From contig OY762911.1 in the NCBI GenBank assembly GCA_963666565.1, forward strand, positions 992,001 through 1,056,000: a stretch of DNA of 64,000 nt, written 5' to 3'. The notes under the pieces were generated by a model that had not been told where the DNA came from, searched no databases, and saw nothing but the letters and a program-made list of their open reading frames with translations. Each line of letters starts with the position of its first letter. Positions within the stretch are counted from its first letter, which is position 1. Positions 1-64,000 of this stretch are shown one piece after another. The translations under genes were made by a program, and so were the position numbers. The stretch is from Thermoanaerobaculia bacterium (GTDB taxonomy: Bacteria > Acidobacteriota > Thermoanaerobaculia > Multivoradales > Multivoraceae).

Positions 1-1103
1 AGGCCGGCGAAGGGCTCGTAGAGGAACGAGGCCTCCCCTGGCCGGTGCTGCCGGCGGGCGTCGATGGCCACGGCGATGACCGACGAGCGATCGAAGATGC
101 GCCGGGCGTCGTAGACGACCTCGTCCGCCTCGACGCCGAGCGCGCCCTTCTGCCCTTCGACCGACTTGCGGCGGTGGAAGCCGAAGGTGAGCGAGATGCG
201 CAGGTCCGACGACGTGTTGGCGAACGAGGCGTGGAGCATCTGCCGGTTGACGATCGTGACGTCGCCGGCCTCGCAGACGAGCGGCAGGGCGCCGGAAAGT
301 TGCTCGCTTCCTCCGTTGTCCCGGACCCGCGCCTCGATGTCGATCTTCCCGAGCTTGTGCGTTCCCGGCACCACCCAAAGACAGCTCGCCGGAGTCGTGG
401 GATAGAGCTGCACCTGAAAGTTGAAGCCGTGGATGCCTTCGTCCCAGTCCGGAGAACCCCAGTGGGTGACGCCGTCCTGGTGCCACGAGACGGAGCCGCC
501 GAGCCCAGGCTGCTTGACGAAGATCGCGTCGTTGAAGGGGACGAAGTCGTCGCCGTTGATCGCGGCGGCGATGGCGAGCAGGTGCGGGTGGCCGTAGAGA
601 CGCAGCCCGGAGGGCATCGCCTGGCACATGGAACTCATGAGGAAGACGACGTCCGCGGGCGCGTCCTCTTCGGGCTGGGGCTGGGTCATCTGCGTCGGGT
701 GGCGTCCGCTGAGGAGCCCGGTGCCGCCCCAGGGATCGGCCAGAGGCTTGGTGAAGAGGTACGGCCGGCGCGCGTAGTCCAGTCCCAGGGCCGGGCGCCC
801 TTGCGCGTCCACGTCCGCGTCGGGACCCACCGGCGCGCGCTCCAGCATCTCGTTGGCGTCGCGCCGCAGCTCGGCCACTTCGTCGCCGTCGATGAGTCCC
901 TCGAAGATGTAGAAGCCGTGCCGCCAGTACGCGGCCAGGATGTCCGGATGGAGCCTGCCGCCGTCGGTCAGCCGAATCGGTCCCCGGTTGCCGATCTTCG
1001 CGGCGAGGCGAAGCCCCGCTTCCTGGTACGCCGCCATGCCGGCAGCGTGTTCCGCCCGAGTCGGTGGTGACGGCGAGGCGTTTGCGCTCTGGACATCGTT
1101 CAT
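1..1103 (-). CDS. Phytanoyl-CoA dioxygenase (PhyH) family Fe(II)/2-oxoglutarate dioxygenase, 3' end outside window
   Basis: Not in the ORF track because it runs off the window. Manual translation gives MNDVQSANAS...YWRHGFYIFEGLID...IFVKQPGLGGSVSWHQDGVTHW...CLWVVPGTHK, with the HxD iron ligand and the PhyH LWVVPGSH-like motif. Confidence 0.8.
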   Translation of the reverse strand, partial: MNDVQSANASPSPPTRAEHAAGMAAYQEAGLRLAAKIGNRGPIRLTDGGRLHPDILAAYWRHGFYIFEGLIDGDEVAELRRDANEMLERAPVGPDADVDAQGRPALGLDYARRPYLFTKPLADPWGGTGLLSGRHPTQMTQPQPEEDAPADVVFLMSSMCQAMPSGLRLYGHPHLLAIAAAINGDDFVPFNDAIFVKQPGLGGSVSWHQDGVTHWGSPDWDEGIHGFNFQVQLYPTTPASCLWVVPGTHKLGKIDIEARVRDNGGSEQLSGALPLVCEAGDVTIVNRQMLHASFANTSSDLRISLTFGFHRRKSVEGQKGALGVEADEVVYDARRIFDRSSVIAVAIDARRQHRPGEASFLYEPFAG

Positions 1104-1154
1104 GGCGATGGAGGCGATTCTACCGCCTGCCAACCCGGCCGACGACGACCGCCG

Positions 1155-2702
1155 CTACCGGCCGGCCGGCGGCTCGTCAGCCGAACGCTGGAACGCCCAC
1201 AGCGCGCTCCGCGTGCGGAGGTAGATCGTCGCCCCGTCGATCGCCGGCGTTGCCGTGGCCAGGTCGTCGAGGTCCGAGACGGCCAGCGGATCGAGAGAGC
1301 CGTCGTTCGGCAAGACGACGAGCTTGCCCGATCTTGAGAGCAGGTAGAACTTGCCGTCGGCCACGATGGGCGACGCGTAGTAGCTGTCGACCGCTCCCTT
1401 GAGCCGGCCCTGCTCGATGAGCTCTCCCGTCGCCGAGCGGAGGGTCGTCGCGATGCCGCTGTCGTCGACCATGAGGAGAACGCCGTCGTCGACGATCGGC
1501 GACGGAAGCTGCGGGATCTTGCGGTGGTAGGTCCACCGTACGTGGCTGGCGGTCAGGTCGCCCCGCATGCCCGCTGCCGGCAGTTCGACGGCGAGGATGT
1601 TGTTGCGGGTGTCGAGCGCCGACTGGAAGTACGTCCAGTCCCCCTGGTCGAGGAGGCCGTCGCTGGCCAGGTCGAAGTAGGAGAAGACGTTGCGTACCAG
1701 GCCTTCCGGCGCCTCGTCCTCCGAGAGCACTCCGTCGCCGTCGGCGTCGTGCGCGGCGACGACTTCGGGGAAGGGGTCGAGCCGCACGTGACGCCCTTCC
1801 TCGTTCAGCGGCATGGCGTAGCCGTTGATGAAGAGGACGCCGTCTTCGATGGCCGGCGTCGACTTCATCTCGAACGAGAGGCCGCTCACCCACCAGAGAC
1901 GCTCGCCCGTCCGGGCCGAGTAGCTGGTGAGGAAGAACGAGCCCGGCACGACGACTTGCAGTTCGCCGCCTTCGGGATGGTGGAGCACCGGCGTCGAGTG
2001 GCCGCTTCTCGCCGCCGGCCGCTCGGTGCGCCATGCCAGTTCGCCGGTCTCGGCGTCGACGGCCAGGACGTGGGATCCCCGCTGCTGGTCGACCACGAGC
2101 ACCACGTTGCCCCCGGCGAGGATCGGAGAGGCGCCCATGCCGTAGATGTTGTCGAAGGGACCGAGAGGATGGCGCCAGAGCTCCTCGCCGTCGACGTCGT
2201 AGCAGAGCAGGCCGAAGTCGCCGAAGAAGACCCAGACGCGCTCGCCGTCGGTGACCGCGGACGGCGACGCCGGTCCGTTGCGGTTGTCGAGCGTCTCGGT
2301 CCGCGGCCTCGGCGCCTCGCGTCGCCAGATCTCGGAGCCGGTCTCGCGGTCGAGGGCGATCGTGTAGAGCGCTTCGCCTTCCGAGGCCGTCAGGAAGATC
2401 CGGTCCGCGCTCAGGACGGGCGACGAGTCGCCGGCGGGGAGTTCCGTTCGCCAGAGGAGGTTGCGGTCCGGTCCCACTTCGACCGGCAGGGCGCCCGCCT
2501 CGATTGCGCCGCCGCCGTTCGGTCCCCGGAATCGCGACCAATCGGCGGTTTCAGCCCAGGCGAGCGACGAGAGCGCGAGGGCGCTCAGCATGGAGAGCGC
2601 CAAGAGCCCGCACCGCAGGTACTGGGTGCGCCGGTGTCCCCGCCGGCTTTGGGGCCGGCGCGCCGCGAAACGGCGACGATCCTGCGGCGCGAGCCGGCTC
2701 AA
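1155..2702 (-). CDS. Secreted PQQ-like (BamB-like) beta-propeller protein
   Basis: DWSRFRGPNG, WRTELPAGDSSPV, GASP and YYASP repeats, with a signal peptide. Start is either TTG 2702 (overlapping the upstream TGA) or ATG 2591. Confidence 0.8.
   Translation of the reverse strand: MSRLAPQDRRRFAARRPQSRRGHRRTQYLRCGLLALSMLSALALSSLAWAETADWSRFRGPNGGGAIEAGALPVEVGPDRNLLWRTELPAGDSSPVLSADRIFLTASEGEALYTIALDRETGSEIWRREAPRPRTETLDNRNGPASPSAVTDGERVWVFFGDFGLLCYDVDGEELWRHPLGPFDNIYGMGASPILAGGNVVLVVDQQRGSHVLAVDAETGELAWRTERPAARSGHSTPVLHHPEGGELQVVVPGSFFLTSYSARTGERLWWVSGLSFEMKSTPAIEDGVLFINGYAMPLNEEGRHVRLDPFPEVVAAHDADGDGVLSEDEAPEGLVRNVFSYFDLASDGLLDQGDWTYFQSALDTRNNILAVELPAAGMRGDLTASHVRWTYHRKIPQLPSPIVDDGVLLMVDDSGIATTLRSATGELIEQGRLKGAVDSYYASPIVADGKFYLLSRSGKLVVLPNDGSLDPLAVSDLDDLATATPAIDGATIYLRTRSALWAFQRSADEPPAGR
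2622..2680 (+). repeat. REP-B element (CTGGGTGC + GCCGGYG-TCCC-CGCCGGC hairpin) with tail
   Basis: Matches the copies at 23996 and 32662; the tail GGCGCGCCGCGAARCGGCGAC is shared with the 32662 copy. Confidence 0.8.
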
Positions 2703-3925
2703 AGGAGATCGCCGCCGCACGCGGAAGCGCAGGTGCCGTGCGCCTCGAACGCCTGCACGACGTTCTTGCCGCTGCGCCAGCGGTGGACCTCGTCCGGCCC
2801 GTCGACCAGGCGCTGCGCGCGGATGCCGCGGTACCAGCGGGCCAGCGGCGTGTCCATGCTGTAGCCCAGCGCGCCGTGAAGCTGGATCGCGGTGTCGACG
2901 ACCTGGTGCACCATGTTGGCGAGGAAGACCTTGGCGATGCCGTTTTCGACGCGCAGGTCCATGCCGTTCTCCGCCTTGTAGGCGATGTGGAGCAGCATGA
3001 GCCGGGCCTTGTAGAGCTCGGCGGCGCAGTCGGCGAGCATCCAGCGCACCCCTTGGCGGTCGGCGAGGCGCTTGCCGAAGGTCACCCGCTTGACGGTGTG
3101 CCCGACGGCGAGATCGAGGGCGCGCTGCGCCATCGCCACGTTGTGCATGCCGTGACGCAGCCGCCCGTAGGCGAGGCGGTGCTGGCCCATCGCGAAGCCC
3201 TGGCCGCGGCCGCCGAGGAGGTTCTCCTTCGGGACGATCAGGTTCTCGATGCGGATCTCCGAGTGCGAGCCGCCGAGTTTCAGGCCGAGATCGGTGTGCG
3301 GTTGCATCGTCTCGATGTCGCGCACGATCCGGTAGCCCGGGTTCGGCAGCTCGACGAGAAAGGTCGAGAACTGCCGGTGGCGGGCGACTTCGGGATCGGT
3401 CTTCGCCATGACCAGCGCGACGTCGGCGACGCTCGCGGAGGAGCTGAACCACTTCTCGCCGTTCAGGACGTAGTTGTCGCCGTCGAGAACGGCCGAGGTC
3501 TGCATGCCGGTGGCGTCGGCGCCGGCGGCTCTCTCGGTCATCGAGTAGCAGATGCGCTTCTCGCCGGCCAGCAGCGGCTTCAGGAAGCGCTCCTTCTGGT
3601 CCTCGGTGCCGTTCTCCAGCAGCGTCAGCATGGTCGCGTCGTCCGGACCCTGCGTGTTGAGGGAGAGCGCTCCGAGGAAGCTCTCGCCGAGTTCCATCTG
3701 GACCAGCGCGTTGGCCAGCGGCTTCAGGCCCATGCCGCCGTACTTCTCCGGGATGAAGGGGCACCACAGGCCCTGCGACCTCGCCTTCTTGCGGAGCCCG
3801 GCCAGCACCTCGTCGAAGTTCTCCGGCGTGCATCCCTCTTCGGCCGGGATGCACTCGTTCTGGACGAAGTCGCGCACCTTGGCGCGCACCGCCTTGGTCT
3901 CTGCTGGAATCTCGAAATCGATCAT
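2699..3925 (-). CDS. Acyl-CoA dehydrogenase
   Basis: Motifs CYSMTE, YVLNGEKWFSS, RVTFGKRLAD, AIQLHGALG and RLVDGPDEVH. Confidence 0.95.
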   Translation of the reverse strand: MIDFEIPAETKAVRAKVRDFVQNECIPAEEGCTPENFDEVLAGLRKKARSQGLWCPFIPEKYGGMGLKPLANALVQMELGESFLGALSLNTQGPDDATMLTLLENGTEDQKERFLKPLLAGEKRICYSMTERAAGADATGMQTSAVLDGDNYVLNGEKWFSSSASVADVALVMAKTDPEVARHRQFSTFLVELPNPGYRIVRDIETMQPHTDLGLKLGGSHSEIRIENLIVPKENLLGGRGQGFAMGQHRLAYGRLRHGMHNVAMAQRALDLAVGHTVKRVTFGKRLADRQGVRWMLADCAAELYKARLMLLHIAYKAENGMDLRVENGIAKVFLANMVHQVVDTAIQLHGALGYSMDTPLARWYRGIRAQRLVDGPDEVHRWRSGKNVVQAFEAHGTCASACGGDLL

Positions 3926-3941
3926 GTCTCTCCTTCGGTGG

Positions 3942-5021
3942 TCAGAAGATCGCCAGTGCGTTGATCGGCGAGCCGGTTCCGGTGTCGACGGCCAGCGGCC
4001 CCGCCACGAGCAGGAACTCCCAGCGACCCAGCTCGGCCGCCGTTTCGGCGACGGCCTCGAGGTCCTGGTTGTCGAAGATGTCGATGCCCATGGCGACGAT
4101 CGTCAGGATGTGAACCGGAAGATCGACGCCCTCGACCTGCGACGGGACGACGTCGAGCGCCGCGTCCGAGCCGATGAACGAGATGTCGCGGGAGCGCACC
4201 CAGGGCATCGTCGAGGCGTGAAGTCCGGCCGCGTGCTGCGACACCGCCCACGGTCCGACTTCGGCGCGCCGCGCCCAGCGGCCGGTGCGGATGAAGACGG
4301 CGTCGCCCGAACGGACGCGGAGTCCGGCCATCTCCTCGAAGGCTTCGAGATCCTCGGTGTAGATGGGCGTCCCCGGCTCAAGGTACGGCACGCCCTTCAG
4401 GCGGGGGATGTCGAAGACGATGCCCCTGGTGACGATGCCGGCCCGGAGGTTGAAGATCGAAGATCGCGTGCAGCCCTCCTCGGTGACCGTGTCCTGCGAG
4501 TAGCCGTTGTACATCTTCCCCTTGTAGAGGATGTGACACAGGGCGTCGATGTGGCTGTGCGAGTAGCCGTGGTAGCTGATCTCGTAGCGATCGCTCACGC
4601 CGCCGCGAAACGCGGGCGCCTCGTCGGGGTCGGGAAGCGCCAGGATCGCGCGCTCGAACGGGAACGGCACGTCGACGGCCCGCTCCACGATCAGTGGATG
4701 GGCGAGTGAGACGGAGATGCCCTCCGTCGCCAGGGCCAGGGCCTCCAGGCGCTTCTCCGGGGTGATCAGGTTGGCCGTCCCGAGCTGGTCGTCGTCGCCC
4801 CAGCGGCCCCAGTTGGAGAGGTCCTCCATCAGGCGTTCGATGTCCGCCTGGGCGAGATCGCGCGATTCGGGCGAGTAGCTCGGGGCGGGTTCCGGCGGGG
4901 ATGCCGTTGCCTCCGTGCCCGATGCCGGCCCGGCCCCGTCTTCCGAACCTGGCGTGCAGGCGCCGGTCGCGCCGAGCAGCCACGTGCATGCGATGACGAG
5001 CGTCAGATGTGTGGCTTTCAT
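3942..5021 (-). CDS. Cyclase-family (kynurenine formamidase-like) metal hydrolase, probable lipoprotein
   Basis: NWGRWGDDDQLGTANLIT, HGYSHSHIDALCH and GTGSPINALAIF; N-terminal signal with TGAC. Confidence 0.9.
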   Translation of the reverse strand: MKATHLTLVIACTWLLGATGACTPGSEDGAGPASGTEATASPPEPAPSYSPESRDLAQADIERLMEDLSNWGRWGDDDQLGTANLITPEKRLEALALATEGISVSLAHPLIVERAVDVPFPFERAILALPDPDEAPAFRGGVSDRYEISYHGYSHSHIDALCHILYKGKMYNGYSQDTVTEEGCTRSSIFNLRAGIVTRGIVFDIPRLKGVPYLEPGTPIYTEDLEAFEEMAGLRVRSGDAVFIRTGRWARRAEVGPWAVSQHAAGLHASTMPWVRSRDISFIGSDAALDVVPSQVEGVDLPVHILTIVAMGIDIFDNQDLEAVAETAAELGRWEFLLVAGPLAVDTGTGSPINALAIF

Positions 5022-5047
5022 GTGCTCCCCTCCTACGGGCAGACTAG

Positions 5048-5093
5048 CGCCCCGAAACCCCTCGCGGACTCGGTGTTTCGGCCCGTCCCGTCC
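5048..5093 (+). repeat. Palindromic repeat family D, intergenic copy
   Basis: 41/46 identical to 18257-18302; CCGAAAC...GTTTCGG stem. Confidence 0.7.
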
Positions 5094-5257
5094 CCACGGC
5101 GGCGCCTGCGCCCCGAGACTTGCTTCGCGGCGTTCTGCGGTGCCGTCCCAGGTCGACCAGTTGTAGAGTCTCCGTCACGCTACTAGCCAGGAGGTTACGG
5201 AGGCAAGCGATGAGAAGCGCGACTGCCCAACGGAGCGGCGCGAATCATGCGGGCGCC

Positions 5258-6283
5258 ATGACCTGCTGCGCTCCCGCGCGTGATCCCGAAGGGCCGACCC
5301 GCGGCGCGGACCACGGCGTGGCGGCCCCGGGCCGGCAGGACGGCGCCGGCCCGTGCTCCTGGCCGCCTGCGGCGGCAGCGGGTCGGAGGACCCGCGCACC
5401 CGGCGGGCGGCCCCTGGGACCGAGCGGCCGAGACATGGTGCGTCTCGACGGCGGCCGGTTCCTCATGGGCACGGATTCGGCCGATGCCATACCGGGCGAC
5501 GGCGAGACCCCGGTCCGCGAGGTCTTCCTCGACCCGTTTCGCATCGACGCCTGCGCCGTCTCCAACGCCGCCTTCGCCGCCTTCGTCGACGCCACCGGCT
5601 ACCGGACCGACAGCGAGCGGCTGGGCTGGTCCTTCGTCTTCGAGGGGCGGCTGTCGCGCAAGCTCCGGCGCACGGCGATCGAGGACCGTCTGCCGGGCGC
5701 CCGCTGGTGGTGCAGGATCGGCGGCGCCGACTGGCGTCATCCCGAGGGACCGGGATCGTCGATCGCCCGGCGTGAGACGCATCCCGTTGTCCAGGTGTCG
5801 CACAACGACGCCGTGGCCTACTGCGCGTGGGCGGGCTGCCGGCTCCCGACCGAAGCGGAGTGGGAGTTCGCGGCTCGCGGAGGAGTGGAGCAGACGGCGC
5901 AACCCTGGGGCGACGAGCTGGAGCCCGATGGCGAGCATCGCTGCAACGTCTGGCAGGGCAGCTTTCCCGATCGCGATCTCGGGCTCGACGGCTGGCGCGG
6001 CACCTGCCCGGTCGATGCCTTCGAGCCGAACGGCTTCGGCCTCTACAACGTCTGCGGCAACGTCTGGGACTGGTGCGCCGACTGGTGGAGCGCCCGTCCC
6101 GCCGCGCCTGGCGCCCGCAATCCGCGGGGTCCCGCCACCGGCACGGCGCGCGTCACCCGCGGCGGGTCCTACCTCTGCCACGTCTCCTACTGCAATCGCT
6201 ACCGCCTGTCGGCCCGCACCCACAACACGCCGGACAGCGCGGCGGGCCACATGGGTTTCCGCTGCGCCGCCGACGTCGGCTAG
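5258..6283 (+). CDS. Formylglycine-generating enzyme (SUMF1/FGE)
   Basis: RLPTEAEWEFAARGG, NGFGLYNVCGNVW and RGGSYLCHVSYCNRYR with both catalytic Cys. Start taken at MTCCAP. Confidence 0.92.
   Translation: MTCCAPARDPEGPTRGADHGVAAPGRQDGAGPCSWPPAAAAGRRTRAPGGRPLGPSGRDMVRLDGGRFLMGTDSADAIPGDGETPVREVFLDPFRIDACAVSNAAFAAFVDATGYRTDSERLGWSFVFEGRLSRKLRRTAIEDRLPGARWWCRIGGADWRHPEGPGSSIARRETHPVVQVSHNDAVAYCAWAGCRLPTEAEWEFAARGGVEQTAQPWGDELEPDGEHRCNVWQGSFPDRDLGLDGWRGTCPVDAFEPNGFGLYNVCGNVWDWCADWWSARPAAPGARNPRGPATGTARVTRGGSYLCHVSYCNRYRLSARTHNTPDSAAGHMGFRCAADVG
5363..5403 (-). repeat. REP-A half element inside the FGE N-terminal coding region
   Basis: CCGCCTGCGGCGGCA-GCGGGTCGGAGGACCCGCGCACCCGG. Confidence 0.85.
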
Positions 6284-6342
6284 CGAAGGCGCATCGCGCG
6301 TCGGCGTCAGCGTCTCAGAGGGTAGTAGGCTTTGCTGCCTTT

Positions 6343-7092
6343 GTGAAGATTCTCGTCATCGCCGACGTCCACGGGAACGCCGAGGCGCTCTCGGCGGTGC
6401 TGGAGAAGGAGCGGGACATCGACGCGACGGTCTTCCTCGGCGACACCGTGCTCTCCGGCCCGCAGCCGAACGAGACGATGGCGCTGCTCGCGAGCCTCGA
6501 CGGGGTGTTGATCGAGGGCAACCACGACGTGGAGATGTTCGAGCCGGAGCGGTTCGAAGTCTGGCCGGCGCCGTGGCGGGCCTACACGAAGTGGATCCTC
6601 GACACGCTGGCGCCGGCGGGCTGGGAGCTGCTTCGCGGCCTGCAGCCGGAGGGGGCGTACGAGGTCGGCGGCCAGCGGGTCTTCCTGCACCACGGCGTGT
6701 TGCCCGACGAACCGCGGCAGGCGCTGCCGGACACGGCGGACGATCGGCTGGCCGCGCTGGCCGGGGGCACGGACTGCCCGGTGGTGCTCTTCGGCCACTC
6801 GCACATCCAGTTCCGGCGCACGATCGAGGGCCAGGAGTTCATCAACCCCGGCAGCGTCGGCCAGCCGCGCTGCGGCCGGCGGGTGGCCTGCTACGGGCTG
6901 ATCGAGGACGGCGTGTTCCGTCACCGCCAGGTGGAGTACGACCCGGGTCCGTGGCTCGCGGCGCTCGACGGCATCCGGCCGCTCGACGGGTTTCCCGAGT
7001 TTCGGGAGTGGCTGAAGAAGGCGTTGCTCAGCGGCTACGGCATCGGCGAGCGGGAACCGTGGACGCGGTTTGCGCGGGAGGGCTACGTGTAG
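6343..7092 (+). CDS. Calcineurin-like metallophosphoesterase
   Basis: ADVHGN, LGD, GNHD, GHSH and NPGSVGQPR motifs; GTG start. Confidence 0.92.
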   Translation: MKILVIADVHGNAEALSAVLEKERDIDATVFLGDTVLSGPQPNETMALLASLDGVLIEGNHDVEMFEPERFEVWPAPWRAYTKWILDTLAPAGWELLRGLQPEGAYEVGGQRVFLHHGVLPDEPRQALPDTADDRLAALAGGTDCPVVLFGHSHIQFRRTIEGQEFINPGSVGQPRCGRRVACYGLIEDGVFRHRQVEYDPGPWLAALDGIRPLDGFPEFREWLKKALLSGYGIGEREPWTRFAREGYV

Positions 7093-7100
7093 CGGAATTG

Positions 7101-7178
7101 CTGGGTGTGGGGCCGCCTGCGGCGGCAGCGGGTCGGAAGACCCGCGCACCGACCCGCGCACCGACCCGCGCAACCCAG
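7101..7178 (-). repeat. REP-A with three tandem 12-bp GACCCGCGCACC units, between convergent genes
   Basis: Read directly from the sequence; CTGGG...CCCAG ends. Confidence 0.85.
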
Positions 7179-7183
7179 TGCGG

Positions 7184-7954
7184 TCAGAGCTCTTCGACGG
7201 CGATGGCCCGGACCCAGGTCGCTTCCAGCCGCTCGACGTTGAGCGGCATGCCGATGTAGAAGGCGCGGTCCTTCTTCAGCTTCTCGACGTTCACGAGCGG
7301 GTAGCAGACCGGGATGTTGTTGCCCAGCATGTTGCGGTGGGTCGGCGAGTTGTGGGGCTGCGGCGCCTGGAAGTCCGACTCGAAGCGGACGCCCGGGTAG
7401 CCGACGGCCAGCAGCTTGATTCCCGTGTCGGCGAGCCACTTGCTCGTTTCGGCCGGCAGGGTCGGCTGCTCGTTGTCGCGGAACGGGCTGCCGAGGATGA
7501 CGATGTCGCCCTTGCGGACGTTGGAGAGATGCTCGGGCCGGATCGGTTGGCCGACCTTGACCAGTTCGCCTTCCTCGTTCTCCTGCTCGACGGGCTCGAG
7601 TCGGTCGAGGTAGCACACCGCGGCCGGGCCGAAGAACGTGTCGAGGGGCATCTCCCACAGGCCGAGGATGCCGTCCGGCAGACCCTCCCAGTGGTCCATG
7701 TGACCCTTGCCGCCTTCGGTGTGGGATCCACCGCAGTGGCCGCTGACCCGTCCGGGCGGCCAGTAGGAGTCGCCCTCCTTGCCGCCGATCAGCGTGTAGA
7801 GGGTGTCGTCGTAGGGGACGCGCCCTTCTTCGAGGATCCACGGAAGCCCGAAGACGTCCTTGTTCCCCTCCTCGACGGTGCCGTCGAGCCGGGTGATGCG
7901 CCCGACCATCCGCGGGCTGAGGTCCACCACGTTGTGTCCTGCAAAGTCGATCAT
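7184..7954 (-). CDS. Cyclase-family hydrolase (divergent)
   Basis: VVDLS start, HCGGSHTEGGKGH variant of HxGTHxDxPxH, and PLNVERLEATWVRAIA C-terminus. Confidence 0.75.
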   Translation of the reverse strand: MIDFAGHNVVDLSPRMVGRITRLDGTVEEGNKDVFGLPWILEEGRVPYDDTLYTLIGGKEGDSYWPPGRVSGHCGGSHTEGGKGHMDHWEGLPDGILGLWEMPLDTFFGPAAVCYLDRLEPVEQENEEGELVKVGQPIRPEHLSNVRKGDIVILGSPFRDNEQPTLPAETSKWLADTGIKLLAVGYPGVRFESDFQAPQPHNSPTHRNMLGNNIPVCYPLVNVEKLKKDRAFYIGMPLNVERLEATWVRAIAVEEL

Positions 7955-8045
7955 CGTCTCGGTTCTCCTCTTGTGACCGGAACTGCCGCCGGGGCAGGGC
8001 GACGAACGCCTACTGCCGCCCGCCCGCTCGGTCTGACCCCCGGAT

Positions 8046-9110
8046 TCAGTCTTCCGTTCCGCCTTCCATGTCCGCCGACCACTCGCCGAGAGTGGCCAGA
8101 CCGTTCATGCGGGCCCGGTGGCGCAGTGCCTCTTGTCCGCTCGATTCGTCCGTCTTGCCGTCCCAGGCCTCGACCGGGGCGCGGCCGATGGCGCGGCCGA
8201 ACGAGAAGCTGAGCGCCCAGGGCGCGTGACAGCTCCCGGCACGATGCGCGGGCCGGTCCCGGGCCGCCAGCCGGTTCATCGCGTCGAGGTGGGCCGTCCC
8301 GTCCAGGTCCGACTGGCCGCCGGACAGGAAGCCGATCCCGGGCAGGGCCGGCGGTACGACCCGGCGCAGGCAGCGGAGCGTCTCCCGCGCCACGGCGTCC
8401 ACGCCGGCCTGATCGGGACAGTCGCTGCCCGAGACGACCATGTTCGTCTTCAGCACGATCTCCTCGGGCGCGACGCCGTGCTCGTACAGGGCTTCGAACG
8501 TGCGGTGCAGGAAGCGCTCGGTGACCTCGAACTGACGTTCGATCGTGTGCTCGCCCTTCATCTCGACCTCGGGCTCGACGATCGGGACGAGGTCGAACTG
8601 GTGCGCGAGCGCCGCGACCTCGGCGACGCTGCGGGCGTTCGAGACGAGCGCGCGCTCGGTGGGAAGGCCCGGGCGTACCCGCGCCGCCACCCGCCACTTG
8701 ATGAAGGCCGCGCCGCGCTCGCGCCAGTCTTCGAGCCGCTTCGCCAGTCCGTCGAGGCCGCGGGGCACGTATTCGTGCTTGGAGCCTCCGAGCATCTGCC
8801 AGCCGGTTGTCGGCGTGATGCCGAGCAGCACGCCGCGTTCGGCGATGAGCTCGACCAGCGGAGTGCCGTCGCCGGCCCGGCGGTCGAGCACGTCGGGGAA
8901 GACGATGATGCTCGACAGGTGCTCGCCGAGCCCGGGGGTGCGGCAGATCATCTCCTGGAAGTCGGCCGCCGCGTCCTCGTTGCGGGCGTGGGCCGACTCG
9001 CCCCACCAGCCGCGCACCAGGCCCTTGAGCGGCACGTCGGCGGCGAAGATGCCCTTGCCGGGGGCGACCATCCGTCGCGCGGTGGCGGCCAGGGTCGATT
9101 CGCGCGTCAT
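8046..9110 (-). CDS. Class I fructose-bisphosphate aldolase family
   Basis: GKGIFAAD, GLDGLAKR, FIKWR, LVPIVEPEV, Schiff-base LKTNMV, FLSGGQS and SFSFGRA. Confidence 0.9.
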   Translation of the reverse strand: MTRESTLAATARRMVAPGKGIFAADVPLKGLVRGWWGESAHARNEDAAADFQEMICRTPGLGEHLSSIIVFPDVLDRRAGDGTPLVELIAERGVLLGITPTTGWQMLGGSKHEYVPRGLDGLAKRLEDWRERGAAFIKWRVAARVRPGLPTERALVSNARSVAEVAALAHQFDLVPIVEPEVEMKGEHTIERQFEVTERFLHRTFEALYEHGVAPEEIVLKTNMVVSGSDCPDQAGVDAVARETLRCLRRVVPPALPGIGFLSGGQSDLDGTAHLDAMNRLAARDRPAHRAGSCHAPWALSFSFGRAIGRAPVEAWDGKTDESSGQEALRHRARMNGLATLGEWSADMEGGTED

Positions 9111-10096
9111 GCGCCGGCTCCGTTCGCCTTCGGCGACGTCGCGTCTGAACGACCGGAGGCCGTCGCTTCGCTCCGGCTGCCGGCGGGGCCGCCGGCGCAC
9201 CCGGTCTGTGCCGCCGCCAGTCTTGCGCGGTAGAACTCGAGCCCCTCGCGGGCCGCTTGGTCGAGGTCGCGGCCGCCCGTCATGTCGCGCCACACCGCGA
9301 GCAGGTTGCCGACGCCGCCGCCGGTGTGGACGATCGGCTCCATCACGGTGTCGCGGTCGTAGTCGATCTCGTGGAGCGCGGCCGCCACCTCGTCCCAGGG
9401 GATGTGGCCCCGGCCGGGCGGACGGCGGTTGTTCTCGCCGATGTGGAAGGTGCCGAGCCGGTCGCCGGCGCGGACGATCGCGTCTCCCAGCGAGTCCTCC
9501 TCGATGTTCATGTGGTACGTGTCGAGCATCATCTTCAGGTTCGGGCTGCCGACCTCGTCGAGGAAGCGCAGCGCTTCGTCGCAGGTGTTGACCAGGAAGT
9601 GCTCGAAGCGGTTCAGCACCTCGATGTGGAAGGTCACGCCGAGATCCTCGGCGGTCTTCGTCGCCTCCCGCATGGCGCCGACGGCGTGCGCCCAGCAGCG
9701 CTCCTTGTCGCGGCCGTCGAGGCCCTGGCGCATGACGCCGGTGATCGCGCCGCCGACGTCCGCGCCGCCGCCGCCCGCCATCCGCTGCATCTCGCTCGCC
9801 TTTTCGGCGAGCGCGCGCAGGTGCGCGACGCCGCGGCGCCGGTCCTCTTCCGAGTCGGAGTTGATGTCCTGCTTCGGGCCGAGCCCCGCCATGTAGTTGA
9901 TCCCGATCCCGTGCTCGGAGGCGGCGCCGAGGAAGCGCTTCTTCCGCTCCGGCGTGTACAGGAAGAGCACGTCCTGGGAGAAGGACATCAGGTCGAAGCC
10001 GATCGCCGCGGCCCGGGCCATCCGGCGTTCGTACTCCTCGATGTCCTCCATCCACTCGTTGCCCCAGTAGTTGAAGGTGATTCCGATCCTGCCCAT
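9107..10096 (-). CDS. Sugar-phosphate isomerase/epimerase (D-psicose/D-tagatose 3-epimerase-like)
   Basis: IEVLNRFE, LDTYHMNIEE, HIGENNRRPPGRG and VMEP; its stop overlaps the aldolase ATG (ATGA). Confidence 0.9.
   Translation of the reverse strand: MGRIGITFNYWGNEWMEDIEEYERRMARAAAIGFDLMSFSQDVLFLYTPERKKRFLGAASEHGIGINYMAGLGPKQDINSDSEEDRRRGVAHLRALAEKASEMQRMAGGGGADVGGAITGVMRQGLDGRDKERCWAHAVGAMREATKTAEDLGVTFHIEVLNRFEHFLVNTCDEALRFLDEVGSPNLKMMLDTYHMNIEEDSLGDAIVRAGDRLGTFHIGENNRRPPGRGHIPWDEVAAALHEIDYDRDTVMEPIVHTGGGVGNLLAVWRDMTGGRDLDQAAREGLEFYRARLAAAQTGCAGGPAGSRSEATASGRSDATSPKANGAGA
9179..9204 (-). repeat. Degenerate REP-B inside the epimerase C-terminal extension
   Basis: GCCGGCGGGGCCGCCGGCGCACCCGG. 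Confidence 0.65.
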
Positions 10097-10206
10097 GTTC
10101 TCTCCCGGAGTTCGTTCATTCAGGCCGCGGTGGCCGCAGGCCGACGCCGCTGGACGGTCGCCGCTTCGGGGCGCGCTTCTCCCGGAAGCCGGCGAGGGCG
10201 CCGGCT

Positions 10207-10232
10207 GCGGGTCGGAAGACCCGCGCACCCGG
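10207..10232 (-). repeat. Single REP-A
   Basis: GCGGGTCGGAAGACCCGCGCACCCGG. Confidence 0.85.
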
Positions 10233-10270
10233 CGGAGGGCCTGCGCAGCCGGTTACCGAGGCGCACGCTC

Positions 10271-11251
10271 CTAGCCCCCACCGGACGGTTGCGCGGCCAT
10301 CAGTGCCTCGACTTCTTCCATCGACGGGATCCCCTTGCGGTTTCCCAGCACGGTGCAGTGCAGGGCCGCGACCGCCGACGAGAACGAGGCGCAGCGCTCG
10401 AGATCCCAGCCCCTGGCGAGCCCGACGAGGTAGGCGCCGTGGAACGTGTCGCCGGCGCCCGTCGTGTCGACGACGTCGACGTCGAACGCGGGCGTGTGGA
10501 ACTCGACGTCGCGCGCCGCAAGTCCGTGCGCCCCGGTTCTGCGGGCGCCGGTTCCGCGGGCAACCGTGTAGCTGCCGCGCGCGCCCTCCGTCTGCACCAC
10601 CACGCGCGGTCCGAGTTCCAGGGCGGCGCGGCCCGCCCGCCGCACGTCTTCCTCGCCCGTGAGCATCGGCGCGAAGCCGGCGCCGCAGATCAGCACGTCG
10701 GTCTCGGCCACGAGCGCGCGCGCCGGTTCGAGGACCTTGTGGCTGGTGGCGGCGGCGTCCAGCACGACCGTGCCGCCCGCCTCCTTCATCCAGCGCGCCG
10801 CGGCAAGGGCCGCCTCGGCGTGGCTGCCGTCGAGGTGGAGGATCCGCGCCGACTCGACGTACTCCCGGTCGAGATCGCCGGCGGCGAGAGGCCGCGAGAG
10901 GAAGCCCCGCCGGAACGAGAACACCCGCTCGCCCGTCGCGGCGTCGACGTAGACGACGACCACGTGGTCCTCCGGCCCCTCGCGCGGCACGAGCCGGCTG
11001 GTGTCGACGCCGGCCCGCTCCAGCGACCGCCGCCGGTGCTCGCCCAGGTCGTCGTCGCCCACGGTGTCGACGAAGCCGGTGCGGAGCCCGAACGTCGAGG
11101 CGACGAAGCATGCCGTGCCGGCGGGCCCGCCGTCGGCGAGCGCGAAGTCGAGCAGACCGCGCGGATCCTCCCAGACCGGCATGCGCTCGACCCGCAGCAC
11201 GACGTCGACGATGGCAAGGCCAAGGCCCACGACGTCGAGGCGGGCGTCCAA
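10271..11251 (-). CDS. PfkB family carbohydrate kinase
   Basis: GGPAGTA, VGDDDLG and the VVDTTGAGDTFHGAY signature. Confidence 0.93.
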   Translation of the reverse strand: MDARLDVVGLGLAIVDVVLRVERMPVWEDPRGLLDFALADGGPAGTACFVASTFGLRTGFVDTVGDDDLGEHRRRSLERAGVDTSRLVPREGPEDHVVVVYVDAATGERVFSFRRGFLSRPLAAGDLDREYVESARILHLDGSHAEAALAAARWMKEAGGTVVLDAAATSHKVLEPARALVAETDVLICGAGFAPMLTGEEDVRRAGRAALELGPRVVVQTEGARGSYTVARGTGARRTGAHGLAARDVEFHTPAFDVDVVDTTGAGDTFHGAYLVGLARGWDLERCASFSSAVAALHCTVLGNRKGIPSMEEVEALMAAQPSGGG

Positions 11252-11263
11252 GGTCTGGCGGCG

Positions 11264-11995
11264 CTACCCGGCGCGCCGGGAACGCGCCTCAACCGAGGCG
11301 AACTCGCGTTCCAGACGGCGGAGTTCCTTCTCGACGCGCGGTCGAACCTCGGGCGCGGCGAAGGCGAGCAGGGCAACGTAGAAGCCGCAGAGGCTCTTCA
11401 GCCGGTAGACCTCGTCGTCGAGGATGCCGAAGGCCCACTGGTCGAGGGCGAGTTCCCAGCCGACGTAGAGCTGCGTCTCGAGGAATGGCTGGCCGACCGA
11501 AGTCTCCAGTTGTCCGCGGGCGAGAGCGTCGCCGACGGCCGTGTGGATTCTTCCCTTCAGCGACCTGAGGCGTTCGCCTTCGTCCTGTTGGACCAGCCGC
11601 GCCCAGTGGCCGGTGCTGAAGTCGGCCACGATGAGCGGCCGCAGCAGGTCGCCGTTGTCGATCATGTACTTGAGGAGGCCCTCCATGGCTCTGCCCGCCC
11701 GCCGCAGCGGATCGCGGGCGGTGCGGACGTCGGGGGCCGGCTCGTCGAGGCGCTGGACCGAGTCCCGGATCAGCGCCTGCAGGATCTCCTCGCGGGAACC
11801 GAGCAGGTTGTAGAGCGTGGTGACGCTCAGGCCGGCGACGCGGGCCAGCTTGCGCATCGAGAGCCCCTCCGGGCCGGACTCCTTGAGAAGGGTGCGGGCG
11901 GAGTCCAGGATGCGCTGCCGCCGGGCCGCGACGTTCGCTTCGCGCCGGCTCATCTTTCCGCCGGCCTCGGCGCTCTTGGCTTCGACGTTCGACAT
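11264..11995 (-). CDS. TetR/AcrR family transcriptional regulator
   Basis: RQRILDSARTLL...LSMRKLARVAGLSVTTLYNLLGSREEIL HTH. Start may instead be 11953. Confidence 0.92.
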   Translation of the reverse strand: MSNVEAKSAEAGGKMSRREANVAARRQRILDSARTLLKESGPEGLSMRKLARVAGLSVTTLYNLLGSREEILQALIRDSVQRLDEPAPDVRTARDPLRRAGRAMEGLLKYMIDNGDLLRPLIVADFSTGHWARLVQQDEGERLRSLKGRIHTAVGDALARGQLETSVGQPFLETQLYVGWELALDQWAFGILDDEVYRLKSLCGFYVALLAFAAPEVRPRVEKELRRLEREFASVEARSRRAG

Positions 11996-12079
11996 CGGTT
12001 GGGGCGTTGTTCCAGGGATGATACGCGGCGCCACCGAGGCCGGCCGGGTCATCGACGGGCTGCGGGCTGGCGGCCGCCC

Positions 12080-12107
12080 GAAACATGTTACATTGTTCCA
12101 AGTTCGA
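12080..12107. promoter_or_regulatory. Putative operator (imperfect palindrome ACTTG-nAACA-n-TGTnn-CAwGT)
   Basis: AT-rich island between divergent genes; a close copy occurs at 20877-20903. Confidence 0.55.
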
Positions 12108-12152
12108 CGGCGTGGGCCGCCGGGACGGGAAAGGAAGCGAGGGGGAACGAGC

Positions 12153-12788
12153 GTGGCCGATATCGACGTAGCCGAACTGAAGCCGGTCGGGGAGTTCGGC
12201 TCGAAGGCCTGGTGCGAGGCGTGCGCCCGCTACGGCGTTCAACTCCTCGAAGACGGCGACCTTCCGGCGGACACCGCGTGGGGTTTCACCGAGATCTACA
12301 CCCACGCGCCGGCGCGGTTGCTCGAAGGCGGCCGGGAGATGTCGGCGTACTTCCTCATGGTGAAGGACGGCAAGGTCAGCGGCGGCGACGGCGCCCCCGA
12401 GGAATGCAAGGCGCTGCCGGGCTTCCACATCGCGATGCCGTGGGCCTCGATCTGCAACCAGTCGGGCACGAAGTACGGCCGCGAGGGTCAGATGCGGCGG
12501 TCGGCCCAGGAAAAGGTCATGTTCCAGCAGATCGAGGAGTACGTCGGGCGGCCGAACCCGCTCGGCCTGGGCGGCGGTCCGAAGCACGTGTGGCCCCGCG
12601 AGGTCGGCATGGCGCTGGGCAAGGGCATGGAGGAAGGCGGCGGACTGCACAACATCGCGGCGAGCCTGCAGAATCCGTCGCCCGAGTTCGCGGACTTTCC
12701 GACGACCGACATGGCCGTGCCGGACTTCGAGGCGATGACCGAGGCGCAGAAGCGGCGCTTCCTGGAACTCCTCGCCGTCGACGTCTGA
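12153..12788 (+). CDS. Hypothetical protein
   Basis: GTG after a GAGGGGG RBS, typical codon usage, protein-like composition; family not recognised. Confidence 0.75.
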   Translation: MADIDVAELKPVGEFGSKAWCEACARYGVQLLEDGDLPADTAWGFTEIYTHAPARLLEGGREMSAYFLMVKDGKVSGGDGAPEECKALPGFHIAMPWASICNQSGTKYGREGQMRRSAQEKVMFQQIEEYVGRPNPLGLGGGPKHVWPREVGMALGKGMEEGGGLHNIAASLQNPSPEFADFPTTDMAVPDFEAMTEAQKRRFLELLAVDV

Positions 12789-12789
12789 A

Positions 12790-12905
12790 CCGGGTGCGCG
12801 GGTCTTCTGACCCGCTTCCGGAGGAAGGCGGACGCCGGCCGAAGGCCGGCGACGATTCTGGACGCCGCCTGCGGCGGCAGCGGGTCAGAAGACCCGCGCA
12901 CCCAG
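12790..12905. repeat. REPIN-like element (two inverted REP-A with spacer), between convergent genes
   Basis: CCGGGTGCGCGGGTCTTCTGACCCGC...GCGGGTCAGAAGACCCGCGCACCCAG. Confidence 0.92.
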
Positions 12906-12912
12906 CGGGGCG

Positions 12913-15576
12913 CTACCTGTCGTCGAGGGCGAAGCGCACTGCGGTCCTGTAGGTGGACCCAACCGGCTCGCCGTTCTCGATCGCCGGCCGGAAGACTGCT
13001 CGTCTCATTGCCGCGACGGCGTTCTCCGTGAGGCCGTGGGGCAACCGTTCGAGCTCCTCGACATGCACGACGCAACCTTCCTTGTCGATGGTGACGCCGA
13101 GGCCGACAACGCCCTCGACGCCGGCTTGCATCGCTTCTTCGGTGTACTCGTGCGCGACCCGGAAGATCGTCTCGCCGGGTTCGCGGCCAGAGTTCGGGCC
13201 ACCGCCCGTCGCCAAGTCGTCGCCGTCGTCCGGTGCCGAGTCGTCGCCGTCGCCGGTCGCCGGCTCGGCGCCCGCTTGCGGCGCCGCGGCGCCCCGTGCG
13301 TGACACACCAGGATCCGCGCCCGGTCCGGGATCGGACCTTCCGGCGAGATGGCCAGGATGCTCCTGGCCTCGGCCACGCCTTCTTCGGACCGGGCTGAAT
13401 CGACCAGCAGCCTGGCGAGGCTGTAACGCGGCGCCACGGACGCCTCGTCGTCCATCACCGCGATCACGCGGCGGAACGCCTCCTCCGCGTCCAGTACGTC
13501 CTGCTCGGTGCGGTCGGACTTGTCGAAGAGGGCCACGCCGAGCGCGTTGTACGCCCGCGCCCGCAGGCGGATGTCGTCGGTCAGCTCCAGCGCGCGGCGC
13601 GCGGCGCTGGCCATTTGGCCGAGTTCGGAACGCTGGTAGTGGGCCGCCGCCTCGGCGAGCCACCGTTCGGCCGTGTCCGGCAGGGGCGGCGCGTCGCCTG
13701 CCGTGCCGGCGGTCAGCGGCTCGGCAGGCCGCGCCTCGGCAGTGCGCGGCGGCTCGGCCGGTGCGGCCGGGGCGTTTCCGGCGTCCAGGTCGAACGTGGC
13801 GACGGACGTCGCGGCGGAGAGGTCGTCGCGCACGCCGATGGCGACGCGATGCGGCCCCGGCGCGGTCACCACGTCGACCGCGAACGGCCACGAGAGCTCC
13901 CGGGCGTCCTCGATCTCGCCCTCCTTGACCAGGACGGGAACGGGATGTTCCGTCACCTCGGAAACGCGTCCCTCGCCGTCGATCACCTGGACCCACAGCC
14001 GCACCCGGGCCTCGTGGCCGTCGCCGGCCGGGGCGAGAGTCAGCGGCCCGATCGGGATGGCGACCAGCATCCTCGACTGGATGTCGCCGCTGTCGAGGAG
14101 GGCCTCGCCGCCCGGGCCGCGGACCGGCGCGATCCGGACCCCCATCGGGTTGGCGGCCTCTTCCATCGAGAGGGCCGCCAGCGTCAGGTCGGCCATCTCG
14201 GCCGATACGGACTTGTCGACATAGCTGTCGCGGTGGCGAATCGAGAGGCGTCCGCGGTAGCGCCGCCTTGCCTCGTCGGTCAGTTCGATCTCGATCCGGT
14301 GGGTGCTTCCCCGGTCGGCGTGGGTCGGCGAGTAGCCGAGCGAGTAGCGGTTCTGCAGGTCGCTCGCGATGCGGTCGAACCCGCCCGCGAAGTTGCGTGT
14401 GTTGACGATCGCCCGGCCGCCGGTGCGGTCGGCCAGGCGGAGCAGCGGCTCCTCGAGATTGTTGGCGCGCGTGAACTCGATGCTGGTGGAGAAACGGAGG
14501 TCCGCGGTGTTCATGCCGCTGACGCGCGCGCCGGCGGCGGCGACGCTGTGGAAGGTCACGCCGTTGGCGTTGGCGAGCGAGGCGAGCTCGTCGAATCGCC
14601 GGGAGAGGTCGTACTGGTAGGCCTCCAGGGAGGCGTTCGCGGCGTCGATGCTTCTTGGGTCGCTATACAGATCGACGTCCGGCAAGGGCGACTGGTTGGC
14701 GACGCGCCACCGTCCGCGCCGATCGTCGAACCTCTCCTCGAGCGCCCGGAACAGATCCTCCGCCGGCCGCATGGGCAGGCCGTTGCTGATGTACAGGATG
14801 GCCTTGCGCCCCGGCAGGCCCGCCATCGTCCGGATGGCGTTCTCCAGGTTCACGACCGAGGCGTCGACCTCGCTTCTGATCATTGCGGCGAAGTCGCGGA
14901 TCAGTTCCATCGCCGCGCTGTAGCGGGGCGGAAACTGGTCGTCCTGGTTGAGTTCGCGGAGGATGTCCAGGCGCTGCGATTCGATGCGGTCGCGGCTGCC
15001 GACGACCCTCGCGACCTCGTGGGTCGCCTCGGCGACGCGCCAGGCCTCGGTGGTGAAGGGGAGCGCGACCTCGAACCGGCCCGAATCGTGGACGGCGAGC
15101 ATCGCGCGGTCGTACGGGCTGAGCTGGACGCTCAGGAAGTTGCGCAGGAAGGGCAGCAGCCGATTGCGGTCCGTCGGCGTCAGGTTGTTGTTGTCGACGT
15201 AGACCATCAGGCTCAGCCGGTGTTCCGGCGGCGGCGGCTCGGCGGGGACGAAGCGGTCCAGGTCGCTCTGCCGGGGCCGGCGGTCCCGGAAGGCGGTTGT
15301 CGCCTGTTCCCGCGCGGTCGCGTCGAGGCCGTCGGTGAACTCGTAGAAGTTCGAGAGCTCCACCGGGCGGCCGTCTTCCCGCACCTCGAAGTCGCCGGCG
15401 GTCAGGCCGGTGACCGGGTTGCCGTCGCGGTCGGTTACCCAGACGTCGACGTTGACGACGCGGACGTCGATCGTTTCGCCGAAGGTCTCGGGCGCGGGCT
15501 CGGGCTGTGCCTGGGCGGCGCCGTTCGCGGAGCAGAACAGCAGGAAGAGCGCGGCTGGGGCGGCGGGACGGTTCAT
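12913..15576 (-). CDS. Secreted Acidobacterial-type VWA domain protein with TPR-like and TonB C-terminal domains
   Basis: FGETIDVRVVNVDVWVTDRDGNPVTGLTAGDFEVREDG, PGRKAILYISNG, LADRTGGRA, YSLGYSP; C-terminal EYTEEAMQAGVEGVV...FRPAIENGEPV is TonB_C-like. Confidence 0.85.
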   Translation of the reverse strand: MNRPAAPAALFLLFCSANGAAQAQPEPAPETFGETIDVRVVNVDVWVTDRDGNPVTGLTAGDFEVREDGRPVELSNFYEFTDGLDATAREQATTAFRDRRPRQSDLDRFVPAEPPPPEHRLSLMVYVDNNNLTPTDRNRLLPFLRNFLSVQLSPYDRAMLAVHDSGRFEVALPFTTEAWRVAEATHEVARVVGSRDRIESQRLDILRELNQDDQFPPRYSAAMELIRDFAAMIRSEVDASVVNLENAIRTMAGLPGRKAILYISNGLPMRPAEDLFRALEERFDDRRGRWRVANQSPLPDVDLYSDPRSIDAANASLEAYQYDLSRRFDELASLANANGVTFHSVAAAGARVSGMNTADLRFSTSIEFTRANNLEEPLLRLADRTGGRAIVNTRNFAGGFDRIASDLQNRYSLGYSPTHADRGSTHRIEIELTDEARRRYRGRLSIRHRDSYVDKSVSAEMADLTLAALSMEEAANPMGVRIAPVRGPGGEALLDSGDIQSRMLVAIPIGPLTLAPAGDGHEARVRLWVQVIDGEGRVSEVTEHPVPVLVKEGEIEDARELSWPFAVDVVTAPGPHRVAIGVRDDLSAATSVATFDLDAGNAPAAPAEPPRTAEARPAEPLTAGTAGDAPPLPDTAERWLAEAAAHYQRSELGQMASAARRALELTDDIRLRARAYNALGVALFDKSDRTEQDVLDAEEAFRRVIAVMDDEASVAPRYSLARLLVDSARSEEGVAEARSILAISPEGPIPDRARILVCHARGAAAPQAGAEPATGDGDDSAPDDGDDLATGGGPNSGREPGETIFRVAHEYTEEAMQAGVEGVVGLGVTIDKEGCVVHVEELERLPHGLTENAVAAMRRAVFRPAIENGEPVGSTYRTAVRFALDDR

Positions 15577-15593
15577 CCTCGGCAAGCGTATCG

Positions 15594-15761
15594 CTGGGTG
15601 CCGGGACCGGGTGCGCGGGTCTTCCGACCCGCATGCCGCCGAAGGCGGCCGGAAGAATCGTCGCCGGCCTTCGGCCGGCGGCCTTGTTCTCCGGGCTGCG
15701 CCGCTCCGCGGCGCCGCCGGATGCGGGTCGGAAGACCCGCGCACCCAGTCCCCGCACCCGG
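15594..15761. repeat. REPIN (15607-15748) flanked by extra inverted CYGGGTGC-GGGAC arms
   Basis: Inverted REP-A pair plus outer arms 15594-15607 and 15748-15761. Confidence 0.9.
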
Positions 15762-15766
15762 CGGTC

Positions 15767-18652
15767 TCAGTTCTCCTCGTGCAGCGTCACCACGCCCGCG
15801 TCGCCGTCGACGCTGATCTCCTGCCCCGGCGTCACCCGCTGGGTGATGTTGCCCGTCCCGACGACCGCGGGAATGCCGTACTCCCGCGCGACGATCGAGC
15901 CGTGGCCCAGAATGCCGCCGATGTCGGTGACCAACCCCGAGGCATGCGCGAACAGCGGCGTCCAGGCCGGGTTCGTCATCGGGCACACCAGGATGGAGCC
16001 CGACCGCATCCGGTCGAACTCCGGCGGCGACTTGATCAGGCTCGCCGGCGCGGTCACCGTGCCGGGGCTCACCGGCACGCCGCGCAGGGTGGGGCTGTTC
16101 GGGTCGTTGCGGGCCTGCGTCTCCTTGAAGGCGATGGACGGATGCTCGCTCGCCTCCTCGGGCACGGTGCCGGGCGGGTGCAGGCGCTTGCGCGCTTCCC
16201 GCAGTTCGCGCCGCTCGGCGGCGAGCGCGCCGAGATCGGGCCGGGCTTCGCCGCGCGCGCGGGCCTCGATGGCCTCGCGAAGCTCGTCCGTGACGCAGAA
16301 GTAGACGTCGTCCGGTCGTCCGAACGTGCCGGCCTCGACCAGCCGCCGCCCCAGTTCCGCCGCCAGCGGGCGCAGCACGGGCCAGGCGCTGCCGAGGTAG
16401 AACATCGTCTCCTCGCGGATGGGGTAGAAGAGGTACGTGAACCACAGGCGGAAGCGGAACTGCCAGTACTCCAGGCCGTCGAGCAGTTCCTCGATCCGGC
16501 CAAGCGCCTCCTCCTTCTTGCGGCGCGCGTCGATGTCGTGCTGTTCCGGGCTGTAGTCGCGGTTGGCGACCATCGTCTTCAGCGTGGCGAAGAACGCCGT
16601 CGGATCCTCGCTCTGCGGCGGCTCGACGAAGTCGAGCGTGTAGCCCTGGTGGCCGAAGGTCCCGAGATAGCTGTCGATCGCCTCGAGCGCCGGACCGCTC
16701 TCCGGGTGGGCCTCCAGCGCGGCCATGAGCCGTGAGGCCGGGGTCACCATGACCAGTTCCCACAGCGAGTCGTCGGCCCGGATGCGTTTGGCGACCTCGT
16801 AGATCGCGTCGTTCGCTTCCATCGTCTTCGACTTGAAGCCGCTCAGAAACTGGCCGCTCGTGAAGTGGTGGTCGGGCAGCGTCTCGCGCAGGAAGCACTG
16901 AAGCTGGTCGTCGGTCGACTTGGCGACGCCGAACGTGTGCCCGGTGTCGTTCGACCAGTAGTCGCCCTCGGCCACGGCCAGGTCGACGATGCCCTTGAGC
17001 AGCGTCTCGTCGGACGCCGCGGCGGGATCCACTTCGCGCCATTCGCCGGCGATCCGGACCAGGCGCGGCATCGTCTCTTCCCGCCACTTCCTGAGCACGC
17101 CGTCGTTCCACTGGGTGCGATTGAAGGCGATGTAGGTCGGGTTCCTGCTCTCGGGCATGGTCACCCGCTGCGCCAGGGAATCGCCGAGTCCGGCCGAGGC
17201 CGCCCAGGCGTCGAAGGCGCGGCGGTCCTCGTCGCTGAGCGCGTCCCGAAACAGCTTCAGGTCGTGCTCCGCCATCTCCAGGTTCTCCGCGGGGGAGTCC
17301 TTGCGCCGCTCGGCCATGGCGCGTTCGGCGGCCTCCAGTTCGTCCTCGGTCGGCTTCCTGATCTCCTTGTTGTCGCCGTCCGGGAAGAGCATCTGCCAGT
17401 CGCCGCGCTGGTAGGCGAAGCCGTGCATCGTGACGAAGACCGGGCCGCCGCCGATCATCATGCTCTTGCCCTTGCGAGCCTTCTCCAGGCCGACGGTCAG
17501 GTAGAGCTCCTCGAACAGCGGGCAGATCGGGTCGGGCATGTTCTCGACGATCTGGCGGCGCGTCAGGATGCGGGCCGGCGGGGTGGGCGTCCACTCGACG
17601 TCGATCGGCTGCGGCGGCAGGTTCGTGATCGGCCGCGACTGGAGCAGGTGGAGCCTGCCGCCGGAGATCGCCCACTCGATGTCCTGGGGCACGCCGTCGA
17701 ACCGCGCCTCGACGGCGGCGCCGAGTTCGGCGAGTTCCCGCAGCGCCTCCGGCGACAGGGACGATCGGCCGCGGTCGGCTTCGTCGATCTCCTCGATCCG
17801 CGTGCCGTGGTCGCCGTCCTGGACGATCCGGCGCTCCTTGGCGCCGATGATCGTCTCGGTGGCCTCGCCGGTCGCGCGGTCGACGACCCAGGTGTCCGGC
17901 GTGACCTCGCCGCCGACGACCGCCTCGCCGAGGCCGAAGCTGGCGTTGACGATGGCTTCCGAGCGCTCGCCGGTGGCCGGATTGGCGGTGAACAGGATGC
18001 CCGAGACCTCGGACGGCACCATGATCTGCACGACGACGGCCATCGCGACCTTGCCGTGGTCGACGCCCAGTTGGTGGCGGTAGGCGATCGCGCGCGGCGT
18101 CCACAGCGACGCCCAGCAGTCGCGGACGGCCTGGACGACCGCGTCCTCGCCGCGGACGTTCAGGTAGGTGTCCTGCTGGCCGGCGAAGGATGCCTCCGGC
18201 AGGTCCTCGGCGTTGGCGGAGGAGCGCACGGCCACCGACGGGTTGGCGTGCGCCGACGCCCCGAGACCTCTCGCGGGCTCGGCGTTTCGGCCCGTCTCGT
18301 CCTGGCTGGCTTCGCTGCGTCCCGCGGCGCAAGATGCCAGTTCGCGGTAGGCGGCGGCGATCCCGGCGGCCGTCGAGTCGGCCAGGGCAGGTTCGCCGAG
18401 GAGCGCCTGGATCGCGGCCGAAGCCTTGTCGAAGGAGACGGCGCCGTTCACCAGTTCGGGCTTGGCCAGTTCGACGATGCGCTCCTTCAGGCCGTGCTCG
18501 TCGACGAAGGACCGGTAGGCGGCCGTGGTGACGTGGAAGCCGCCCGGGACCGCGAACCCGGAGTTCGACAGACGCGCCAGCGAGCGGCCCTTGCCGCCCA
18601 GGAGGTCCAGGTCGTCGTCGCGGGTGTCGAGCGGACGGACGAAGGCGTGCAT
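15767..18652 (-). CDS. PEP-utilising phosphotransferase (ATP-grasp, substrate domain, C-terminal phospho-His swivel; rifampin phosphotransferase-like architecture)
   Basis: GGKGRSL, VAVRSSANAEDLPEASFAGQQDTYLNV, QDIEWA, LLQSRPIT and C-terminal GGILGHGSIVAREYGIPAV. Confidence 0.88.
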   Translation of the reverse strand: MHAFVRPLDTRDDDLDLLGGKGRSLARLSNSGFAVPGGFHVTTAAYRSFVDEHGLKERIVELAKPELVNGAVSFDKASAAIQALLGEPALADSTAAGIAAAYRELASCAAGRSEASQDETGRNAEPARGLGASAHANPSVAVRSSANAEDLPEASFAGQQDTYLNVRGEDAVVQAVRDCWASLWTPRAIAYRHQLGVDHGKVAMAVVVQIMVPSEVSGILFTANPATGERSEAIVNASFGLGEAVVGGEVTPDTWVVDRATGEATETIIGAKERRIVQDGDHGTRIEEIDEADRGRSSLSPEALRELAELGAAVEARFDGVPQDIEWAISGGRLHLLQSRPITNLPPQPIDVEWTPTPPARILTRRQIVENMPDPICPLFEELYLTVGLEKARKGKSMMIGGGPVFVTMHGFAYQRGDWQMLFPDGDNKEIRKPTEDELEAAERAMAERRKDSPAENLEMAEHDLKLFRDALSDEDRRAFDAWAASAGLGDSLAQRVTMPESRNPTYIAFNRTQWNDGVLRKWREETMPRLVRIAGEWREVDPAAASDETLLKGIVDLAVAEGDYWSNDTGHTFGVAKSTDDQLQCFLRETLPDHHFTSGQFLSGFKSKTMEANDAIYEVAKRIRADDSLWELVMVTPASRLMAALEAHPESGPALEAIDSYLGTFGHQGYTLDFVEPPQSEDPTAFFATLKTMVANRDYSPEQHDIDARRKKEEALGRIEELLDGLEYWQFRFRLWFTYLFYPIREETMFYLGSAWPVLRPLAAELGRRLVEAGTFGRPDDVYFCVTDELREAIEARARGEARPDLGALAAERRELREARKRLHPPGTVPEEASEHPSIAFKETQARNDPNSPTLRGVPVSPGTVTAPASLIKSPPEFDRMRSGSILVCPMTNPAWTPLFAHASGLVTDIGGILGHGSIVAREYGIPAVVGTGNITQRVTPGQEISVDGDAGVVTLHEEN
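18257..18302 (+). repeat. Repeat family D copy, in frame within the phosphotransferase
   Basis: 41/46 identical to 5048-5093. Confidence 0.7.
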
Positions 18653-18653
18653 G

Positions 18654-19430
18654 CTAGTTCCAGAACCGGTCGAGCCGGGTCCAGGACCGGATCGGGATCA
18701 CCTCGCCGGTGAGGAGCGCGGAAGCCGGGGAGGCCAGGAAGAGGCAGAGATCCGCGACGTCCTCCGGGTCGGGCGGCCGCTCCAGGCGGGGCACGGGCGT
18801 ACCGTCCTCCTTCTCGGCCGGCTGGATGACGCCCCACTTCACCATCGCGGGCGTGGCGATCAGCCCGGGCGCCACGCAGTTGACGCGGATGTTGTGCTTC
18901 GCCCACTGGAAGGCGAGGTTGTTGCTCAGGCTGATCACGCCCGCCTTTGCCGCCGAGTAGTGGAGCATCCCGGGATGCCCCTTGGTGCCGGCGACCGACG
19001 AGATGTTGACGATGTTGCCGCTCTGCTGCTCGATCATCCGCTTGCCCGCGGCGATGCAGCACAGCCACGTGCCGGTCAGGTTGAGATCGACGATGCGCTG
19101 CCACTCGTCGTAGGGCGTGTCCTCGGGCATGCGCGGCGTCGCGCCGCCGCCGGCGTTGTTGACCATGACGTCGAGCCGGCCGAAGGCGCCGACGGTCTCC
19201 GCGATCAGCCCGTTCACCTGGTCGGGGACGGTGATGTCGCAACCGACGGCCAGCGCCGTCCCGCCCGACGCCTCGATCTCGCCGACGACGCCGTCCAGGT
19301 TCTCCTTCTTGCGCGACGCGACGACGACGCTGGCGCCCGCCTCGGCGTAGGCCTTCGCGATGCAGGTGCCGATGCCGCCGGCGCCGCCGGTGACGATGGC
19401 GACGCGATCCGTCAGGTCGAGTTTGGACAT
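18654..19430 (-). CDS. Short-chain dehydrogenase/reductase
   Basis: TGGAGGIG, NNAG, YSAAK and IRVNCVAPG. Confidence 0.95.
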   Translation of the reverse strand: MSKLDLTDRVAIVTGGAGGIGTCIAKAYAEAGASVVVASRKKENLDGVVGEIEASGGTALAVGCDITVPDQVNGLIAETVGAFGRLDVMVNNAGGGATPRMPEDTPYDEWQRIVDLNLTGTWLCCIAAGKRMIEQQSGNIVNISSVAGTKGHPGMLHYSAAKAGVISLSNNLAFQWAKHNIRVNCVAPGLIATPAMVKWGVIQPAEKEDGTPVPRLERPPDPEDVADLCLFLASPASALLTGEVIPIRSWTRLDRFWN

Positions 19431-19502
19431 GCTGGTGATCCTCTTGAGGCGGAGCTTCGCTTCGTCACCCGGCAGATCGCGCGATTCACGAGTCTCGCCA
19501 CG

Positions 19503-20552
19503 TCAGTTCGGAGTCTTGCTCACTCTTCCGGTCGGCACGCGGCCGCCCTCGCCGGCGCCGGCGACGACGCCGCCCGGGCAGCCGCCGCCGGGCGGAACGA
19601 CCCATTCGCAGCCCGGCGTGTTCTCCGGGCCGTCGTCGTGGCAGGCGAGGAGTGCCGCGTAGTCGGCCTTCAGGCTGCCGGGCCTGCGCGGCGGCATGAA
19701 CTCGTTCACGTGTACCTGGCCGGCTTCGAGCAGCCGGGCGGTGCGCGTCGGCGCCCGGTGGCAGTCGAGGCAGGCGTTGCCCTCGATGTGCGGCGTCCTC
19801 ATGTCCCAGTGCGTTCCGCCGACCACCCAGTAGGGCGCTTCGGGATCCACCCAGCCCGGCAGGACGGGTTCGCTCGGGTCGGACGGCAGCTTGGCGCCGT
19901 CGATCCAGGGGTCGTGCAGAAAGGCGTTGTTCTGGTGGCACTGGACGCACTGGACGCCCGGAGGCGGCGGGATGAAGGCGTCGTCGAAGGCGTCGTCGTC
20001 CGGGCCGGGGAGCTTCCCGGCGAGGACACCGTCGTCGTCGAGGTGGAGGTACTTCGCCTGTCTGAGATCGCCGATCCCGTCCGGCGACTCGAAGAAGCAG
20101 GTGGCGCCCGTGGTCTTGTTGTGTCCGATCATCTGGACGGAGGAGATGCCCTTCGCGAAGAGTTCCCGGCCGGCCGAGCGGCAGAGGTACGCCCAGACGA
20201 CGTCGTCCAGCGGGCTGCCGTCGGCGGCCTTGCCCTGCACCCTGCCGATCCGCGAGCCGACGTTGCAGTTGCCCTTGAAGTCGGGCGTGTCGCACTGGCG
20301 GTAGCCGGGGCTCTCGAAGACCTCGACGCCGTCGACGTGGATGGGGATGCGCACGCCGGCGCCGCAGTCGATCGTCGGCGGCACGCCGACGTGCGGGAGG
20401 CACATCGCGGCGTACTCGGATGCCGTCTCCGGCATCGTCTGCGCCTTGCCGCCGGGTATGCAGGCGTCCTCGGCCGTCGCCGCGCCGGCCGGCGCCACGG
20501 CCGCGAGAAGCGCAGCCGCGACGGCCAACCCTGAGATCGCTCGAAGTTCCAT
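19503..20552 (-). CDS. Secreted Cys-rich protein with two CxxCH motifs (possible di-heme cytochrome c)
   Basis: Signal peptide, CVQCH and CLDCH, GGAGG RBS. Confidence 0.7.
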   Translation of the reverse strand: MELRAISGLAVAAALLAAVAPAGAATAEDACIPGGKAQTMPETASEYAAMCLPHVGVPPTIDCGAGVRIPIHVDGVEVFESPGYRQCDTPDFKGNCNVGSRIGRVQGKAADGSPLDDVVWAYLCRSAGRELFAKGISSVQMIGHNKTTGATCFFESPDGIGDLRQAKYLHLDDDGVLAGKLPGPDDDAFDDAFIPPPPGVQCVQCHQNNAFLHDPWIDGAKLPSDPSEPVLPGWVDPEAPYWVVGGTHWDMRTPHIEGNACLDCHRAPTRTARLLEAGQVHVNEFMPPRRPGSLKADYAALLACHDDGPENTPGCEWVVPPGGGCPGGVVAGAGEGGRVPTGRVSKTPN

Positions 20553-20584
20553 CCGGTCCTCCCTCGTTGCGACCGCCAGTGTAC

Positions 20585-20610
20585 CGAACTTGTAACAGTG
20601 TCTCAACTTG
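20585..20610. promoter_or_regulatory. Putative operator copy
   Basis: ACTTG TAACA G TGTCT CAACT. Confidence 0.45.
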
Positions 20611-20646
20611 GAGTTGGCGGCATGTCGGTGTTTCTGTCGGGCGCCG

Positions 20647-20837
20647 CTGGGTGCGCGGGTCTTCCGACCCGCTGCCGGCGGAGCCGGCCAGGCAACCGCG
20701 CCGGCCGGAGGCCGGCACTATCTGTGGCTGGCGCCACGTTTGGCGCGGTCGCCGGCCTCCGGCCGGCGGTCCCTTTGTCCGGGCTGCGCCGCTCCGCGGC
20801 TTCGCCCGTGAGCGGGTCGGAAGACCCGCGCACCCAG
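20647..20837. repeat. Long REPIN between divergent genes
   Basis: Perfect 26-bp inverted REP-A ends. Confidence 0.92.
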
Positions 20838-20876
20838 CGCCGCGCACCCGGAACGCCGACGCCGCAGGGGTTGCCC

Positions 20877-20903
20877 TCGACTTGAAACGCTGTAACATGT
20901 TTC
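20877..20903. promoter_or_regulatory. Putative operator copy upstream of the TonB receptor
   Basis: TCGACTTGAAACGCTGTAACATGTTTC, close to the reverse complement of 12080-12107. Confidence 0.55.
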
Positions 20904-20936
20904 CCTTCCCTTCAAGAAACGTCCCAGGAGGCAGGC

Positions 20937-23888
20937 ATGAACCCGAAGCATCGCGACGGCCGAAGGACTCGGAAGCTCATCCTGTTGGCGTTTCTCGCCA
21001 TGGCGGTACTCGCCCTGCCGGCCGCGGCCCAGGACGGCAGCGTCTCGGGCACGGTCTACGACCGCGACGGCGGCGCCCTGCCGGGCGTCACCGTCAGCCT
21101 CCAGGACGCCGACGGCGGCGACACCGGCAAGAACGCGCAGACCGACGCCGCCGGCGCCTTCCGCATCGACGGCGTCGCCGACGGCAGCTATACGGCGACG
21201 GCCTCGCTCCAGGGCTTCCGGTCCGCCAGCGAAACGGTCGAGGTGTCGGGCGGCGCCGGTTCCGTCGAGTTCGCGCTCGGCCTCTCCGTCGTGGAGCAGA
21301 TCGTCGTCCAAGGCGAGATCGGCGAAGAGAACGTCCTCAGGCGGCCGATGACCGTTACCGGCTTCAACGAGGGCATGGTCGTCGAGCTCGGCATGAACAA
21401 CAACAACGACCTCGAAGCGCTCACGCCGGGCCTGCAGATCGGCCACCAGTCGCCCGACTCCGGCCACGGCAACCACCTCTACCTCCGCGGCATCGGCTCG
21501 CAGCGCAACCAGGAGTTCTTCCAGGCCACCGCGGTCGCCACCTACGTCGACGGCATCTACACGGACGAGCTCTACGCGCTCGAGCCCGGCAACCTGTTCG
21601 ACGTCGAGAGCATGAACGTGGCGCGCGGCCCGCAGGGAACCACCGGCGGCCGCGCCGCGATCGCCGGCGCGATCAGCTTCAACACGATCAAGCCGACCGC
21701 CCAGTTCGACGTCAACGCCCTGGCCGAGTACACCGATCAGACCTCGCAGCGCGGCGACCTCGCCATCGGCGGACCGCTCGGCGACAGCCGGGTGAGTTGG
21801 CGCTTGACGGCGGGAAGCTGGCAGGGCGAGGGCGCGCAGCCCAACATCGGCCCCGGCGGCGACTACGACGAACCGGACAACGTCCACTGGGCGCCGCAGC
21901 TTCGCTATCTCGGCGAGACGGTCGACTTCAACCTCCGCTACGCCGGCCGCGAGGACAGCGGCGCGCCCCGCACCTCGGTCGAACTGACCGGCCGCGACGT
22001 GACGACCGAATGCCTGCTGACTGGCACCGACCCGGAGGGCAACCCGACCTGCCTGTTCCCGAATCCCTTCCTCGGCGCGGCGAACCAGGCGCCGTCGGTC
22101 AGGGACTGCGATCTCAGCGATCCGAACCGGCTCATCTGCCCCGGCGACGACCTGCGCAACGTGGTCGACTACAACACGCCGGGCAACGAGGACTCCGAAC
22201 TCCAGATGGCCGTGGCCGACCTGAACGTCCGGCCCAGCCGCGGGCTCAGCCTGACCTACAAGGGCGGCTACCGGGAAACGACGGAGAACGCGCAGACCGA
22301 CACCGACGGCACCTCGCGCGTCGGCGGCCCGAACGATCCGTTCCGCGACGCGAACGGTTACCCGTTCTCCGACACGATGACGAACTACTTCCGCTACTCG
22401 GAGCAGCTTTCGCACGAGTTGCGGCTGGCCTCGAGCTTCGCCGGCGACTTCCAGTTCGTTCTCGGCGCTTTCCAGCGCGACGGGGACGAGCCCTACGACG
22501 CGCGCTTCTTCGACTTCGCCAACCCCGCGTTCAACACGAACACGCTGGCGACCTGCCAGGCGCTGCTCCCGTTCTTCGGATTGCCTCTCCTGTCGGAGCA
22601 CGGCACCACGTCGGCAGTTTCCGGTCAGGGCGTCTGGGCCTGCCCGGGCGAACTGCTCGACTGGTCGAACGCGGGCGCCATCGGCGCCTTCTCCGACGGC
22701 AACATGAACGGCCACTGGCTCGACTTCTACGGCCACTCGCAGTTCGAGACCCTGGCGTACTACGGCAACGTCGAGTACCAGGTCGGCGACAGGTGGACGC
22801 TGTTCGGCGGCATCCGCCACGACCAGGACATCAAGACCCACGTCCAGAACGACATCCGCATCGGCATCAACTTCGGCTTCGGGGTCGACCTGTGGATCTT
22901 CCGCAACGCCGCGGTGGAGGGCTTCGAGGGCAAGAACGACGCGGAGTGGAACCAGACCACCTGGAACGCGGGCGTCCAGTACTCGGCCAGTCCCGCCAGC
23001 ATGTGGTACGGCCGAATCTCCAAGGGCGGCCGCCCCGGCGGCTTCGTCGGCTTCGGCAACCTGACCGAGGTGACCTTCGATTCGGAGGAACTCATCAACT
23101 ACGAAACCGGCTGGAAGGGCCTGCTGGCCGACAACCGGCTGCAACTGGAAGCCTCCGTCTTCTACAACGACTACCAGGGCTACTGGATCAACTCCAGCCG
23201 CCTGCTGCCGGTTGAGCAGCGGATCCCCGGCGAGAGCATCTTCGAAGGCGAGATGAACACGATCGACGGAAGCTGGATCTCGGGGCTCGAGCTCAACGCG
23301 GCCTTCCGGGCCACCGACAACTTCACGATCCGCGGCTGGTACAACTACCTCGACTCGGCGATCGGAGACTTCGACACCACCTATTGTTGCGACCCCGCCG
23401 CGCCGACCGAGACGGTCGAGTTCCAGGACCGCGAGGGCAACACCTTCACGCAGGAGATCGCCAGCCTGACGAATTTCGGCGGCAACCGCATGCCGCTGCA
23501 GCCCAGGCACAAGTTCTCGCTGACCGCGATCTACGACCTCGGCAACCTCCGCCTGCTGGCCACCGCCGGCCACACGACGAAGAAGAACACGGACATCAGC
23601 AACCTGCCGAAGTACAAGATCCCCGAGTACACCCGCATCGACCTGCGGGCGATCTGGTTCACCGGGATCGAGGGCCTGCAGGTCCACGCCTTCGCCAAGA
23701 ACGTCCTCGACGAGATCGCCGTGCAGCAATGGCGGCCGAACGAAGGCTACGGTTACGACACCGGCGTGATCCGTGGTTCGCTCACCGACCAGCGCGAGGT
23801 CGGCGTGATGGCGAGCTTCCGCCTCGGCGGCCGCAAGACCCTCTACGGCCTCGGCGGAGGAATGGGCCCGTCAGCCGGCGGGAAGTAG
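20937..23888 (+). CDS. TonB-dependent receptor with carboxypeptidase-regulatory-like N-terminal domain
   Basis: AGGAGG RBS, signal peptide, EQIVVQG box, YLRGIG, VATYVDGIY, RGPQGT, NYETGWK. Confidence 0.93.
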   Translation: MNPKHRDGRRTRKLILLAFLAMAVLALPAAAQDGSVSGTVYDRDGGALPGVTVSLQDADGGDTGKNAQTDAAGAFRIDGVADGSYTATASLQGFRSASETVEVSGGAGSVEFALGLSVVEQIVVQGEIGEENVLRRPMTVTGFNEGMVVELGMNNNNDLEALTPGLQIGHQSPDSGHGNHLYLRGIGSQRNQEFFQATAVATYVDGIYTDELYALEPGNLFDVESMNVARGPQGTTGGRAAIAGAISFNTIKPTAQFDVNALAEYTDQTSQRGDLAIGGPLGDSRVSWRLTAGSWQGEGAQPNIGPGGDYDEPDNVHWAPQLRYLGETVDFNLRYAGREDSGAPRTSVELTGRDVTTECLLTGTDPEGNPTCLFPNPFLGAANQAPSVRDCDLSDPNRLICPGDDLRNVVDYNTPGNEDSELQMAVADLNVRPSRGLSLTYKGGYRETTENAQTDTDGTSRVGGPNDPFRDANGYPFSDTMTNYFRYSEQLSHELRLASSFAGDFQFVLGAFQRDGDEPYDARFFDFANPAFNTNTLATCQALLPFFGLPLLSEHGTTSAVSGQGVWACPGELLDWSNAGAIGAFSDGNMNGHWLDFYGHSQFETLAYYGNVEYQVGDRWTLFGGIRHDQDIKTHVQNDIRIGINFGFGVDLWIFRNAAVEGFEGKNDAEWNQTTWNAGVQYSASPASMWYGRISKGGRPGGFVGFGNLTEVTFDSEELINYETGWKGLLADNRLQLEASVFYNDYQGYWINSSRLLPVEQRIPGESIFEGEMNTIDGSWISGLELNAAFRATDNFTIRGWYNYLDSAIGDFDTTYCCDPAAPTETVEFQDREGNTFTQEIASLTNFGGNRMPLQPRHKFSLTAIYDLGNLRLLATAGHTTKKNTDISNLPKYKIPEYTRIDLRAIWFTGIEGLQVHAFAKNVLDEIAVQQWRPNEGYGYDTGVIRGSLTDQREVGVMASFRLGGRKTLYGLGGGMGPSAGGK

Positions 23889-23900
23889 CCACCACACACC

Positions 23901-24047
23901 CTGGGTGCGCGGGTCTTCTGACCCGCTGCCGCCGAAGGCGGCGGACAGTATCGTCGCCGGCCTCCGGCGCGAACCAGCGATCTGAACGCCACATACTGGG
24001 TGCGCCGGCGTCCCCGCCGGCATCCGGCGCGAAGCGCCGGCTTCCGG
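23901..24047 (+). repeat. Half REPIN-A (23901-~23968) followed by REP-B (23996-24047)
   Basis: Two CTGGGTGC leaders carrying different hairpins. Confidence 0.88.
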
Positions 24048-24083
24048 ACCTCTGCGGCGCTCGGTTTCGCTAACCTGCCCCGC

Positions 24084-25322
24084 GTGAAAGGCGCTCTATC
24101 CGGTTGGGCCGCCGTCCTCCTGCTCGCCAGCCTTCTCGCCGCGCCGCTCCAGGCGCAGCCGATCGAGGCCTCGAAGGGCGACGCGGCGGAGCTGATCGCG
24201 AGGATCGAGGCACCACGGGACGCGGGGTCGAGCGACGACTCCGGCAAGAGCCTCGCGGAGCTGATGGAGACGCACGGCATCCCGGCGCTGAGCGTCGCCG
24301 TCGTCGAGGACTACCGGCTGCACTGGGCCAGGGCCTGGGGCGTGGCGCACGAATCTACGGGTGCGCCCGCCGACACGGACACCCTCTTCCAGGCCGCCTC
24401 GATCAGCAAGCCGGTGTCGGCGATGGCGGTGCTCCGGGCGGTCCAGGACGGACTCTTCGACCTCGACGACGACATCAACTCGATTCTCCAATCCTGGCAC
24501 CTCCGGGACGACGCGGAACTGCTCGCGGAGACACCGGTGACGGTGCGGATGCTGCTCAGCATGACGGCCGGCACCACCGTCTCGGGGTTTCCCGGCTACA
24601 AGCCCGACGCCGAGCTGCCGACCGTCGCCGAGGTCCTCGGCCGCAAGGACGAGGAAACGCCAGCGAACACCGACCCGGTCGTCGTCGGCTGGCAGCCCGG
24701 CAGCCGCTACGAGTACTCGGGAGGCGGCTCGACCATCCTGCAGCTTGCCCTGAGCGACGCCAAGGCTGAGCCGTTCGACCAGATCCTCCAGGAGACCGTC
24801 CTCGACCCGCTCGGCATGACCCGCAGTTGCTTCTGCCAGCCGCTACCGGAGGCACTCCACGGCAACGCGGCCCGGGCCGGCGGATCGGCGGCCAGGCCCG
24901 ACGGGGACGGTGGGGCGCCCCGCGCACCCTGGCACGTCTACCCGGAACTCTACGCCGCGGGCCTGTGGACGACGCCGTCGGATCTGGCGAAGTTCCTGAT
25001 CGAGGTCCAGCTTTCACTGGAAGGCCGCTCGAACCGCATCCTCACGACCGAGTCCACCCGCAAGATGGTGACGCCCGGAGGCGTGGGCCACTACGCTCTC
25101 GGCTTCACTACCGGTGCCGACACTCCGCATCGCCCGGCGCCGCCCGGAGAAGCGGACCGCCGTTTCGGACACACGGGCGGCAACTGGGGCTTCCGCGGGA
25201 ACTTCGTCGGATCGCTCGAAGGAGGTAACGGCTATGTCATCCTGGCCAACAGCAGCGAAGCCAACCCGGTCGTCTTCGTCGAGTTGCCGACCAGAATCCG
25301 GGCCGCTTACGGCTGGGAGTAG
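24084..25322 (+). CDS. Serine hydrolase, beta-lactamase class C/AmpC-like family
   Basis: FQAASISK (SxxK), YEYSGGG, LWTTPSDLAKF, GHTGGN; signal peptide. Confidence 0.9.
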   Translation: MKGALSGWAAVLLLASLLAAPLQAQPIEASKGDAAELIARIEAPRDAGSSDDSGKSLAELMETHGIPALSVAVVEDYRLHWARAWGVAHESTGAPADTDTLFQAASISKPVSAMAVLRAVQDGLFDLDDDINSILQSWHLRDDAELLAETPVTVRMLLSMTAGTTVSGFPGYKPDAELPTVAEVLGRKDEETPANTDPVVVGWQPGSRYEYSGGGSTILQLALSDAKAEPFDQILQETVLDPLGMTRSCFCQPLPEALHGNAARAGGSAARPDGDGGAPRAPWHVYPELYAAGLWTTPSDLAKFLIEVQLSLEGRSNRILTTESTRKMVTPGGVGHYALGFTTGADTPHRPAPPGEADRRFGHTGGNWGFRGNFVGSLEGGNGYVILANSSEANPVVFVELPTRIRAAYGWE

Positions 25323-25328
25323 CCGCCA

Positions 25329-25468
25329 CTGGGTGCGCGGGTCTGCCATCCGCGCGCCCGATGACGGGCGCACGGACTGGGACGCCGGTGGTGCGGGGGC
25401 GCGCCACCAGGGTGCTGACCCGCTGCCGCCAAAGGCGGGCATCAGACCGCGCCGGCCGTCAGGCCGGC
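25329..25468 (+). repeat. REP-A whose 4-nt loop is replaced by a 73-nt double-hairpin module (C)
   Basis: GCGGGTC (25337-25343), module, GACCCGC (25417-25423). Confidence 0.85.
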
Positions 25469-26613
25469 TCCTCTTTGCGGCCGCGGCGCTCTTGACCTTC
25501 GCCTGCGCCGCGCCCCCCTCCCCCGACACCACGTTGACCGAAACCCAGCAGCTCTTCCAGGCGCGCCTCGACGAACTCCGCGCCGACCTCGGCTTCATCG
25601 GCGCCACCGCCGCCTTCGTCCTCCCGGACGGCAGCGAAGGCGTCGCCGCGACCGGCTACGCCGACCCGGACAACGACCTGCCGATGGATCCTGCGCACCG
25701 CATGCCGGCCGGCAGCATCGGCAAGACGATCGCCGCCGCCACCGCGCTCAGCATGGTCAACGAGGGCCTGCTCGGCCTCGACGACTTGGCCTCCCGCTGG
25801 CTCGGCGACGAACCGTGGTGGACCCGCCTCCCCAACCACGAGACGATGACCCTCCGCCACCTGCTCAGCCACTCGAGCGGACTGACCGATCACGTCTACG
25901 ACGAAGCCTGGCGCCGCGAGGCCCGGTCCCGCCGCGGCCCTGCCGGCGACCCCGACGCCTGGTTCGAGCCGCGGGATCTCGTCCAGTACGTCCTCGACAG
26001 GGCGCCCCTGTTCCCGGCCGGCGAAGGCTACGCCTACACCGACACCGGCTACCTCGTCGCGGGGCTCATCATGGAGGCGGCGTCCGGCGGCGCGTACTAC
26101 GACGAGGCCAGGCACCGCGTCCTCGACCGCCACGACCTCCCCCGCACGGTGGAGCAGATCGGCCGCACATTTCCCGATCTCGCCCCCGGCCACGTCGGCG
26201 AGGACAACCCGTTCTCGCTTCCCGCCAAGACCGCCGAGGGCGACGTGATGGCCTTCAGTCCGCAGACCGAGTGGACCGGCGGCGGCTACGTCTCCAACTC
26301 ACGCGACCTGGCCCGCTGGGCGAAGATTCTCTACGAGGAGCGTGCCCTCGACGGACCGTACCTGGAGGAGATGCTGAACTCCGGCTACCGCGGCGAAGAC
26401 GCCGGCGCCACTTATGGCCTCGGCGTCTACCGTGCCGGGTCGCCCCACGGCGAACTCATCGGCCACGGCGGCTGGTTCCCCGGCTGGCGCTCGACGATGT
26501 ACTACCACCGGGACTCCGGCATCGCCGTCGCTGTCCAGTTCAACCAGAACGACCTCGACTTCCGCAACCAGGTCCGCGACGTACTGTTCGCCGTCCTCCT
26601 CGGACGGCACTAA
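25333..26613 (+). CDS. Serine hydrolase/D-Ala carboxypeptidase-like lipoprotein
   Basis: GSIGK, LRHLLSHSSG, YAYTDTGY, GHGG; lipobox LTFAC. Start uncertain; the nearest upstream in-frame GTG lies in the REP leader. Confidence 0.88.
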   Translation: MRGSAIRAPDDGRTDWDAGGAGARHQGADPLPPKAGIRPRRPSGRLLFAAAALLTFACAAPPSPDTTLTETQQLFQARLDELRADLGFIGATAAFVLPDGSEGVAATGYADPDNDLPMDPAHRMPAGSIGKTIAAATALSMVNEGLLGLDDLASRWLGDEPWWTRLPNHETMTLRHLLSHSSGLTDHVYDEAWRREARSRRGPAGDPDAWFEPRDLVQYVLDRAPLFPAGEGYAYTDTGYLVAGLIMEAASGGAYYDEARHRVLDRHDLPRTVEQIGRTFPDLAPGHVGEDNPFSLPAKTAEGDVMAFSPQTEWTGGGYVSNSRDLARWAKILYEERALDGPYLEEMLNSGYRGEDAGATYGLGVYRAGSPHGELIGHGGWFPGWRSTMYYHRDSGIAVAVQFNQNDLDFRNQVRDVLFAVLLGRH

Positions 26614-26778
26614 CTGGGTGCGGGGGTCGATGCGCGGGTCGGTGCGCGGGTCTTCCGACCCGCTGCGGGCGGAGCCGCGGAGCGGCGCAGCCCGAACGAA
26701 GTAGCCGCCGGCCGGCGGCCGGCGACGATACTGTCCGCCGCCTACGGCGGCAGCGGGTCAGAAGACCCGCGCACCCAG
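26614..26778. repeat. REPIN with 12-bp tandem leader units; its right arm encodes the aminotransferase C-terminus
   Basis: Begins immediately after TAA 26611-26613. Confidence 0.92.
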
Positions 26779-28136
26779 TGGGCGGCGTCGTCGGCGGCTT
26801 CGAGAAAGCGGTCGATCTCCGCGTCGCCCATCGGGGTCGAGAGCGCGCCGAAGAGGCCCCGGGCGCCCATCAGCATGCCCCGGTTCAGCATCTCCAGGGC
26901 GATCTTCTGGATCCGCGGCGCGGCGGAACGGGCGGCGAATACGGCGCGGAAGTCCTTCGGCGGCTCGTTCCCCGGCACGACGGCGAAGAGCGAGCCGCGG
27001 CCGGTCGCGACCGCCTCGATGCCGTGCCGCCGGAGCACCTGCTGGAGTCCGTCGCGCACCCGGTCGCCGAGCCGGTCGAGCTCGTCGAAGACGTCCGGCG
27101 TCAGCCGCTTCATCGTCTCGTAGCCGGCGACCATCGTCACCGGATTGCCGTTGTAGGTGCCGCCGTGGTGGACGAGTTCGCCGTCGCGGTGGTCGAAGAC
27201 CTTCATCACGTCCGCCTTGCCGGCCACCGCGCCGACGGGGAAGCCGCCGCCGATGATCTTGCCGAGCGAGACGAGGTCCGGTTCGATTCCGAAGCGGTGG
27301 CAGGCGCCGCGATAGTCGATACGGAACGAGAGCACCTCGTCCGCGATCAGGAGAGCGCCGCATTCGCGCGTCTTCGCCCGGATCGCCGCCACGAAGTCGG
27401 CCCTCGGCGGGATCAGTCCGAGCGCCGCGGGCAGCGGATCCAGCAGCACGGCGGCCAGGTCGTCGCCGTGCTCGTCGATCAGGGCGCCGCAGACCTCGAT
27501 GTCGTTGAGCGGCAGCGTGACGACTTCCGTCTCCAGGCTCTTCGCCATGCTCGGTTCGAGCGTCGTCGCCGGCCGTTCCGACTCGCCCCAGTTCTTCGGC
27601 CGCGAACTGTCGGAAGCCTGCGCGTAGTCGTAGATGCCGTGGTAGCAGCCCTCGAACTTCGCGATCTTGCCGCGGCCCGTGGCGGCGCGCGCGGCCCGGA
27701 TCGCCAGCAGCACGCCTTCGCTGCCGGAGTTCGCGAACCGCACCTGGTCGATGTACGGGATGCGCTCCACCAGCAGCTCGGCGAGGCGGATGTCGGTCTC
27801 GGTCGGCAGCGAGAACGCCGTGCCGCTCCCGATCGTCCGGGCGACCGCCTCCGTCACCCCGGGGTGCGAGTGCCCGAGGATCAGCGAGGTGTAGTTGTTG
27901 ACGAAGTCGATCCGCTCCTGGCCTTCGACGTCCGTGACGATGCAGCCTCGCCCCGAGGCCGCGTAGATCGGGTACGGGTCCATCACCAGCGTGTGGCGGC
28001 TGTTGCCGCCGGGCATGACGTCGAGGGCGCGCTCGTAGAGCGAACGCGAGGCCGACTGCTCGCCGAGGTAGCGATCCGTGGAGCGGGGTTCGGCCGCGGC
28101 GGCGGGCCGGGTTTGCCGGTCCGTGATGTCGTTCAC
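26742..28136 (-). CDS. Class III PLP aminotransferase (glutamate-1-semialdehyde aminomutase-like)
   Basis: MPGGNSR, RFANSGSE, KFEGCYHG, LLIADEV, LGKIIGGGFPVGA and HGGTYNGNP. Confidence 0.92.
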   Translation of the reverse strand: MNDITDRQTRPAAAAEPRSTDRYLGEQSASRSLYERALDVMPGGNSRHTLVMDPYPIYAASGRGCIVTDVEGQERIDFVNNYTSLILGHSHPGVTEAVARTIGSGTAFSLPTETDIRLAELLVERIPYIDQVRFANSGSEGVLLAIRAARAATGRGKIAKFEGCYHGIYDYAQASDSSRPKNWGESERPATTLEPSMAKSLETEVVTLPLNDIEVCGALIDEHGDDLAAVLLDPLPAALGLIPPRADFVAAIRAKTRECGALLIADEVLSFRIDYRGACHRFGIEPDLVSLGKIIGGGFPVGAVAGKADVMKVFDHRDGELVHHGGTYNGNPVTMVAGYETMKRLTPDVFDELDRLGDRVRDGLQQVLRRHGIEAVATGRGSLFAVVPGNEPPKDFRAVFAARSAAPRIQKIALEMLNRGMLMGARGLFGALSTPMGDAEIDRFLEAADDAAHWVRGSSDPLPP

Positions 28137-28231
28137 CCTACTCCCTCTCCCGTTGCGGTCGGCACCGAGTCGAATGCGGGGAGCGTACAGCAGGCGCCGG
28201 CGGGCGGGCCGCTTCGCTATTGTGCTGAGCC

Positions 28232-30154
28232 GTGCATGGAGCCTGTTCCGCCTCGACCGGCTCACGGACCCGCGCGGCCGCCGCGGGTCCGGTCGCGACG
28301 GCGCTGGCGATCCTCGGGGTACTGGGCTGCCTGAGCACGGCCGCCGTGCTCCCGGCCCAGGAAGGTCCGACGCACGCCATCGCCTACTTCGGCGAGCCGC
28401 GGTACGCGGCGGACATCCCGCACTTCCCCTACGTCAACCCGGACGCGCCGAAGGGCGGTGAGATGCGTACCTGGCTGCCGGGCACCTTCAACAACGTCCA
28501 TCCCTACGCGGACATGGGGCGTACGCCGAGCTGGGCCAACTGGCGGGTCACGGTGATCACCTCCGATCGCCTGATGATGGGGTCGGAGGACGAGCTCTCG
28601 ACGCTCTACTGCCTGCTCTGCGAGACGGTCGAGGTCGCCGCGGACTACAGTTGGGTGGCTTACGCGCTGCGATCCGAGGCGCGGTGGCACGACGGCGTGC
28701 CGGTCACCGTCGATGACGTCGTCTGGACGTTCGAGACCCTGAAGACAGACGGCCCGGTCAGCTTCAAGGCGGCCTGGCGGCACGTCGAGGGCATCGAGCG
28801 TCTCGGGGAGCGCTCCTTCCGCTTCCTGCTCGGCGCCGAGGGAAGAAGCCGCAGGGCGGTGATGGAGGCGTCCGCCTTCCTGCCGATGGCGAAGCACTAC
28901 TGGCGGGACCGCGACTTCACGGCGACCAGCCTGGAGGGGCCGCTCGGCAACGGCGCCTACCGCGTCAAGGAAGTCGACCCCGGCCGGCGCCTGGTCTTCG
29001 AGCGCGTTCCGGACTACTGGGCGAAGGACCTCAACTTCAGGCGCGGCTACCACAACTTCGACCGCATCTCCGTCCTCTACTTCCGGGACATGAAGGCCGG
29101 CATCCAGGCCCTCAAGGCCCGCGTCGTCGACTACTTTCGCGACCAGGACGAGCGTGAGGTCGCCACCGCCTACGACTTCCCCGAGGTGGGCATGGGGCTC
29201 TTCAACAAGGAGACCTACCGGATGCGGATGACCTACGGGATGCACTGGTCGGTCGTCTTCAACACCCGCCGCCCGCCCTTCGAGGACATCCGCGTCCGCG
29301 AGGCGCTGACTCTGGCCTACAACTTCGACTGGGGCAACCGCGCCCTCCAGTACGGCGCGCTGCGGCGGAACACGACGTTCTTCCTGGGCTCGGAGATGGC
29401 GGCGCGCGGCCTGCCGTCGGCCGCGGAACTGGCGCTGCTCGAGCCGTTGCGGGAGCACGTCCCCGACCGCGTCTTCACGCACGAGTTCGCCCTTCCCGAA
29501 ACCGACGGCTACGGCCGCAACCGGGAGGCGCTGCTGCGGGCGGGAGAGCTGCTCGACGAGGCCGGCTGGGTCCTCCGCGACATGAGGCGCGTCGACGAGG
29601 CGACCGGCGAACCGCTGCGGTTCGAGATCATGGTCATGCTCAGGGAACACGAACGGATGATGGTCCCCTTCGTCGAGAACCTGACGCGCCTCGGCATCGA
29701 AGCGACCGTCCGCCGGATGGAGTCGAACATCTTCACGAACCGGGCGCGCCAGTACGACTTCGACATGACGATGCAGAAGATTTACACCCACCCCATCCCG
29801 GCGCCGGGCGGCATGCGCAGCTACCTGCACTCCCGGAGCGTCGCCCCACCGAACCTGTTGAACTACGCGGGCATCGGGAACCCGGCGGTCGACGTCCTGG
29901 TGGAGAAGGTGATCGCGGCCGAGACGGAAGAGGAGATGAACGTCGCCGGCCGGGCGCTCGACCGGGTGCTTCTGTGGAGCTTCCACGTCATTCCCGAGGG
30001 CGCCCCCAAGGGCCGCCATCTCCTGTATTGGGATCGCTTCGGCCATCCGCCCCTGGGGCACGAGCACCTGAACTGGACCGGCTTCCCGCAGCTCTGGTGG
30101 TTCGACGCGGAGAAGAGCGCCCGGGTCGACGCCGCTTTGGGCGAGAGCAGGTAG
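28232..30154 (+). CDS. yejA: ABC transporter substrate-binding protein (YejA-like)
   Basis: HFPYVNPDAPKGG, ARWHDGVPVTVDDV, ERVPDYWAKDL, RALDRVLLW, WWFD. Confidence 0.88.
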   Translation: MHGACSASTGSRTRAAAAGPVATALAILGVLGCLSTAAVLPAQEGPTHAIAYFGEPRYAADIPHFPYVNPDAPKGGEMRTWLPGTFNNVHPYADMGRTPSWANWRVTVITSDRLMMGSEDELSTLYCLLCETVEVAADYSWVAYALRSEARWHDGVPVTVDDVVWTFETLKTDGPVSFKAAWRHVEGIERLGERSFRFLLGAEGRSRRAVMEASAFLPMAKHYWRDRDFTATSLEGPLGNGAYRVKEVDPGRRLVFERVPDYWAKDLNFRRGYHNFDRISVLYFRDMKAGIQALKARVVDYFRDQDEREVATAYDFPEVGMGLFNKETYRMRMTYGMHWSVVFNTRRPPFEDIRVREALTLAYNFDWGNRALQYGALRRNTTFFLGSEMAARGLPSAAELALLEPLREHVPDRVFTHEFALPETDGYGRNREALLRAGELLDEAGWVLRDMRRVDEATGEPLRFEIMVMLREHERMMVPFVENLTRLGIEATVRRMESNIFTNRARQYDFDMTMQKIYTHPIPAPGGMRSYLHSRSVAPPNLLNYAGIGNPAVDVLVEKVIAAETEEEMNVAGRALDRVLLWSFHVIPEGAPKGRHLLYWDRFGHPPLGHEHLNWTGFPQLWWFDAEKSARVDAALGESR

Positions 30155-30327
30155 TGGCTGTCCTGCGAACCCGGCGCCTGTCGGTGCGCGGGTCTGCCAT
30201 CCGCGCGCCCGATGACGGGCGCGCGAACTGGGACGCTGGCGGCGCTGGGACGCGCCGCCAGGGTGCTGACCCGCTGCCGCCGAAGGCGGCTGGAAAGACG
30301 CGCCGGCCGGAGGCCGGCGACCTTTAG
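30154..30327 (+). other. Repeat-encoded bridge ORF (57 aa) between yejA and yejB
   Basis: GTG overlaps the yejA TAG; its TAG ends 1 nt before the yejB GTG. Confidence 0.45.
30183..30320 (+). repeat. REP-A with 73-nt module C in its loop
   Basis: Colinear with 25329-25468. Confidence 0.85.
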
Positions 30328-30328
30328 A

Positions 30329-31405
30329 GTGCTCCTCTACGTCCTGCGCCGGATCCTCCTCATGGTGCCGACCCTGGTCGGCGTGCTGCTGATCAACTTC
30401 GTCATCATCCAGGCGGCGCCCGGCGGCCCGGTCGACCAGGCGATCGCCCGGCTTCAGGGGACCGGCCTCGACGCGGGAGTCGGGCTGCTCGGCGGCGGTG
30501 CGGCCGACGCGACATTCGAGGCCGAACTCTCCGCCACCGGCGGCATCGACCCGGCGCTCATCGAGGAGCTCGAGCGGCAGTTCGGCTTCGACAAGCCGGC
30601 GCACGTCCGGTTCGGTCTCATGCTGCGCGACTACCTGCGCTTCGACCTGGGCGAGAGCTTCTACCAGGACGTGCCGGTCATCGACCTCGTCCTCGACCGG
30701 CTGCCGGTGTCGATGTCGCTGGGGCTGTGGACGCTGCTCATCGTCTACTCGGTTTCGATCCCGCTCGGCATCCGCAAGGCGACGGCCGACGGTTCTCCCT
30801 TCGACGTGTGGACCAGCGTCGTGATCCTCGTCGGCTACGCGATCCCCGGCTTCATCCTCGCCGTGCTGTTGATCGTGCTGTTCGCGCGCGGCGGGATGAT
30901 CGAGTACTTCCCGCTGCGCGGCCTGGTGTCCGACGACTTTGCCGACCTCGGGACGTGGGCCCAGGTCAAGGACTACTTCTGGCACCTGGTGCTGCCGATC
31001 ACGGCCCTGGTCGCCGGCAGCTTCGCGACGCTGACGACGCTGACGAAGAACTCGTTCCTCGACGAGATCAACAAGCAGTACGTGCTGACGGCCAAGGCCA
31101 AGGGTCTGAAGACGCGGCGCGTGCTCTACGGCCACGTGTTCCGCAACGCGATGCTGATCGTGATCGCCGGGTTCCCGCGGGCTCTCGTCGGCGCGCTGTT
31201 CACGGGCGTGCTGCTGGCGGAGATCATCTTCTCGCTGGACGGGCTGGGGCTGCTCGGCTTCGAGGCGATCGTCACCCGGGACTACCCGATCATCTTCGGA
31301 ACGCTGTACATCTCGACGCTGCTGGCGCTGGTGCTGCAGCTTCTGACCGACATCACCTACACGCTGACCGATCCGCGGATCGACTTCGAGACTCGCGACG
31401 TATGA
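30329..31405 (+). CDS. yejB: ABC transporter permease (YejB-like)
   Basis: YVLRRILLMVPTL, QAAPGGPVDQ, TKNSFLDEINKQYVLTAKAKGL, DPRIDFE. Confidence 0.93.
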   Translation: MLLYVLRRILLMVPTLVGVLLINFVIIQAAPGGPVDQAIARLQGTGLDAGVGLLGGGAADATFEAELSATGGIDPALIEELERQFGFDKPAHVRFGLMLRDYLRFDLGESFYQDVPVIDLVLDRLPVSMSLGLWTLLIVYSVSIPLGIRKATADGSPFDVWTSVVILVGYAIPGFILAVLLIVLFARGGMIEYFPLRGLVSDDFADLGTWAQVKDYFWHLVLPITALVAGSFATLTTLTKNSFLDEINKQYVLTAKAKGLKTRRVLYGHVFRNAMLIVIAGFPRALVGALFTGVLLAEIIFSLDGLGLLGFEAIVTRDYPIIFGTLYISTLLALVLQLLTDITYTLTDPRIDFETRDV

Positions 31406-31548
31406 GCAGTTCGGAACCCCGTGGCGCGGAAGCCGGCGCTTTGCGCCGGATGCCGGCGGGAACCCGGGTGGCGCGATCCGCGCCACCCGCGAACCAGTCC
31501 GTGCGCCCGCCATCGGGCGCACGGATGGCACCCCGGCGCACCCAGTGA
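31402..31548 (+). other. Repeat-encoded bridge ORF (48 aa) between yejB and yejE
   Basis: ATGA overlap with the yejB stop and GTGA overlap with the yejE start. Confidence 0.5.
31428..31545 (-). repeat. REP-B with 72-nt module C in its loop
   Basis: Reverse complement equals the 23996 REP-B plus tail, interrupted by module C. Confidence 0.82.
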
Positions 31549-32573
31549 GCAGCCTCGGGCGCAGGAGATGGGCCGCCTTCAAGGCGAACCGCCGCGGCTG
31601 GTGGTCCTTGCGGATCTTCCTCGTCGTCTTCGGCGCCAGCCTCTTCGCCGAGGTGCTCGCCAACGACAAGCCGCTCGTCGTCCGCCACGAGGGCCGGTTC
31701 TACCTGCCGATCGTCGCGGCGTACGCGGAGACCGAGTTCGGCGGCGTGTTCGAGACGGAGGCGGACTACCGCGAGGAGTACGTCAAGGAGCTCGTACGGG
31801 ACGGCGGCGGCTGGATGATCTGGCCGCCGATCCCCTACGCGCACGACACGATCGACTACGAACTGCCTGGTCCGGCCCCCTACCCGCCGTCGCGCCGGCA
31901 CTGGCTGGGCACCGACGACGTCGGCAAGGACGTCCTCGCGGGCCTCATCTACGGCATCCGGCTGTCCTTCCTGTTCGGACTCGTGCTCACGGCCCTGAGC
32001 TCGATCGTCGGCGTGCTGGTGGGCGCGGTCCAGGGCTACCTGGGAGGCAAGGTGGACCTCTTCGGCCAGCGCCTGATCGAGATCTGGGCCGGGCTGCCGA
32101 TCCTCTTCGTGCTGATCATCCTCTCCAGCATCGTCGAGTCGAACGTCTTCTGGCTGCTCGGCATCCTGGTCGCGTTCAGTTGGATGGCGCTCGTGGGCGT
32201 GGTGCGGGCCGAGGTGCTGCGCGCGCGCAACTTCCAGTATGTGACGGCCGCGCGGGCCCTGGGAGCGGGGGACCGGCGGATCGTCCGACGGCATGTCCTG
32301 CCCAACGCGATGGTCGCGACCTTCACCTTCCTGCCCTTCATCCTCACCGGCTCGATCACCCTGCTCACGTCGCTCGACTTCCTCGGCTTCGGCCTGCCCG
32401 CCGACGCGCCCTCGCTCGGCCGGCTGCTCGCCCAGGGCCGCGCCAACCTGCACGCCCCTTGGCTGGGTGTCATGTCCTTCTTTACGCTGGCGACGCTCTT
32501 GACGCTCGTCATCTTCATCGGCGAAGCGCTGCGCGACGCCTTCGATCCACGCCGCACTGGGATGCAGTCGTGA
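31545..32573 (+). CDS. yejE: ABC transporter permease (YejE-like)
   Basis: RRWAAFKANRRGWWSL, ANDKPL, HWLGTDD, TSLDFLGFGLP, GEALRDAFDPR. Confidence 0.93.
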   Translation: MSSLGRRRWAAFKANRRGWWSLRIFLVVFGASLFAEVLANDKPLVVRHEGRFYLPIVAAYAETEFGGVFETEADYREEYVKELVRDGGGWMIWPPIPYAHDTIDYELPGPAPYPPSRRHWLGTDDVGKDVLAGLIYGIRLSFLFGLVLTALSSIVGVLVGAVQGYLGGKVDLFGQRLIEIWAGLPILFVLIILSSIVESNVFWLLGILVAFSWMALVGVVRAEVLRARNFQYVTAARALGAGDRRIVRRHVLPNAMVATFTFLPFILTGSITLLTSLDFLGFGLPADAPSLGRLLAQGRANLHAPWLGVMSFFTLATLLTLVIFIGEALRDAFDPRRTGMQS

Positions 32574-32731
32574 AGGAGCTCGGCTTCGCCTCGCGCGTGT
32601 TCCTCAGAAAGCCGGCGGGGACGCCGGCGCACCCAGTCTGCAACTCCGTCGACGACACACACTGGGTGCGCCGGCGTCCCCGCCGGCTTCTGAAAGGCGC
32701 GCCGCGAAGCGGCGACCATTTGGCTCCGTGA
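32570..32731 (+). other. Repeat-encoded bridge ORF (53 aa) between yejE and yejF
   Basis: GTGA overlaps at both ends. Confidence 0.5.
32611..32720. repeat. Back-to-back inverted REP-B pair
   Basis: 32611-32636 and 32662-32687 are exact reverse complements. Confidence 0.9.
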
Positions 32732-34312
32732 CGCCCTTCCTCGAGATCGCCGACCTCGCCGTCGCCTTCGACGGCGTCCAGGTCGTCCACGGGCTCGACC
32801 TGCGCCTCCACCGGGGCGAGTCGGTCGCCCTGGTCGGCGAGTCCGGCTCGGGCAAGTCGGTCACAGCGCTGTCGGTCCTTCAACTGCTTTCGTATCCCCG
32901 CGCCTCGCATCCGACCGGTTCGATCCTCGTGGACGGCGAAGAAGTCATGGGCGCCGGCGAGCAGGAGATGCGCGCCATCCGCGGCAGCCGGATCTCGATG
33001 GTCTTCCAGGAGCCGATGACCTCGCTCAATCCGCTCCACACGATCCAGAAGCAGGTCGAGGAGGTGCTCGCCCTGCACGCGAATCGCCCTGCACGCCGGA
33101 CTGCGCGGCGCCGCCGCCCGCGAGCGGACAGTCGAGCTGCTCGAACTCGTCGGCCTGCAAGAGGCGCGCGAACGGCTGAAGTCCTATCCGCATCAGCTCT
33201 CCGGCGGCCAGCGCCAGCGCGTGATGATCGCGATGGCGATCGCCAACGAGCCCGACCTGCTGATCGCCGACGAGCCGACGACCGCGCTCGACGTCACCGT
33301 CCAGGCCCAGATCCTCGCGCTGATCAAGGAGCTGCAGGAGCGGCTCGGGATGGCGCTGCTGCTGATCACCCACGATCTCGGGATCGTCCGCGCGATGGCC
33401 GACCGCGTCTACGTGATGGAGCAGGGGCACGTCGTCGAGGAGGGCGAGACGTCCGAGGTCTTCGTGCGGCCGGCGCATCCCTATACGCGCAAGCTGATCG
33501 ACGCCGAGCCGCGGGGTGCCTGCCCGATCCCGGAAGACGAAGCGCCGCCGCTGGTCGAGACGAAGGACGTGACCGTGGAGTTCCCGCTGCGAGGCTGGCC
33601 GCGGAAGCGCTCGCTCGTCGCCGTCGACGACGTCTCGCTCCGGGTCCGCCAGGGACACAGCCTCGGCGTCGTCGGCGAGTCGGGCAGCGGCAAGACGACC
33701 CTCGCCATGGCGATCGTACGCCTGCTCCAGAGCCGCGGCGAGATCGTCTTCGATGGCCGGTCGATCGACGGTCTGGGCTTCAGGCAGCTCAAGCCGCTGC
33801 GCAGGTCGATGCAGATCGTCTTCCAGGACCCGTACGGCAGCCTGTCGCCGCGCCTGACCGTCGAGGAGATCGTCTCCGAGGGGCTGGTCATCCACGAGCC
33901 GGCCATGAGCGCGGGCGAACGCCGCGACCGGGTCGCCGAAGTCCTGACCGAAGTCGGCCTCGAACCGGAGATCGCGCGCCGCTACCCGCACGAGTTCTCC
34001 GGCGGCCAGCGCCAGCGCATCGCGGTCGCCCGCGCGATGATCCTCCGGCCCCGCTTCGTCGTCCTCGACGAACCGACGTCCTCGCTCGACATGACGGTCC
34101 AGGCGCAGATCGTGGAGCTGTTGCTCGATCTCCAGCAGCGCCACGGCCTGACCTACCTCTTCATCAGCCACGACCTGAAGGTCGTGCGCGCCCTCTGCGA
34201 CGAGATCGCGGTGATGAAGGACGGCCGTATCGTCGAGCAGGGTCCGGCCGGCCAACTCTTCGATGCGCCGCGCGAGTCCTACACGCGTGCCCTCATGAAC
34301 GCAGCGCTTTGA
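32728..34312 (+). pseudogene. yejF: Dual-domain ABC ATPase (YejF-like), frameshifted by a 16-bp insertion near 33068-33096
   Basis: Two GESGSGK Walker A motifs in different frames; removing 16 bp gives 523 codons. Confidence 0.85.
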
Positions 34313-35676
34313 TGGAGCCACCCAGGATGAAAGCCGCACCCTCGATCCTGATCGCCGCCGTCACCGTCGTCGGCGCAGGCGCCACCACGTTCGGGCAATC
34401 CGCCGCGCCGCCCTCGCCCGACCCCGCGCGCCAGTGGAACCAGTTCCGGGGTCCCACCGGCGACGGCCGCACCCCCGCGATCGACGTGCCGATCGTCTTC
34501 GGTGAAGGCCAACTCGTGCGCTGGAAGACGCCCATCCACGACGAGGGCTGGTCCTCTCCCGTGGTTTGGGGCGAGCAGGTCTGGGTGACGACCGCTCGCG
34601 AGGACGGCACCGAGTTGTTCGCGGTCGCGGTCGACCTGGAGAGCGGAGAGATCGTGCACGACATCAAGGTCTTCGACGTCGCCAACCCCCAGGTCGCCTG
34701 GGACGGCCACAACACCCACGCGACGCCGACGCCGGTGATCGAGGAAGGCCGCATCTACGTCCACTTCGGCAGCTACGGCACGGCCGTGCTCGACACGCGG
34801 ACCGGCGAGAAGTTGTGGGAGAGGCGGGATTTGAACACCGACCACCGGGTGCGGCCGGCCTCGTCGCCCGTGCTCTCGGGCGACTCGCTGTTCCTCGCCT
34901 ACGACGGTGTGGACCGGCAGTTCGCCGCGGCACTCGACACGCGCACCGGCGAGACCCTCTGGCTCCGGAACCGCGAGGTCGCGACCGATTTCGGGGAGAA
35001 GCTCCGCGCGAAGGGGATCACGGATATCGAGAGCGTGCTGGCCGCGAAGCCGAACGACAACCGCAAGGCGTACGCCACCTCGACGCTGATCGAACACGAA
35101 GGCCAGCGGCAGCTCATCAGCCCGGCCTCGGAGGTCACGTTCGCCTACGACCCCGAAACCGGCGACGAACTGTGGCGCGTGGTCCACGAGGGCTGGGGTT
35201 GGAACCTGGCCTGTCGGCCGGTGTACGCGCATGGCCTCGTCTACTTCACCCAGGGGGTCTCCCGTTTGCTCGTGGCGGTGGACCCCGGCGGTTCCGGCGA
35301 TGTCACCGACACGCACGTCGCCTGGAGCGAGTCGCGCGGCACTCCGGAGATCCCCTCGCCGATCATTGTGGACGACCTGCTCTACATGGTCTCCGACACG
35401 GGCGGCGTGGTGGCGGCTCTTGACGCGACGACGGGGGAGCGTGTGTGGCGGGCACGCCTCCCCTCCGGAGGCGACCACTGGGCCTCGCCCGTGGCCGCCG
35501 AGGGCCGGATCTACCTCACGAGCCGCGACGGCACGGTGTCGGTGATCTCGGCGTCGCGGGAGTTCGGGGTTCTGGCGGAGAACGAGTTCGACGAGAGTCT
35601 CACCGCGTCGCCCGCCGTTGTCGATGGCGCGATCATCCTGCGCTCCGAAGGACATCTGTACCGGATCTCCGGCTAG
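34312..35676 (+). CDS. Secreted PQQ-like beta-propeller protein
   Basis: WNQFRGPTGDG, GWSSPVV, PSPII, WASPV; TGATG coupling. Confidence 0.88.
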   Translation: MEPPRMKAAPSILIAAVTVVGAGATTFGQSAAPPSPDPARQWNQFRGPTGDGRTPAIDVPIVFGEGQLVRWKTPIHDEGWSSPVVWGEQVWVTTAREDGTELFAVAVDLESGEIVHDIKVFDVANPQVAWDGHNTHATPTPVIEEGRIYVHFGSYGTAVLDTRTGEKLWERRDLNTDHRVRPASSPVLSGDSLFLAYDGVDRQFAAALDTRTGETLWLRNREVATDFGEKLRAKGITDIESVLAAKPNDNRKAYATSTLIEHEGQRQLISPASEVTFAYDPETGDELWRVVHEGWGWNLACRPVYAHGLVYFTQGVSRLLVAVDPGGSGDVTDTHVAWSESRGTPEIPSPIIVDDLLYMVSDTGGVVAALDATTGERVWRARLPSGGDHWASPVAAEGRIYLTSRDGTVSVISASREFGVLAENEFDESLTASPAVVDGAIILRSEGHLYRISG

Positions 35677-35804
35677 CGGGAAGGTGCGAGCCCGGCGAAC
35701 CGTGTCGGGTGGCCACGGCTCCCTGTAATCGGCCTGTATTCATGACCTGGACGACGATCTCCTCGGCGCACGGGCCGGCCGAGAGGATCCGGCAGCGTCA
35801 GGGC

Positions 35805-37127
35805 TTAGGCGCCGCGGTCGCGATCCCAGGCGAGGCGGCCGGCGACGAAGGCGGCGCGCACCGCCCGGTCGTCGCCGAGGAGGGCGAGCGCGTAGAGCGT
35901 GTCCTCGACGTTCCCGGACAGGGCGAGGCGATCCCGCATCACCGGCGTCGCGGCGGGATCGAGCACCACGATGTCCGCCCAGCGGCCGGGTTCGAGGCAG
36001 CCGATCTCCTCGTCGAGGCCGAGCAGCCTGGCGTTGCCCCGGGTGACGGAGTGGAAGAGGTCGTGGGCGCCGAGATGGACGCCCCGGAGCAGCGCGGCCT
36101 GGTAGGCGCCGGCGAGCGTGTGGAGCATCGAGTAGCCGGTGCCGGCGCCGACGTCGCTTCCCACCGCGATGCCGACCGGACGCTCCGGCCGCTCGAGCAT
36201 GCTCCGGTCAAAGACGCCCGAGCCCAGGAAGGAGTTCGCGGTCGGGCAGTGAACCACCGTCGATCCGGTGTCGTGGAGCCGCTGGCATTCCCGTTCGGAC
36301 AGATGGACCCCGTGCGCGAGGACGGTGCGGGGCCCCAGCAGCCCCGCCCGGTCGTACACGTCCGTGTAGTCGAGCGCCCGCGGGAAGAGCTCGCGCACGC
36401 GGGCGATCTCGGCCCGGCTCTCGCCGAGATGCGTCTGCACCAGGAGGTCGGGGCGAGCGGCCGCGAGTTCGCCCGCGAGGCGGAGCTGCCGGTCGCTGGA
36501 GGTGATGGCGAAGCGAACCGTGATCGCGTAGCGCAACCGGCCCCGAAGATGCCAGCGGGCGGCGAGCGCCTCGCTGGCGGCGACGCCGGTTTCGGGGTCG
36601 TCGCGGAGGCCTGCGGGCGCGTTGCGGTCCATCATCGTCTTGCCGGTCGCGATGGCCATGCCCCGCGCTTCGGCGGCGGCGAACAGGGCCTCGGCGGCCT
36701 GCTCGTGGACCGAGGAGAAGACGACCGCGGCGGTGGTTCCGTGCTGGACGAGCCGCTCAAGGAATACGTCGGCCGCGGCCTCGGCGCGGGCCGGGTCGCC
36801 GTAACGGAGTTCCTCGGGCCAGGTGAAGCGGTCGAGCCAGTCCAGCAGGTCCCGGCCGGGCGCGGCCAGCATCCGGTACTGGGGGAAGTGGATGTGGGCG
36901 TCGATGAAGCCCGGGAGAACGAGCGCGTCGCCGTAGTCGGTCCGGGGGAGCCGCCGGTAGCGCGCTGGCAACTCCGCAGCGTCGCCGCAAAACGCGATGC
37001 GGCCCTCCCCGTCGACCGCGACGGCGCCCCGCGGGTGGAAGCGGACCGCCTCCTCCAGGCTCGCGGCCGCCGGGTCGGCGCGGTAGGTGAGGACCGTGCC
37101 GCGGATCGTCCGCCCGCTGCGCGTCAC
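35805..37127 (-). CDS. guaD: Guanine deaminase
   Basis: PGFIDAHIHFPQ, LLDWLDRFTWPEE, GKTMMDRNAP, QTHLGE, HCPTANSFLGSG, GSDVGAGT, LGDDRAV. Confidence 0.92.
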   Translation of the reverse strand: MTRSGRTIRGTVLTYRADPAAASLEEAVRFHPRGAVAVDGEGRIAFCGDAAELPARYRRLPRTDYGDALVLPGFIDAHIHFPQYRMLAAPGRDLLDWLDRFTWPEELRYGDPARAEAAADVFLERLVQHGTTAAVVFSSVHEQAAEALFAAAEARGMAIATGKTMMDRNAPAGLRDDPETGVAASEALAARWHLRGRLRYAITVRFAITSSDRQLRLAGELAAARPDLLVQTHLGESRAEIARVRELFPRALDYTDVYDRAGLLGPRTVLAHGVHLSERECQRLHDTGSTVVHCPTANSFLGSGVFDRSMLERPERPVGIAVGSDVGAGTGYSMLHTLAGAYQAALLRGVHLGAHDLFHSVTRGNARLLGLDEEIGCLEPGRWADIVVLDPAATPVMRDRLALSGNVEDTLYALALLGDDRAVRAAFVAGRLAWDRDRGA

Positions 37128-37270
37128 CCCGGGATCAGGCGACGAGTCACGTCGAGGAACGCGTCCGTGTCCATCTCGGCCTCCAGGGCGGAGAGCTTCC
37201 GTCCCCGCTGGCGCATCGCCTCGCGCAGCAGCGATTCGGTATCGGCGTCAAGGGTGACAGTCGTTCGCAT
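37124..37270 (-). pseudogene. Internally deleted VapB-like antitoxin (48 aa)
   Basis: Same ends as 53327-53599 but lacking 42 aa in frame; GTGA overlap with guaD. Confidence 0.8.
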
Positions 37271-37306
37271 GGAAGGCACCATGATGCTTCCAGTTGGTGC
37301 TGTCAA
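37271..37306 (-). promoter_or_regulatory. Sigma70-type promoter, probably leaderless
   Basis: TTGACA-17 nt-CATGGT-7 nt-ATG; GCATCATGGTGC near-palindrome. Confidence 0.55.
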
Positions 37307-37331
37307 GCGTTCAACGCCGGCCGCCGCGCCG

Positions 37332-37501
37332 CTGGGTGCGCGGGTCTTCCGACCCGCTTGCCGCCGAAGGCGGCCTGAGAATCGTCGCCGGCCTTCGGCC
37401 GGCGGCCTTGTTCCCCGGGTTTCGCCGCTTCGCGGCTTCGCCCGGATGCGGGTCAGAAGACCCGCGCACCCAGTGGCGGGTCGGAAGACCCGCGCACCCG
37501 G
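37332..37501. repeat. REPIN (37332-37473) plus an extra tandem REP-A
   Basis: Inverted REP-A pair; spacer similar to the 15607 copy. Confidence 0.92.
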
Positions 37502-37578
37502 CGCCGCGGCGACATCGGCCTGTATCCATCCCGTTGGATCCCGGCGCTTCTTCCGTGGCTCGGTAAGGGGCTGTGCTA

Positions 37579-37602
37579 GCTTGCCAACAGCGTCTCAAGT
37601 CG
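37579..37602. promoter_or_regulatory. Putative operator copy upstream of the second TonB receptor
   Basis: Reverse complement CGACTTGAGACGCTGT matches 20878-20893 at 15/16. Confidence 0.45.
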
Positions 37603-37704
37603 GCTGTCCGCGAGACAGTTCCCCCACGAGCCGATCAGCACTCCGGTTCTCGTCGAGTGCCGGGTGCTTGAACCCATAACTTCTTCCCAGGGGGAGATCG
37701 CGCC

Positions 37705-40470
37705 ATGAGAAAGCGACTCGCGAACAGTTTGACGGCAGCCGGAATCGCGGCCTTGGCTGTCCTCGTCTGCGCCGGGGCCGCCTGGGCGCAGAACGGACCG
37801 TCCGTCCAGGGGACGATCACCGAGAAGGAATCCGGAGCCCTGCTCCCGGGCGCGGAAGTGTCCCTCAGAGACACTCCCTATCGCGCCCTGTCGGGCAGCG
37901 ACGGCCGCTACCGGCTCGACGGCGTGCCCGCGGGCGACTACACGCTCAACGTGAACTACGTCGGCTTCGAGGACTTCGAGGCCAGCGTCACGGTCGCGGC
38001 CGGGGAGACCGTCTCCCTAGTGATCGAGCTCGACGCCCGCTACGAGTTCGCCGACGAGATCGTCGTCCAGGCGGTCCGGTTCGGGCAGAGCAAGGCGCTG
38101 AACGAGCAGAAGCAGGCCATCAACATCAAGACCGTTCTCTCCGAAGAGCAGATCCAGAGCTTCCCGGACCTGAACACGGCGGAAGTCCTGCAGCGCGTCA
38201 GCGGCGTCGCCATTCAGCGCGACAACGGCGAAGGCCGCTTCGTCTCCATGCGCGGCACACCGTCGGCGATGACGAACATCACGATCAACGGTCAGCAGGT
38301 GGCGTACTCGAACAGTGCGAATCGCATGGTCGAGCTCGACGTCATCTCGGCCGCCCAGTTGACCGGCATCGAGGTGACCAAGGTTCTGACGCCGGACATG
38401 GACGCCGACTCGGTCGGCGGGGCGGTCAACCTGAAGACGCGGAGCGCGTTCGACCAGCCGGACGGCGTGACCAACTTCACGCTGGGCTTCGGCGACAACT
38501 CGATCGCCGACGGCACGCACTCGCGCTCGGCGTTCAACTACTCGACCGTGGGGGGCGCGAACGACAACCTCGGGTTCTCGATCGGCGTCAACTTCGCGCG
38601 CACGGCGGCCGAACGCCACAACAACGAGCACAAATGGGGGAGCGAGGACACCGTCGGCGGCGTCGAGATCCCCTACGCCCTGACCAACACGGAGGCGCAG
38701 TTCTCGGCCAACGACCGCGACCGCTTCGGCGCCAACGCGCGCCTCGAGGTGCGGATCAACGACAACCACAAGCTCGACTTCGCCGTGGTGCAGAACTACC
38801 GCGAAGACGACCAGGACCGCCAGATCACGCGGATTCGCTGGGACAAGGGCGACTACATCAGCCCGACGGAGGTCGAGGGCTTGCGGCTGGTGAAGTCGCT
38901 GCACGACCGGCTCGAGGAGCAGGAGATCACGGCCTACAGCGTGAGCGGGGAGCACCGTTTGGGGCTGTCCGTGCTCGACTTCAGCCTGTCGACGAGTTCC
39001 GCCTTCACCAAGAAGCCGGAAGGGCAGCTCAAGCCGGAGTTCCAGGCCCGCGGGTTCGACCTGAACGTGACCGACATCGGCAGCAAGGCGCCGGGTTGGG
39101 ATTCGACCAGGCAGGACATTCACGACAGCGGCGTCTTCGAGATCGACGCCGTGGACGAGAAGTTCGAGAACACGACCAGCACGATCGACACCGCCAAGGT
39201 GGACCTCACCCGGCCGATGCAGTGGGGCAGCGATACCGGCGAGTTCAAGCTGGGCGTGAAGGTCCGCGCGCTGCAGAAGGATCGCGCCGACCTCCGCTCG
39301 AAGTGGAAGTGGAAGGGCGACGACCTGTTCCTCGACCAGTTCGAGGCCGGGGGTACGAACATGACCGAGGGCGGCTACAACCTCGGCCAGCAGTACAACC
39401 GCTCGGGTTTCCGCTCCTTCTTCTATGGCAACCAGGGCCCGAACGGGTTCGTCGAGGAAGTGCGCAACGACGTCAATCTGGGCGAGCCGTACAACGCCGA
39501 GGAGGACATCAACAGCGTCTACGCGATGACCACCCAGGAGTACGGAAAGCTGACTATGCTGCTGGGCGTGCGGGCCGAGTTCAACGACCTCGACTACACG
39601 GCGGCCAACCTCGTGGTCAACGACGACGACGTGCTCAGGAACACGCAGGAAAGCGTGTCGCGGTCGTACGACTTCGTCTATCCCAACCTGCAGTTCCGCT
39701 ACGCCGTGTCGGACGAGACCCTCGTGCGAGCCGCGTTCACGCGCAGCATGGCACGGCCGAACTTCTGGGATTCGATGCCGTTCTCGTACACCCACACGGA
39801 CGACGAGGAGATCATCCGCGGCAATCCGTATCTCGATCCGGCGCTGGCCAACAACGTCGACTTCCTGGTCGAGCGGTTCTTCGACAACGTCGGCATCGTC
39901 TCCGGCGGCGTGTTCTTCAAGAGCGTCGACGACTTCAACTTCGTCACCGCGACGACGCAGCGCGGCGGCGAGTTCGACGGCTTCGACGTGGAGGAACCGG
40001 TCAATGGCGGCAGCGCGGACCTGATGGGCATCGAGGTCGCCTGGCAGCAGCACTGGGATTCGGGTTTCGGCATCTACGCGAACTACACGTACACCGACGT
40101 GATGAGCATCGACCTGGGCGAACAGACCGACCGGGACGACATCGACGTGCTGCCGGAACAAAGGGAGAACGTGGGCAACCTGGCGCTCATCTACGAGAAG
40201 AACCGGATCCTGACCCGGCTCGCCCTCAACATGAGCGACCGGTGGCTGAGCGAAGTGGGCGACGAGGCCGGCACGGACGAGTGGGCGGATTCGGCGATGT
40301 ACCTCGACTACTCGTTCACCTATCTCTTCGACAACGGTCTCGAGCTGTTCCTGCAGGCCAACAACCTGACGGAAGAGATCGTCTACCTCTACCGGGGCAT
40401 CGCGAGCCGGGCTTCCCAGCAGGACATCACGGGCCGGACCTTCAACGCAGGCATGCGCTGGTCGTTCTAG
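37705..40470 (+). CDS. TonB-dependent receptor
   Basis: Signal peptide, DEIVVQA, PDLNTAEVLQRVSGV, GEGRFVSMRG, GNPYLDP, terminal RWSF. Confidence 0.95.
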   Translation: MRKRLANSLTAAGIAALAVLVCAGAAWAQNGPSVQGTITEKESGALLPGAEVSLRDTPYRALSGSDGRYRLDGVPAGDYTLNVNYVGFEDFEASVTVAAGETVSLVIELDARYEFADEIVVQAVRFGQSKALNEQKQAINIKTVLSEEQIQSFPDLNTAEVLQRVSGVAIQRDNGEGRFVSMRGTPSAMTNITINGQQVAYSNSANRMVELDVISAAQLTGIEVTKVLTPDMDADSVGGAVNLKTRSAFDQPDGVTNFTLGFGDNSIADGTHSRSAFNYSTVGGANDNLGFSIGVNFARTAAERHNNEHKWGSEDTVGGVEIPYALTNTEAQFSANDRDRFGANARLEVRINDNHKLDFAVVQNYREDDQDRQITRIRWDKGDYISPTEVEGLRLVKSLHDRLEEQEITAYSVSGEHRLGLSVLDFSLSTSSAFTKKPEGQLKPEFQARGFDLNVTDIGSKAPGWDSTRQDIHDSGVFEIDAVDEKFENTTSTIDTAKVDLTRPMQWGSDTGEFKLGVKVRALQKDRADLRSKWKWKGDDLFLDQFEAGGTNMTEGGYNLGQQYNRSGFRSFFYGNQGPNGFVEEVRNDVNLGEPYNAEEDINSVYAMTTQEYGKLTMLLGVRAEFNDLDYTAANLVVNDDDVLRNTQESVSRSYDFVYPNLQFRYAVSDETLVRAAFTRSMARPNFWDSMPFSYTHTDDEEIIRGNPYLDPALANNVDFLVERFFDNVGIVSGGVFFKSVDDFNFVTATTQRGGEFDGFDVEEPVNGGSADLMGIEVAWQQHWDSGFGIYANYTYTDVMSIDLGEQTDRDDIDVLPEQRENVGNLALIYEKNRILTRLALNMSDRWLSEVGDEAGTDEWADSAMYLDYSFTYLFDNGLELFLQANNLTEEIVYLYRGIASRASQQDITGRTFNAGMRWSF

Positions 40471-40483
40471 GAGGGGCCAGGGA

Positions 40484-42043
40484 GTGGACACCCCCTCCCT
40501 CCACATCGTCGACTACCTGATCGTCGGGGCGAGCCTCGTCCTGTCGGTCGGGGTCGGCGTCCGCTTTGCGAAGGCCCAATCGACAACCTCGAAGTACTTC
40601 GCCGCCGGCCGCAACGTGCCGGTGTGGGCCATCGGCCTGTCGATCTTCGCGACGCTGATCAGCAGCCTCACCTTCCTGGCCTACCCGGGCGACGGCTTCG
40701 CCGGCGACTGGGTGCGCCTGGTGCAGGGCCTGATGGTGCCGATCGTCGTGCTGCTCGGCATCGGCTTCATCGTGCCGATGTACCGCAAGGTCATCGGCCT
40801 CAGCGCCTACGAGTACTTCGAGCGCCGCTTCGGCTACCTGGCCCGGCTCTACGCCTCGCTGGCCTTTGTGCTGGCGCAGTTCGCCGGCATGGGCTCGGTC
40901 TTCTTCCTGCTGGCGCTGGCGGTCTCCAGCATGACCGGCATCGGCGTCGTGACGGTGGTCGTCGTGCTCGGCCTGGTTGTCACCGTCCTGACGCTCCTCG
41001 GCGGGATGGAGGCCGTCATCTGGCTCGACGTGATCCAGGGGGTGCTGCTCATCCTGGGCGGCCTCGTCACCCTGCTCGTCATCGCGGTCAAGCTCGACGG
41101 CGGCCTGGGCCAGGTGTTCACCGTCGCGGCCGCCGAGAACAAGGTGAGCCTCGGCTCGTTCGACTGGAACCTGGCCGAGCTGACCTTCTGGGTGATGGCG
41201 ATCAACGGCATCTTCTACGCCGTCCAGAAGTACGGCACGGACCAGACGATGGTGCAGCGCTACCTGACCGCCCGGTCGGACCGGGAGGCGATCCGGGCGT
41301 CGATCGGCGGCGTGCTGATGGTGGTGCCGGTGTGGGTGCTGTTCATGTTCATCGGCACCGCGCTCTACGCCTTCTACCAGGGCCAGGCGTCGCTGCCGGA
41401 CGGCCTGCGGGCCGACGCCGTGTTCCCGCACTTCATCCTGAACGAGATGCCGGTCGGCGTCGTCGGGCTGATCATCGCGGCGCTGCTGGCGGCCGCGATC
41501 TCGTCGCTCGACTCGGACCTCAACTGCCTGGCGGCCGTCGCCGTCGACGACTACTACAAGAAGCTGCGGCCGCGGAGCACCGAGCTGCAGCGGGTGCGCG
41601 TGGGGAAGATCGTCGTCACGCTGTCGGGCATCGGCTCGATCGTCGTCGCGCTGATCTACGTCGCCGTCGGCGACGCGGGCGTGCTGGCGACCGTGTTCGC
41701 CCTCTACGCGATCTTCTCGGGCGGCATCGCCGGGATGTTCCTGCTCGGCATCTTCGTGCCGCGCGTCAACAAGGAGGGCCTCTACGTCGGCATCGGCGTC
41801 TGCGTGCTGTTCACCGCCGCCGCCCTGCTCACCTCGACCGAGTTCAGCCTCGGCGGCGAGCCGCGCATCTGGCTGGATTTGGGCCCGCTCAACTACACGC
41901 AGCACAACTACATGCTCGGCGTGTACAGCCACATCGTGCTGTTCGGTGTCGCCTGGGCGGCGAGTTGCTTCTTCCCCGCGCGGGACGTGGATCGGAACCT
42001 GACCTATGCTGGCTGGAAAGATCGGAAGCGAAGCGAGGCTTGA
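40484..42043 (+). CDS. Sodium:solute symporter (SSS family)
   Basis: YFAAGRNVP, SAYEYFERRFG, GGMEAVIWLDVIQ, DQTMVQRYL, AAAISSLDSDLN. Confidence 0.95.
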   Translation: MDTPSLHIVDYLIVGASLVLSVGVGVRFAKAQSTTSKYFAAGRNVPVWAIGLSIFATLISSLTFLAYPGDGFAGDWVRLVQGLMVPIVVLLGIGFIVPMYRKVIGLSAYEYFERRFGYLARLYASLAFVLAQFAGMGSVFFLLALAVSSMTGIGVVTVVVVLGLVVTVLTLLGGMEAVIWLDVIQGVLLILGGLVTLLVIAVKLDGGLGQVFTVAAAENKVSLGSFDWNLAELTFWVMAINGIFYAVQKYGTDQTMVQRYLTARSDREAIRASIGGVLMVVPVWVLFMFIGTALYAFYQGQASLPDGLRADAVFPHFILNEMPVGVVGLIIAALLAAAISSLDSDLNCLAAVAVDDYYKKLRPRSTELQRVRVGKIVVTLSGIGSIVVALIYVAVGDAGVLATVFALYAIFSGGIAGMFLLGIFVPRVNKEGLYVGIGVCVLFTAAALLTSTEFSLGGEPRIWLDLGPLNYTQHNYMLGVYSHIVLFGVAWAASCFFPARDVDRNLTYAGWKDRKRSEA

Positions 42044-42055
42044 GGAGGTGACGAG

Positions 42056-43636
42056 GTGAAGCAGCAGTGGTGCTCTGGGTGCGCGGGTCTTCTGACCCGC
42101 TTGCCGCCGAAGGCGGCAGCAAAATCGCCGCCGGCGAAGCCGGCGACCGCATTCCCTGGGCTGCGCCGCTTCGCGGCTTCGCCCAGAGGCGGGTCAGAAG
42201 ACCCGCGCACCCAGAGATACGGCATCGGCTTGGCGGCACTCCTCCTCCTCGCCGCCTGCGCCGCTCCTGACGCCACACCGCCCACCACCGACACCAACAC
42301 CCCCTGGAACGTAGTCCTCTTCCTCGCCGACGACCTCGCCTGGAACCAGGTCGGCTACCACGGCACGACCTTCTACGAAACGCCGACCATCGACGCCGTC
42401 GCCGCCGCCGGCATGACCTTCTCGAACGCCTACTCGGCCAACCCCGTCTGCTCGCCGACCCGCGCCAGCCTGATGACCGGCAAGAACCCGGCGCGTCTCC
42501 AGATCACCGACTACATCCCCGGCAGCCCGTACCCGTACGCGCGCCTCCTGCGCCCGGCGGAGGTCCCCGGCCTGCCGCTCGAAGAGGTAACGCTCGCCGA
42601 GCTCTTCAAGTCCCGGGGCTACGCCACCGGCCACTTCGGCAAGTGGCACCTCAACGTCGACAAGGAGTACGTGCCCGGCCGGCCGATGGACCCGGCTTCC
42701 CAGGGCTTCGACGACATCCTGACCACCGTCAAGCCGGAGTACGAGGACGACCCGCTCGCCGACGCCCACCACGCCCGCGAGATCACGGACCGGTCGCTCG
42801 CCTTCCTCGACGCGAACCGGGACAACCCGTTCTTCCTCTACGTCACCCACCACGTCGTCCACCGACCGCTGCTGGAGGACCCGAAGCTGATCGCCAAGTA
42901 CGAGGCGAAGCCCGGCGCCGACGACCCGGTCAACAACTCGATCATGGGCGCGATGATCGAGACGATGGACACCGGCTTCGGGCAGATCCTCGACCGCATC
43001 GAGGAGCACGGCCTGACCGAGCGGACGATCGTCATCTTCTACTCCGACAACGGCGGCTTCGAGCAGCTCCAGGCGCAGGACCCCTTCCGCGGCGGCAAGG
43101 CGATGATCTGGGAAGGCGGCATCCGCGTGCCGCTGGCCGTCAAGTGGCCGGGCGTGGTCGAGCCCGGCAGCGCCAGCGACGAACTGATCACCTCGGACGA
43201 CTTCTTCGCGACGATCGCCGGCATCCTCGGCGTCGACGAACTCCCCGCCGACATCGACGGCGTGAGCCTCCTGCCGGTGCTCGACGGGACCGGCTCGCTC
43301 GACCGCGACACCCTCTACTTCCACTACCCGCACTACCACCACCTCGGCTACATGCCCGCCGGCGCGATCCGGCAAGGCGACTACAAGCTGATCGAGTGGT
43401 TCGAAGGCACGATCGCCGGGGTGGGCCCCGCCGTCAGCCTCTTCAACCTGGCAAAGGACCCCGGCGAGACGACCAACCTGGCCGCCGAGAAACCCGAGCT
43501 GGCTGACAGCCTGCTCCAGCAACTCGCCGCCTGGCGCCAGGAGATCGGCGCCGACGAGATGACCGTCAACCCCGGCTACGAGGAAGCCCGCCACGACTGG
43601 CGCTTCGTCGACGAACACGGAGGCGACGCCAGATGA
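42056..43636 (+). CDS. Cys-type sulfatase, lipoprotein; a REPIN lies within the n-region
   Basis: ADDL, CSPTR, GKWHL, SDNG, EGGIRVP; AGGAGG-7 nt-GTG; lipobox LAAC. Confidence 0.93.
   Translation: MKQQWCSGCAGLLTRLPPKAAAKSPPAKPATAFPGLRRFAASPRGGSEDPRTQRYGIGLAALLLLAACAAPDATPPTTDTNTPWNVVLFLADDLAWNQVGYHGTTFYETPTIDAVAAAGMTFSNAYSANPVCSPTRASLMTGKNPARLQITDYIPGSPYPYARLLRPAEVPGLPLEEVTLAELFKSRGYATGHFGKWHLNVDKEYVPGRPMDPASQGFDDILTTVKPEYEDDPLADAHHAREITDRSLAFLDANRDNPFFLYVTHHVVHRPLLEDPKLIAKYEAKPGADDPVNNSIMGAMIETMDTGFGQILDRIEEHGLTERTIVIFYSDNGGFEQLQAQDPFRGGKAMIWEGGIRVPLAVKWPGVVEPGSASDELITSDDFFATIAGILGVDELPADIDGVSLLPVLDGTGSLDRDTLYFHYPHYHHLGYMPAGAIRQGDYKLIEWFEGTIAGVGPAVSLFNLAKDPGETTNLAAEKPELADSLLQQLAAWRQEIGADEMTVNPGYEEARHDWRFVDEHGGDAR
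42075..42214. repeat. REPIN inside the sulfatase 5' coding region
   Basis: Perfect inverted REP-A ends. Confidence 0.93.
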
Positions 43637-43642
43637 AGAACG

Positions 43643-43839
43643 CTGGGTGCGCGGGTCTTCCGACCCGCACTGGGTGCGCGGGTCTTCCGACCCGCACTGG
43701 GTGCGCGGGTCTTCTGACCCGCATGCCGCCGGAGGCGGCAAGGAACATTGTCGCCGGCCCTTGGCCGGCGGCCGCTCTTCCCGGGCTACGCCGCTCCGCG
43801 GCTTCGCCCCCATGCGGGTCGGAAGACCCGCGCACCCAG
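43643..43839. repeat. Three tandem REP-A (27-bp period), spacer, inverted REP-A
   Basis: Copies at 43643, 43670 and 43697; inverted copy at 43814-43839. Confidence 0.93.
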
Positions 43840-43895
43840 GGAACAGCCGTCGGCATGGGCAGGTTCGCTGCCTGAGTTGAGGAACCGGGAGCCGC

Positions 43896-45224
43896 ATGAC
43901 CACTCTCAACCGCCGCGATGCTCTTCTCGCCGCCCTCGGCCTCGGCGCCGCCGGTGCCGCCCGTCCCCTGCGCGCCCTGCGGCGACAACCCCAACAACAC
44001 GGCCCCCTAGAACGCACCTTCGAAGACGCCAAGCCCCTCAACCTCCGCATCACCGACCTCCGCACCTTCCTCGTCGACGCCGGCAACGACGAGAACTTCG
44101 TCTTCGTCAAGCTCTACACCAACCAGGGCATCACCGGCCTCGGCGAAGGCACCCTCGCCAACAAGGGCGAGGTCGTCGCCGCCGCCATCGAGAACCACAA
44201 GCGCTACCTCGTCGGCAAGGATCCGACCGAGATCGAGCGCCACTGGCGCGGCATGTTCATCGGCCCGCGCTACCGCGGCGGCCCGGTCCTCATGTCGGCG
44301 CTCTCCGCGGTCGAGATAGCCATGTGGGACATCCTCGGGCAGGCCCTCGGCCAGCCGATCTGGCAGCTCCTCGGCGGCAAGGCCCGCGACAGGGTGCGGC
44401 TCTACTGCCACGAGGGCTACCTCGAACGGATCGGCCACCGCCAGAAGCGCCGCGCCGCCGACTACGAGGAGGAGCTCGACCTCTGGCGCCAGAAGAAGGA
44501 GGACGGCTGGACCTGCGTCAAGGGCGGCTTCTACCCGGGCGGCCGGCCCATCGACCACCGCGTGTCGATCCGCCGCGGCGTCGAGCACCTCGCCCGGGTG
44601 CGCGAGATCGTCGGGCCGGACTTCGACATCATCGTCGAGGCGCACGGCAAGCCGACGCCGCTCTCCGCCGTCGAGTTCTGCAACCGGGTGGAGGAGTACC
44701 GGCCGTTCTGGGTCGAGGAGGTCACCCAGCTCGAGAACGAGGCGATCGAGGAGGTCCGCCAGATCCGCGCCCAGACCCGCGTGCCGCTGGCGACCGGCGA
44801 GCGCCTCACCTCCCGCTACCACTTCGCGCCGCTGTGCTCGGAGCGGCTCGTCGACGTGATCATGCCGGACGTCGTCCACGTCGGCGGCATCTCCGAGCTG
44901 CGCAAGATCGCGATCATGGCCGAGGGCTTCCGTGTCGACGTGTCGCCGCACAACCCGCAGAGCGAGGTCGGCACCCTTGCCTCCATGCACGTCTGCGCCT
45001 GCACCCCGAACTGCACCATCCTCGAAATCGGCAGCGGCCAGGACCCGTTCTGGCAGGACCTCTTCCACGGCGGCCACTTCTGCTACGAACGCGGCTTCGC
45101 CAAGCTCCCCAGCCGCCCCGGCCTCGGCATCGACCTCGACGAGGAAGTCGCCGCGAAGTTCCCGTACGAGCCGAAGAACTGGAGCACGTTGACCACCGAA
45201 GATGGCGCGTTCGTGGATCGATAA
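43896..45224 (+). CDS. Mandelate racemase/enolase-superfamily acid-sugar dehydratase (DgoD-like) with Tat-like signal
   Basis: LNRRDALLAALG, ITGLGEG, SAVEIAMWDILG, LLGGKARDRV, PLATGERL, PHNP. Confidence 0.9.
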   Translation: MTTLNRRDALLAALGLGAAGAARPLRALRRQPQQHGPLERTFEDAKPLNLRITDLRTFLVDAGNDENFVFVKLYTNQGITGLGEGTLANKGEVVAAAIENHKRYLVGKDPTEIERHWRGMFIGPRYRGGPVLMSALSAVEIAMWDILGQALGQPIWQLLGGKARDRVRLYCHEGYLERIGHRQKRRAADYEEELDLWRQKKEDGWTCVKGGFYPGGRPIDHRVSIRRGVEHLARVREIVGPDFDIIVEAHGKPTPLSAVEFCNRVEEYRPFWVEEVTQLENEAIEEVRQIRAQTRVPLATGERLTSRYHFAPLCSERLVDVIMPDVVHVGGISELRKIAIMAEGFRVDVSPHNPQSEVGTLASMHVCACTPNCTILEIGSGQDPFWQDLFHGGHFCYERGFAKLPSRPGLGIDLDEEVAAKFPYEPKNWSTLTTEDGAFVDR

Positions 45225-47082
45225 CGCTGGGTGCGCACCCAGAGCAACGGCGTCGTCGTGGTGTACCGCTCTGCTGTGGGCCGCCACCCTCGGCTGCACC
45301 GCGCCGGCCGCCGACCGCACCGCCGAACTCGCCGCTCGCGAAGCCGGCAACCCCGGCGGCGAGAACTTCGGCGAGTTCGGCCCGCCGGACGCCTACGAAG
45401 GCGACTCCCCGCACCCCTTCTACGGCGCCGAGAACGAGTGGAGCCGCCGCATGTTCGACGAGCGCTCCGCCGACCTCTACTACAAGCGCCGCGGCCAGCG
45501 GCAACTGCTCGAGATCCTCGACGGCAACCCAACCCGCGCGATCGAGTTGGCCGACGCCCGGCTCGCCGCGCACATGTTTGACGCCGAGTCGCTGTTCATC
45601 AAGGCAGTCGCGCGGGCTCAACTCGGCCGGATCGAGCAGGCCGAGGACGCGATGCTCAGCGCGATCGCTTTCGGCATGCCCGCCGGCCGTTTTCTCGCCG
45701 GACCGCGCGAGTTGCTCGAACCGCTCGCCGCGACCGAGACCTTCACGGCGCACGCGGCCCGCCCGAGGAACGCGATCGTCCACGGCCCCATGCTGGGCGC
45801 CGTCACCGACACCAGCGCCAGCGTCTGGATCCGCACCGCCGTGGCGAGCGGCTTCGAAGTCGTCGCGACCGCCGGGAACGAACGGCACGTCGCCTCCGGC
45901 GCCACCGCCGCCGACCGCGACTACACCGGCACGGCGACGCTCCGCGGCCTCTCGCCGGACACGACCTACAGCTACCAGGTCCTCGTCGCCGCGACCCCGG
46001 AACCGCCTCCGCCGTCGCAGCCGCCCGACAGCAACGCACGCACACCTTCGCCGCGGCCGGCAACGGACGGCGCCTCCCGGCCGCCGTCCCAACCGCCGAG
46101 CTACACCCTCCGCACCTCCCCGCCCCCCGGCGCCCCCGGCACCGTGACCATCGCCTTCGGCGGTTGCGCCGGCTACACGCCGCAGAACGAACGGATGTGG
46201 GACACGATCGCCGCCCACGGCCCGCGGGCGCTGCTCCTGCTCGGCGACAACGTCTACATCGACCTGCCGGAGCAGCCCGGCCCGTTCCACGACTACGCCT
46301 ACTACCAGCGCCAGTCGCGCCCCGAGTTCCGGCGCCTGGTGAGCGCGACTCCGGTCTACGCCGTCTGGGACGACCACGACGCGGCCTTCGACGACATCTG
46401 GCTCGGTCCCTACGTCGACCGCCCGGCCTGGAAGCTGCCGATGGTCGAGCACTTCCGCCGCAACTGGAACAACCCGGCTTCCGGGTCGGCGTCGCACCCC
46501 GGCGTCTGGTTCCGGTTCTCGCTCGGCGACGTCGACTTCTTCCTGCTCGACGGCCGCACCTACCGGACGAACCCCTTCGTCGAAGAGCGTACCATGCTCG
46601 GCCCGGTGCAGAAGGCCTGGCTGCTCGACGGGCTGCGCGCCTCCGAGGCCACGTTCAAGGTGATCGCCAGCCCGGTCGCCTGGGCCGACGGCGCCAAGCC
46701 CGGCAGCCGCGACACCTGGTCGGGGTTCCCGGAGGAGCGGGAGGAGATCTTCCGTTTCGTCGAGGAGAACGACGTGACCGGCGTGGTGCTGCTCTCGTCC
46801 GACCGGCACCGGTCCGAGGCATGGGTGATCGAGCGCGAGAGCGGCTATGCGTTCCACGACCTCCTGAGCGGGCAGTTGACGAATATCCACACGCATCCGA
46901 TCGAGCCGGGCGCGCTGTTCAGTTACAACCTGAAGGACTCGTTCGGCTTGCTGACGTTCGAGACGGTGGGTGAGGATCCGCGGGTGACTTACCGGATCTA
47001 CTCGATCGACGATGAGTTGGTGGAGACTCTGGTGATTCCGCACGCCGACCTCGCCGTCACCGGTGAAGAAGGGAAGCAGTAA
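45202..47082 (+). CDS. PhoD-family alkaline phosphatase/phosphodiesterase with a TPR-like N-terminal region
   Basis: HGPMLGAVT, LGDNVYID, WDDHD, LDGRTYR, SDRH; start uncertain. Confidence 0.88.
   Translation: MARSWIDNAGCAPRATASSWCTALLWAATLGCTAPAADRTAELAAREAGNPGGENFGEFGPPDAYEGDSPHPFYGAENEWSRRMFDERSADLYYKRRGQRQLLEILDGNPTRAIELADARLAAHMFDAESLFIKAVARAQLGRIEQAEDAMLSAIAFGMPAGRFLAGPRELLEPLAATETFTAHAARPRNAIVHGPMLGAVTDTSASVWIRTAVASGFEVVATAGNERHVASGATAADRDYTGTATLRGLSPDTTYSYQVLVAATPEPPPPSQPPDSNARTPSPRPATDGASRPPSQPPSYTLRTSPPPGAPGTVTIAFGGCAGYTPQNERMWDTIAAHGPRALLLLGDNVYIDLPEQPGPFHDYAYYQRQSRPEFRRLVSATPVYAVWDDHDAAFDDIWLGPYVDRPAWKLPMVEHFRRNWNNPASGSASHPGVWFRFSLGDVDFFLLDGRTYRTNPFVEERTMLGPVQKAWLLDGLRASEATFKVIASPVAWADGAKPGSRDTWSGFPEEREEIFRFVEENDVTGVVLLSSDRHRSEAWVIERESGYAFHDLLSGQLTNIHTHPIEPGALFSYNLKDSFGLLTFETVGEDPRVTYRIYSIDDELVETLVIPHADLAVTGEEGKQ
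45227..45242. repeat. Minimal perfect palindrome CTGGGTGCGCACCCAG (fused REP termini)
   Basis: Two REP leaders joined with no hairpins or spacer. Confidence 0.75.
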
Positions 47083-49970
47083 TGAGCCGCGCCGCGGGTA
47101 CCGTCGTACCTCTGGGTGCGCGGGTCTTCCGACCCGCCTGCCGGACGGAGCCGCGGAGCGGCGTAGGCCGGCGAAGAAATGGTCGCCGGCTTCGCCGGCG
47201 GCGATTCAAAGCCGCCTTCGGCGGCAGCGGGTCAGAAGACCCGCGCACCCAGAGCACCGTCGTTGCAGTCGCCCTACTTCTTCTCCTTGTCGTCACGGCC
47301 TGCGCCCCACCTCCCGACGACGCCAGGACCAGCGCAGTCGAAGCCACCGCCCTCTGGCTGTTCGACGAACCCGCCGGCCTCTACCCGAGCCACACGCTCG
47401 ACGACATGTCGGACAACGACATGGTCCTCACTCTCGGCCTCGGCGCCCAGGTCGCTCCGGGCCGCTACGGCAACGCCCTGCTGCTCGCCCCGCTCGACCC
47501 GCCGCTCGAAGTGCCCCCGGCTGAAGAGAAGCCGGTCGAGTTCGGGATGGCTCGCCTGCCGACGCCCGAAGGACGCACCGTCGAGCCGCTGAGCTGGTTC
47601 ACCGCCCACTTCGCGGCGCTGATGACGTCCGGCGAGAACCATCTCCGTAAACAGGTCGGCCACAAGAACCCGACGACCCGCGCGCTCAACATCGGCGACT
47701 TCGACTGGACGGTCGAGTTCTGGCACTCGCCGGGCGATGCCGCCGCGCCCGCCGACGCCCCGACCACAGGAGACGCACCGGCCGCGACCGAAGGCGTCGT
47801 CTTCGAGATAGGCACCGGCCCCCGAGGCGAGAACGACGTGGTCACCCGACTCGCCTGGTCCGCCGACCGCTCCCGTTTCGTCCTCGCTAATCAGCCTGCC
47901 GGGGTCTCCGTCGACATCCCGACCGCCGCCGCCCCGACCGCCACCGCCCCGACCGCCACCGTCCCGACCGCCACCGACGTCGCCACACCCGTCGGCGACG
48001 CGACCGCCACCGGCGCGCCGGCCGCCGCCGCCGACCCAGCCGCTCCCGCATGGCGCCACTACGCCTTCACCTACGACGCCACCGCCGACCAGCTCCGCCA
48101 CTACGTCGACGGCGCTATCCAGCCCCTGCCGCCGCCCACCGCCCTCGCAGCCCTCCCCGAAGGCGACGAGGCCTACTTCGCCCTGGGCACCGACGCCCTC
48201 TGGAACCGCCGCCTCACCGGCCTCCTCGACGAGTTCCGCGTTAGCCGCGGCCTCGTCTACACGACCGACTTCGACCCGCCCGGGACCTTCGCCACCCAAC
48301 CCGCCCCCGTCGAACTCACCCAGGGCCCGCCGCTCCTCTTCGCCGCCGACTCCACCGGCGCCCCCGCCGCCAACGACTTCGCCGGCGCCTCCGCCGCCGC
48401 CTCGACCGGCGCCTCCACCGGCGCCTCCGCCAACGCCTCCGCCACCGACTCCGTCAACGCCGTCGCCGTCGCCGGCGCCACCCCCGCCCCCCTGCGCCTC
48501 GGCGCCCGCAAGCACCTGTTCATCGACGACGCCCTCCTCGCCACCACCGGCGACGCCACCTTCACCGTCAACCCGCCGCGCCGCGCCGAGCGCGTCATCG
48601 ACAACATCAAGGGCACGTTCCGCAAGCACCTCACCGTCGCCTCCGGGGACGACGGCGTGATCCGCATCTACAACTCGAGGGAAGAGGACCACCTTGCCGT
48701 CTACACCTCGACCGACGGCGTCCACTTCGACCGGCCTGACCAGGGGCGCGGCGAGATCAACGGCCACCGCAACATCGTCATCCCCGACATGGTGGGCGGC
48801 CTCGGCAATCCGTTTCGGGACCCGAACGGGCCTCCCGAGGAACGCTGGAAGTACCTCACGGACTACCAGCGGCGCGGCCTCTACCTCTACACGTCGGCCG
48901 ACGGCTACGAGTGGACGCGGCGGCGCAACATCGTCCTGCCGTTCCGGTCGGGCACCCAGAGCAGCACCTACTACGACGACCAGCGGCAGGTCTACATGTC
49001 CTACCACCGCTCCGGCATCTTCCACACGCCCGGCGGCGTGACGCAGCGCAGTTCGGTGGTCACGGAGCACGAGGACCTGCGCGCGACCCAGCCGTTCCGG
49101 CCGCTGACGCAGCAGGAGTACCTAGACCTGCGCGCCGAGTACCCGCTCCGCGACCCGCTGCCGTGGTGGGTGGACAACGGCCCGCTGACGCCGGGCGGGT
49201 TCGGCATGGAGTACCCGCACCTCTTCGACCCGACCCCCGAGGACCCGGTGGGCACCGACTTCTACCTCACCAAGGCGATGAAGTACCCCTACGCCCCGGA
49301 CACCTACCTCGCCTTCCCGGTGGGTTACTTCCACTACTACGGCGACGGCCCGGAGGCGCGCAGGGTGCTGGGCCTGGAAGAGCGCGGCCTCGGCTCCGGC
49401 CCGCTCGAATCCCAGATCGCCACGAGCCGCAACGGACTCGACTGGAAGCGCCACCCCGAGCCGGCCTACGTGGGCATCGGCCGCCACCAGGGCCGCGACG
49501 TGGTCACCGCCTACATCGGCCACGGCATGATCCGCCGCGGCGAGGAACTCTGGCAGTACTACTTCGGCGAGACGCACTACCACTCGCCCCACACGCAGGA
49601 CCCGGACGGCCGCGGCGTCTACCGGCTCGTCCAGCGCCTCGACGGCTTCATCTCGCTGGACAGTCCGTACGGGCACGAGACGACGGTCGTCACGCGGCCG
49701 CTCACGTTCGAGGGCGACCGCCTGGAACTCAACGTCGACACCGACGCCGTCGGCTACCTGCAGGTCGGCTTCCTGGACGAGCGGGGGCGGCCCATCGAGG
49801 GCTACGCGGTGGACGACTGCGTGTACGTCAACGGCGACTTCATCGCGAAGGAAGTCGACTGGCTGGAGACAGGGACCGACGTGTCGCCGCTGGCCGGCCG
49901 CACCGTGCAGGTCGTGTTCCGCATGAGAGGCGCCAAGCTCTACGCGATGGAGTTCGTGGAAGGAGGATAG
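47082..49970 (+). CDS. Lipoprotein with a LamG/ConA-like domain and a probable glycoside-hydrolase-like beta-propeller; REPIN in the n-region
   Basis: ALWLFDE, DWTVEFW, WRHYAFTYD...YVDG, GLLDEFRVS; Asp-box-like YTSTDGVHF, SADGYEW, SRNGLDW; TAATG coupling. Confidence 0.75.
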   Translation: MSRAAGTVVPLGARVFRPACRTEPRSGVGRRRNGRRLRRRRFKAAFGGSGSEDPRTQSTVVAVALLLLLVVTACAPPPDDARTSAVEATALWLFDEPAGLYPSHTLDDMSDNDMVLTLGLGAQVAPGRYGNALLLAPLDPPLEVPPAEEKPVEFGMARLPTPEGRTVEPLSWFTAHFAALMTSGENHLRKQVGHKNPTTRALNIGDFDWTVEFWHSPGDAAAPADAPTTGDAPAATEGVVFEIGTGPRGENDVVTRLAWSADRSRFVLANQPAGVSVDIPTAAAPTATAPTATVPTATDVATPVGDATATGAPAAAADPAAPAWRHYAFTYDATADQLRHYVDGAIQPLPPPTALAALPEGDEAYFALGTDALWNRRLTGLLDEFRVSRGLVYTTDFDPPGTFATQPAPVELTQGPPLLFAADSTGAPAANDFAGASAAASTGASTGASANASATDSVNAVAVAGATPAPLRLGARKHLFIDDALLATTGDATFTVNPPRRAERVIDNIKGTFRKHLTVASGDDGVIRIYNSREEDHLAVYTSTDGVHFDRPDQGRGEINGHRNIVIPDMVGGLGNPFRDPNGPPEERWKYLTDYQRRGLYLYTSADGYEWTRRRNIVLPFRSGTQSSTYYDDQRQVYMSYHRSGIFHTPGGVTQRSSVVTEHEDLRATQPFRPLTQQEYLDLRAEYPLRDPLPWWVDNGPLTPGGFGMEYPHLFDPTPEDPVGTDFYLTKAMKYPYAPDTYLAFPVGYFHYYGDGPEARRVLGLEERGLGSGPLESQIATSRNGLDWKRHPEPAYVGIGRHQGRDVVTAYIGHGMIRRGEELWQYYFGETHYHSPHTQDPDGRGVYRLVQRLDGFISLDSPYGHETTVVTRPLTFEGDRLELNVDTDAVGYLQVGFLDERGRPIEGYAVDDCVYVNGDFIAKEVDWLETGTDVSPLAGRTVQVVFRMRGAKLYAMEFVEGG
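47112..47252. repeat. REPIN (141 bp) in frame in a signal peptide
   Basis: Inverted REP-A ends. Confidence 0.93.
47919..47978 (+). repeat. Coding 15-bp tandem repeat x4 (PTAAA/PTATA/PTATV/PTATD)
   Basis: CCGACCGCCRCCGNC units. Confidence 0.8.
48384..48443 (+). repeat. Coding 12-bp tandem repeat x5 (GASA/AAST/GAST/GASA/NASA)
   Basis: nnCGCCTCsRCC units. Confidence 0.75.
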
Positions 49971-49972
49971 GA

Positions 49973-52747
49973 ATGTTCGGCAAGAGACCACACCCTGGGT
50001 GCACGTGTCGATGCACGGGTCGGTGCGCGGGTCTTCTGACCCGCATGGCCGCCGAAGGCGGCGAAGGACATCGTCGCCGGCCCTTGGCCGGCGGCCGTGT
50101 TGTCTCGGGCTGCGCCGCTTCGCGGCTGCGCCCGAAAGCGGGTCGGAAGACCCGCGCACCCAGCGCACCCATAGTCGCCCTGGCCGCTCTGCTGCCCCTG
50201 GCCGCCACCCCCACCACCGCCGCAACAGGCCCCCAAACCACCCCCATCGACCTCGACGCCTACGCCAGCGTCCTCCACGTCTCCACCACCACCGGCAACG
50301 ACACCACAGGCAACGGCGTCGCAGCCACCCCGTACGCCACCCTCACCGCCGCCCTCGCCGCCGCCGCCGCATCCGCCAACGTAACCGACACCAACCGCAC
50401 AGCCATCCTCATGGCCGCCGGCACCTACCCAACCCACAACCTCACCCTGCCCCCGAACACCGACCTCTACGGCGGCTTCAACCCCACCTCCACCGACTGG
50501 ACCCGCGACCGCGACATCCAGGTCCACCCAACCATCCTCGACGCTCAGGGCGAAGACCGCGTCCTCACCATCGCCGCCGCCTCCGGTACCGCCGCCGACG
50601 CGACCGCCCCCGTCTCCGCCGGCGCCGGCACTCCCGCCACCCCCACCAACCGCCTAGACGGCCTCCGCATCCAGGGCGGCCGGGTTCGCGCCCCCGGCGG
50701 CGGCATCCTCATCGACGGCGCCTCACCCGTCCTCACCAACAACGTCTTCACCGGCCACAGCACTCTCACCCCCGAAGGCTGGGCCCCCAAGTACCTCCAC
50801 GAAACCGCCCACGACGGCGGCGCCATCTACTGCCGCAACGGCGGCGCCCCGGAAATCCGCAACAACCTGATCGCCGAGAACGGCACCCAAACCGGCCGCG
50901 GCGGCGGCATCGCCTTCGACGGTCACTGCGACGGCCTGATCGCCGACAACGTCCTAATCGGCAACGTCGCCGGCACCGCCGACACGATGCGCAGCAGCGA
51001 CGGCGGCGGCATCTCCATCTTCAACTGGTCGTCGCCCGAGATCAGCGGCAACGTCGTCCTCGAGAACTGGGCCTTCAACAACAACGACGGCGGCGGCATC
51101 TTCGTCGCTTACTGGTCCTCGGCCAGGGTCCGCGACAACGTCATCGTCGCCAACATGGGCGGAGACGACGGGGGCGGCCTGTTCGTGGGCGGCCAGGAGC
51201 ACCGCTACGACCGGCCGTTCGACCCGATGCCGAGCGCCGGGGACTTCTTCGTCGAAGTGACCGGCAACCGCTTCTTCGGCAACTCCAACCCCTCCGGCAA
51301 CTCCGGCGCCCTGCGCATCACGATGGAGAGCCGCGGCCGGGTCGAGGGCAACGTCGCCGCGCTCAACGGCGGCTTCTACCTGCAGCGGAGCGAGCTGGAG
51401 GTCGTGGACAACACGATCCTCGAAGACACCCTGCTCATCGAGACCAAGGAGGGGCTCGAGCCCACGCGCTTCAGCAACAACATCGTTGCCGGGTCGCTGG
51501 AGAGCGACCGCACCGCGATCGTCACCGCGTCCCTGATCCGCGACGGTTCCGTGGGCGAAGGCAACGAGGCTGGACTACCCGAGTTCCTCGACGACGGCCG
51601 GGAACTCCAGGTGGTCGGCGCCTCCTGGTCCGCAGTTGGCCACCAGACCCACGTCACCGTCGCGGCGCCGCTTCCCGCCGCGGATCTCACCAACCGCGTC
51701 GTCGCCAGCAGCGGCGGCTGGGGGGTCGTCCACTCCGCCTCCGGCCGCCACCTGACCCTCTGGGGCGACCTCCGTTCCGCCACCGAGCTCCGCCTCCTGC
51801 CGACCTACCGCCAGATCGCCGATTCACCCGGCTTCGGCAAGGGCTTCGACGCCGCCCGCGCGGTCTCCGACCACGAGCCGCGGCGCGTCAACAAGTCCAT
51901 CGAACTCCTCGAGCGCGGTCAGCCCATCTACTACGACGCCTCCACCGGCGGCTACGAGGAAGGCGTGCAGATGGCCGGCACCTGGGGCGACTACATCATC
52001 TACAACGTCGAGCACGTGGCGCTCGACTTCGCGGCGCTCCGCGAGTTCATGCGCGGCCTGGTCGACGCCGGCCCCACCCCGAGCGGCCACCGGACGCCGA
52101 CCGTCATCGTCTCCCTGCCCCTGCTCGGCCTCGACGAACCGACCGTCACCGCCGGCGGCTGGATGGTCCAGCAGGCCCTAGCCCAGGGCGTCCACGGCGT
52201 CCACCTCGCCCGCGCCCGCGACCCCGAGGGCGTCAAGCGCTTCGTCCAGGCCGCCCGCTACCCGATCCACAAGCAGGCCGTCGACATCGTGGGCGAAGGC
52301 CTCCGCGGCTGGGGCAGCCACACCTTCGCCGCCTGGGTCTGGGGCCTCAGCGTCCCGGAGTACCTCCAGAAAGCCGACGTCTGGCCTCTCAACCCCGAAG
52401 GCGAGATCATGCTCGGCGTCAAGCTGGAAGACCAGCAGGCACTGGACCGGGCCGCCGAGACGCTCTCCGTCCCCGGCCTGGCCTTCGCCGAGCATGGCCC
52501 GCGGGACCTGGGCCTGTCGTATGGCTACCTGGAAGGCCGCGCCGACCCGCCGCTGCCGCCCGAGGTCGTCGCCGCCGGGGACATGGTGCTGGGGCTGACC
52601 AAGGAGCGGGGGATGTTCTTTCTGGACAATGTGCTGCCCGAGAACGTGGCGGGCCAGATCGACCGCGGCGTGATGATCGGCGCGGGCCGGCGGGAGGATT
52701 CGGCGGAGGTGGGGAGGGAGTACAGCGGGCGGAGGATGCCTTGGTAG
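49973..52747 (+). CDS. Secreted right-handed beta-helix protein fused to a C-terminal HpcH/HpaI aldolase-like domain; REPIN in the n-region
   Basis: AGGAGG-6 nt-ATG; GND...PYATL, repeated GGGI/NN motifs; VEHVALDF, WPLNPEGEIMLGVKLED, GPRDLGLSYG. Confidence 0.8.
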   Translation: MFGKRPHPGCTCRCTGRCAGLLTRMAAEGGEGHRRRPLAGGRVVSGCAASRLRPKAGRKTRAPSAPIVALAALLPLAATPTTAATGPQTTPIDLDAYASVLHVSTTTGNDTTGNGVAATPYATLTAALAAAAASANVTDTNRTAILMAAGTYPTHNLTLPPNTDLYGGFNPTSTDWTRDRDIQVHPTILDAQGEDRVLTIAAASGTAADATAPVSAGAGTPATPTNRLDGLRIQGGRVRAPGGGILIDGASPVLTNNVFTGHSTLTPEGWAPKYLHETAHDGGAIYCRNGGAPEIRNNLIAENGTQTGRGGGIAFDGHCDGLIADNVLIGNVAGTADTMRSSDGGGISIFNWSSPEISGNVVLENWAFNNNDGGGIFVAYWSSARVRDNVIVANMGGDDGGGLFVGGQEHRYDRPFDPMPSAGDFFVEVTGNRFFGNSNPSGNSGALRITMESRGRVEGNVAALNGGFYLQRSELEVVDNTILEDTLLIETKEGLEPTRFSNNIVAGSLESDRTAIVTASLIRDGSVGEGNEAGLPEFLDDGRELQVVGASWSAVGHQTHVTVAAPLPAADLTNRVVASSGGWGVVHSASGRHLTLWGDLRSATELRLLPTYRQIADSPGFGKGFDAARAVSDHEPRRVNKSIELLERGQPIYYDASTGGYEEGVQMAGTWGDYIIYNVEHVALDFAALREFMRGLVDAGPTPSGHRTPTVIVSLPLLGLDEPTVTAGGWMVQQALAQGVHGVHLARARDPEGVKRFVQAARYPIHKQAVDIVGEGLRGWGSHTFAAWVWGLSVPEYLQKADVWPLNPEGEIMLGVKLEDQQALDRAAETLSVPGLAFAEHGPRDLGLSYGYLEGRADPPLPPEVVAAGDMVLGLTKERGMFFLDNVLPENVAGQIDRGVMIGAGRREDSAEVGREYSGRRMPW
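49995..50163. repeat. REPIN with 12-bp tandem leader units, inside the 5' coding region
   Basis: Inverted REP-A ends. Confidence 0.92.
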
Positions 52748-52821
52748 CGAGTCAGAACCCTGCCCCGGTTCGCGGTCCGCTCGCCGCAGTGCGCCGTCAG
52801 GGGGCCAGCGGATAGCGGCGG

Positions 52822-52849
52822 GTCACGTCGAGAAACGCCTCCGTGTCCA
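52822..52849 (-). repeat. 28-bp direct-repeat copy of the antitoxin 3' end
   Basis: 27/28 identical to 53349-53376. Confidence 0.8.
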
Positions 52850-52883
52850 CGGGCCGCTCGAGCGGATCCGGCTGCGTCAGGGC

Positions 52884-53330
52884 TCAGGTGCCCTGGTCGC
52901 GATCCCAAGCGAGGCGGACGGCGACGAACGCGGCGGTGGTTCCGTGCTGGACGAGCCGCTCCAGGAACGCGCCGGCCGCGGCCGCGGCGTGGGCCGGGTC
53001 GCCGTAGCGGAGTTCCTCGGGCCAGGTGAAACGGTCGAGCCAGTCCAGCAGGTCCCGGCCGGGCGCGGCCAGCATCCGGTACTGGGGGAAGTGGATGTGG
53101 GCGTCGATGAAGCCCGGGAGAACCAGGGCGTCGCCGTAGTCGGTCCGGGGGAGCCGCCGGTAGCGCGCCGGCAACTCCGCGGCGTCCCCGCGGAACGCGA
53201 TGCGGCCCTCCCCGTCGACCGCGACGGCGCCCCGCGGGTGGAAGCGGACGGCGTCCGCCGGGCTCGCGGCCGCCGGATCGGCGCGGTAGGTCAGGACGGC
53301 GCCGCGGATCGTCCGCCCGCTCTGCGTCAC
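52884..53330 (-). pseudogene. guaD: Internally deleted guanine deaminase copy (148 aa)
   Basis: N-terminus matches the 35805-37127 protein up to GTTAA, then joins FVAVRLAWDRD. Confidence 0.9.
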
Positions 53331-53599
53331 CCCGGGATCAGGCGACGAGTCACGTCGAGAAACGCGTCCGTGTCCATCTCGGCCTCCAGGGCGGAGAGCT
53401 TCCCGAAGTCGTACCCGACCCTTGCGCCCATGGGACAGGTCCGTTGGACGAACGGCGGATGTTCCAGATCGCTGGCGACTCCGGCGAGGCCGCGGCGCAC
53501 GGCGTCGTTCAGGGTCTGCTTGAAGGTCTGCCCCCGCTGGCGCGTCGCCTCGCGCAGCAGCGATTCGGTATCGGCGTCGAGCGTGACGGTCGTTCGCAT
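53327..53599 (-). CDS. VapB-like (ribbon-helix-helix type) antitoxin without a toxin
   Basis: MRTTVTLDAD...FKQTLNDAVRRGL...PFVQRTCPMG, similar to the antitoxin at 61648-61893. Confidence 0.8.
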   Translation of the reverse strand: MRTTVTLDADTESLLREATRQRGQTFKQTLNDAVRRGLAGVASDLEHPPFVQRTCPMGARVGYDFGKLSALEAEMDTDAFLDVTRRLIPG

Positions 53600-53636
53600 G
53601 AAGGGGCATCGTGATGCTCGCCATGCATAATGTCAA
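53600..53636 (-). promoter_or_regulatory. Sigma70-type promoter with GCATC-AC-GATGC palindrome, probably leaderless
   Basis: TTGACA-17 nt-CACGAT-8 nt-ATG. Confidence 0.6.
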
Positions 53637-53645
53637 GGCGTCGTC

Positions 53646-54213
53646 GCCGAGGGCGTCCACGGCGTCCACCTCGCCCGCGCCCGCGACTCCGAGGGCGTCA
53701 AGCGCTTCGTCCAGGCCGCTCGCTACCCGATCCACAAGCAGGCCATCGAGATGGTCGGCGAAGGCCTCCGCGGCTGGGGCAGCCACACCTTCGCCCCCTG
53801 GGTCTGGGGCCTCAGCACCCAGGAGTACCTCCAGAAGGCCGAGGTCTGGCCGCTGAACCCCGAAGGCGAGATCATGCTCGGCGTCAAGCTGGAGGACCAG
53901 CAGGCTCTGGACCGGGCCGCCGAGACCCTCTCCGTCCCCGGCCTGGCCTTCGCCGAGCATGGCCCTCGGGACCTGGGCCTGTCGTACGGCTACCTGGAAG
54001 ACCGGGCCGACCCGCCCCTGCCGCCCGAGGTCGTCGCGGGCGGCGGCATGGTGCTGGAGTTGACGAAGGAGCGGGGGATGCTCTTCCTGAACAACGTGCT
54101 GCCGGAGAATGTGGCGGAGCAGATCGACTGCGGCGTGATGACTGGGGCAGAGCGACGGGACGATTCGGCGGAGGTGGGCAGGGGTCTACAGTGGGCGATT
54201 GACGCTTTGGTGG
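53646..54213 (+). pseudogene. Duplicated, 5'-truncated 3' end of the beta-helix/aldolase gene
   Basis: Colinear with 52181-52747; frameshift near the 3' end. Confidence 0.9.
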
Positions 54214-54233
54214 TATCTGCCGAATGTTCGGGG

Positions 54234-55534
54234 GGCTCTTCAGGGTTTCGAGTGGAACGTGAGGGAATCGGGGTAGAGGTTCAGGCCGCCGAGATGCAAG
54301 TAGATGGCGGTGCGGAACCGGTCCCTATTCCGGTAGCCGCGGGCGGTCTTCTTGAGCGACTGGATGACCGAGTTGATGCCTTCGAGGCGGGCGTTGGTGA
54401 CGCCCCGCTCGATCGCGTTCAGCACGCCGTCGAGATGAGCCTTGATCATGCGGGCGACTTCCTTCATGGGCTCGAGACGGCAGCGGATCGCCCACGAGTA
54501 CCAGCCGTCGAAGATCTCTCGCGCCTCGGGGCGGTCCCGCGTCTCCCACATCATCATCGCCAGCTCCTTCAGGTGCCAGCAACGCGCCGTCTTCAGAGTC
54601 GCGTTCACCAGGGTCTTGAAGGAGGCCGCATGCCTCTCCGGCAACCGGTCGGGGTGATACAGCCACATGTGCCGGGTGCCGGCCAGCCGGTCGTCCCCTC
54701 GCTTCCGCAACTCCCGGTGCTCCGCCACCCGCACCCGGTTGACGGCGTCGCCCAGATGAGCCGCGACATGGAACTTGTCGTACGCGAGCTTGTCGCCGCC
54801 GGCAGGCAGGCAGGACACCGTCGCCGAGATGTACGCCGGCCACATGTCCATCGCCACCGTCTCGATCCGCGAGCGCGCCGCCTCCGACAGCGACTCGTAG
54901 TACGAGGACAGAGCGTCCTTGCCCCGACCGTCCGCCACGTGGTGCACCCGCGGCTCGCCCTCGATGTCAGCCACCACCGTCACGTACTCGTGGCGCTTCT
55001 GAAACGACGTCTCGTCCACGCCCAGAACCCTCGACGCCGGCGCCGGACCGCGCCGCTCGAGCCCGCGCTTCACCGCACGCTCCATCACGCCGGATACCTG
55101 GTCCCAACTCAGGTCCAGAAGCCGAGCCACCGCCGAGACGCTCGCCGCACCCAGCCAGTCGATCGCCAGCGCCTCGAACAACGCCGTGAAACGAGAACCC
55201 GGGTCCGACCAGGGCACGCCGATCGTCAGCACTCCGTGCTCCGCGCACCGCACCCGAGGCACCTCCGCGGTCAGGATCGTCCGGTACTGGCACGTCGGCA
55301 GATGCCGCCAGCGCCGACGACGCGAATCGTGCCGGCTCGCAGCGCCGCCGCACTTCGGACAACGATAGGACTCGCCGTCGCCACGAGCCACCAGAACCTC
55401 CACCTCGCCGGACTCAAGCCGCAACTCGACGTCCGTCACCTTCCAGGGACTCTCGATGCCGAGAATCCGACCGTACAAGTCTGTGTCGCGCATCGCGCCA
55501 CACTACGCGATTCCACCATCAACCCTGAAGAGCC
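54234..55534 (-). mobile_element. ISL3-family insertion sequence (1301 bp)
   Basis: Terminal IRs GGCTCTTCAGGGTT....GTGGAA; exact 8-bp target duplication GTTCGGGG at 54226-54233 and 55535-55542. Confidence 0.95.
54240..55493 (-). CDS. ISL3-family transposase
   Basis: Zn finger CPKCG...C, SRFTALFE, GVDETSF, AMDMW, YDKFHV, TNARLEGINS, ARGYRN. Confidence 0.96.
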   Translation of the reverse strand: MRDTDLYGRILGIESPWKVTDVELRLESGEVEVLVARGDGESYRCPKCGGAASRHDSRRRRWRHLPTCQYRTILTAEVPRVRCAEHGVLTIGVPWSDPGSRFTALFEALAIDWLGAASVSAVARLLDLSWDQVSGVMERAVKRGLERRGPAPASRVLGVDETSFQKRHEYVTVVADIEGEPRVHHVADGRGKDALSSYYESLSEAARSRIETVAMDMWPAYISATVSCLPAGGDKLAYDKFHVAAHLGDAVNRVRVAEHRELRKRGDDRLAGTRHMWLYHPDRLPERHAASFKTLVNATLKTARCWHLKELAMMMWETRDRPEAREIFDGWYSWAIRCRLEPMKEVARMIKAHLDGVLNAIERGVTNARLEGINSVIQSLKKTARGYRNRDRFRTAIYLHLGGLNLYPDSLTFHSKP

Positions 55535-55738
55535 GTTCGGGGATGGCAGGTCGGAGCGCGTTGACTTGGTGCCTCGCGCCAGCGTCCAATCGGACGGCTT
55601 CTCGGTCCGACCGACCGAAGCCCAATGCGGCAAAGGCCAATCGACGCCACTTTAGCGGCCTTCCGCTCTGTCATCCGTTCAACCAAAGCCGCAGTTGCCG
55701 AACCTTGCCCATGGCCGCTCCGTGCCGTCCCTTGCAGT

Positions 55739-57463
55739 TCAAGAACTACTTGTAAACAACTCAGCGTTGACAGGGCTGCGCCGGTACTCTGTTCTCGCGA
55801 CGTCTCCCGGCCTCAGGGTGCCAGACCACTCAAAGCACTTGCTGTTCTCTCGGATCTCGGGGTCAGACCAGCTCCACTGCTTTCCACTCCTGCTCTGTGT
55901 GATCATCTCGGCTACTCGCGCAGTGACCTCGGCCCGCTTCGCCTCCGAGACCCACCAAGGGTAGGGCATCCGTTCGAAATCCTTGCTCTGAATGTTCATC
56001 GTGTGGTTGATCGCGGTCTTCAGGACCTTTGCGGCTAAGTCGGACAGCAGCCAGCCCAACACGAAGAACAGCTCGGATCGCTCCACGCCGTCCCTGGGAA
56101 AGGCGCACGGAGCACCGCTGTCCAGAATGTAACCCGCTGGCAAGTACCTCGCGACGAATCTCGATCCCACTAGTTGCCAAGTGATCCCCTCTCTCTTGAA
56201 GTAGGGCAGACCCCCAACGCCCCGTAGGTACCAGTTTCCCGTTCGCTTGAACGTGAGAACTGCATCGCCTTCATCTGCCCAATAGATGCAATGTGTGGGT
56301 TCTGAGAACACCAACCGCCCATTCGCCTTGTTGTAGGGCAAGTAACGATCATCCGGCAAGTTAACGATCAGGGGCTCACGCCGCTCCACGACATGAAGCC
56401 GGCGCTGTCTAGCGCCGCAGGCTTCGGCACGACGCAGCTCCGCCTCCCGTCGAGGTGCGAGCCTTCCGAGCCGTGCCCGATCTCGCTCATACTGAACTGT
56501 GATCGGCTCATCAACGAACTCGAATCGATAGGGCTCCCTGATCCGGCGGTGCTCATCGATCTCGCGGACAAAGAAGACGTTCTTCCCGGTCGTCATGCCG
56601 CTTGATGCAACGAAGCGGTCGCCTAGGCAGGCTCCTCGAAAGAGCTTTTCCAAGTCGGGCGTAACCCCCCAGGAGAGGTTCCTGGTAGACCGAACGGCTC
56701 GGCCTGGAACTACAGTCGAGTTCCGACGAACACGGCCCCGGTGCTCTCCCTTCGTGAAATGAAGAACCAGCATGGGGTAAGCGGTTTCTGAAGAGAACGC
56801 GTCAAGGTCCGTGAGCAAAACGTCGCCCTCGCTCATCAACAGGTTACGGAGTCCGGTCATTGTCGGGATGGTGAGAAGAGTATTGCTACATACAAAGGCT
56901 AACTGGCCGCCCGGGCGCAGAAGGTCGACGCAGGCGACGATGAAGAAAGCGTACGTCTCCTTTTTGATCTTTCTGCCGAACCGCCTGCCAAGAGTGCGGT
57001 CAAGGGTATCTTCGAGGGAGGCGTCGAAGGTGCCCCCAAAAGGCGGGTTTCCCAGAACGAGGTCGAATGTTCCTGGAGAGAGCGAGAGAGGTTGGTAGGA
57101 GCCAGTGCTGATCGAGCCGCGAAGGTAGGAGCGGAAGAAGTCACCCTCATAGACGTTGACGTTCAACTCGGTTCGGTGGCTGGCGCGCCAGTCCGCAAGG
57201 CGGCCTCGGGCGGAGGATGCGAGCGAGGGGTCGAGCTCTAGACCGGAGAGCTGCAGGTCTGAAGGACTTGGCTCCGTTGGCGTAGTCGGAACAAGCCGGT
57301 CTGCGAGGGCGATGAGAAAGGAGCCGTCGCCACAGGACGGCTCAAGTACACTCCCACGAGCCGGCAGGTCCAACTGCTCAACAATCCGGCGCGCTAGTGG
57401 GAGCGGAGTCATGTACTGACCCCGCTGGCGCTTCCGGTTGCGCTCGTGCTTCCTCTGTCTCAT
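55739..57463 (-). CDS. Gamma-class amino (probably N6-adenine) DNA methyltransferase
   Basis: GQYMTP, VLEPSCGDGSFL (motif I), VLGNPPF (motif IV), LLRPGGQLAFV, C-terminal TRD. Confidence 0.9.
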   Translation of the reverse strand: MRQRKHERNRKRQRGQYMTPLPLARRIVEQLDLPARGSVLEPSCGDGSFLIALADRLVPTTPTEPSPSDLQLSGLELDPSLASSARGRLADWRASHRTELNVNVYEGDFFRSYLRGSISTGSYQPLSLSPGTFDLVLGNPPFGGTFDASLEDTLDRTLGRRFGRKIKKETYAFFIVACVDLLRPGGQLAFVCSNTLLTIPTMTGLRNLLMSEGDVLLTDLDAFSSETAYPMLVLHFTKGEHRGRVRRNSTVVPGRAVRSTRNLSWGVTPDLEKLFRGACLGDRFVASSGMTTGKNVFFVREIDEHRRIREPYRFEFVDEPITVQYERDRARLGRLAPRREAELRRAEACGARQRRLHVVERREPLIVNLPDDRYLPYNKANGRLVFSEPTHCIYWADEGDAVLTFKRTGNWYLRGVGGLPYFKREGITWQLVGSRFVARYLPAGYILDSGAPCAFPRDGVERSELFFVLGWLLSDLAAKVLKTAINHTMNIQSKDFERMPYPWWVSEAKRAEVTARVAEMITQSRSGKQWSWSDPEIRENSKCFEWSGTLRPGDVARTEYRRSPVNAELFTSSS

Positions 57464-58161
57464 GTCACGAAGGACATCGCCGACTGGTCTACGGTGAAGT
57501 CTGTGTTTCGGAACGATTGAAGTAGAGTCTTCTGACGGTGGAGACGAGTTCGGCGATTCGCGAATAGGTCTTCGAGCTTGCGCTCAAAGAGGTCGAAGAG
57601 GATCTCTGCCTTGGCCGGAAGCGAACGATCGGGCACGTCGTAGCCGGCTTCGTGCGCTTCGTAGAAGTCTCTTTCGCGGAGCATTATCTGGCCAGGGCCT
57701 GCGTCGTAGGTGATGAAGTCGATCCAGTCGAGGACGTCTATGAGGAACGTCTTGTGACTCAGAGGCGGAGTTAGACTGAACTTGATGATGAGGAGATAGT
57801 AAGAGTCGATCCTTCGGTTGAGGATGTAGTCGAGGAGCTTCTGCATAGATACAAGATTGGGTTGGCCGTTCATGTCCTGGAGGCCGGACTTTATGTTGAT
57901 CGGATTGAACATGCGTTCGGAGTGCACCCATACGTCTCCCATTGACCGCAGCTTTGGCGTCCCGTTGCGGTTGCCCTCAAAGCGGGTGTCAAGGTGGATC
58001 TTCAAGAGGGACGTTGTCCGATCATCGACGTAGTCAGCCATGCGGTGGCCAGGTTCCTTCCCGCTGGTCAGGTCGGTGAAGGCGCGGTCGTGGACGTGTG
58101 CAGACCAATGTTCGTTGGTCAGGTTTACGATACGGGTTTGGAGAGCAGTGGCGAGGGGCAT
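57460..58161 (-). CDS. Candidate PD-(D/E)xK type II restriction endonuclease
   Basis: RSMGDVWV...NPINIKSG...QPNLVS; ATGA coupling to the MTase; lower GC. Confidence 0.55.
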   Translation of the reverse strand: MPLATALQTRIVNLTNEHWSAHVHDRAFTDLTSGKEPGHRMADYVDDRTTSLLKIHLDTRFEGNRNGTPKLRSMGDVWVHSERMFNPINIKSGLQDMNGQPNLVSMQKLLDYILNRRIDSYYLLIIKFSLTPPLSHKTFLIDVLDWIDFITYDAGPGQIMLRERDFYEAHEAGYDVPDRSLPAKAEILFDLFERKLEDLFANRRTRLHRQKTLLQSFRNTDFTVDQSAMSFVT

Positions 58162-58325
58162 CAAACTGGTCCTAGAGCCGCCCCGGGGGGTTGGCGGGTT
58201 CGGTTGACGTGTCCGGTAGAGGCTAGGTGATTGGAGGGGGAGATGCGAGCGGGTCAGGCTCAGAAGCGGGTGGCGGAGAAGAAGTGGAGTTCCGAGACCC
58301 ATTTGGCACTTAGTAGCACCGGCCG

Positions 58326-60287
58326 TTAGGTCGGGAGTCGATTCGCTACTCCGTCAAGGATCTCGGCTAGCACATAGGCTTGGAAGGCAGACGCACTCGT
58401 GAAGCACCTGTATCCCGATGCGCTTGCGACCGCGAGGACTTCGGGAGGCTCTTCCAGCAGCAGCGCCACCGGCTGCGTCAGGCCCGCCTGGATGCCATCG
58501 GGCCACGCTAAGTCCAGAACGGCCCTCTGCTCGCCGGTGACGTCGTCCGACAACGACAAGTTCGTGTGGCCGCGGGGCAGACGTTGAGTCTCCATCCAGG
58601 AGTTGACCTCGTCGATCTCTTCTCTCTCGCTATCGGTCGCGATGCCACCGACTGCGGTTCTGGCCGAAGGGGCGGCCGGTATAGCGGACTCGACTGCGCC
58701 GCGCAGGAGCTCGTCGAAGCAGCGCTGAGCCTCCGCCGCTAGGAGTTGACGGCGTGCCTCCAGAAAGTCCATGTAGTTTTTCCTCTTCCACAATTCTGGA
58801 TCAGGGGGAACCCACTGCGAGGCGAGGGCACCGGGATGCTGTTCTTCGACGGCTGCGAAATACTCTTTCGGGAGACGGTTGGAGATCCAGAGGTTGGTGG
58901 CCTGAGTCTGAAAGCAGAAGTTCGCCAAGGCGTTCACCTGGGACCTCGTGTAGTCACGTTCGTAAAGGCGCGACTTGGGGAAGATGTGGTGCAACTCGAG
59001 CCGACTGCCAGCCGCCAGCAGGCCCTTGCGGATCGGTAGGCCGGTGCCCCAGTCTTTGGCTTGCCCCATTCTGGTGAGGATGTAGAGCACCGGATAGAAA
59101 CGAGCGCCGACGCTCCAGGCATCGAAGTGAGCCGGCACGAAGTTCAACTCGCCCTTCCACAAACGCAGTTCATCCAGCAATGCGTCGAGACTTCCACCTG
59201 ATGTCTCGAGAATCTCAAGGTCCCGGTCGATCACGGTCTCGGTGGAGCCTGAGAAGCGCCCCCACATTGCTGCGTGAGCGTACCAGTAGAGCAGCTTCCC
59301 TTGCTCGTCAGCAGTCAAACGGTTGGGCTTGCCGTCCAAGTACCGAACCATGACCGGCAGGGCGTATCGACCAAACAGAACCCGATCGTGGTCCAATCCC
59401 AAACGGGCCGCGATGAGGTCGAGTGCGACGTTGAGGCACCTTGTCGCGCGCTCCAGACCCTGTTCGACCTCCACCCGGGTTCGGTCGTGCAGGTATGTGA
59501 ACTTTGCCTCTCCGGTCACGAGTGTGTTGACAGAGCGGAGCAGCCAGTCGAGCTTGAAGTTGTAGCCGACATCCTCCCACGCCTTGAGGCGAGCGTTCAT
59601 GGTCTCGCGCGCGTGTGGCCAATCGGCGCTGATCTTGGCGAGTGCCAGGTCGCCCTTGGAGAGCTTCGTGCCCCCGCTGTTGACACGGTTGAAGATGTCC
59701 ACCACGACACCGATCGGGTCGTCTGTTCCGGTGACCTCCTGAGTGATCTCGTGGACGTGGAGGTCTACTTCACGGATTCCGAGAAGCCGAAGCAGCTTTC
59801 CCACAACGTCAACCGGTCCGGCTAGATCGGGATTCGCCGTCACTCTGCGGTAGATTTCGTCCACCCCGGCGGCACCCGACTTCATCAAGGTCGACACGTT
59901 CACCCACAGAGGGTCGTCCGCCATTTTTACCTTCTGGTAGAACTCGAACACCTCCTCGTCGAGGTTGAACCAGAGACCAGAGAAGCTCCACGAGTCTCCG
60001 TCGAAGAAGTCAGGGGCGCGCCCGCGCATGACGCCGTAGAGGGAAGTCATGCGTTGCTGACCGTCCATCAAGAGCTTCACCTGTCCGGGCGGAAGTTCTC
60101 CATCGCCACGGCTCTCGGCACCTTGGGAATCGGTAACCCAGACCAACAGCGAGCCAATCGGGAAGCGACGGTAGAGGGAGTGGAAGAGGCGCCGCACTTG
60201 TTCGCGGTTCCAGACATAGCCGCGCTGGAATCGCGGCAAGGCCATCTGGCCGGAGTCGATGTGATCGAGGATGGTCGCGATCTGCAT
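58326..60287 (-). CDS. GmrSD-like modification-dependent nuclease (DUF262 + HNH/DUF1524)
   Basis: LPRFQRGYVW, DGQQR, FNRVNSGGTKLS; ELHHIFP...LANF...N HNH motif. Confidence 0.88.
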   Translation of the reverse strand: MQIATILDHIDSGQMALPRFQRGYVWNREQVRRLFHSLYRRFPIGSLLVWVTDSQGAESRGDGELPPGQVKLLMDGQQRMTSLYGVMRGRAPDFFDGDSWSFSGLWFNLDEEVFEFYQKVKMADDPLWVNVSTLMKSGAAGVDEIYRRVTANPDLAGPVDVVGKLLRLLGIREVDLHVHEITQEVTGTDDPIGVVVDIFNRVNSGGTKLSKGDLALAKISADWPHARETMNARLKAWEDVGYNFKLDWLLRSVNTLVTGEAKFTYLHDRTRVEVEQGLERATRCLNVALDLIAARLGLDHDRVLFGRYALPVMVRYLDGKPNRLTADEQGKLLYWYAHAAMWGRFSGSTETVIDRDLEILETSGGSLDALLDELRLWKGELNFVPAHFDAWSVGARFYPVLYILTRMGQAKDWGTGLPIRKGLLAAGSRLELHHIFPKSRLYERDYTRSQVNALANFCFQTQATNLWISNRLPKEYFAAVEEQHPGALASQWVPPDPELWKRKNYMDFLEARRQLLAAEAQRCFDELLRGAVESAIPAAPSARTAVGGIATDSEREEIDEVNSWMETQRLPRGHTNLSLSDDVTGEQRAVLDLAWPDGIQAGLTQPVALLLEEPPEVLAVASASGYRCFTSASAFQAYVLAEILDGVANRLPT

Positions 60288-60699
60288 TTCGGTACGCTAG
60301 GCGAGATTGAGGGTCGGGTCAACTAGACCTGCAGGACCCCGTCGGCACCTCGGGTAGGGTCCCCACCAGCGGCCTGAGAGGCCAGGGGCGGGAGTGGTCG
60401 CCGGGCACACAGTCAGCGCTCCACGAGCGCATCCCAGATGAAGAACTAAGGCTGTCCTGAGCTTGACCTGCGTTCCGGTGGCGGAGGGTGGTTCTGGGGC
60501 TGGGCGCGGCCCGGACTACTGGCCCGCGAGTTTGAGCCGCGAGCCCAGTCGGTCCGTAGGTGCGTGGTCCAGGCGGACCGCGACGATGGCCGCCGCGATG
60601 ACGGGATGACTACCGCCTAGCGTGAAACCCGGAGTCTGCGCCGTGAGAATCGGCGACCGTGCGGGGCCGCCGAGGATGTGACGGTCCCGAATGCTCCGC

Positions 60700-60866
60700 G
60701 CTCAGAGTTGGCCTGTATCCGCAGCCAGTGTTCCGCGTCGGACCAGCCGAGCGCCTCGAGCCGCAGCATGATGGCTGCGGTGGCGCCGGCGCGTCCGTGG
60801 AGGATGCGCGACAGGAATGCGCGGGTGAGGCCGAGCCGCTCGGCGGCGTACGTGATGGTCCAGCCC
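60700..60866 (-). pseudogene. 5'-truncated HigA-like XRE-HTH antitoxin remnant
   Basis: GWTITYAAERLGLTRAFLSRILHGRAG...LRLEALGWSDAEHWLRIQAN; no start codon of its own. Confidence 0.7.
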
Positions 60867-61071
60867 CGGTCAGCGCCCTCGAAACTTCGCCTTGCGACCC
60901 TCCACGAACGAAGCGATCCCCTTCCCCGAGATCCGCCGAGTTCGCCGTCCTTACGCGCATGGCAGGGATCTCCCGGTGCGCGGCCTGCTCGCGCTCTTCG
61001 AGATAGACCTGCGCCGCGCGCTTGATCTCCCGAACCGCGAGCGGGGCGCACTCGCAGACTTCCTCCGCGAG
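60864..61071 (-). pseudogene. Degenerate duplicate of the enoyl-CoA hydratase 3' end
   Basis: Colinear with 62064-62270 (CECAPLAVREIKRAAQVYL...), with indels. Confidence 0.88.
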
Positions 61072-61204
61072 ACTGAGGCGCAGGCGCTGGCGGACGGACT
61101 GAGCGGGGAGCAGCTTGCCGCCACCCGGTCCGAACCGGCGCCGGAACTCGAAGCCGCGCGCGCCGAGTGCGCGGCGGCACGGCCCGACGCGGGCTCGAAC
61201 TGGT

Positions 61205-61651
61205 TCACGCCTGGTGCGAGGTCGCTTCGGTCGGGTCCATGAGGTCGATACCCGGAAACCGCGTGAAGTCCCGGTCGGTGGTGGCGATCGAGACGCCGTG
61301 CTCGAGCGCCAGTGCCGCGAGGTGCGCGTCCATCACCATCGGGCCCCTGGCCTGACCGCTGCCGCAGACTTCGCTCAGGATCTTCCAGGTCCGCGGCCCC
61401 GGTTGCAGCAGCCTGGCGTTCGGCAGGGCCAGCCACTCTTCAATCAGGGAGCAGGCTTCGGCCGGTGTCAGAGGACGGGAGAAGACGCGGCGATCCGAGG
61501 CGATGCGGACGAAGGCGAGCAAGGTGACGAGCGCGAAGCTGACGGACCGGCCGGACGAAAGTTCGGCCTGAAGCCATCGGGCCGACGCCTCCTGGAACGG
61601 ACTCTCGGAGTCGTAGGCGTAGAGCAGCACATTGGCGTCGATGAGTGTCAC
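61205..61651 (-). CDS. vapC: PIN-domain toxin (VapC family)
   Basis: LIDANVLLYA, FVRIAS, DAHLAALALEHG, TTDRDFTRFPG. Confidence 0.93.
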   Translation of the reverse strand: MTLIDANVLLYAYDSESPFQEASARWLQAELSSGRSVSFALVTLLAFVRIASDRRVFSRPLTPAEACSLIEEWLALPNARLLQPGPRTWKILSEVCGSGQARGPMVMDAHLAALALEHGVSIATTDRDFTRFPGIDLMDPTEATSHQA

Positions 61652-61893
61652 CGGCGGGTCGGACCGTCCAGAACGTCGAGCAGACCGCCGATGTCGTCCA
61701 GGTCGAAGCCCGGCCGGAGCCCCATGCGACGTGCCTCTACCGTGAAGGGGGTAGCGAGCTCTTCCTCGCCGGGCGACTCGAAACCCCTCCGGAGGGTGAC
61801 GTTGACGATCTGCTTCATCGGGGCGCCGGTGCGCTGCATCTCGTCGCGCACCTTGGTTGCGACATCGTCTTCGAGCGTCAGAGTCGTTCTCAT
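61648..61893 (-). CDS. vapB: Antitoxin (VapB-like)
   Basis: MRTTLTLEDDV...KQIVNVTLRRG; GTGA overlap with vapC. Confidence 0.88.
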   Translation of the reverse strand: MRTTLTLEDDVATKVRDEMQRTGAPMKQIVNVTLRRGFESPGEEELATPFTVEARRMGLRPGFDLDDIGGLLDVLDGPTRR

Positions 61894-61950
61894 GGTCGTG
61901 ATGCTAGGAAGGGGGACTCAAGATGTCAATACGATGCCATCTTGATGCCA
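61894..61950 (-). promoter_or_regulatory. vapBC promoter/operator, probably leaderless
   Basis: TTGACA (61929-61924)-17 nt-TAGCAT-7 nt-ATG; several CATC/GATG half sites. Confidence 0.7.
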
Positions 61951-62069
61951 GTTCGGTCCCGGCGTGGTGCTGGGACTCCCTCGGCCTCGATGGCGCTCGC
62001 GACGGTCGAACGGAGCGGGGTCGTACCGCATCTGGAGGATCTGCCGGGCGTGCTTCGTCGTTTCCCCGG

Positions 62070-62870
62070 TCAGCGGCCCTGGAACGTCGCCTTGCGACGC
62101 TCGACGAACGAAGCGATCCCCTCCGCGAAGTCCGCCGAGTTCGCCGTCCTTGCGCGCATGGCCGGGATCTCCCGGTACGCGGCCTGCTCGCCCTCGTCGA
62201 GATAGACCTGCGCTGCCCGCTTGATCTCCCGAACGGCGAGCGGGGCGCACTCGCAGATCTCGTCCGCAAGCTCCAGGGCACGGTCGATCTGGTCGCCGGC
62301 GGGCACGACCTCCTGCACGAAGCCGAGAGCGAGGGCGCGCTGGGCGTCGAACTCGTCGGCTCGCAGCAGGTGGTACATGGCGTTTCCCCAGCCGGCTCGC
62401 TGCACGTAGCGGACGTGGGCGCCGCCGAACACCGCGAGGCCGCGCCGGGGTTCCAGTTGCGCGAAACGCGCGTCGTCGGCCGCTACCACGATGTCGGCGG
62501 CCAGCGCCATCTCGATGCCGATCGTGTAGCAGATTCCCTGGACGGCCATCACCAGCGGCTTGCGGCATCGCCGGCGGAGCGCGAAGGGGTCGGGGCGTTC
62601 GTCCGGCGGTTCGTCGGCGTCGGCGTCGCGGCCGCGGGCCATCGAACCGGCGAACTTCGGCAGGTCGAGGCCGGCCGTCGTGTTCTTCCCCTGGAAGGTG
62701 AGGACGCCGACCCAGGCGTCTTCCGTCTCCTCGAGTTCGGCCAGCGCGTCGGCCAGTTGCGTGAACATCTCCGGCGTGAAGCTGTTGAGCTTCTTCTCGC
62801 GGTCCACGTGGATTCGCAGGATGTGGCCGGCGAGGGTCGTCGTGATGGGCGCGGCCTTGGTCTCAGTCAT
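62070..62870 (-). CDS. Enoyl-CoA hydratase/crotonase family
   Basis: KKLNSF, TTAGLDL, KPLVMAVQG, GIEMALAADIVVA, EGIASFVERR. Confidence 0.93.
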   Translation of the reverse strand: MTETKAAPITTTLAGHILRIHVDREKKLNSFTPEMFTQLADALAELEETEDAWVGVLTFQGKNTTAGLDLPKFAGSMARGRDADADEPPDERPDPFALRRRCRKPLVMAVQGICYTIGIEMALAADIVVAADDARFAQLEPRRGLAVFGGAHVRYVQRAGWGNAMYHLLRADEFDAQRALALGFVQEVVPAGDQIDRALELADEICECAPLAVREIKRAAQVYLDEGEQAAYREIPAMRARTANSADFAEGIASFVERRKATFQGR

Positions 62871-62968
62871 GGTTTTTCTCCAGCGTTTCGGTCTCCGCGT
62901 GCGGCGGTGGCCTCGCCGGTACGCTCGGCTCGTCGCCCCTCTCCCCGACGCCTCGCCAGGCCGCCAGG

Positions 62969-64000
62969 TCAAGCTTCCGCGACATCGAACGCCGTGACAT
63001 TCCGCTCCTCCCTGCTGAACTCGACGCCGATCAGGTGGACCGGCATGCCGGCGGCGCGGTACTTCGCGGCGTAGTCGCGGTCCCGCAACTGCGCCAGGGC
63101 GGAACCCGGCGGCGCCAGTTCCACGACCTTGAACTCGAACAGGTACGCCTGCCCGCCGAACCGCACCGCCATGTCCACGCGGCCGCGGCTGCTGCTGTCC
63201 TCGGTCGTCACGTCCAGGCCCGCCGCCGCGAAGTGCGAATAGAAGACGCTCGCGTAGTAGCCCTCGTACCGCGCGATGTCGTTGCGGGTGTGCCACTCGT
63301 AGGGAATCCCCGCGAAGAACGCCCGGAACAGCGCTTCGATGCCGGCGAAGTCGTTCGCCGCCAGCAGTTTCCGCAGCCGCACGCCGGTCCCGAGGTGGCT
63401 CGTTCCGTTCGGGGCCAGCGCGTCGAGGAGACCGCGATTGAGACTCTGCCGGACCGCCCGGTTCGGGTAGCCGAGCCGGTAGTGCGGTTCGTCGCCCACC
63501 TTTTCTTGCGTCGCGATGGTCAGGTAGCCGGTCTGAAACAGGAGGGCCTCCACGGCCATGCTCTCCACGTCGAACTTCGAGAGCAGTTCGCTGGTGCCGA
63601 ACAGGCCGTCGAGCGACGGAACGACGACCCGGCGCCGCTTCAGCGTCTGGACCACGAAGTCGGGCGATCCGGTCTCGAACCAGTGCGCCCTGAACTCCCG
63701 CGTACGGAAGAACAGGAGGATGTCGAACGGGTTGTAGACCCGTTCCTCGCCGAGCCAGTTGTAGCCGTTGTACCAGTCGCGGATGCGATCCCGGTCGAGT
63801 CCGGGAAGTTCGGGGGCGAACACCTCGTCGAGATCCGCTTCGGTGTAGCCGCAAACGTTGGCGAAGCTCGGGTCGAGCGTGATGTCGGTCAGGTTGTTGA
63901 GATCCGAGAACAGGCTGACGCGGGTGAACTTGCTGACCCCGGTGAAGAAGCTGAACCGGACGTGCGCGTCGGCCGCCTTCAGCGTGCCGTAGAACCCGCG
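62969..64000 (-). CDS. AAA-ATPase-like protein with C-terminal PD-(D/E)XK nuclease domain, 5' end outside window
   Basis: FTGVSKF...LFSDLNNLTDIT, WYNGY, VYNPFDIL, LLFQTGYLTI, EGYYAS, GRVDM, LFEFK. Confidence 0.9.
   Translation of the reverse strand, partial: RGFYGTLKAADAHVRFSFFTGVSKFTRVSLFSDLNNLTDITLDPSFANVCGYTEADLDEVFAPELPGLDRDRIRDWYNGYNWLGEERVYNPFDILLFFRTREFRAHWFETGSPDFVVQTLKRRRVVVPSLDGLFGTSELLSKFDVESMAVEALLFQTGYLTIATQEKVGDEPHYRLGYPNRAVRQSLNRGLLDALAPNGTSHLGTGVRLRKLLAANDFAGIEALFRAFFAGIPYEWHTRNDIARYEGYYASVFYSHFAAAGLDVTTEDSSSRGRVDMAVRFGGQAYLFEFKVVELAPPGSALAQLRDRDYAAKYRAAGMPVHLIGVEFSREERNVTAFDVAEA

Follow-up and report, generated by a model that had tools for sequence, protein, structure and literature searches.

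We describe a new small non-autonomous element, a module that prefers, and is not restricted to, the loops of REP hairpins. Taken as a whole, our analysis makes it likely that the module is a mobile DNA element in its own right, about 70 nt long, non-coding and non-autonomous. It enters pre-existing sites in one orientation and replaces a dinucleotide of its target. The original prediction, made from the sequence alone, had proposed a second element that targets REP loops or an exchange of modules between REP families, and the first of these ideas is supported by orthologous REPs in sister species, which keep a plain 4-nt loop and lack the module.

The window, a 64,000-nt stretch of the genome of a Thermoanaerobaculia bacterium, contains three copies, each lying where it had been predicted, within a REP hairpin, and agreeing in sequence with its earlier description (Table 1). 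In copies 1 and 2, which are bracketed by GGTGCGCGGGTC and GACCCGC (REP-A), the module has indeed taken the place of the 4-nt REP-A loop, and copy 3, bracketed by GGTGCGCCGGGG and CGCCGGC (minus-strand reading), is the expected shorter version in the loop of a REP-B. More cluster hairpins follow the right arm of site 1, to about position 25470. The operon holding copies 2 and 3 encodes an ABC transporter, with an SBP_bac_5 gene followed by two BPD_transp_1 genes.

Table 1. Positions of the REP arms and module copies in the window
Feature	Position	Strand	Remarks
Site 1, REP-A head and left arm (CTGGGTGCGCGGGTC)	25329..25343	+	motif identical to the genome's 850 REP-A heads
Module copy 1, 73 nt, TGCC...GGGTGCT subfamily	25344..25416	+	nhmmer E=2.9e-18; fold
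Copy 1, hairpin H1	~25346-25380	+	fold
Copy 1, hairpin H2	~25385-25411	+	fold
Site 1, REP-A right arm (GACCCGC)	25417..25423	+	
Site 2, REP-A head (variant GTCGGTGCGC) and left arm	30180..30194	+	spacer between SBP_bac_5 gene and first permease gene
Module copy 2, 73 nt	30195..30267	+	nhmmer E=7.8e-18
Site 2, REP-A right arm	30268..30274	+	fold
Site 3, REP-B right arm (CGCCGGC, minus strand)	31452..31458	-	between two BPD_transp_1 permease genes
Module copy 3, 72 nt, TGCC...GGGTTCC subfamily	31459..31530	-	antisense to operon; nhmmer E=5.9e-17
Site 3, REP-B head and left arm (CTGGGTGCGCCGGGG, minus strand)	31531..31545	-	

Distribution and genomic context

The module belongs to a family dispersed over its own 4.79-Mb genome (104 nhmmer hits), with representatives in 28 of the 32 genomes searched from this genus of sponge-associated Acidobacteriota; its pattern was found in none of the 269 genomes searched from 106 other genera of the class. 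Within the genus, a genome holds between 0 and 53 copies that match the strict pattern, with 27 in the own genome versus 4 and 3 in its close relatives G006 and G003, and with 53, 48, 35, 22, 16 and 14 in G266, G164, G056, G179, G146 and G122, respectively, a spread which suggests that module activity is recent and lineage-specific. The core pattern of hairpin H1 occurs twice in the window and never in 100 shuffles. The module had no match in Rfam or in phage, plasmid or viral collections, and Rfam covariance models gave no match in the window and no family at gathering score (at 25300-25480 there were only junk matches, E ≥ 0.31).

Both host repeats have the features of REP/REPIN sequences, namely a short GC-rich palindrome, a conserved head on one side and hundreds of mostly intergenic copies. 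A Y1 HUH gene bordered by the same REPs qualifies as their RAYT (Y1_Tnp match at G000:C1:749427-749648; ORF score 34.8 bits against a cut-off of 23), with REP-A arrays immediately downstream of the gene and head-like repeats upstream. The genome has 850 REP-A heads, of which 727 carry a 4-nt loop (TTCC 437, TTCT 201, CTCT 48, CTCC 23) and 22 a loop of exactly 73 nt, in each case the module. REP-B-type heads number 112 + 38 + 13, and the 112 GGTGCGCCGGCG heads have 4-nt loops in 69 cases and 72- or 73-nt loops in five.

That the module might be confined to REP loops held as a preference and failed as a rule: counting unique full-length copies only, a REP head stands 5' of the module in 47 of 75 copies in its own genome and in 53 of 111 in other genomes, so that about half lie outside REPs. 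Similarly, 53 of the 104 nhmmer hits in the own genome are inside REP stems, all in a single orientation, and the module always faces the REP head the same way (100 to 0, with no genuine inverted case). The non-REP sites are not hairpin loops (mean run of flank pairing 0.43 versus 0.68 in shuffles). Copies also occur inside two other repeat families and, in both orientations, inside coding sequences, while an element designated (a) and a MITE of other species carry the module as multi-copy composites. The most common gain, 69 nt, corresponds to 23 codons. The module inserts in frame into protein-coding genes, and a 23-codon insertion into an ABC-F ATPase gene was verified; five of six frames are open through copy 1 and all six through copy 3. 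There is a modest bias towards the lagging-strand template (53:30) and, by counts based on our rough gene calls, towards the sense strand of co-directional spacers (36:8 for the module versus 195:136 for REP-A).

Empty and filled sites

For sites 1 and 2 of the window, and for five or more further REPs, the same hairpin was found both empty and filled. At site 1, G008 and G006 have an empty orthologous REP-A, with the loops TTCC and TTCT, respectively; in G018 and G014 it holds the module. At site 2, the REP-A of G006, G003 and G001 has the loop TTCT and no module, and the spacer measures 104 nt in G006 and G003 versus 173 nt here, a difference of 69 nt; the atypical head of this REP is common to G006 and G003, which identifies the copies as orthologous, and its retention means that the REP copy itself was not replaced. 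The spacer of site 3 contains a REP-B with a 4-nt loop in G001, G017 and G011, and in G007 a module of the other subfamily inside a REP-B2, for which G014 provides the matching empty REP-B2. Because orthologous REPs are empty in sister species, the module enters pre-existing REPs and is not merely a REP variant.

We compared 18 empty/filled events. Those in REP-A are sites 1 and 2 together with L004, L074 and L009 (the latter three against the own genome); those in REP-B or REP-B2 are site 3, own 121718 (against G008), G007 (against G014) and L050; and those outside REPs are own 3641787, own 4403604 and own 608447 (the last two empty in 5/5 relatives), L012, L013, L117, L058, L017/38/78 and L059. 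Their direction, gain or precise loss, is a parsimony reading from few relatives without a species tree, and population-level polymorphism is not visible because contigs break at the module repeat.

These events bear on a different account, in which the module is not itself mobile but has a single origin in a REP loop and has since spread only as a REP variant with a long loop, whether through RAYT, short-tract gene conversion or template switching between identical stems. Such spread would explain the single-orientation hits within REP stems and the multi-copy composites of other species, and REP-to-REP copying predicts the recurrence that we see at different REP-A loci of the whole 73-nt loop of the TGCC...GGGTGCT subfamily, including a G found in no empty loop. 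As the sole process, however, it is contradicted by gains lacking REP or flanking homology (own 4403604, 608447 and 3641787, L012, L013, L117 and L058), and the chance-level pairing of non-REP flanks and the atypical head retained at site 2 also argue against it. Moreover, each of the two main subfamilies, TG/GTT (65 copies) and AC/TGA (38 copies), is found in REP-A, REP-B and non-REP contexts, from which it follows that the REP association arose many times. We therefore regard this account as unlikely. Within the favoured reading of an independent element, REP-to-REP spread could still proceed by short-tract conversion via identical stems; once inside a repeat, the module would be co-amplified with its host repeat, and part of its spread is probably such hitch-hiking.

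The inserted unit is about 71 nt long, TG(N)CATCC...CCGGGT(T/G), and supplants a target dinucleotide. Read by hand from the alignments, with 13 of the 18 events rechecked, the replaced dinucleotide is TT in eight events, CT in five, TC in three, and AG and TG in one each; it is preceded by G or C and mostly followed by C, giving a loose S↓YT(C). By our hand tally, the junctions of about 8 of the 18 events are mismatched if a plain 69-nt insertion is assumed. In the 3' tail, the final two bases (CC or CT) vary inside a subfamily as REP loops do, and the two preceding bases (TT or TG) are subfamily-specific, a pattern that fits the dinucleotide-replacement rule. No terminal inverted repeats were found, the ends TG(N)CATCCG and CCGGGT(T/G) not being inverted copies of each other, and none of the 18 events shows a target-site duplication; we accordingly rejected a classical DDE-derived MITE.

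Two conserved hairpins

The module consists of two unlike GC-rich hairpins, H1 (15 bp with a bulged C) and H2 (10-11 bp), and folding of the REP stem and module together as single-stranded DNA gives a three-way junction (z-scores -4.0, -5.6 and -6.0). The covariation claimed for the second stem (GGTGG/CCACC versus GGCGG/CCGCC) is real in an alignment of 73 copies (A1): pair 49-67 is UA in 65 and CG in 4, pair 48-68 GC in 53 and CG in 12, pair 47-69 GC in 52, UA in 8 and CG in 3, and pair 46-70 GC in 56, UA in 9 and AU in 2. Over the whole structure, 92.3% of pairing cells are paired, versus 28-42% with slid partners, and the covariation score of 0.166 (0.054 in shuffles) was reached in 0 of 500 shuffles. 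The structure thus appears to be under selection, as had been suggested, being conserved through compensatory changes in both hairpins, with the qualification that 70 loci from other genomes were found via the H1 pattern and their H1 conservation is partly an artefact.

A conserved fold could also mean that the module functions chiefly as a structured RNA, for instance by stabilising mRNA or providing a processing site in operon spacers, and owes its persistence to selection without being a selfish element. E. coli REPs modulate mRNA stability in operon-spacer positions, and the places that copies 2 and 3 occupy in the ABC transporter operon are of this kind; the covariation and the excess of sense copies in co-directional spacers point the same way. 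Nevertheless, mismatches on the module strand are more often of the A.C type (97) than of the G.U type (54; hand tally). A helix of sense-strand RNA should show the reverse, and the conserved structure carries no RNA-strand signature. Copy 3 is antisense to its own operon, coding sequences hold copies in both orientations, no Rfam family matches, site occupancy differs among close species and copy number varies widely within a single genus, all of which makes an RNA function very improbable as the main explanation. The conservation of structure may reflect recognition of the DNA hairpins by a mobilising enzyme.

Mobilisation and known systems

These observations show where the element lands: it favours the REP hairpins associated with RAYT, at their 4-nt loops (C↓TTCC, C↓TTCT, G↓TCCC), and also enters unstructured DNA, coding sequence in frame and the two other repeat families. 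Insertion would be catalysed in trans. The enzyme would recognise DNA hairpins together with the top strand exposed in a REP loop, and could be of the single-strand HUH type, such as RAYT, or a recombinase whose crossover core is 2 nt long. Searches for an autonomous element with module-like ends found none (partial hits in the own genome; 30 IS110 loci), no TnpB was found in the own genome, and Y2_Tnp gave no hits in 41 genomes, where the search controls were likewise silent. The presence of RAYT or IS110 transposase does not follow module copy number.

RAYT itself (HUH Y1) might mobilise the module as single-stranded DNA, which would make the module a hyperparasite of the REP/RAYT system. 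The genome has one Y1_Tnp gene bordered by REP-A arrays, and PMC8266576 describes RAYTs cutting single-stranded REPs at C↓T or C↓A beside a hairpin, with strand transfer possible, sites that may be compared with the CT or TT replaced in 13 of 18 events. The fixed orientation to the REP strand, the lack of inverted repeats and duplications and the hairpin at each end are HUH-like; the module is too small for a double-stranded intermediate, all four module-free genomes lack a Y1_Tnp hit, and the modest strand biases are consistent with this route. On the other hand, Y1_Tnp is not detectable in the module-rich G266, G164, G179, G146, G122 and G018, although existing hits are weak (30-41 bits) and divergent copies may escape detection. 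The 5' end of the module lacks the REP head motif, H1 and H2 differ from each other and from REP stems, and a simple cut-and-join at Y↓T fails at the junctions in about 8 of 18 events (hand tally). We consider this proposal possible but not likely. An equally speculative version pictures a hyperparasitic single-strand mini-transposon of about 70 nt. The hairpin-reading enzyme that moves it, whether undescribed or a domesticated RAYT, would overwrite a pyrimidine dinucleotide, and REP loops would be safe landing pads from which the module is recopied for free.

An IS110-family recombinase (DEDD, bridge-RNA) might be the source of the module or mobilise it in trans, for which there is a precedent in ssr9 of ISPpu9, which enters REPs of Pseudomonas; PMC12288879 reports that this non-coding module forms minicircles and has an AG dinucleotide at each end. 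Five identical IS110 copies in the own genome (Pfam DEDD_Tnp_IS110 and Transposase_20) all lie inside REP-A, inserted between CTGGGT and GCGCGGGTC, and our module ends in similar dinucleotides (TG...TT or TG...TG) and replaces one in its target. The resident IS nevertheless hits the REP head and not the loop, the module lies within 1.5 kb of only 3 of 30 IS110 loci across the genus, and G056, G146 and G122, with 35, 16 and 14 modules, have no IS110 hit; in addition, the stiffness of DNA would make a 69-bp double-stranded circle physically implausible. The ends of the resident IS110, the only IS family examined, are AATGGGATGG... and ...GGACCATACAT, unlike those of the module, so the suggestion that the module might be the end of a known IS found no support; with its different ends and its presence in genomes lacking the IS, the module does not class as ssr9-like. 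Derivation from, or movement by, an IS110 element thus seems quite unlikely.

How REPs spread and what RAYTs do in the cell are still largely unsettled, and the family offers dozens of natural, recent, base-resolved REP-loop insertions with matching empty sites in sister species, following a precise junction rule (one orientation, 69 nt usually gained, a YT dinucleotide replaced). Should RAYT or an undescribed enzyme prove to move the module, the REP system would for the first time be seen to be exploited by a second replicator; if the mini-transposon proposal is correct, few known mobile elements would be smaller than the module, which would be the innermost of three nested replicator tiers (host genome, REP/RAYT system, module). 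In practical terms, the module inserts in frame in genes and in operon spacers of uncultured sponge symbionts, and it breaks short-read assemblies at insertion points.

Among known elements, Rickettsia palindromic elements are 100-150 bp long, and we know of no preference of theirs for the loops of another repeat. Like the module, they insert in frame into protein-coding genes. They are mentioned in PMC3733652, which deals with intragenic REPs, a comparable case. REP/REPIN sequences with their RAYTs share with the module the GC-rich hairpin, high copy number, mostly intergenic location and lineage restriction, and probably handling as single-stranded DNA. The module is nonetheless no REP: it lacks a conserved 5' head (GGGTGCGC) beside a single hairpin, starting instead with TG(N)CATCC and having two unlike hairpins. 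Nor is it arranged around a RAYT gene, and it sits in REP loops without forming REP dimers.

Palindrome-associated elements derived from IS200/IS605, and rolling-circle elements (IS91, Helitrons), have subterminal hairpins, with neither terminal inverted repeats nor a target duplication, and enter DNA in a single orientation beside a very short target motif. The module shares these traits, but the only Y1 found is RAYT, and an IS200/IS605-type element was rejected on the differing sequences of H1 and H2, the loose target with no fixed tetra- or pentanucleotide, and the lack of a TnpB hit.

IS1397 and ISKpn1 insert in the loops of E. coli palindromic units. The preference for REP hairpins and the orientation-specific insertion are common to the module and REP-targeting IS (IS110 family ISPpu9/ISPpu10 and others), as described in PMC1525189 and PMC12288879, but these IS measure 1.2-1.5 kb and encode their own transposase, whereas the module is non-coding; the resident IS110 lands in the REP-A head, the module in the loop and, for half of its copies, outside REPs. 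Whereas ssr9 has copies of the IS end boxes and adjoins the transposase gene, the module is far smaller and shares no ends with the resident IS110; yet ssr9 as described in PMC12288879 resembles what we propose for the module, being a passenger that is non-coding, is carried into REPs in trans and has a dinucleotide at either end.

Empty and filled orthologous sites

Our key result is that the module, a ~70-nt double-hairpin element (hairpins H1 and H2), enters pre-existing sites. The three copies in the window lie at the positions originally predicted, and in each of the three host hairpins the module does stand in place of a 4-nt loop. These hosts are true REPs. They have in common a one-sided head, GGGTGCGC, and take either the REP-A form, GGTGCGCGGGTC[loop]GACCCGC, or the REP-B form, GGTGCGCCGG(G/C)(G/C)[loop]CGCCGGC. 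In the genome under study (G000; a single contig, C1, of 4,786,144 bp with 70% G+C, with the window at C1:992001-1056000), 727 of 850 REP-A heads carry a 4-nt loop (TTCC in 437, TTCT in 201, CTCT in 48 and CTCC in 23) and in 22 the loop is the module, exactly 73 nt long. Among the 112 + 38 + 13 REP-B-type heads, 13 show a loop of 72-73 nt.

Coordinates of the module copies and related repeats
Feature	Position	Strand	Context
Module copy 1 (site 1)	window 25344-25416	+	inside REP-A; after a beta-lactamase-fold gene
Module copy 2 (site 2)	window 30195-30267	+	inside REP-A; spacer of ABC importer operon (SBP_bac_5 gene, then two BPD_transp_1 genes)
Module copy 3 (site 3)	window 31459-31530	-	inside REP-B; spacer of the same operon
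Module copy 608447	L153:677-748 = G000:C1:608376-608447	antisense to gene	in-frame module
~330-nt element	L120:3431-3801 = G000:C1:3956930-3957300
~330-nt element, further copies	near G000:C1:4638170, 2085920, 3372817-3373012, 3450062-3450195
IS110-family copies L143-L147	near G000:C1 347495, 725849, 740466, 804857, 2464105

The original prediction of a second element that targets REP loops is upheld by relatives, in which the orthologous REPs keep a 4-nt loop without the module. At site 2, the genomes G006 and G003, in which the flanking SBP gene is 93-95% identical, have a TTCT loop; an atypical REP head, TGTCGGTGCGC, and the downstream hairpins are common to all three genomes, and the spacer measures 173 nt in G000 versus 104 nt in the two relatives. 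The site is empty in G001 too. Site 1 is filled in G000, G018 and G014 and empty in G008 (loop TTCC) and G006 (loop TTCT). At site 3, the REP-B of G001, G017 and G011 has a 4-nt loop; the corresponding spacer of G007 contains a further host type, REP-B2, filled by a module of the other subfamily, and the matching REP-B2 of G014 is empty.

The reverse comparison took 118 module loci of other species and looked up their flanks in G000; it yielded empty G000 counterparts in REP-A (loci L004, L074 and L009), in REP-B (L050) and outside REPs (L012, L013/L027, L117, L058, which lies just after a tRNA, and L017/L038/L078), while for L059 G000 holds an empty copy of another repeat. Four of G000's own copies, named by coordinate, were also informative: the non-REP copies 4403604 and 608447 are each missing in all five close relatives tested, the non-REP copy 3641787 is present in G018 and missing in all three relatives that aligned, and G008 is without the module at the REP-B copy 121718. 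Four DNA-type sequencing runs cover the region, with Logan contigs that end within or beside every module, and the RNA-run contigs covering it derive from a relative that is 5-9% different.

Across window 26536-26802, three DNA-type runs give a summed contig depth 100-300 times the level in neighbouring bins, which indicates that this spacer holds a repeat of very high copy number, presumably a REP cluster. Whole REP clusters occupy the overlapping stop/start junction of the two permease genes (window 31398-31552; L126 and L128), inserted between direct repeats of 8-12 nt of the junction (GTGAGCAG or GGACGTGTGAG), so that stop codon and start codon are both retained; in close relatives this junction is bare, 15 nt long and without a REP cluster.

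Junctions, structure and targeting

The usual gain of a filled allele over its empty counterpart is 69 nt, and it varies by a base or two because modules of 70-73 nt occur. When an empty-site dinucleotide is replaced by a ~71-nt unit, TG(N)CATCC...CCGGGT(T/G), the flanks align with no extra mismatches. Models of a plain insertion of 69 nt (at S^YT or Y^T) and of a target duplication of 2 nt were both rejected for the mismatches that they produce at the junctions of several events. The module has neither terminal inverted repeats nor a target duplication. Alignments of 18 events, read by eye, gave the replaced dinucleotide as TT (8), CT (5), TC (3), AG (1) or TG (1); a scripted display confirmed it in 13 of the 18, with window site 3 outside that set. 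G or C stands immediately 5' of the dinucleotide, and mostly C immediately 3'. MAFFT alignments were the basis for L050, L059, L078, L027, L058 and copy 121718 (L182), as well as for copy 3641787 against L166/L167 and window site 1 against L191. The 3' tail of the module agrees with the dinucleotide-replacement rule: its final two bases (CC or CT) vary like REP loop positions 3-4, and the preceding two (TT or TG) are subfamily-specific.

Structure was analyzed in 186 unique copies and, separately, in an alignment (A1) of 73 copies. Across the 186, columns 5-19 of H1 pair with columns 24-39 around a bulged C, with compensatory changes at 5-39 (CG 110, AT 44) and 12-31 (TA 84, AT 59, CG 7); among loci from other genomes, the invariance of H1 is partly produced by the H1 search pattern that retrieved them. 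Covariation of the second stem, which had been claimed from the window copies, was borne out at four outer pairs of H2 (e.g. 47-66, GC 132 and CG 27). In A1, 92.3% of cells are paired versus 28-42% with slid partners, and the covariation score of 0.166, versus 0.054 in shuffles, was matched by none of 500 shuffles. Folded as single-stranded DNA, a REP stem with its module is predicted to form a three-way junction (z = -4.0 to -6.0). A sense-strand RNA helix as the conserved object found no support in the wobble test: in a hand tally of module-strand mismatches over H1 and H2, the A.C type (97) exceeds the G.U type (54), and we therefore see no sign of such conservation.

Among unique full-length copies, a REP head lies 5' of the module in 47 of 75 from G000 and in 53 of 111 from other genomes. 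A head-like match that lies solely 3' of the module was seen in only three copies, and since none of these is a real REP, the orientation relative to the REP strand is 100 to 0. Such a fixed orientation can be explained by the pyrimidine dinucleotide, which the loop offers on its top strand and not on the other (TTCC versus GGAA). The roughly 1000 REP loops of 4 nt are a minute fraction of the genome, and the preference for them is thus strong, even allowing for co-amplification. Hairpin loops in general are not the target, because the sequences flanking 90 non-REP copies show no pairing above that of shuffled flanks (mean run 0.43 versus 0.68). The subfamilies TG/GTT (65 copies) and AC/TGA (38 copies) each occur in REP-A, REP-B and non-REP contexts, which excludes a single origin followed by hitch-hiking; hitch-hiking on host repeats has probably added extra copies.

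Family size and composite repeats

An nhmmer profile gave 104 module matches in G000 at E <= 0.01, of which 83 remain at E < 1e-5. Residence in REP loops, raised by the original prediction as possibly universal, holds for 53 of the 104 (36 in A-type and 17 in B-type stems) and fails for the other 51, whose scores are generally below those of the REP matches. A strict H1 pattern retrieved at least 118 loci from public genomes, and the 81 matches listed all belong to Acidobacteriota MAGs (labeled Thermoanaerobaculia, Ca. Multivorans, Holophagales, Vicinamibacteraceae or Acidobacteria). A search of 301 genomes sampled from the class placed this pattern in 28 of the 32 genomes of G000's genus and in none of the 269 from 106 other genera. 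Copies per genome within the genus range from 0 to 53, with 27 in G000 and 4 and 3 in its near relatives G006 and G003. Besides G000, the copy-rich genomes include G052, G164 and G266; besides G006 and G003, the copy-poor ones include G013 and G009. The proposed Rfam comparison gave no match at the gathering score in the window or in three further loci, and E-value searches gave no usable match; viral contigs, plasmids and phages likewise gave no match to the module.

The module is also a fixed part of two further multi-copy repeats. One is a dispersed element of ~330 nt with a covarying 27-nt long-range inverted repeat, in which GGGGC.GGAGGGGTC...CCCAGGTG pairs with CACCTGGG...GACCCCTCC.GCCCC. 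Of this element, which has no Rfam match, G000 contains at least 30 copies (full or partial) and relatives several per genome; most G000 copies are without the module, and some carry it, at one fixed position. The other is a MITE (~245 nt, with inverted repeats of ~25 bp starting TAGCAGCCCRTGG) from other species of the genus (L064, L044), which is absent from the orthologous G000 site and in which the module occupies one or the other of two internal positions, depending on the copy. The L044 MITE appears to be nested in a truncated module, which in turn sits in a REP loop. Among partial module matches, nothing convincing was found as the ends of a larger element. Head-to-tail tandem duplications of whole modules occur at G000:C1:4270265-4270400 and at L088, L080 and L090. 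At G000:C1:4377917-4377989, three tandem 24-nt units start as a REP-A, with head and left arm, and continue into TGCCATCCG, the opening bases of the module, in place of loop and right arm; these units may be a recombination product of REP and module.

Candidate enzymes and relation to known systems

One candidate for moving the module is a REP-associated tyrosine transposase (RAYT), a single-strand HUH Y1 enzyme. The module is very small, has hairpins at both ends, lacks repeats or duplication, and is strand-specific in its orientation, and RAYTs are known to cleave at C|T (PMC8266576), which fits the same reading. So do a mild bias of modules towards the lagging-strand template (53:30) and a mild sense-strand bias (36:8, versus 195:136 for REP-A, by approximate gene calls). 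G000 has one Y1_Tnp (RAYT-like) gene, at 749118-749700, with a REP-A array directly after it, an arrangement that marks the host hairpins as true REPs. All four module-free genomes are without a Y1_Tnp match; however, so are six module-bearing ones, including G266 (53 copies) and G164 (48).

An IS110-type recombinase is the other candidate. G000 contains five identical copies of an IS110-family element (~1.4 kb, DEDD_Tnp_IS110 + Transposase_20), each interrupting a REP-A head at precisely the point where CTGGGT meets GCGCGGGTC, and the ssr9 module of ISPpu9 offers a precedent (PMC12288879). Yet several module-rich genomes are without IS110, and IS110 ends were rejected as the source of the module, being unlike the module ends and having a module nearby at only 3 of 30 loci. 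The insertion of this element in REP-A is a second, different mode of targeting the same REPs. TnpB was sought in G000 and none was found, and a Y2_Tnp (IS91) search matched 0 of 41 genomes, with control genomes likewise silent.

Copy 1 of the module leaves five of the six reading frames open, and copy 3 leaves all six open. In the gene for an ABC-F-type ATPase, copy 608447 adds 23 codons within the part that encodes the second ABC domain, an addition missing in five of five close relatives. A search of full-text literature, with subscription journals and ISfinder outside its scope, returned no ~70-nt non-coding element inserting into REP loops. IS elements targeting REPs are already described (PMC1525189, PMC12288879), and so are complex REP loops and the nesting of REPs in other palindromes (PMC3733652). 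We class the module among the small non-autonomous mobile repeats, and its in-frame insertion in a gene resembles the behaviour of Rickettsia palindromic elements and intragenic REPs (PMC3733652).

What the first reader, a model, noticed from the sequence alone, without database searches (positions are those of the whole stretch)
30154..32731. Repeat-encoded bridge ORFs preserve translational coupling at all three internal yejABEF junctions
Seen: each junction holds a different repeat, spanned by a short ORF that starts in the upstream stop and ends at the downstream start. They are 30154-30327 (TAGTG...TAG-A-GTG, 57 aa), 31402-31548 (ATGA...GTGA, 48 aa) and 32570-32731 (GTGA...GTGA, 53 aa). 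At the second junction both the bridge and yejE begin RTGAGCAG, which looks like duplication of the start region on insertion. Known: RTGA overlaps mediate translational coupling, and untranslated structured mRNA causes polarity. Inference: insertions survive when ribosomes are relayed across them, creating new microproteins.
Basis: partly seen in the sequence, partly recalled or inferred. Interest (0 to 1): 0.85.

Follow-up and report, generated by a model that had tools for sequence, protein, structure and literature searches.

The report
Repeat-borne relay ORFs in yejABEF
Small palindromic repeats sit on all three internal gene junctions of a peptide-transporter operon, each leaving a short reading frame that could pass ribosomes to the next gene; related species suggest such frames are favoured, but the principle is already known from mycobacterial MIRU repeats.

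Summary
All three gaps are dispersed GC-rich REP-type palindromes, but not three different repeats: J1 and J2 share an inverted 63-nt module, and J2 and J3 share a REP unit.

Open frames are cheap at 70% GC. J2 has no stop in any of six frames, and a 1135-aa antisense ORF spans J1 and J2. The information lies in frame and geometry. The overlaps come mostly from the ancestral junctions (RTGA at yejB/E and yejE/F, TAG-3nt-GTG at yejA/B).

- **Window alone:** chance of three bridges about 0.011.
- **36 congeners, 31 length-distinct insert alleles:** 14 in-frame N-terminal extensions, 13 bridges, 4 early stops and 0 wrong-frame read-throughs. Expected were 6.4, 5.5, 8.2 and 10.9.
- **Bridge versus early stop alone:** marginal (P=0.07).
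- **Genome-wide outside yej:** bridges at chance (6 vs 5.1), in-frame inserts enriched (31 vs 10.8).

Translation across these inserts is therefore constrained, and a ribosome relay is plausible but unproven. The peptides look like by-products.

MIRU repeats are a published precedent, and this scan noted a similar secD-secF case in another genome. I class it as a new variant of a known kind.

The parts
28232..30154 (+). yejA-like substrate-binding protein gene (family-5 SBP). The stop is TAG 30152-30154 and the start is uncertain.
   Evidence: ORF. Only weak SBP-family hits, all below cut-off. My own crude gene caller puts the start at 28346.
30154..30327 (+). Bridge ORF 1, 57 codons. It starts as TAGTG on the yejA stop and ends at TAG, 1 nt before the yejB GTG.
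   Evidence: Shorter versions of the same arrangement (29 and 34 codons) occur in L004/L023 and in L006/L007/L026.
30155..30328 (.). J1 insert, a composite REP-type repeat. The family core is about 30178-30318. The module 30183-30245 recurs inverted in J2.
   Evidence: 432 HSPs in the own genome. Alignment of copies. Inverted repeat I1. RNA fold -112 kcal/mol, z -4.3.
30329..31405 (+). yejB permease gene (GTG start, TGA stop).
   Evidence: NF011712 YejB scores 467 bits against a cut-off of 445, residues 2-356 on profile 2-364.
31402..31548 (+). Bridge ORF 2, 48 codons. ATGA lies on the yejB stop and GTGA on the yejE start.
   Evidence: It is the only bridge allele among the 17 loci with an insert at this junction.
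31406..31544 (.). J2 insert, a REP-type repeat flanked by the direct repeat ATGAGCAG (31402-31409) and GTGAGCAG (31545-31552).
   Evidence: 128 HSPs. The family consensus ends at ...CACCCAGT. No stop in any of six frames. Fold -85.5 kcal/mol, z -3.0.
31545..32573 (+). yejE permease gene (GTG start, TGA stop).
   Evidence: NF011596 scores 474 bits against a cut-off of 439.
32570..32731 (+). Bridge ORF 3, 53 codons, with GTGA at both ends. Its first six codons match the native yejF N-terminus seen in L025/L026.
   Evidence: Exact-overlap bridges occur at this junction in 9 of the 19 loci that carry an insert.
32574..32727 (.). J3 insert, a long hairpin with arms 32609-32640 and 32658-32689 (97% complementary). 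The base of the fold pairs the 5' junction with the yejF start region.
   Evidence: I2. Fold -114.5 kcal/mol, z -10.3, with 0 of 200 shuffles as stable. 215 HSPs. Alignments of copies.
32728..34312 (+). yejF double-ATPase gene, read in two frames because of a 16-nt insert at about 33068-33094.
   Evidence: Translations. NF011713 matches in two pieces, 144 and 556 bits. The 16 nt are absent in the relatives aligned and from contigs of runs X3 and X4.

Best explanation
SHOWN: REP-type palindromic repeats have landed exactly on the stop/start junctions of this yejABEF operon, and have done so repeatedly in its genus. The ancestral junctions were tight: an RTGA overlap at yejB/E and yejE/F, and TAG-3nt-GTG or a short plain spacer at yejA/B. 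Each insert leaves an old start codon on the upstream stop and a stop codon at the working downstream start. At J2 this comes from an 8-nt flanking repeat. At J3 the old yejF start and first six codons are kept. At J1 the TAGTG start is made by the insert and the TAG beside the GTG is kept. Stops are rare at 70-75% GC, so a bridge ORF appears whenever the insert length has the right remainder mod 3. SHOWN: surviving alleles in 36 congeners are filtered. Nearly all are in-frame N-terminal extensions of the downstream protein or ORFs ending at or within 4 nt of its start. None runs out of frame into it. INFERRED: ribosomes finishing the upstream gene reinitiate at the old start, translate through and melt the hairpins, and terminate at the true start. 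The true starts lack a Shine-Dalgarno motif at the usual distance, and the J3 start is buried in the hairpin base. Termination-reinitiation then passes the ribosomes on. The peptides themselves are by-products.
For: Geometry. All six overlaps or spacings are -4, -1 or +1 nt. About 20 nt of gap nearly abolishes termination-reinitiation (abstract of PMC10666635). Filter across the genus, de-duplicated by junction and length: of 31 alleles, 14 are in-frame (expected 6.4), 13 bridge (5.5), 4 early stop (8.2) and 0 read-through (10.9). P(27 or more relay-competent) = 1.2e-8. All 7 of 7 alleles without their own downstream start are in-frame (P=7e-5). Among the 24 with their own start there are 13 bridges (expected 5.4) and 0 read-throughs (expected 7.3, P=1e-4). 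Without the window's alleles, 10 of 14 not-in-frame alleles are bridges (expected 4.5, P=0.0026). At J2, 15 of 17 insert loci are multiples of 3. Shine-Dalgarno motifs peak at -15 to -10 genome-wide, but the sequence before the yejB, yejE and yejF starts shows none there. Strong folds. No promoter-like or terminator-like site lies in the inserts. Genome-wide the direction is the same: in-frame 31 vs 10.8 and read-through 4 vs 17.9. Precedent: MIRUs.
Against: There is no evidence of translation. Bridge versus early stop alone is not significant (P=0.069). Early-stop alleles persist (L003 and L010 at J3; L019, L029 and L031 at J1), so a relay is not obligatory. Outside yej, bridges are at chance (6 vs 5.1), although those gene starts come from my own crude caller. 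Alleles are related and patchy on the tree, so the P values overstate. Class definitions were fixed only after I had seen the data. The window's J2 is the only out-of-frame allele at that junction apart from the broken L037, and the same assembly carries a yejF frameshift. This operon copy may therefore be under relaxed selection, or the assembly may be imperfect. Unique contigs did not cover 31473-31517.
Confidence: 0.55

Rival explanations
1. Pure by-product. The ORFs are scars of insertion at tight junctions in stop-poor DNA. The downstream genes are translated independently or weakly. Selection only removes alleles that break the downstream protein or let ribosomes run over its start out of frame.
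For: J2 has 0 stops in six frames. A 1135-aa antisense ORF spans J1 and J2. The window-only chance is 0.011 to 0.09. Bridge versus early stop gives P=0.069. Genome-wide bridges are at chance. Early-stop alleles exist.
Against: Bridges are 2.4 times the expected number among alleles that have their own start (13 vs 5.4). Length variants of one insert lineage keep the bridge frame: J1 has 29, 34 and 57 codons, and J3 has 34, 53, 61 and 87 codons. There is no Shine-Dalgarno motif at the usual distance. The yejF start is paired in the J3 hairpin.
Confidence: 0.3
2. The bridge at J2 (and the yejF frameshift) reflect a decaying operon copy or assembly errors. The true allele would be in-frame, like those of the relatives.
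For: 15 of 17 J2 insert loci are in-frame. The 16-nt yejF insert is unique to this assembly and absent from contigs of X3 and X4, while X1 gave no cover there.
Against: Contigs of three samples match 31141-31472 and 31518-31757 exactly, and no indel is listed inside J2 for X1, X3 or X4. The native GTGAGCAG start is intact.
Confidence: 0.07
3. Wrong starts. The downstream genes begin further upstream inside the repeats (for example yejB at ATG 30212), so the 'bridges' overlap real coding sequence.
For: The yejB frame is open back to ATG 30212. In-frame REP extensions are common in relatives and genome-wide.
Against: yejE GTG 31545 is the first start of its ORF. ATG 30212 is not on the yejA stop.
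Confidence: 0.05
4. The three ORFs encode functional microproteins.
For: Only that they are open and well placed.
Against: They have Arg/Pro/Ala/Gly-rich composition. Lengths differ among species, and the junctions are empty in many congeners.
Confidence: 0.03

Closest known systems
MIRUs, mycobacterial interspersed repetitive units (Supply et al. 1997). I saw only passages of the reviews PMC12548453 and PMC3184786, not the original paper.
   Same: A mobile intergenic repeat inside operons that inserts at start codons. [quoted passage not shown] This is thought to make the insertion nearly harmless.
   Different: MIRUs are 40-100 bp units, often in tandem, in Mycobacterium. Here the repeats are GC-rich REP-type hairpin composites in an Acidobacteriota genus, with no sequence relation and no tandem units. 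In-frame extension is the commoner outcome here.
Intragenic and ORF-abutting GTAG/CGTC REPs and Rickettsia RPEs (Di Nocera et al. 2013, PMC3733652; passages seen).
   Same: REP termini supply TAG stops. REPs lie inside ORFs, many at N-termini, and encode 20-80 residues.
   Different: That paper suspects most N-terminal cases are misannotated and extragenic. Here the mod-3 filter (15 of 17 at J2) argues that they are translated. Bridge ORFs are not described in the passages I saw.
Termination-reinitiation coupling at -4/-1 overlaps (Huber et al. 2019 seen in a search listing; 2023 abstract).
   Same: The same overlap geometries (ATGA/GTGA, TAGTG), and a heteromeric transporter.
   Different: Here two such overlaps are chained through a non-gene ORF.
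Synthetic bicistronic designs and short 'nonsense' leader ORFs (abstract of PMC13255528; passage of PMC12548453).
   Same: A short ORF delivers ribosomes and removes repressive structure at the target start.
   Different: Those are engineered and have an internal RBS. This case is natural and repeat-derived.
Earlier finding of this scan, e1-3349976: secD-secF split by a repeat, with a duplicated secF start and a 38-codon bridge ORF in another genome.
   Same: The same scar architecture.
   Different: A single junction, in another phylum. I did not test it.

Membership tests
yejABEF-type peptide/microcin C ABC importer | YejB and YejE permease models score above the curated cut-off. | tested here: met
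   467 bits against 445, and 474 against 439.
yejABEF-type peptide/microcin C ABC importer | An intact double-ATPase YejF. | tested here: not met
   In this assembly the match is split at a 16-nt insert (144 + 556 bits against a cut-off of 834). Contigs of X3 and X4 lack the insert.
yejABEF-type peptide/microcin C ABC importer | A YejA-type binding protein. | tested here: inconclusive
   Only weak family-5 SBP hits, all below cut-off.
REP/REPIN elements | Short GC-rich palindromes, many dispersed copies, mostly intergenic. | tested here: met
   The 27-nt unit has 120 copies at 4 or fewer mismatches. 790 of 2221 intergenic regions of 40 nt or more match at least 5 others.
REP/REPIN elements | A conserved GTAG tag at one end. 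| tested here: inconclusive
   Several J1-type copies are preceded by GTAG, and the yejA stop lies in GGTAG. I did not count this systematically.
REP/REPIN elements | A RAYT (Y1 transposase) gene flanked by the REPs. | tested here: inconclusive
   One Y1_Tnp hit, 36.3 bits. No copy of this REP unit lies within about 4 kb of it.
MIRU-type coupled intercistronic repeat ORF | The ORF in the repeat has the same orientation as the genes, its start lies on the upstream stop, and its stop lies on the downstream start. | tested here: met
   J2 and J3 are exact. J1 has a 1-nt spacer.
MIRU-type coupled intercistronic repeat ORF | 40-100 bp MIRU units of mycobacteria, often in tandem. | tested here: not met
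   No tandem units, palindromic composites, a different phylum (earlier notes). This works like a MIRU but is not a member.
Termination-reinitiation coupling | Downstream translation depends on upstream termination. | not testable with these tools
   Only the geometry is shown.
In-frame intragenic REP (RPE-like) | The repeat is read in frame as part of the host protein. | tested here: not met
   Not met in the window (all three inserts are out of frame). Met in relatives: 15 of 17 J2 insert loci and 5 of 19 J3 insert loci.

The most novel reading that the evidence does not exclude
REP-type palindromes colonise tight operon junctions by exploiting termination-reinitiation. An insert survives only if ribosomes arriving from the upstream gene are carried across it, either as an in-frame leader of the next protein or as a relay ORF that ends on the next start and melts the hairpin that hides it. 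If so, these elements are natural 'bicistronic designs', and the rule would predict which insertions persist in any REP-rich genome.
Probability: 0.3. Interest if true: 0.65.

Novelty: new variant of a known kind. Interest (0 to 1): 0.45.

Why it matters
If the relay is real, it explains how strongly structured selfish repeats can sit inside operons for stoichiometric membrane complexes without polar effects. It also gives a sequence-only rule (frame class of the old-start ORF) for which insertions persist. The comparative census bears on an open point in the REP literature. REPs found at the N-termini of ORFs are usually suspected to be annotation errors. Here the mod-3 filter argues that they are translated. 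The practical message for annotation is twofold. Short REP-borne ORFs between genes need not be genes. Starts placed downstream of a REP may be wrong when the frame is open back to an overlap start.

Tried and rejected
- **Rfam** on 29900-33000 gave only sub-threshold miRNA-hairpin hits on the J3 palindrome (32 bits against a gathering score of 93).
- **Promoter/terminator scan:** nothing in the inserts.
- **First genome-wide frame tally**. Non-repeat gaps showed many apparent bridges. I traced these to start miscalls by my own gene caller, because the +1 frame of real coding sequence often ends at RTGA. I therefore used only REP-bearing gaps with a replacement null.
- **RNA run X22.** Its contigs are 90-93% alike, so they come from a relative. 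One contig joins the right arm of J3 to the yejF start. Contigs cannot show a single transcript or translation.
- **RAYT flanks:** no REP unit near the single Y1_Tnp hit.
- **The 'GGATCACCTCC' count** was uninformative.
- **Multi-step relays.** L003 can be read as a two-step chain, but chains succeed in about half of the null draws, so I give this no weight.
- **Row dropped:** the L037 J2 allele was left out of the statistics. The first 29 codons of yejE are missing there and the old-start frame is out of frame. It counts against the rule.
- **Other exclusions:** L030 at J3 (2134-nt IS insertion) and gaps under 40 nt were also outside the null.
- **Not seen:** supplementary tables of PMC3733652, which list intragenic REPs.
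Full report
**What is there**

The window lies in a single-contig 4.79-Mb genome of 70% GC. Earlier notes of this scan describe the organism as an uncultured sponge-symbiont acidobacterium.

Positions 28232-34312 hold a yejABEF-type ABC importer operon.
- YejB and YejE pass their NCBIfam cut-offs (467 against 445 bits, and 474 against 439).
- YejF matches in two pieces.
- The binding protein gives only weak family-5 hits.

There is one qualification. At J1 the bridge ends at TAG one base before the yejB GTG, so it is adjacent rather than overlapping.

**The gaps are repeats, but not three different ones**

Each gap has many relatives in the same genome: 432, 128 and 215 blastn HSPs. A 63-nt module of J1 (30183-30245) recurs inverted in J2 (31480-31542, 83% complementary). 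J2 and J3 share a 27-nt REP unit that has 120 copies at 4 or fewer mismatches.

With my own gene calls, 790 of 2221 intergenic regions of 40 nt or more match at least five others.

The inserts fold strongly as RNA:
- J1: -112 kcal/mol, z -4.3
- J2: -85.5 kcal/mol, z -3.0
- J3: -114.5 kcal/mol, z -10.3

At J3 the base of the hairpin pairs the 5' junction with the yejF start region. No Rfam family reaches threshold. No promoter-like or terminator-like site lies in the inserts.

One Y1-transposase hit exists in the genome, but I found no copy of this REP unit beside it.

**Openness is cheap; geometry is the signal**

J2 has no stop codon in any of the six frames. Each bridge frame is open long before the named start. 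A 1135-aa antisense ORF covers J1 and J2. The mere existence of open frames therefore says nothing.

What matters is where the ORFs start and end. Relatives show where those ends come from. I collected the orthologous locus from 36 of the 41 other species of the genus.

- **J2 (yejB/yejE).** 19 of 36 loci are empty and read gtGTGAGC..., with the yejE start overlapping the yejB stop. The window has that start region on both sides of its insert.
- **J3 (yejE/yejF).** 18 of 37 loci have gaps of 2 to 12 nt, most with a GTGA or ATGA overlap. The window's bridge begins with the old yejF start. Its first six codons equal the yejF N-terminus of L025 and L026.
- **J1 (yejA/yejB).** The ancestral state is TAG-3nt-GTG (5 of 31 loci) or a plain 23-47-nt spacer (16 of 31). 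Here the TAGTG start is made by the insert, and only the TAG next to the GTG is inherited.

**Chance for the window alone**

I kept the flanks fixed and replaced the interior with random pieces of REP-bearing convergent or divergent intergenic DNA of the same genome. The length was varied by -1, 0 or +1.

A bridge arises with probability 0.21, 0.225 and 0.225 at the three junctions. That is about 0.011 for all three. If in-frame extension also counts as preserving coupling, it is about 0.09.

**The genus-wide test**

The same junctions carry inserts in many congeners, distributed patchily on the gene tree.

| Junction | Loci with insert | In-frame from the start on the upstream stop | Bridge | Early stop | Other |
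|---|---|---|---|---|---|
| J2 | 17 | 15 (extensions of 7 to 74 codons) | 1 (the window) | 0 | 1 (L037, lacks the first 29 codons of yejE) |
| J3 | 19 | 5 | 9 exact overlap + 2 ending 3-4 nt before the start | 2 | 1 (2134-nt IS110-family insertion) |
| J1 | 9 REP-type | 0 | 6 adjacent | 3 | 0 |

I then de-duplicated by junction and length, which leaves 31 alleles.

| Class | Observed | Expected |
|---|---|---|
| In-frame extension | 14 | 6.4 |
| Bridge | 13 | 5.5 |
| Early stop | 4 | 8.2 |
| Wrong-frame read-through | 0 | 10.9 |

- Relay-competent alleles: 27 of 31, P=1.2e-8.
- All 7 alleles without their own downstream start are in-frame (P=7e-5).
- The 24 alleles with their own start show 13 bridges (expected 5.4) and no read-through (expected 7.3, P=1e-4).
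- Leaving out the window's own alleles, 10 of 14 not-in-frame alleles are bridges (expected 4.5, P=0.0026).
- If selection is allowed simply to remove read-through, bridge versus early stop is 10 of 14 against 6.9 expected, P=0.069.

These P values treat length-distinct alleles as independent, which they are not entirely. I also fixed the class definitions after seeing the data.

I used my own crude gene caller and excluded yej. That left 58 REP-type co-directional gaps whose upstream stop carries an overlapping start.

| Class | Observed | Expected |
|---|---|---|
| In-frame | 31 | 10.8 |
| Bridge | 6 | 5.1 |
| Early stop | 17 | 24.2 |
| Read-through | 4 | 17.9 |

The general rule in this genome is in-frame retention and avoidance of out-of-frame read-through. 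Double-overlap bridges as such are at chance outside yej.

**Mechanism**

Shine-Dalgarno motifs peak at -15 to -10 before called starts genome-wide. The sequence before the yejB, yejE and yejF starts shows no such motif at that distance. The nearest is a GGAGG about 20 nt before yejB.

Published reporter work finds that about 20 nt of untranslated spacer almost abolishes termination-reinitiation (abstract of PMC10666635). A 140-175-nt structured spacer would therefore uncouple these genes unless it is translated.

The most likely reading is that ribosomes reinitiate at the old start, unwind the hairpins and terminate on the real start. This step is inferred, not shown. The peptides are Arg/Pro/Ala/Gly-rich and vary in length between species. 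I take them to be by-products.

**Caveats specific to this genome**

yejF carries a 16-nt insert that breaks the frame.
- It is absent in the relatives aligned.
- It is absent from contigs of two other samples (X3, X4).
- The run that best matches the window (X1) gave no cover at that place.

The same contigs confirm 31141-31472 and 31518-31757 exactly. No indel is listed within J2 for X1, X3 or X4. However, 31473-31517 was not covered by listed unique pieces. This operon copy may thus be under relaxed selection, or the assembly may be locally imperfect.

**What is known**

The idea has a precedent. A 2025 review (PMC12548453, passage seen) describes MIRUs. It says they insert at start codons so that an ORF within the repeat is coupled at -4 nt to the gene, citing Supply et al. 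1997.

PMC3184786 (passages) notes that MIRU ends overlap the adjacent genes of a polycistron.

Di Nocera et al. 2013 (PMC3733652, passages) report that GTAG REP termini supply TAG stops. They also report that REPs occur inside ORFs, and they suspect that N-terminal cases are mostly misannotation.

My searches found no paper describing REP-type palindromes with double-overlap relay ORFs, and none with a frame-class census across species. Subscription journals are mostly outside the library searched.

This scan has already noted a similar secD-secF scar in another genome.

**Verdict**

Translation continuity across these inserts is under selection. The bridge form is enriched at this operon but is not shown to be required. 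I class the finding as a new variant of a known kind.

Noticed in passing
window 33068-33094: A 16-nt duplication-like insert frameshifts yejF. It is absent in the relatives aligned and in contigs of runs X3 and X4. Run X1 gave no cover at that place.
   Followed up: yes
window 28262-31669 (- strand): A 1135-aa antisense ORF runs across yejA, J1, yejB and J2. It shows how easily frames stay open at 70% GC.
   Followed up: partly
L016, L017, L032, L021, L030, L031, L033 (yejB/yejE junction): In these relatives the only start for yejE is the RTG on the yejB stop. REP-type sequence is therefore read as a 23-74-codon N-terminal leader of the permease.
   Followed up: partly
L030 (G047), between yejE and yejF: A 2134-nt insertion carries an IS110-family transposase (DEDD_Tnp_IS110 119.6 bits, Transposase_20 56.5 bits) within REP-type sequence.
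   Followed up: partly
L037 (G041), yejB/yejE junction: The REP insert joins directly to about codon 30 of yejE. The first 29 codons are missing, so this is either a broken gene or a misassembly in a fragmented genome.
   Followed up: partly
L025, L026 (yejE/yejF junction): The yejF N-terminus here (six codons) equals the 5' end of the J3 insert lineage. This looks like a footprint of excision, or like the source of that end.
   Followed up: no
L004 and L023 (both G001): Two near-identical copies of the operon lie on two contigs. They differ by presence (106 nt) or absence (5 nt) of the J3 insert, so this is either strain polymorphism or a duplicate.
   Followed up: no
L003 (G016), yejE/yejF junction: The old-start ORF stops at an internal GTGTGA. 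The overlapping GTG opens a second ORF that ends on the yejF start, giving a two-step chain. Chains succeed in about half of the null draws.
   Followed up: partly
G000 genome coordinates 336974-337226, 603976-604054, 1068850-1069000, 1877225-1877321, 2537541-2537654, 2631400-2631787: Six further REP-bearing co-directional gaps with a bridge-type ORF by my crude gene calls. In addition, 31 of the 58 such gaps are in-frame with the overlap start.
   Followed up: no
G000:C1:749427-749648: The single Y1_Tnp (IS200/RAYT-type) hit of the genome. No copy of the 27-nt REP unit lies within about 4 kb of it.
   Followed up: partly

Follow-up and report, generated by a model that had tools for sequence, protein, structure and literature searches.

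In the 64,000-nt window analysed here, a stretch of a Thermoanaerobaculia bacterium genome, a small ORF resembling a VapB antitoxin immediately precedes guaD, the gene for guanine deaminase, and a second copy of this arrangement lies 16 kb away (Table 1). Is the pair a toxin-antitoxin (TA) module with an enzyme in place of the toxin, a metabolic gene that has come under TA regulation, or neither? The first-pass annotation of the window had proposed that guaD captured TA regulation or, more speculatively, that the pair is a TA-like module with purine depletion as its effector. Our preferred reading, with a probability of about 0.86, is that the pair is a rearrangement scar, in which a decaying vapBC locus was joined to an ordinary purine-catabolic guaD. 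The arrangement is not a new kind of TA or defence system.

Table 1. Features of the two copies and of the comparison vapBC pair (coordinates are positions in the window).
Feature	Coordinates	Strand	Remarks
guaD, intact guanine deaminase, 440 aa	35805..37127	-	GTG start; TIGR02967 match
vapB|guaD joint CTGATCCCGGGGTGACGC	37121..37138	-	vapB homology stops at CTGATC; xdhC-guaD junction homology starts GTGACG
vapB relic ORF, copy 1	37124..37270	-	48 aa from conserved ATG 37270; 52 aa from ATG 37282
Degenerate -10 and palindrome CATCATGGTG, copy 1	37277..37286	-	1 mismatch vs ortholog palindrome
-35 box TTGACA, relic vapB promoter, copy 1	37301..37306	-	Box kept upstream of 21/21 same-genus orthologs
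Second vapB 3' end fragment fused to vapC tail	52797..52849	-	vapB part 52849-52815; vapC last codons and stop 52814-52797
guaD stump, 148 aa	52884..53330	-	Internal deletion of ~885 nt joins HGTTAA to FVA...
Orphan vapB', 90 aa, full length	53327..53599	-	72-88% identical to 95-aa orthologs preceding PIN genes
Copy-2 promoter	53608..53636	-	TTGACA 53636-53631, 17-nt spacer, CACGAT 53613-53608
Intact paralogous vapBC, comparison pair	61205..61893	-	81-aa VapB, 148-aa PIN VapC, TTGACA-17-TAGCAT promoter

GuaD and the xdhABC-guaD operon

The copy-1 guaD product is full length and matched the families TIGR02967 with 457.9 bits (cut-off 375.4) and NF006679 with 533.8 (cut-off 351). Its residues 21-436 aligned to E. 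coli GuaD (6ohb) with an E value of 1e-101, and HIH, THLxE and GSD/GTDxGAG were conserved, corresponding to the HxH, HLxE and GxD motifs that we take to be the metal-binding and catalytic motifs of guanine deaminases. Identity to the orthologs found in operons is 83-86%, and the dN/dS values against orthologs are 0.21-0.23; judged from its sequence, the protein is a guanine deaminase of the usual kind and evolves under purifying selection.

All seven relatives carrying guaD have xdhC directly upstream of it, in an xdhABC-guaD operon; domain matches verified XdhA, XdhB and XdhC in two genomes. At the xdhC-guaD junction (...GCGTGACG...), five of the seven show the same GTGA overlap, here with the xdhC stop, and the overlap is therefore guaD's own, not the antitoxin's. 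As had been annotated, the small ORF stop does overlap the start of the guaD frame in both copies (in copy 1, TGA 37126-37124 over the GTG start 37127-37125), and the vapB/vapC GTGA overlap at 61648-61651 exists as well. The use of this overlap as a TA hallmark did not hold, since it is the native guaD-xdhC junction of relatives. The locus keeps the GTG start of the operon-borne gene and its 4-nt overlap onto an upstream stop; unlike the operon, it no longer has xdhABC next to guaD. The genome has one xdhABC cluster, ~2 Mb off, which is followed by a metallo-beta-lactamase-fold gene where guaD would sit.

Nucleotide-depleting anti-phage systems include, for example, dCTP deaminase, dGTPase and the RADAR adenosine deaminase. 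What GuaD has in common with them is the general idea of a purine deaminase; unlike them, it would act on a free base in a catabolic pathway, and it has no partner genes. A PADLOC-DB 2.0 search (E <= 0.01) returned no family for GuaD, for either small ORF or for the paralogous VapB and VapC. The portions of the literature joining guanine deaminase with antitoxin that we consulted describe no such gene pair, and in the consulted part of PMC11651626 the word 'antitoxin' occurs solely within the reference list.

The small gene and its vapBC ancestry

The small protein had 22 close matches, with 72-88% identity, in 21 same-genus genomes, and 21 loci were fetched. In 20 of these a PIN-like vapC (ORF start MIVPDANLLL) comes next and overlaps the vapB ortholog by 4 nt, while the 21st locus ends at a contig edge; Pfam PIN was confirmed in all three downstream ORFs tested. 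The label 'VapB-like' comes from these adjoining PIN genes and not from family-model matches, as no Pfam or NCBIfam family was found for either small ORF or for a 95-aa ortholog. A PDB profile search gave sub-threshold matches to VapB26 (E 0.088) and NikR (E 0.13). The AlphaFold model of the 90-aa form (mean pLDDT 70) has helices at residues 9-22, 26-43 and 65-87, and a Foldseek search with this model yielded no match at E <= 0.001, the weak top matches being mostly ribbon-helix-helix (RHH) proteins. The predicted order of secondary structure (strand, helix, helix and a C-terminal helix) is like that of type II VapBC antitoxins, as are the orthology to antitoxins that overlap PIN genes and the layout of the promoter, where a palindrome covers the -10. 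Unlike in VapBC modules, the toxin gene here is lost, leaving a truncated antitoxin in copy 1 and an orphan in copy 2, and what lies downstream encodes a metabolic enzyme, apparently put there by a deletion.

As annotated, no PIN gene adjoins either copy: the gene immediately downstream of the small ORF is guaD in copy 1 and a guaD stump in copy 2. The cognate vapC was found nowhere in the genome, where the best PIN match is a 40%-identical paralog belonging to another pair, and its only remnant is a tail of ~18 nt at the copy-2 site (Table 1). For comparison, the window holds an intact paralogous pair (vapB 61648-61893, PIN vapC 61205-61651, GTGA overlap), the VapB of which is 32% identical to the small protein.

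All 21 orthologs carry a perfect palindrome, CATCATGATG, over the -10, which would be the VapB operator. It is mutated in both copies here, to CATCATGGTG in copy 1 and to CATCACGATG in copy 2, and the putative autoregulatory operator is intact in neither. Promoters of the TTGACA-17 type had been assigned to the two copies; the perfect box and the 17-nt spacer were found in both, but of the six positions of TATAAT the hexamers CATGGT and CACGAT share only three each. The copy-1 hexamer (37283-37278) lies 17 nt past the -35 box and 7 nt ahead of the ATG, and the copy-1 spacer is similar to that of one relative (G029). A promoter and terminator scan of 35600-37750 returned neither. The perfect -35 box in both copies counts against the scar reading.

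The copy-1 ORF had been started at 37306, where the TTG belongs to the -35 box itself; the conserved ATG is at 37270. Pairwise alignment with copy 2 revealed an in-frame 126-nt deletion (42 codons) in copy-1 vapB, whose joint lies close to 37199-37203. It takes out residues 24-66 of the 90-aa form, among them the predicted helix 2 (26-43), and 12 of the 16 nearly invariant VapB positions are gone. Autoregulation by the copy-1 product is unlikely because helix 2 and these positions are missing. The idea that guaD captured TA regulation is retained only in part: the gene does stand behind a TA-derived promoter and ORF, but the antitoxin is truncated.

The joint, its second copy and a possible origin

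Past vapB codon 88 the sequence changes to the final 8 nt of xdhC followed by guaD, and the joint CTGATCCCGGGGTGACGC is identical in the two copies. In a search with a 240-nt probe in which the joint lies at positions 115-121, a joint-spanning match was obtained among 42 genus genomes in this genome alone, at both copies. Exact-pattern scans for the joint gave no match in JGI metagenome contigs and none in species-representative genome contigs, two sets outside which this genome itself may lie. A neighbourhood check for RHH antitoxin-guaD pairs likewise spoke against a recurrent pairing, with guaD beside vapB at none of the 21 orthologous loci within the flanks. The joint is not an assembly artefact, given that a 134-nt contig of sequencing run X1 bridges it with no mismatch. 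A 312-nt contig of run X5 bridges it with 20 mismatches, and among the contigs of four runs none covers the whole stretch. The relic ORF reads through to the guaD start because the fusion and the 126-nt deletion are both in frame. That both the fusion and the later deletion kept the frame, each with a chance of ~1 in 3, counts against the scar reading.

Two antitoxin-guaD copies had been annotated. The copy-1 guaD is indeed intact, but its VapB is truncated, and the 'guaD' of copy 2 is a stump made of ~136 N-terminal residues and the last 12; its dN/dS of 0.27 equals the background of that region and is uninformative. The copy-2 vapB' takes its final two codons and its stop from the guaD junction and hence ends in ...RRLIPG.

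Two relatives bear on how the joint could have arisen. In G029, vapB-vapC-orf2-orf3 adjoins the same PQQ-propeller gene as found here, and in G035 a TonB-receptor gene and orf1-orf2-orf3-xdhABC-guaD are followed by an ABC-transporter gene 1.7 kb past guaD; the PQQ-propeller gene was not confirmed at the G035 locus. The presumed ancestor would have had the order vapB-vapC-orf2-orf3-xdhA-xdhB-xdhC-guaD, which was found in no genome, a point against this reading; the likeness of the copy-1 promoter spacer to that of G029 is in its favour. A single deletion at the guaD site would have created the joint; ectopic recombination or template switching may later have carried a copy of it to a paralogous vapBC locus 16 kb off. 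Each copy has since lost one partner through internal deletion. In the resulting locus the relic vapB promoter probably drives guaD, yielding an mRNA with almost no leader, and ribosomes that terminate on the 48-aa relic ORF may reinitiate at guaD, so that this ORF would act in the former role of xdhC. The truncated protein would exert no TA-type regulation, and GuaD would have no toxin-like role.

The scar shares several traits with orphan and pseudogenised antitoxins, namely a lost toxin, a promoter retained along with some or the whole of the antitoxin ORF, point mutations in the operator and a patchy distribution in close relatives. Unlike in those cases, what is left here continues in frame into a stop/start junction that belongs to the final gene of another operon, and this chimera has been duplicated.

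Alternative readings and significance

The orphan VapB' raises the question of a retained function. Its 90-aa ORF keeps every nearly invariant position and is intact although dS between the two vapB copies is 0.15. Against canonical orthologs its dN/dS is 0.13-0.34, compared with 0.045-0.14 for canonical pairs among themselves; values this far below 1 mean that some constraint on copy 2 is possible. Two metagenome proteins, with 81-86% identity to vapB', also end in ...RRLIPG, so the chimera persisted in more than one lineage. The intact copy-2 ORF, its dN/dS and this persistence count against the scar reading. The metagenome protein P0241 shows the same deletion joint as the guaD stump, and altogether three metagenome proteins point to the presence of the decayed second copy in other organisms. 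P0018 and P0241 were placed on one contig only from their shared source and the equal length, 22,910 bp, of their contigs; P0003 comes from a contig of 1,094 bp, and P0121 and P0288 are metagenome GuaD proteins, 96% identical. In the metagenome versions of vapB' substitutions fall on F26 and R60, both nearly invariant, and helix 1 of one version contains a proline.

A domesticated regulator has to be weighed, in which the full-length VapB' (53327-53599) acts in trans on vapB-type promoters, that of guaD included. We regard this as quite unlikely. The conserved ORF, its dN/dS below 0.35 against orthologs, the chimeric end shared with two metagenome proteins, and the perfect -35 box with most of the palindrome at both loci would fit such a regulator, but each operator palindrome bears a mismatch that is absent from all 21 orthologs, the two 17-nt spacers differ, none of the other 41 genus genomes has the arrangement, and the metagenome versions carry the changes at F26, R60 and helix 1. 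In VapBC systems, moreover, the antitoxin usually binds its operator tightly only with its toxin, and by itself it is usually unstable. The more specific proposal that the relic promoter and ORF drive and couple guaD while VapB' represses it in trans from 16 kb away is quite improbable; if true, guanine breakdown would be controlled by a TA-derived RHH repressor.

VapB' could also have been retained, without any connection to guaD, as an antidote to incoming or paralogous VapC toxins, which we consider very unlikely. The literature treats orphan antitoxins (PMC7354431, PMC12654330), and the intact vapB' ORF, a dN/dS well below 1 and the presence of paralogous vapBC loci in the genome would agree with such an anti-addiction role. 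Cross-neutralisation is nonetheless doubtful because the paralogs are only 32% (VapB) and 40% (VapC) identical; the -10 of the copy-2 promoter is weakened, and the metagenome orthologs carry damaging substitutions.

A TA-like or anti-phage module with GuaD as a guanine-depleting effector and the small protein as its antidote, for which nothing speaks beyond the order of the genes, their 4-nt overlap and the lack of a PIN gene, is extremely improbable, given that the overlap is inherited from xdhC-guaD, that GuaD is unremarkable in length and dN/dS and orthologous to enzymes encoded in operons, that neither protein has a PADLOC match, that one partner is broken in each copy, that the small protein was ancestrally paired with a PIN toxin and that the consulted literature holds no such pair.

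Under the scar reading, the locus opens no long-standing question. It calls for caution, in that a 4-nt stop/start overlap behind an antitoxin-like ORF is not evidence for a TA-type module, the overlap here being inherited from a metabolic operon. It also provides a clean, datable case of TA decay, in which the toxin gene disappeared, the antitoxin was shortened in frame and the operator eroded, and it suggests that a deletion can give a metabolic gene a foreign promoter together with a coupling ORF.

Two copies of a vapB-guaD joint

The window (bases 992001-1056000) is part of one 4.79-Mb contig. The first-pass annotation had noticed in it two antitoxin-like genes, each coupled to a guanine deaminase gene (guaD), and its observations were largely correct. 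In both copies the antitoxin stop codon overlaps the guaD start by GTGA, as vapB overlaps its PIN-domain vapC in the paralogous locus cited for comparison. The joints lie 16.2 kb apart, are 94-95% identical and have the 18-nt sequence CTGATCCCGGGGTGACGC in common. Two guaD genes had been counted; copy 1 is intact but the second is only a stump, made of ~136 N-terminal residues and the last 12. An in-frame 126-nt deletion reduces the small ORF of copy 1 to 48 aa, counted from the conserved ATG; the start previously assigned to it, 37306, is the TTG of a -35 box.

Coordinates of the features within the window
Feature	Position	Strand	Remarks
guaD, copy 1	35805-37127	minus	440 aa, GTG start
Stop/start overlap GTGA, copy 1	37127-37124	minus	guaD GTG over TGA of small upstream ORF
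-35 box, copy 1	37306-37301	minus	TTGACA, perfect
REP-like repeat	37308-37508		similar units near 23895-23990 and 25290-25400
guaD-frame ORF, copy 2	52884-53330	minus	148-aa stump
Small ORF (VapB'), copy 2	53327-53599	minus	90 aa
-35 box, copy 2	53636-53631	minus	TTGACA, perfect
Beta-helix gene 3'-end duplication	52181-52480, 53646-53945		94% identity; gene ends at 52747
ISL3-family transposase gene	54240-55493		DDE_Tnp_ISL3, 233 bits
Paralogous vapBC	61205-61893		vapC 61205-61651, vapB 61648-61893, GTGA overlap
Direct repeats	60919-61071, 62118-62270		153 nt, 90% identical

On profile and motif evidence, the large gene is an ordinary guanine deaminase, a catabolic enzyme. Its product exceeds the cut-offs of TIGR02967 (457.9 bits against 375.4) and NF006679 (533.8 against 351), residues 21-436 align with E. 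coli GuaD (6ohb, E 1e-101), and the HxH, HLxE and GxDxGAG motifs are in place. Its dN/dS against two orthologs (0.21-0.23) is the same as that between those orthologs (0.20).

The small ORFs matched no Pfam or NCBIfam model. At E ≤ 0.01 the small protein has 264 homologs; those nearest to it are 95 aa long and are called "antitoxin" in some sources. When 61 related genomes were searched, 22 matches (72-88% identity) turned up in 21 genomes of the same genus, and 21 of these loci were inspected. None has guaD in its flanks. In 20 of the 21, a 144-152-aa ORF starting MIVPDANLLL has a 4-nt overlap with the stop of the antitoxin gene, the last locus ending at a contig edge, and the three downstream ORFs that were scanned all contain a PIN domain. 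The small gene is therefore a vapB that normally pairs with a PIN vapC, and the antitoxin-guaD pairing did not prove to be a conserved module. Evidence on the fold is suggestive at most: AlphaFold modelling (mean pLDDT 70) predicts an extended segment at the N-terminus and three helices (9-22, 26-43 and 65-87), a PDB profile search matched VapB26 (E 0.088) and NikR (E 0.13), and Foldseek returned nothing at E ≤ 0.001, its weak top matches being mostly ribbon-helix-helix proteins. Judged by its listing, a full-text literature search on both terms found no description of a guanine deaminase-antitoxin pair; in a passage of PMC11651626 the word "antitoxin" stands in the reference list. Orphan antitoxins are, from a listing of the same kind, a known topic (PMC7354431, PMC12654330).

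Source of the overlap and distribution of the chimera

We found guaD in 6 of 36 same-genus genomes of a first draw and in 0 of 24 genomes of other genera (E ≤ 1e-40); a genus-wide DNA search added one further clear case, giving seven relatives. All seven have xdhC directly upstream of guaD, and XdhC, XdhB and XdhA domains were recognized in the upstream genes of the two genomes scanned. At the junction ...GCGTGACG... of five relatives, a stop codon overlaps the guaD GTG start exactly as in the window, where similarity to vapB orthologs stops at CTGATC, after codon 88, and similarity to the relatives' xdhC-guaD junction starts at GTGACG. The GTGA, taken earlier for a toxin-antitoxin signature, is therefore the junction that guaD itself inherited, and the vapB frame simply happens to reach the same TGA. 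Two of the seven relatives carry decayed guaD, split in two frames in G023 (loci L043/L046) and devoid of its 5' half (180 codons) in G034 (L044). The gene of G026 has a divergent 5' end (L042). Judged from these genomes, guaD has a patchy distribution across the genus and is often in decay.

Among 42 genus genomes, this one alone matched, in both copies, across the joint at the centre of a 240-nt probe; all other matches ended at position 115 or began at 121. Two large contig collections, scanned for the exact pattern of the joint, gave 0 matches. The ...RRLIPG end of the chimera recurs in two metagenome proteins (90 and 102 aa, 81-86% identical), and a third, of 140 aa and with 91% identity to the stump, carries the stump's internal deletion joint together with an additional loss inside the HxH motif. 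The 140-aa and 90-aa proteins each come from a 22,910-bp contig of the same source, a hint, though no proof, that they are encoded side by side. The joint is also bridged by a 134-nt contig of sequencing run X1 (0 mismatches) and by a 312-nt contig of run X5 (20 mismatches). Uniqueness to this genome holds among the genus genomes; on the metagenome matches, the chimera is not strictly private.

A proposed origin by deletion and copying

Copy 1 probably occupies the ancestral guaD site, because of synteny with relatives. The distance from guaD to the same ABC-transporter gene is 67 nt in G025 and 1.7 kb in G035; in the latter, three genes (orf1-orf2-orf3) and xdhABC separate guaD from a TonB-receptor gene on its other side (L049). 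This stretch of ~8.8 kb is absent from the window. In G029, vapB-vapC-orf2-orf3 stands beside the same PQQ-propeller gene (L059), with vapBC upstream of orf2, and in G001, orf2-orf3-vapB-vapC stands beside the ABC-transporter gene (L060), with vapBC downstream of orf3; the module therefore moves within the neighbourhood. From an ancestral order vapB-vapC-orf2-orf3-xdhABC-guaD, found in no sampled genome, a single deletion running from the vapB 3' end to the xdhC 3' end would produce exactly copy 1.

Copy 2 lies at a second, paralogous vapBC site whose flanks match those of G027. After the guaD stump, a second 35-nt vapB 3'-end fragment is fused to the last vapC codons; this flanking repeat fits a copying of the chimera into the locus, possibly by ectopic recombination or template switching. 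The dS between the copies is 0.15, so the copying would not be recent. The cognate vapC is absent from the genome, its best match being a 40%-identical paralog, the vapC at 61205-61651.

The 3'-end duplication of the large beta-helix gene lies on either side of the copy-2 relic, and around intact vapBC in G027; the transposase gene lies beyond it. The direct repeats flanking the paralogous vapBC suggest that this module came in as a cassette, or that its target was duplicated by it. One xdhABC cluster is left at 3.03 Mb, where xdhC overlaps by GTGA a metallo-beta-lactamase-fold gene, at the place where relatives have guaD (L052 5503-6546, 4754-5506; 3.034 Mb). That gene matches weakly the Anti-Pycsar Apyc1 Pfam model (26 bits, cut-off 50).

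Expression of guaD and rival readings

All 21 vapB orthologs have TTGACA, a 17-nt spacer, a perfect palindrome CATCATGATG over the -10 region and an ATG 6-8 nt beyond; each copy in the window has one mismatch in the palindrome. The promoter proposed earlier for both copies stands as to TTGACA and spacer, but the -10-like hexamers (CATGGT and CACGAT) are weak, each matching TATAAT at 3/6 positions, and a consensus scanner requiring 4/6 per hexamer found no promoter in 35600-37750 (copy 1). The copy-1 spacer resembles that of G029. The relic promoter, like the vapB promoter of G029, adjoins a GC-rich palindromic REP-like repeat (units like GGGTGCGCGGGTCTTC(C/T)GACCCGC) that fills several intergenic regions. 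Summed over contigs of four runs, depth across the repeat was 17,000-30,000 vs ~50-200 in the flanks, and the element is therefore highly multicopy.

Could guaD have captured toxin-antitoxin regulation? Control by the truncated copy-1 protein is unlikely, since the deletion has left a single arginine in place of residues 24-66 of the 90-aa protein, and with them went predicted helix 2 and 12 of the 16 alignment positions that are nearly invariant. That the orphan VapB' acts on guaD in trans is possible, not supported, and in our estimate improbable. Metagenome versions of it have changes at the nearly invariant F26 and R60. Pointing the other way, its ORF is intact, and its dN/dS against orthologs (0.13-0.34), although above that among canonical pairs (0.045-0.14), is well below 1. 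A toxin-antitoxin-like or defence role with GuaD depleting purines as effector is scarcely credible, with essentially nothing in its favour, GuaD being an ordinary enzyme that matches no PADLOC defence model.

The features are real and their explanation is ordinary. After the deletion proposed here, the relic promoter would drive guaD transcription and give an almost leaderless mRNA. The gene has no visible ribosome-binding site and in relatives relies on the xdhC overlap, which points to translation by reinitiation after the upstream ORF, now the 48-aa relic. The fusion and the later copy-1 deletion both kept the frame, which fits a need for reinitiation at guaD, although chance alone would give this in about 1 case in 9.
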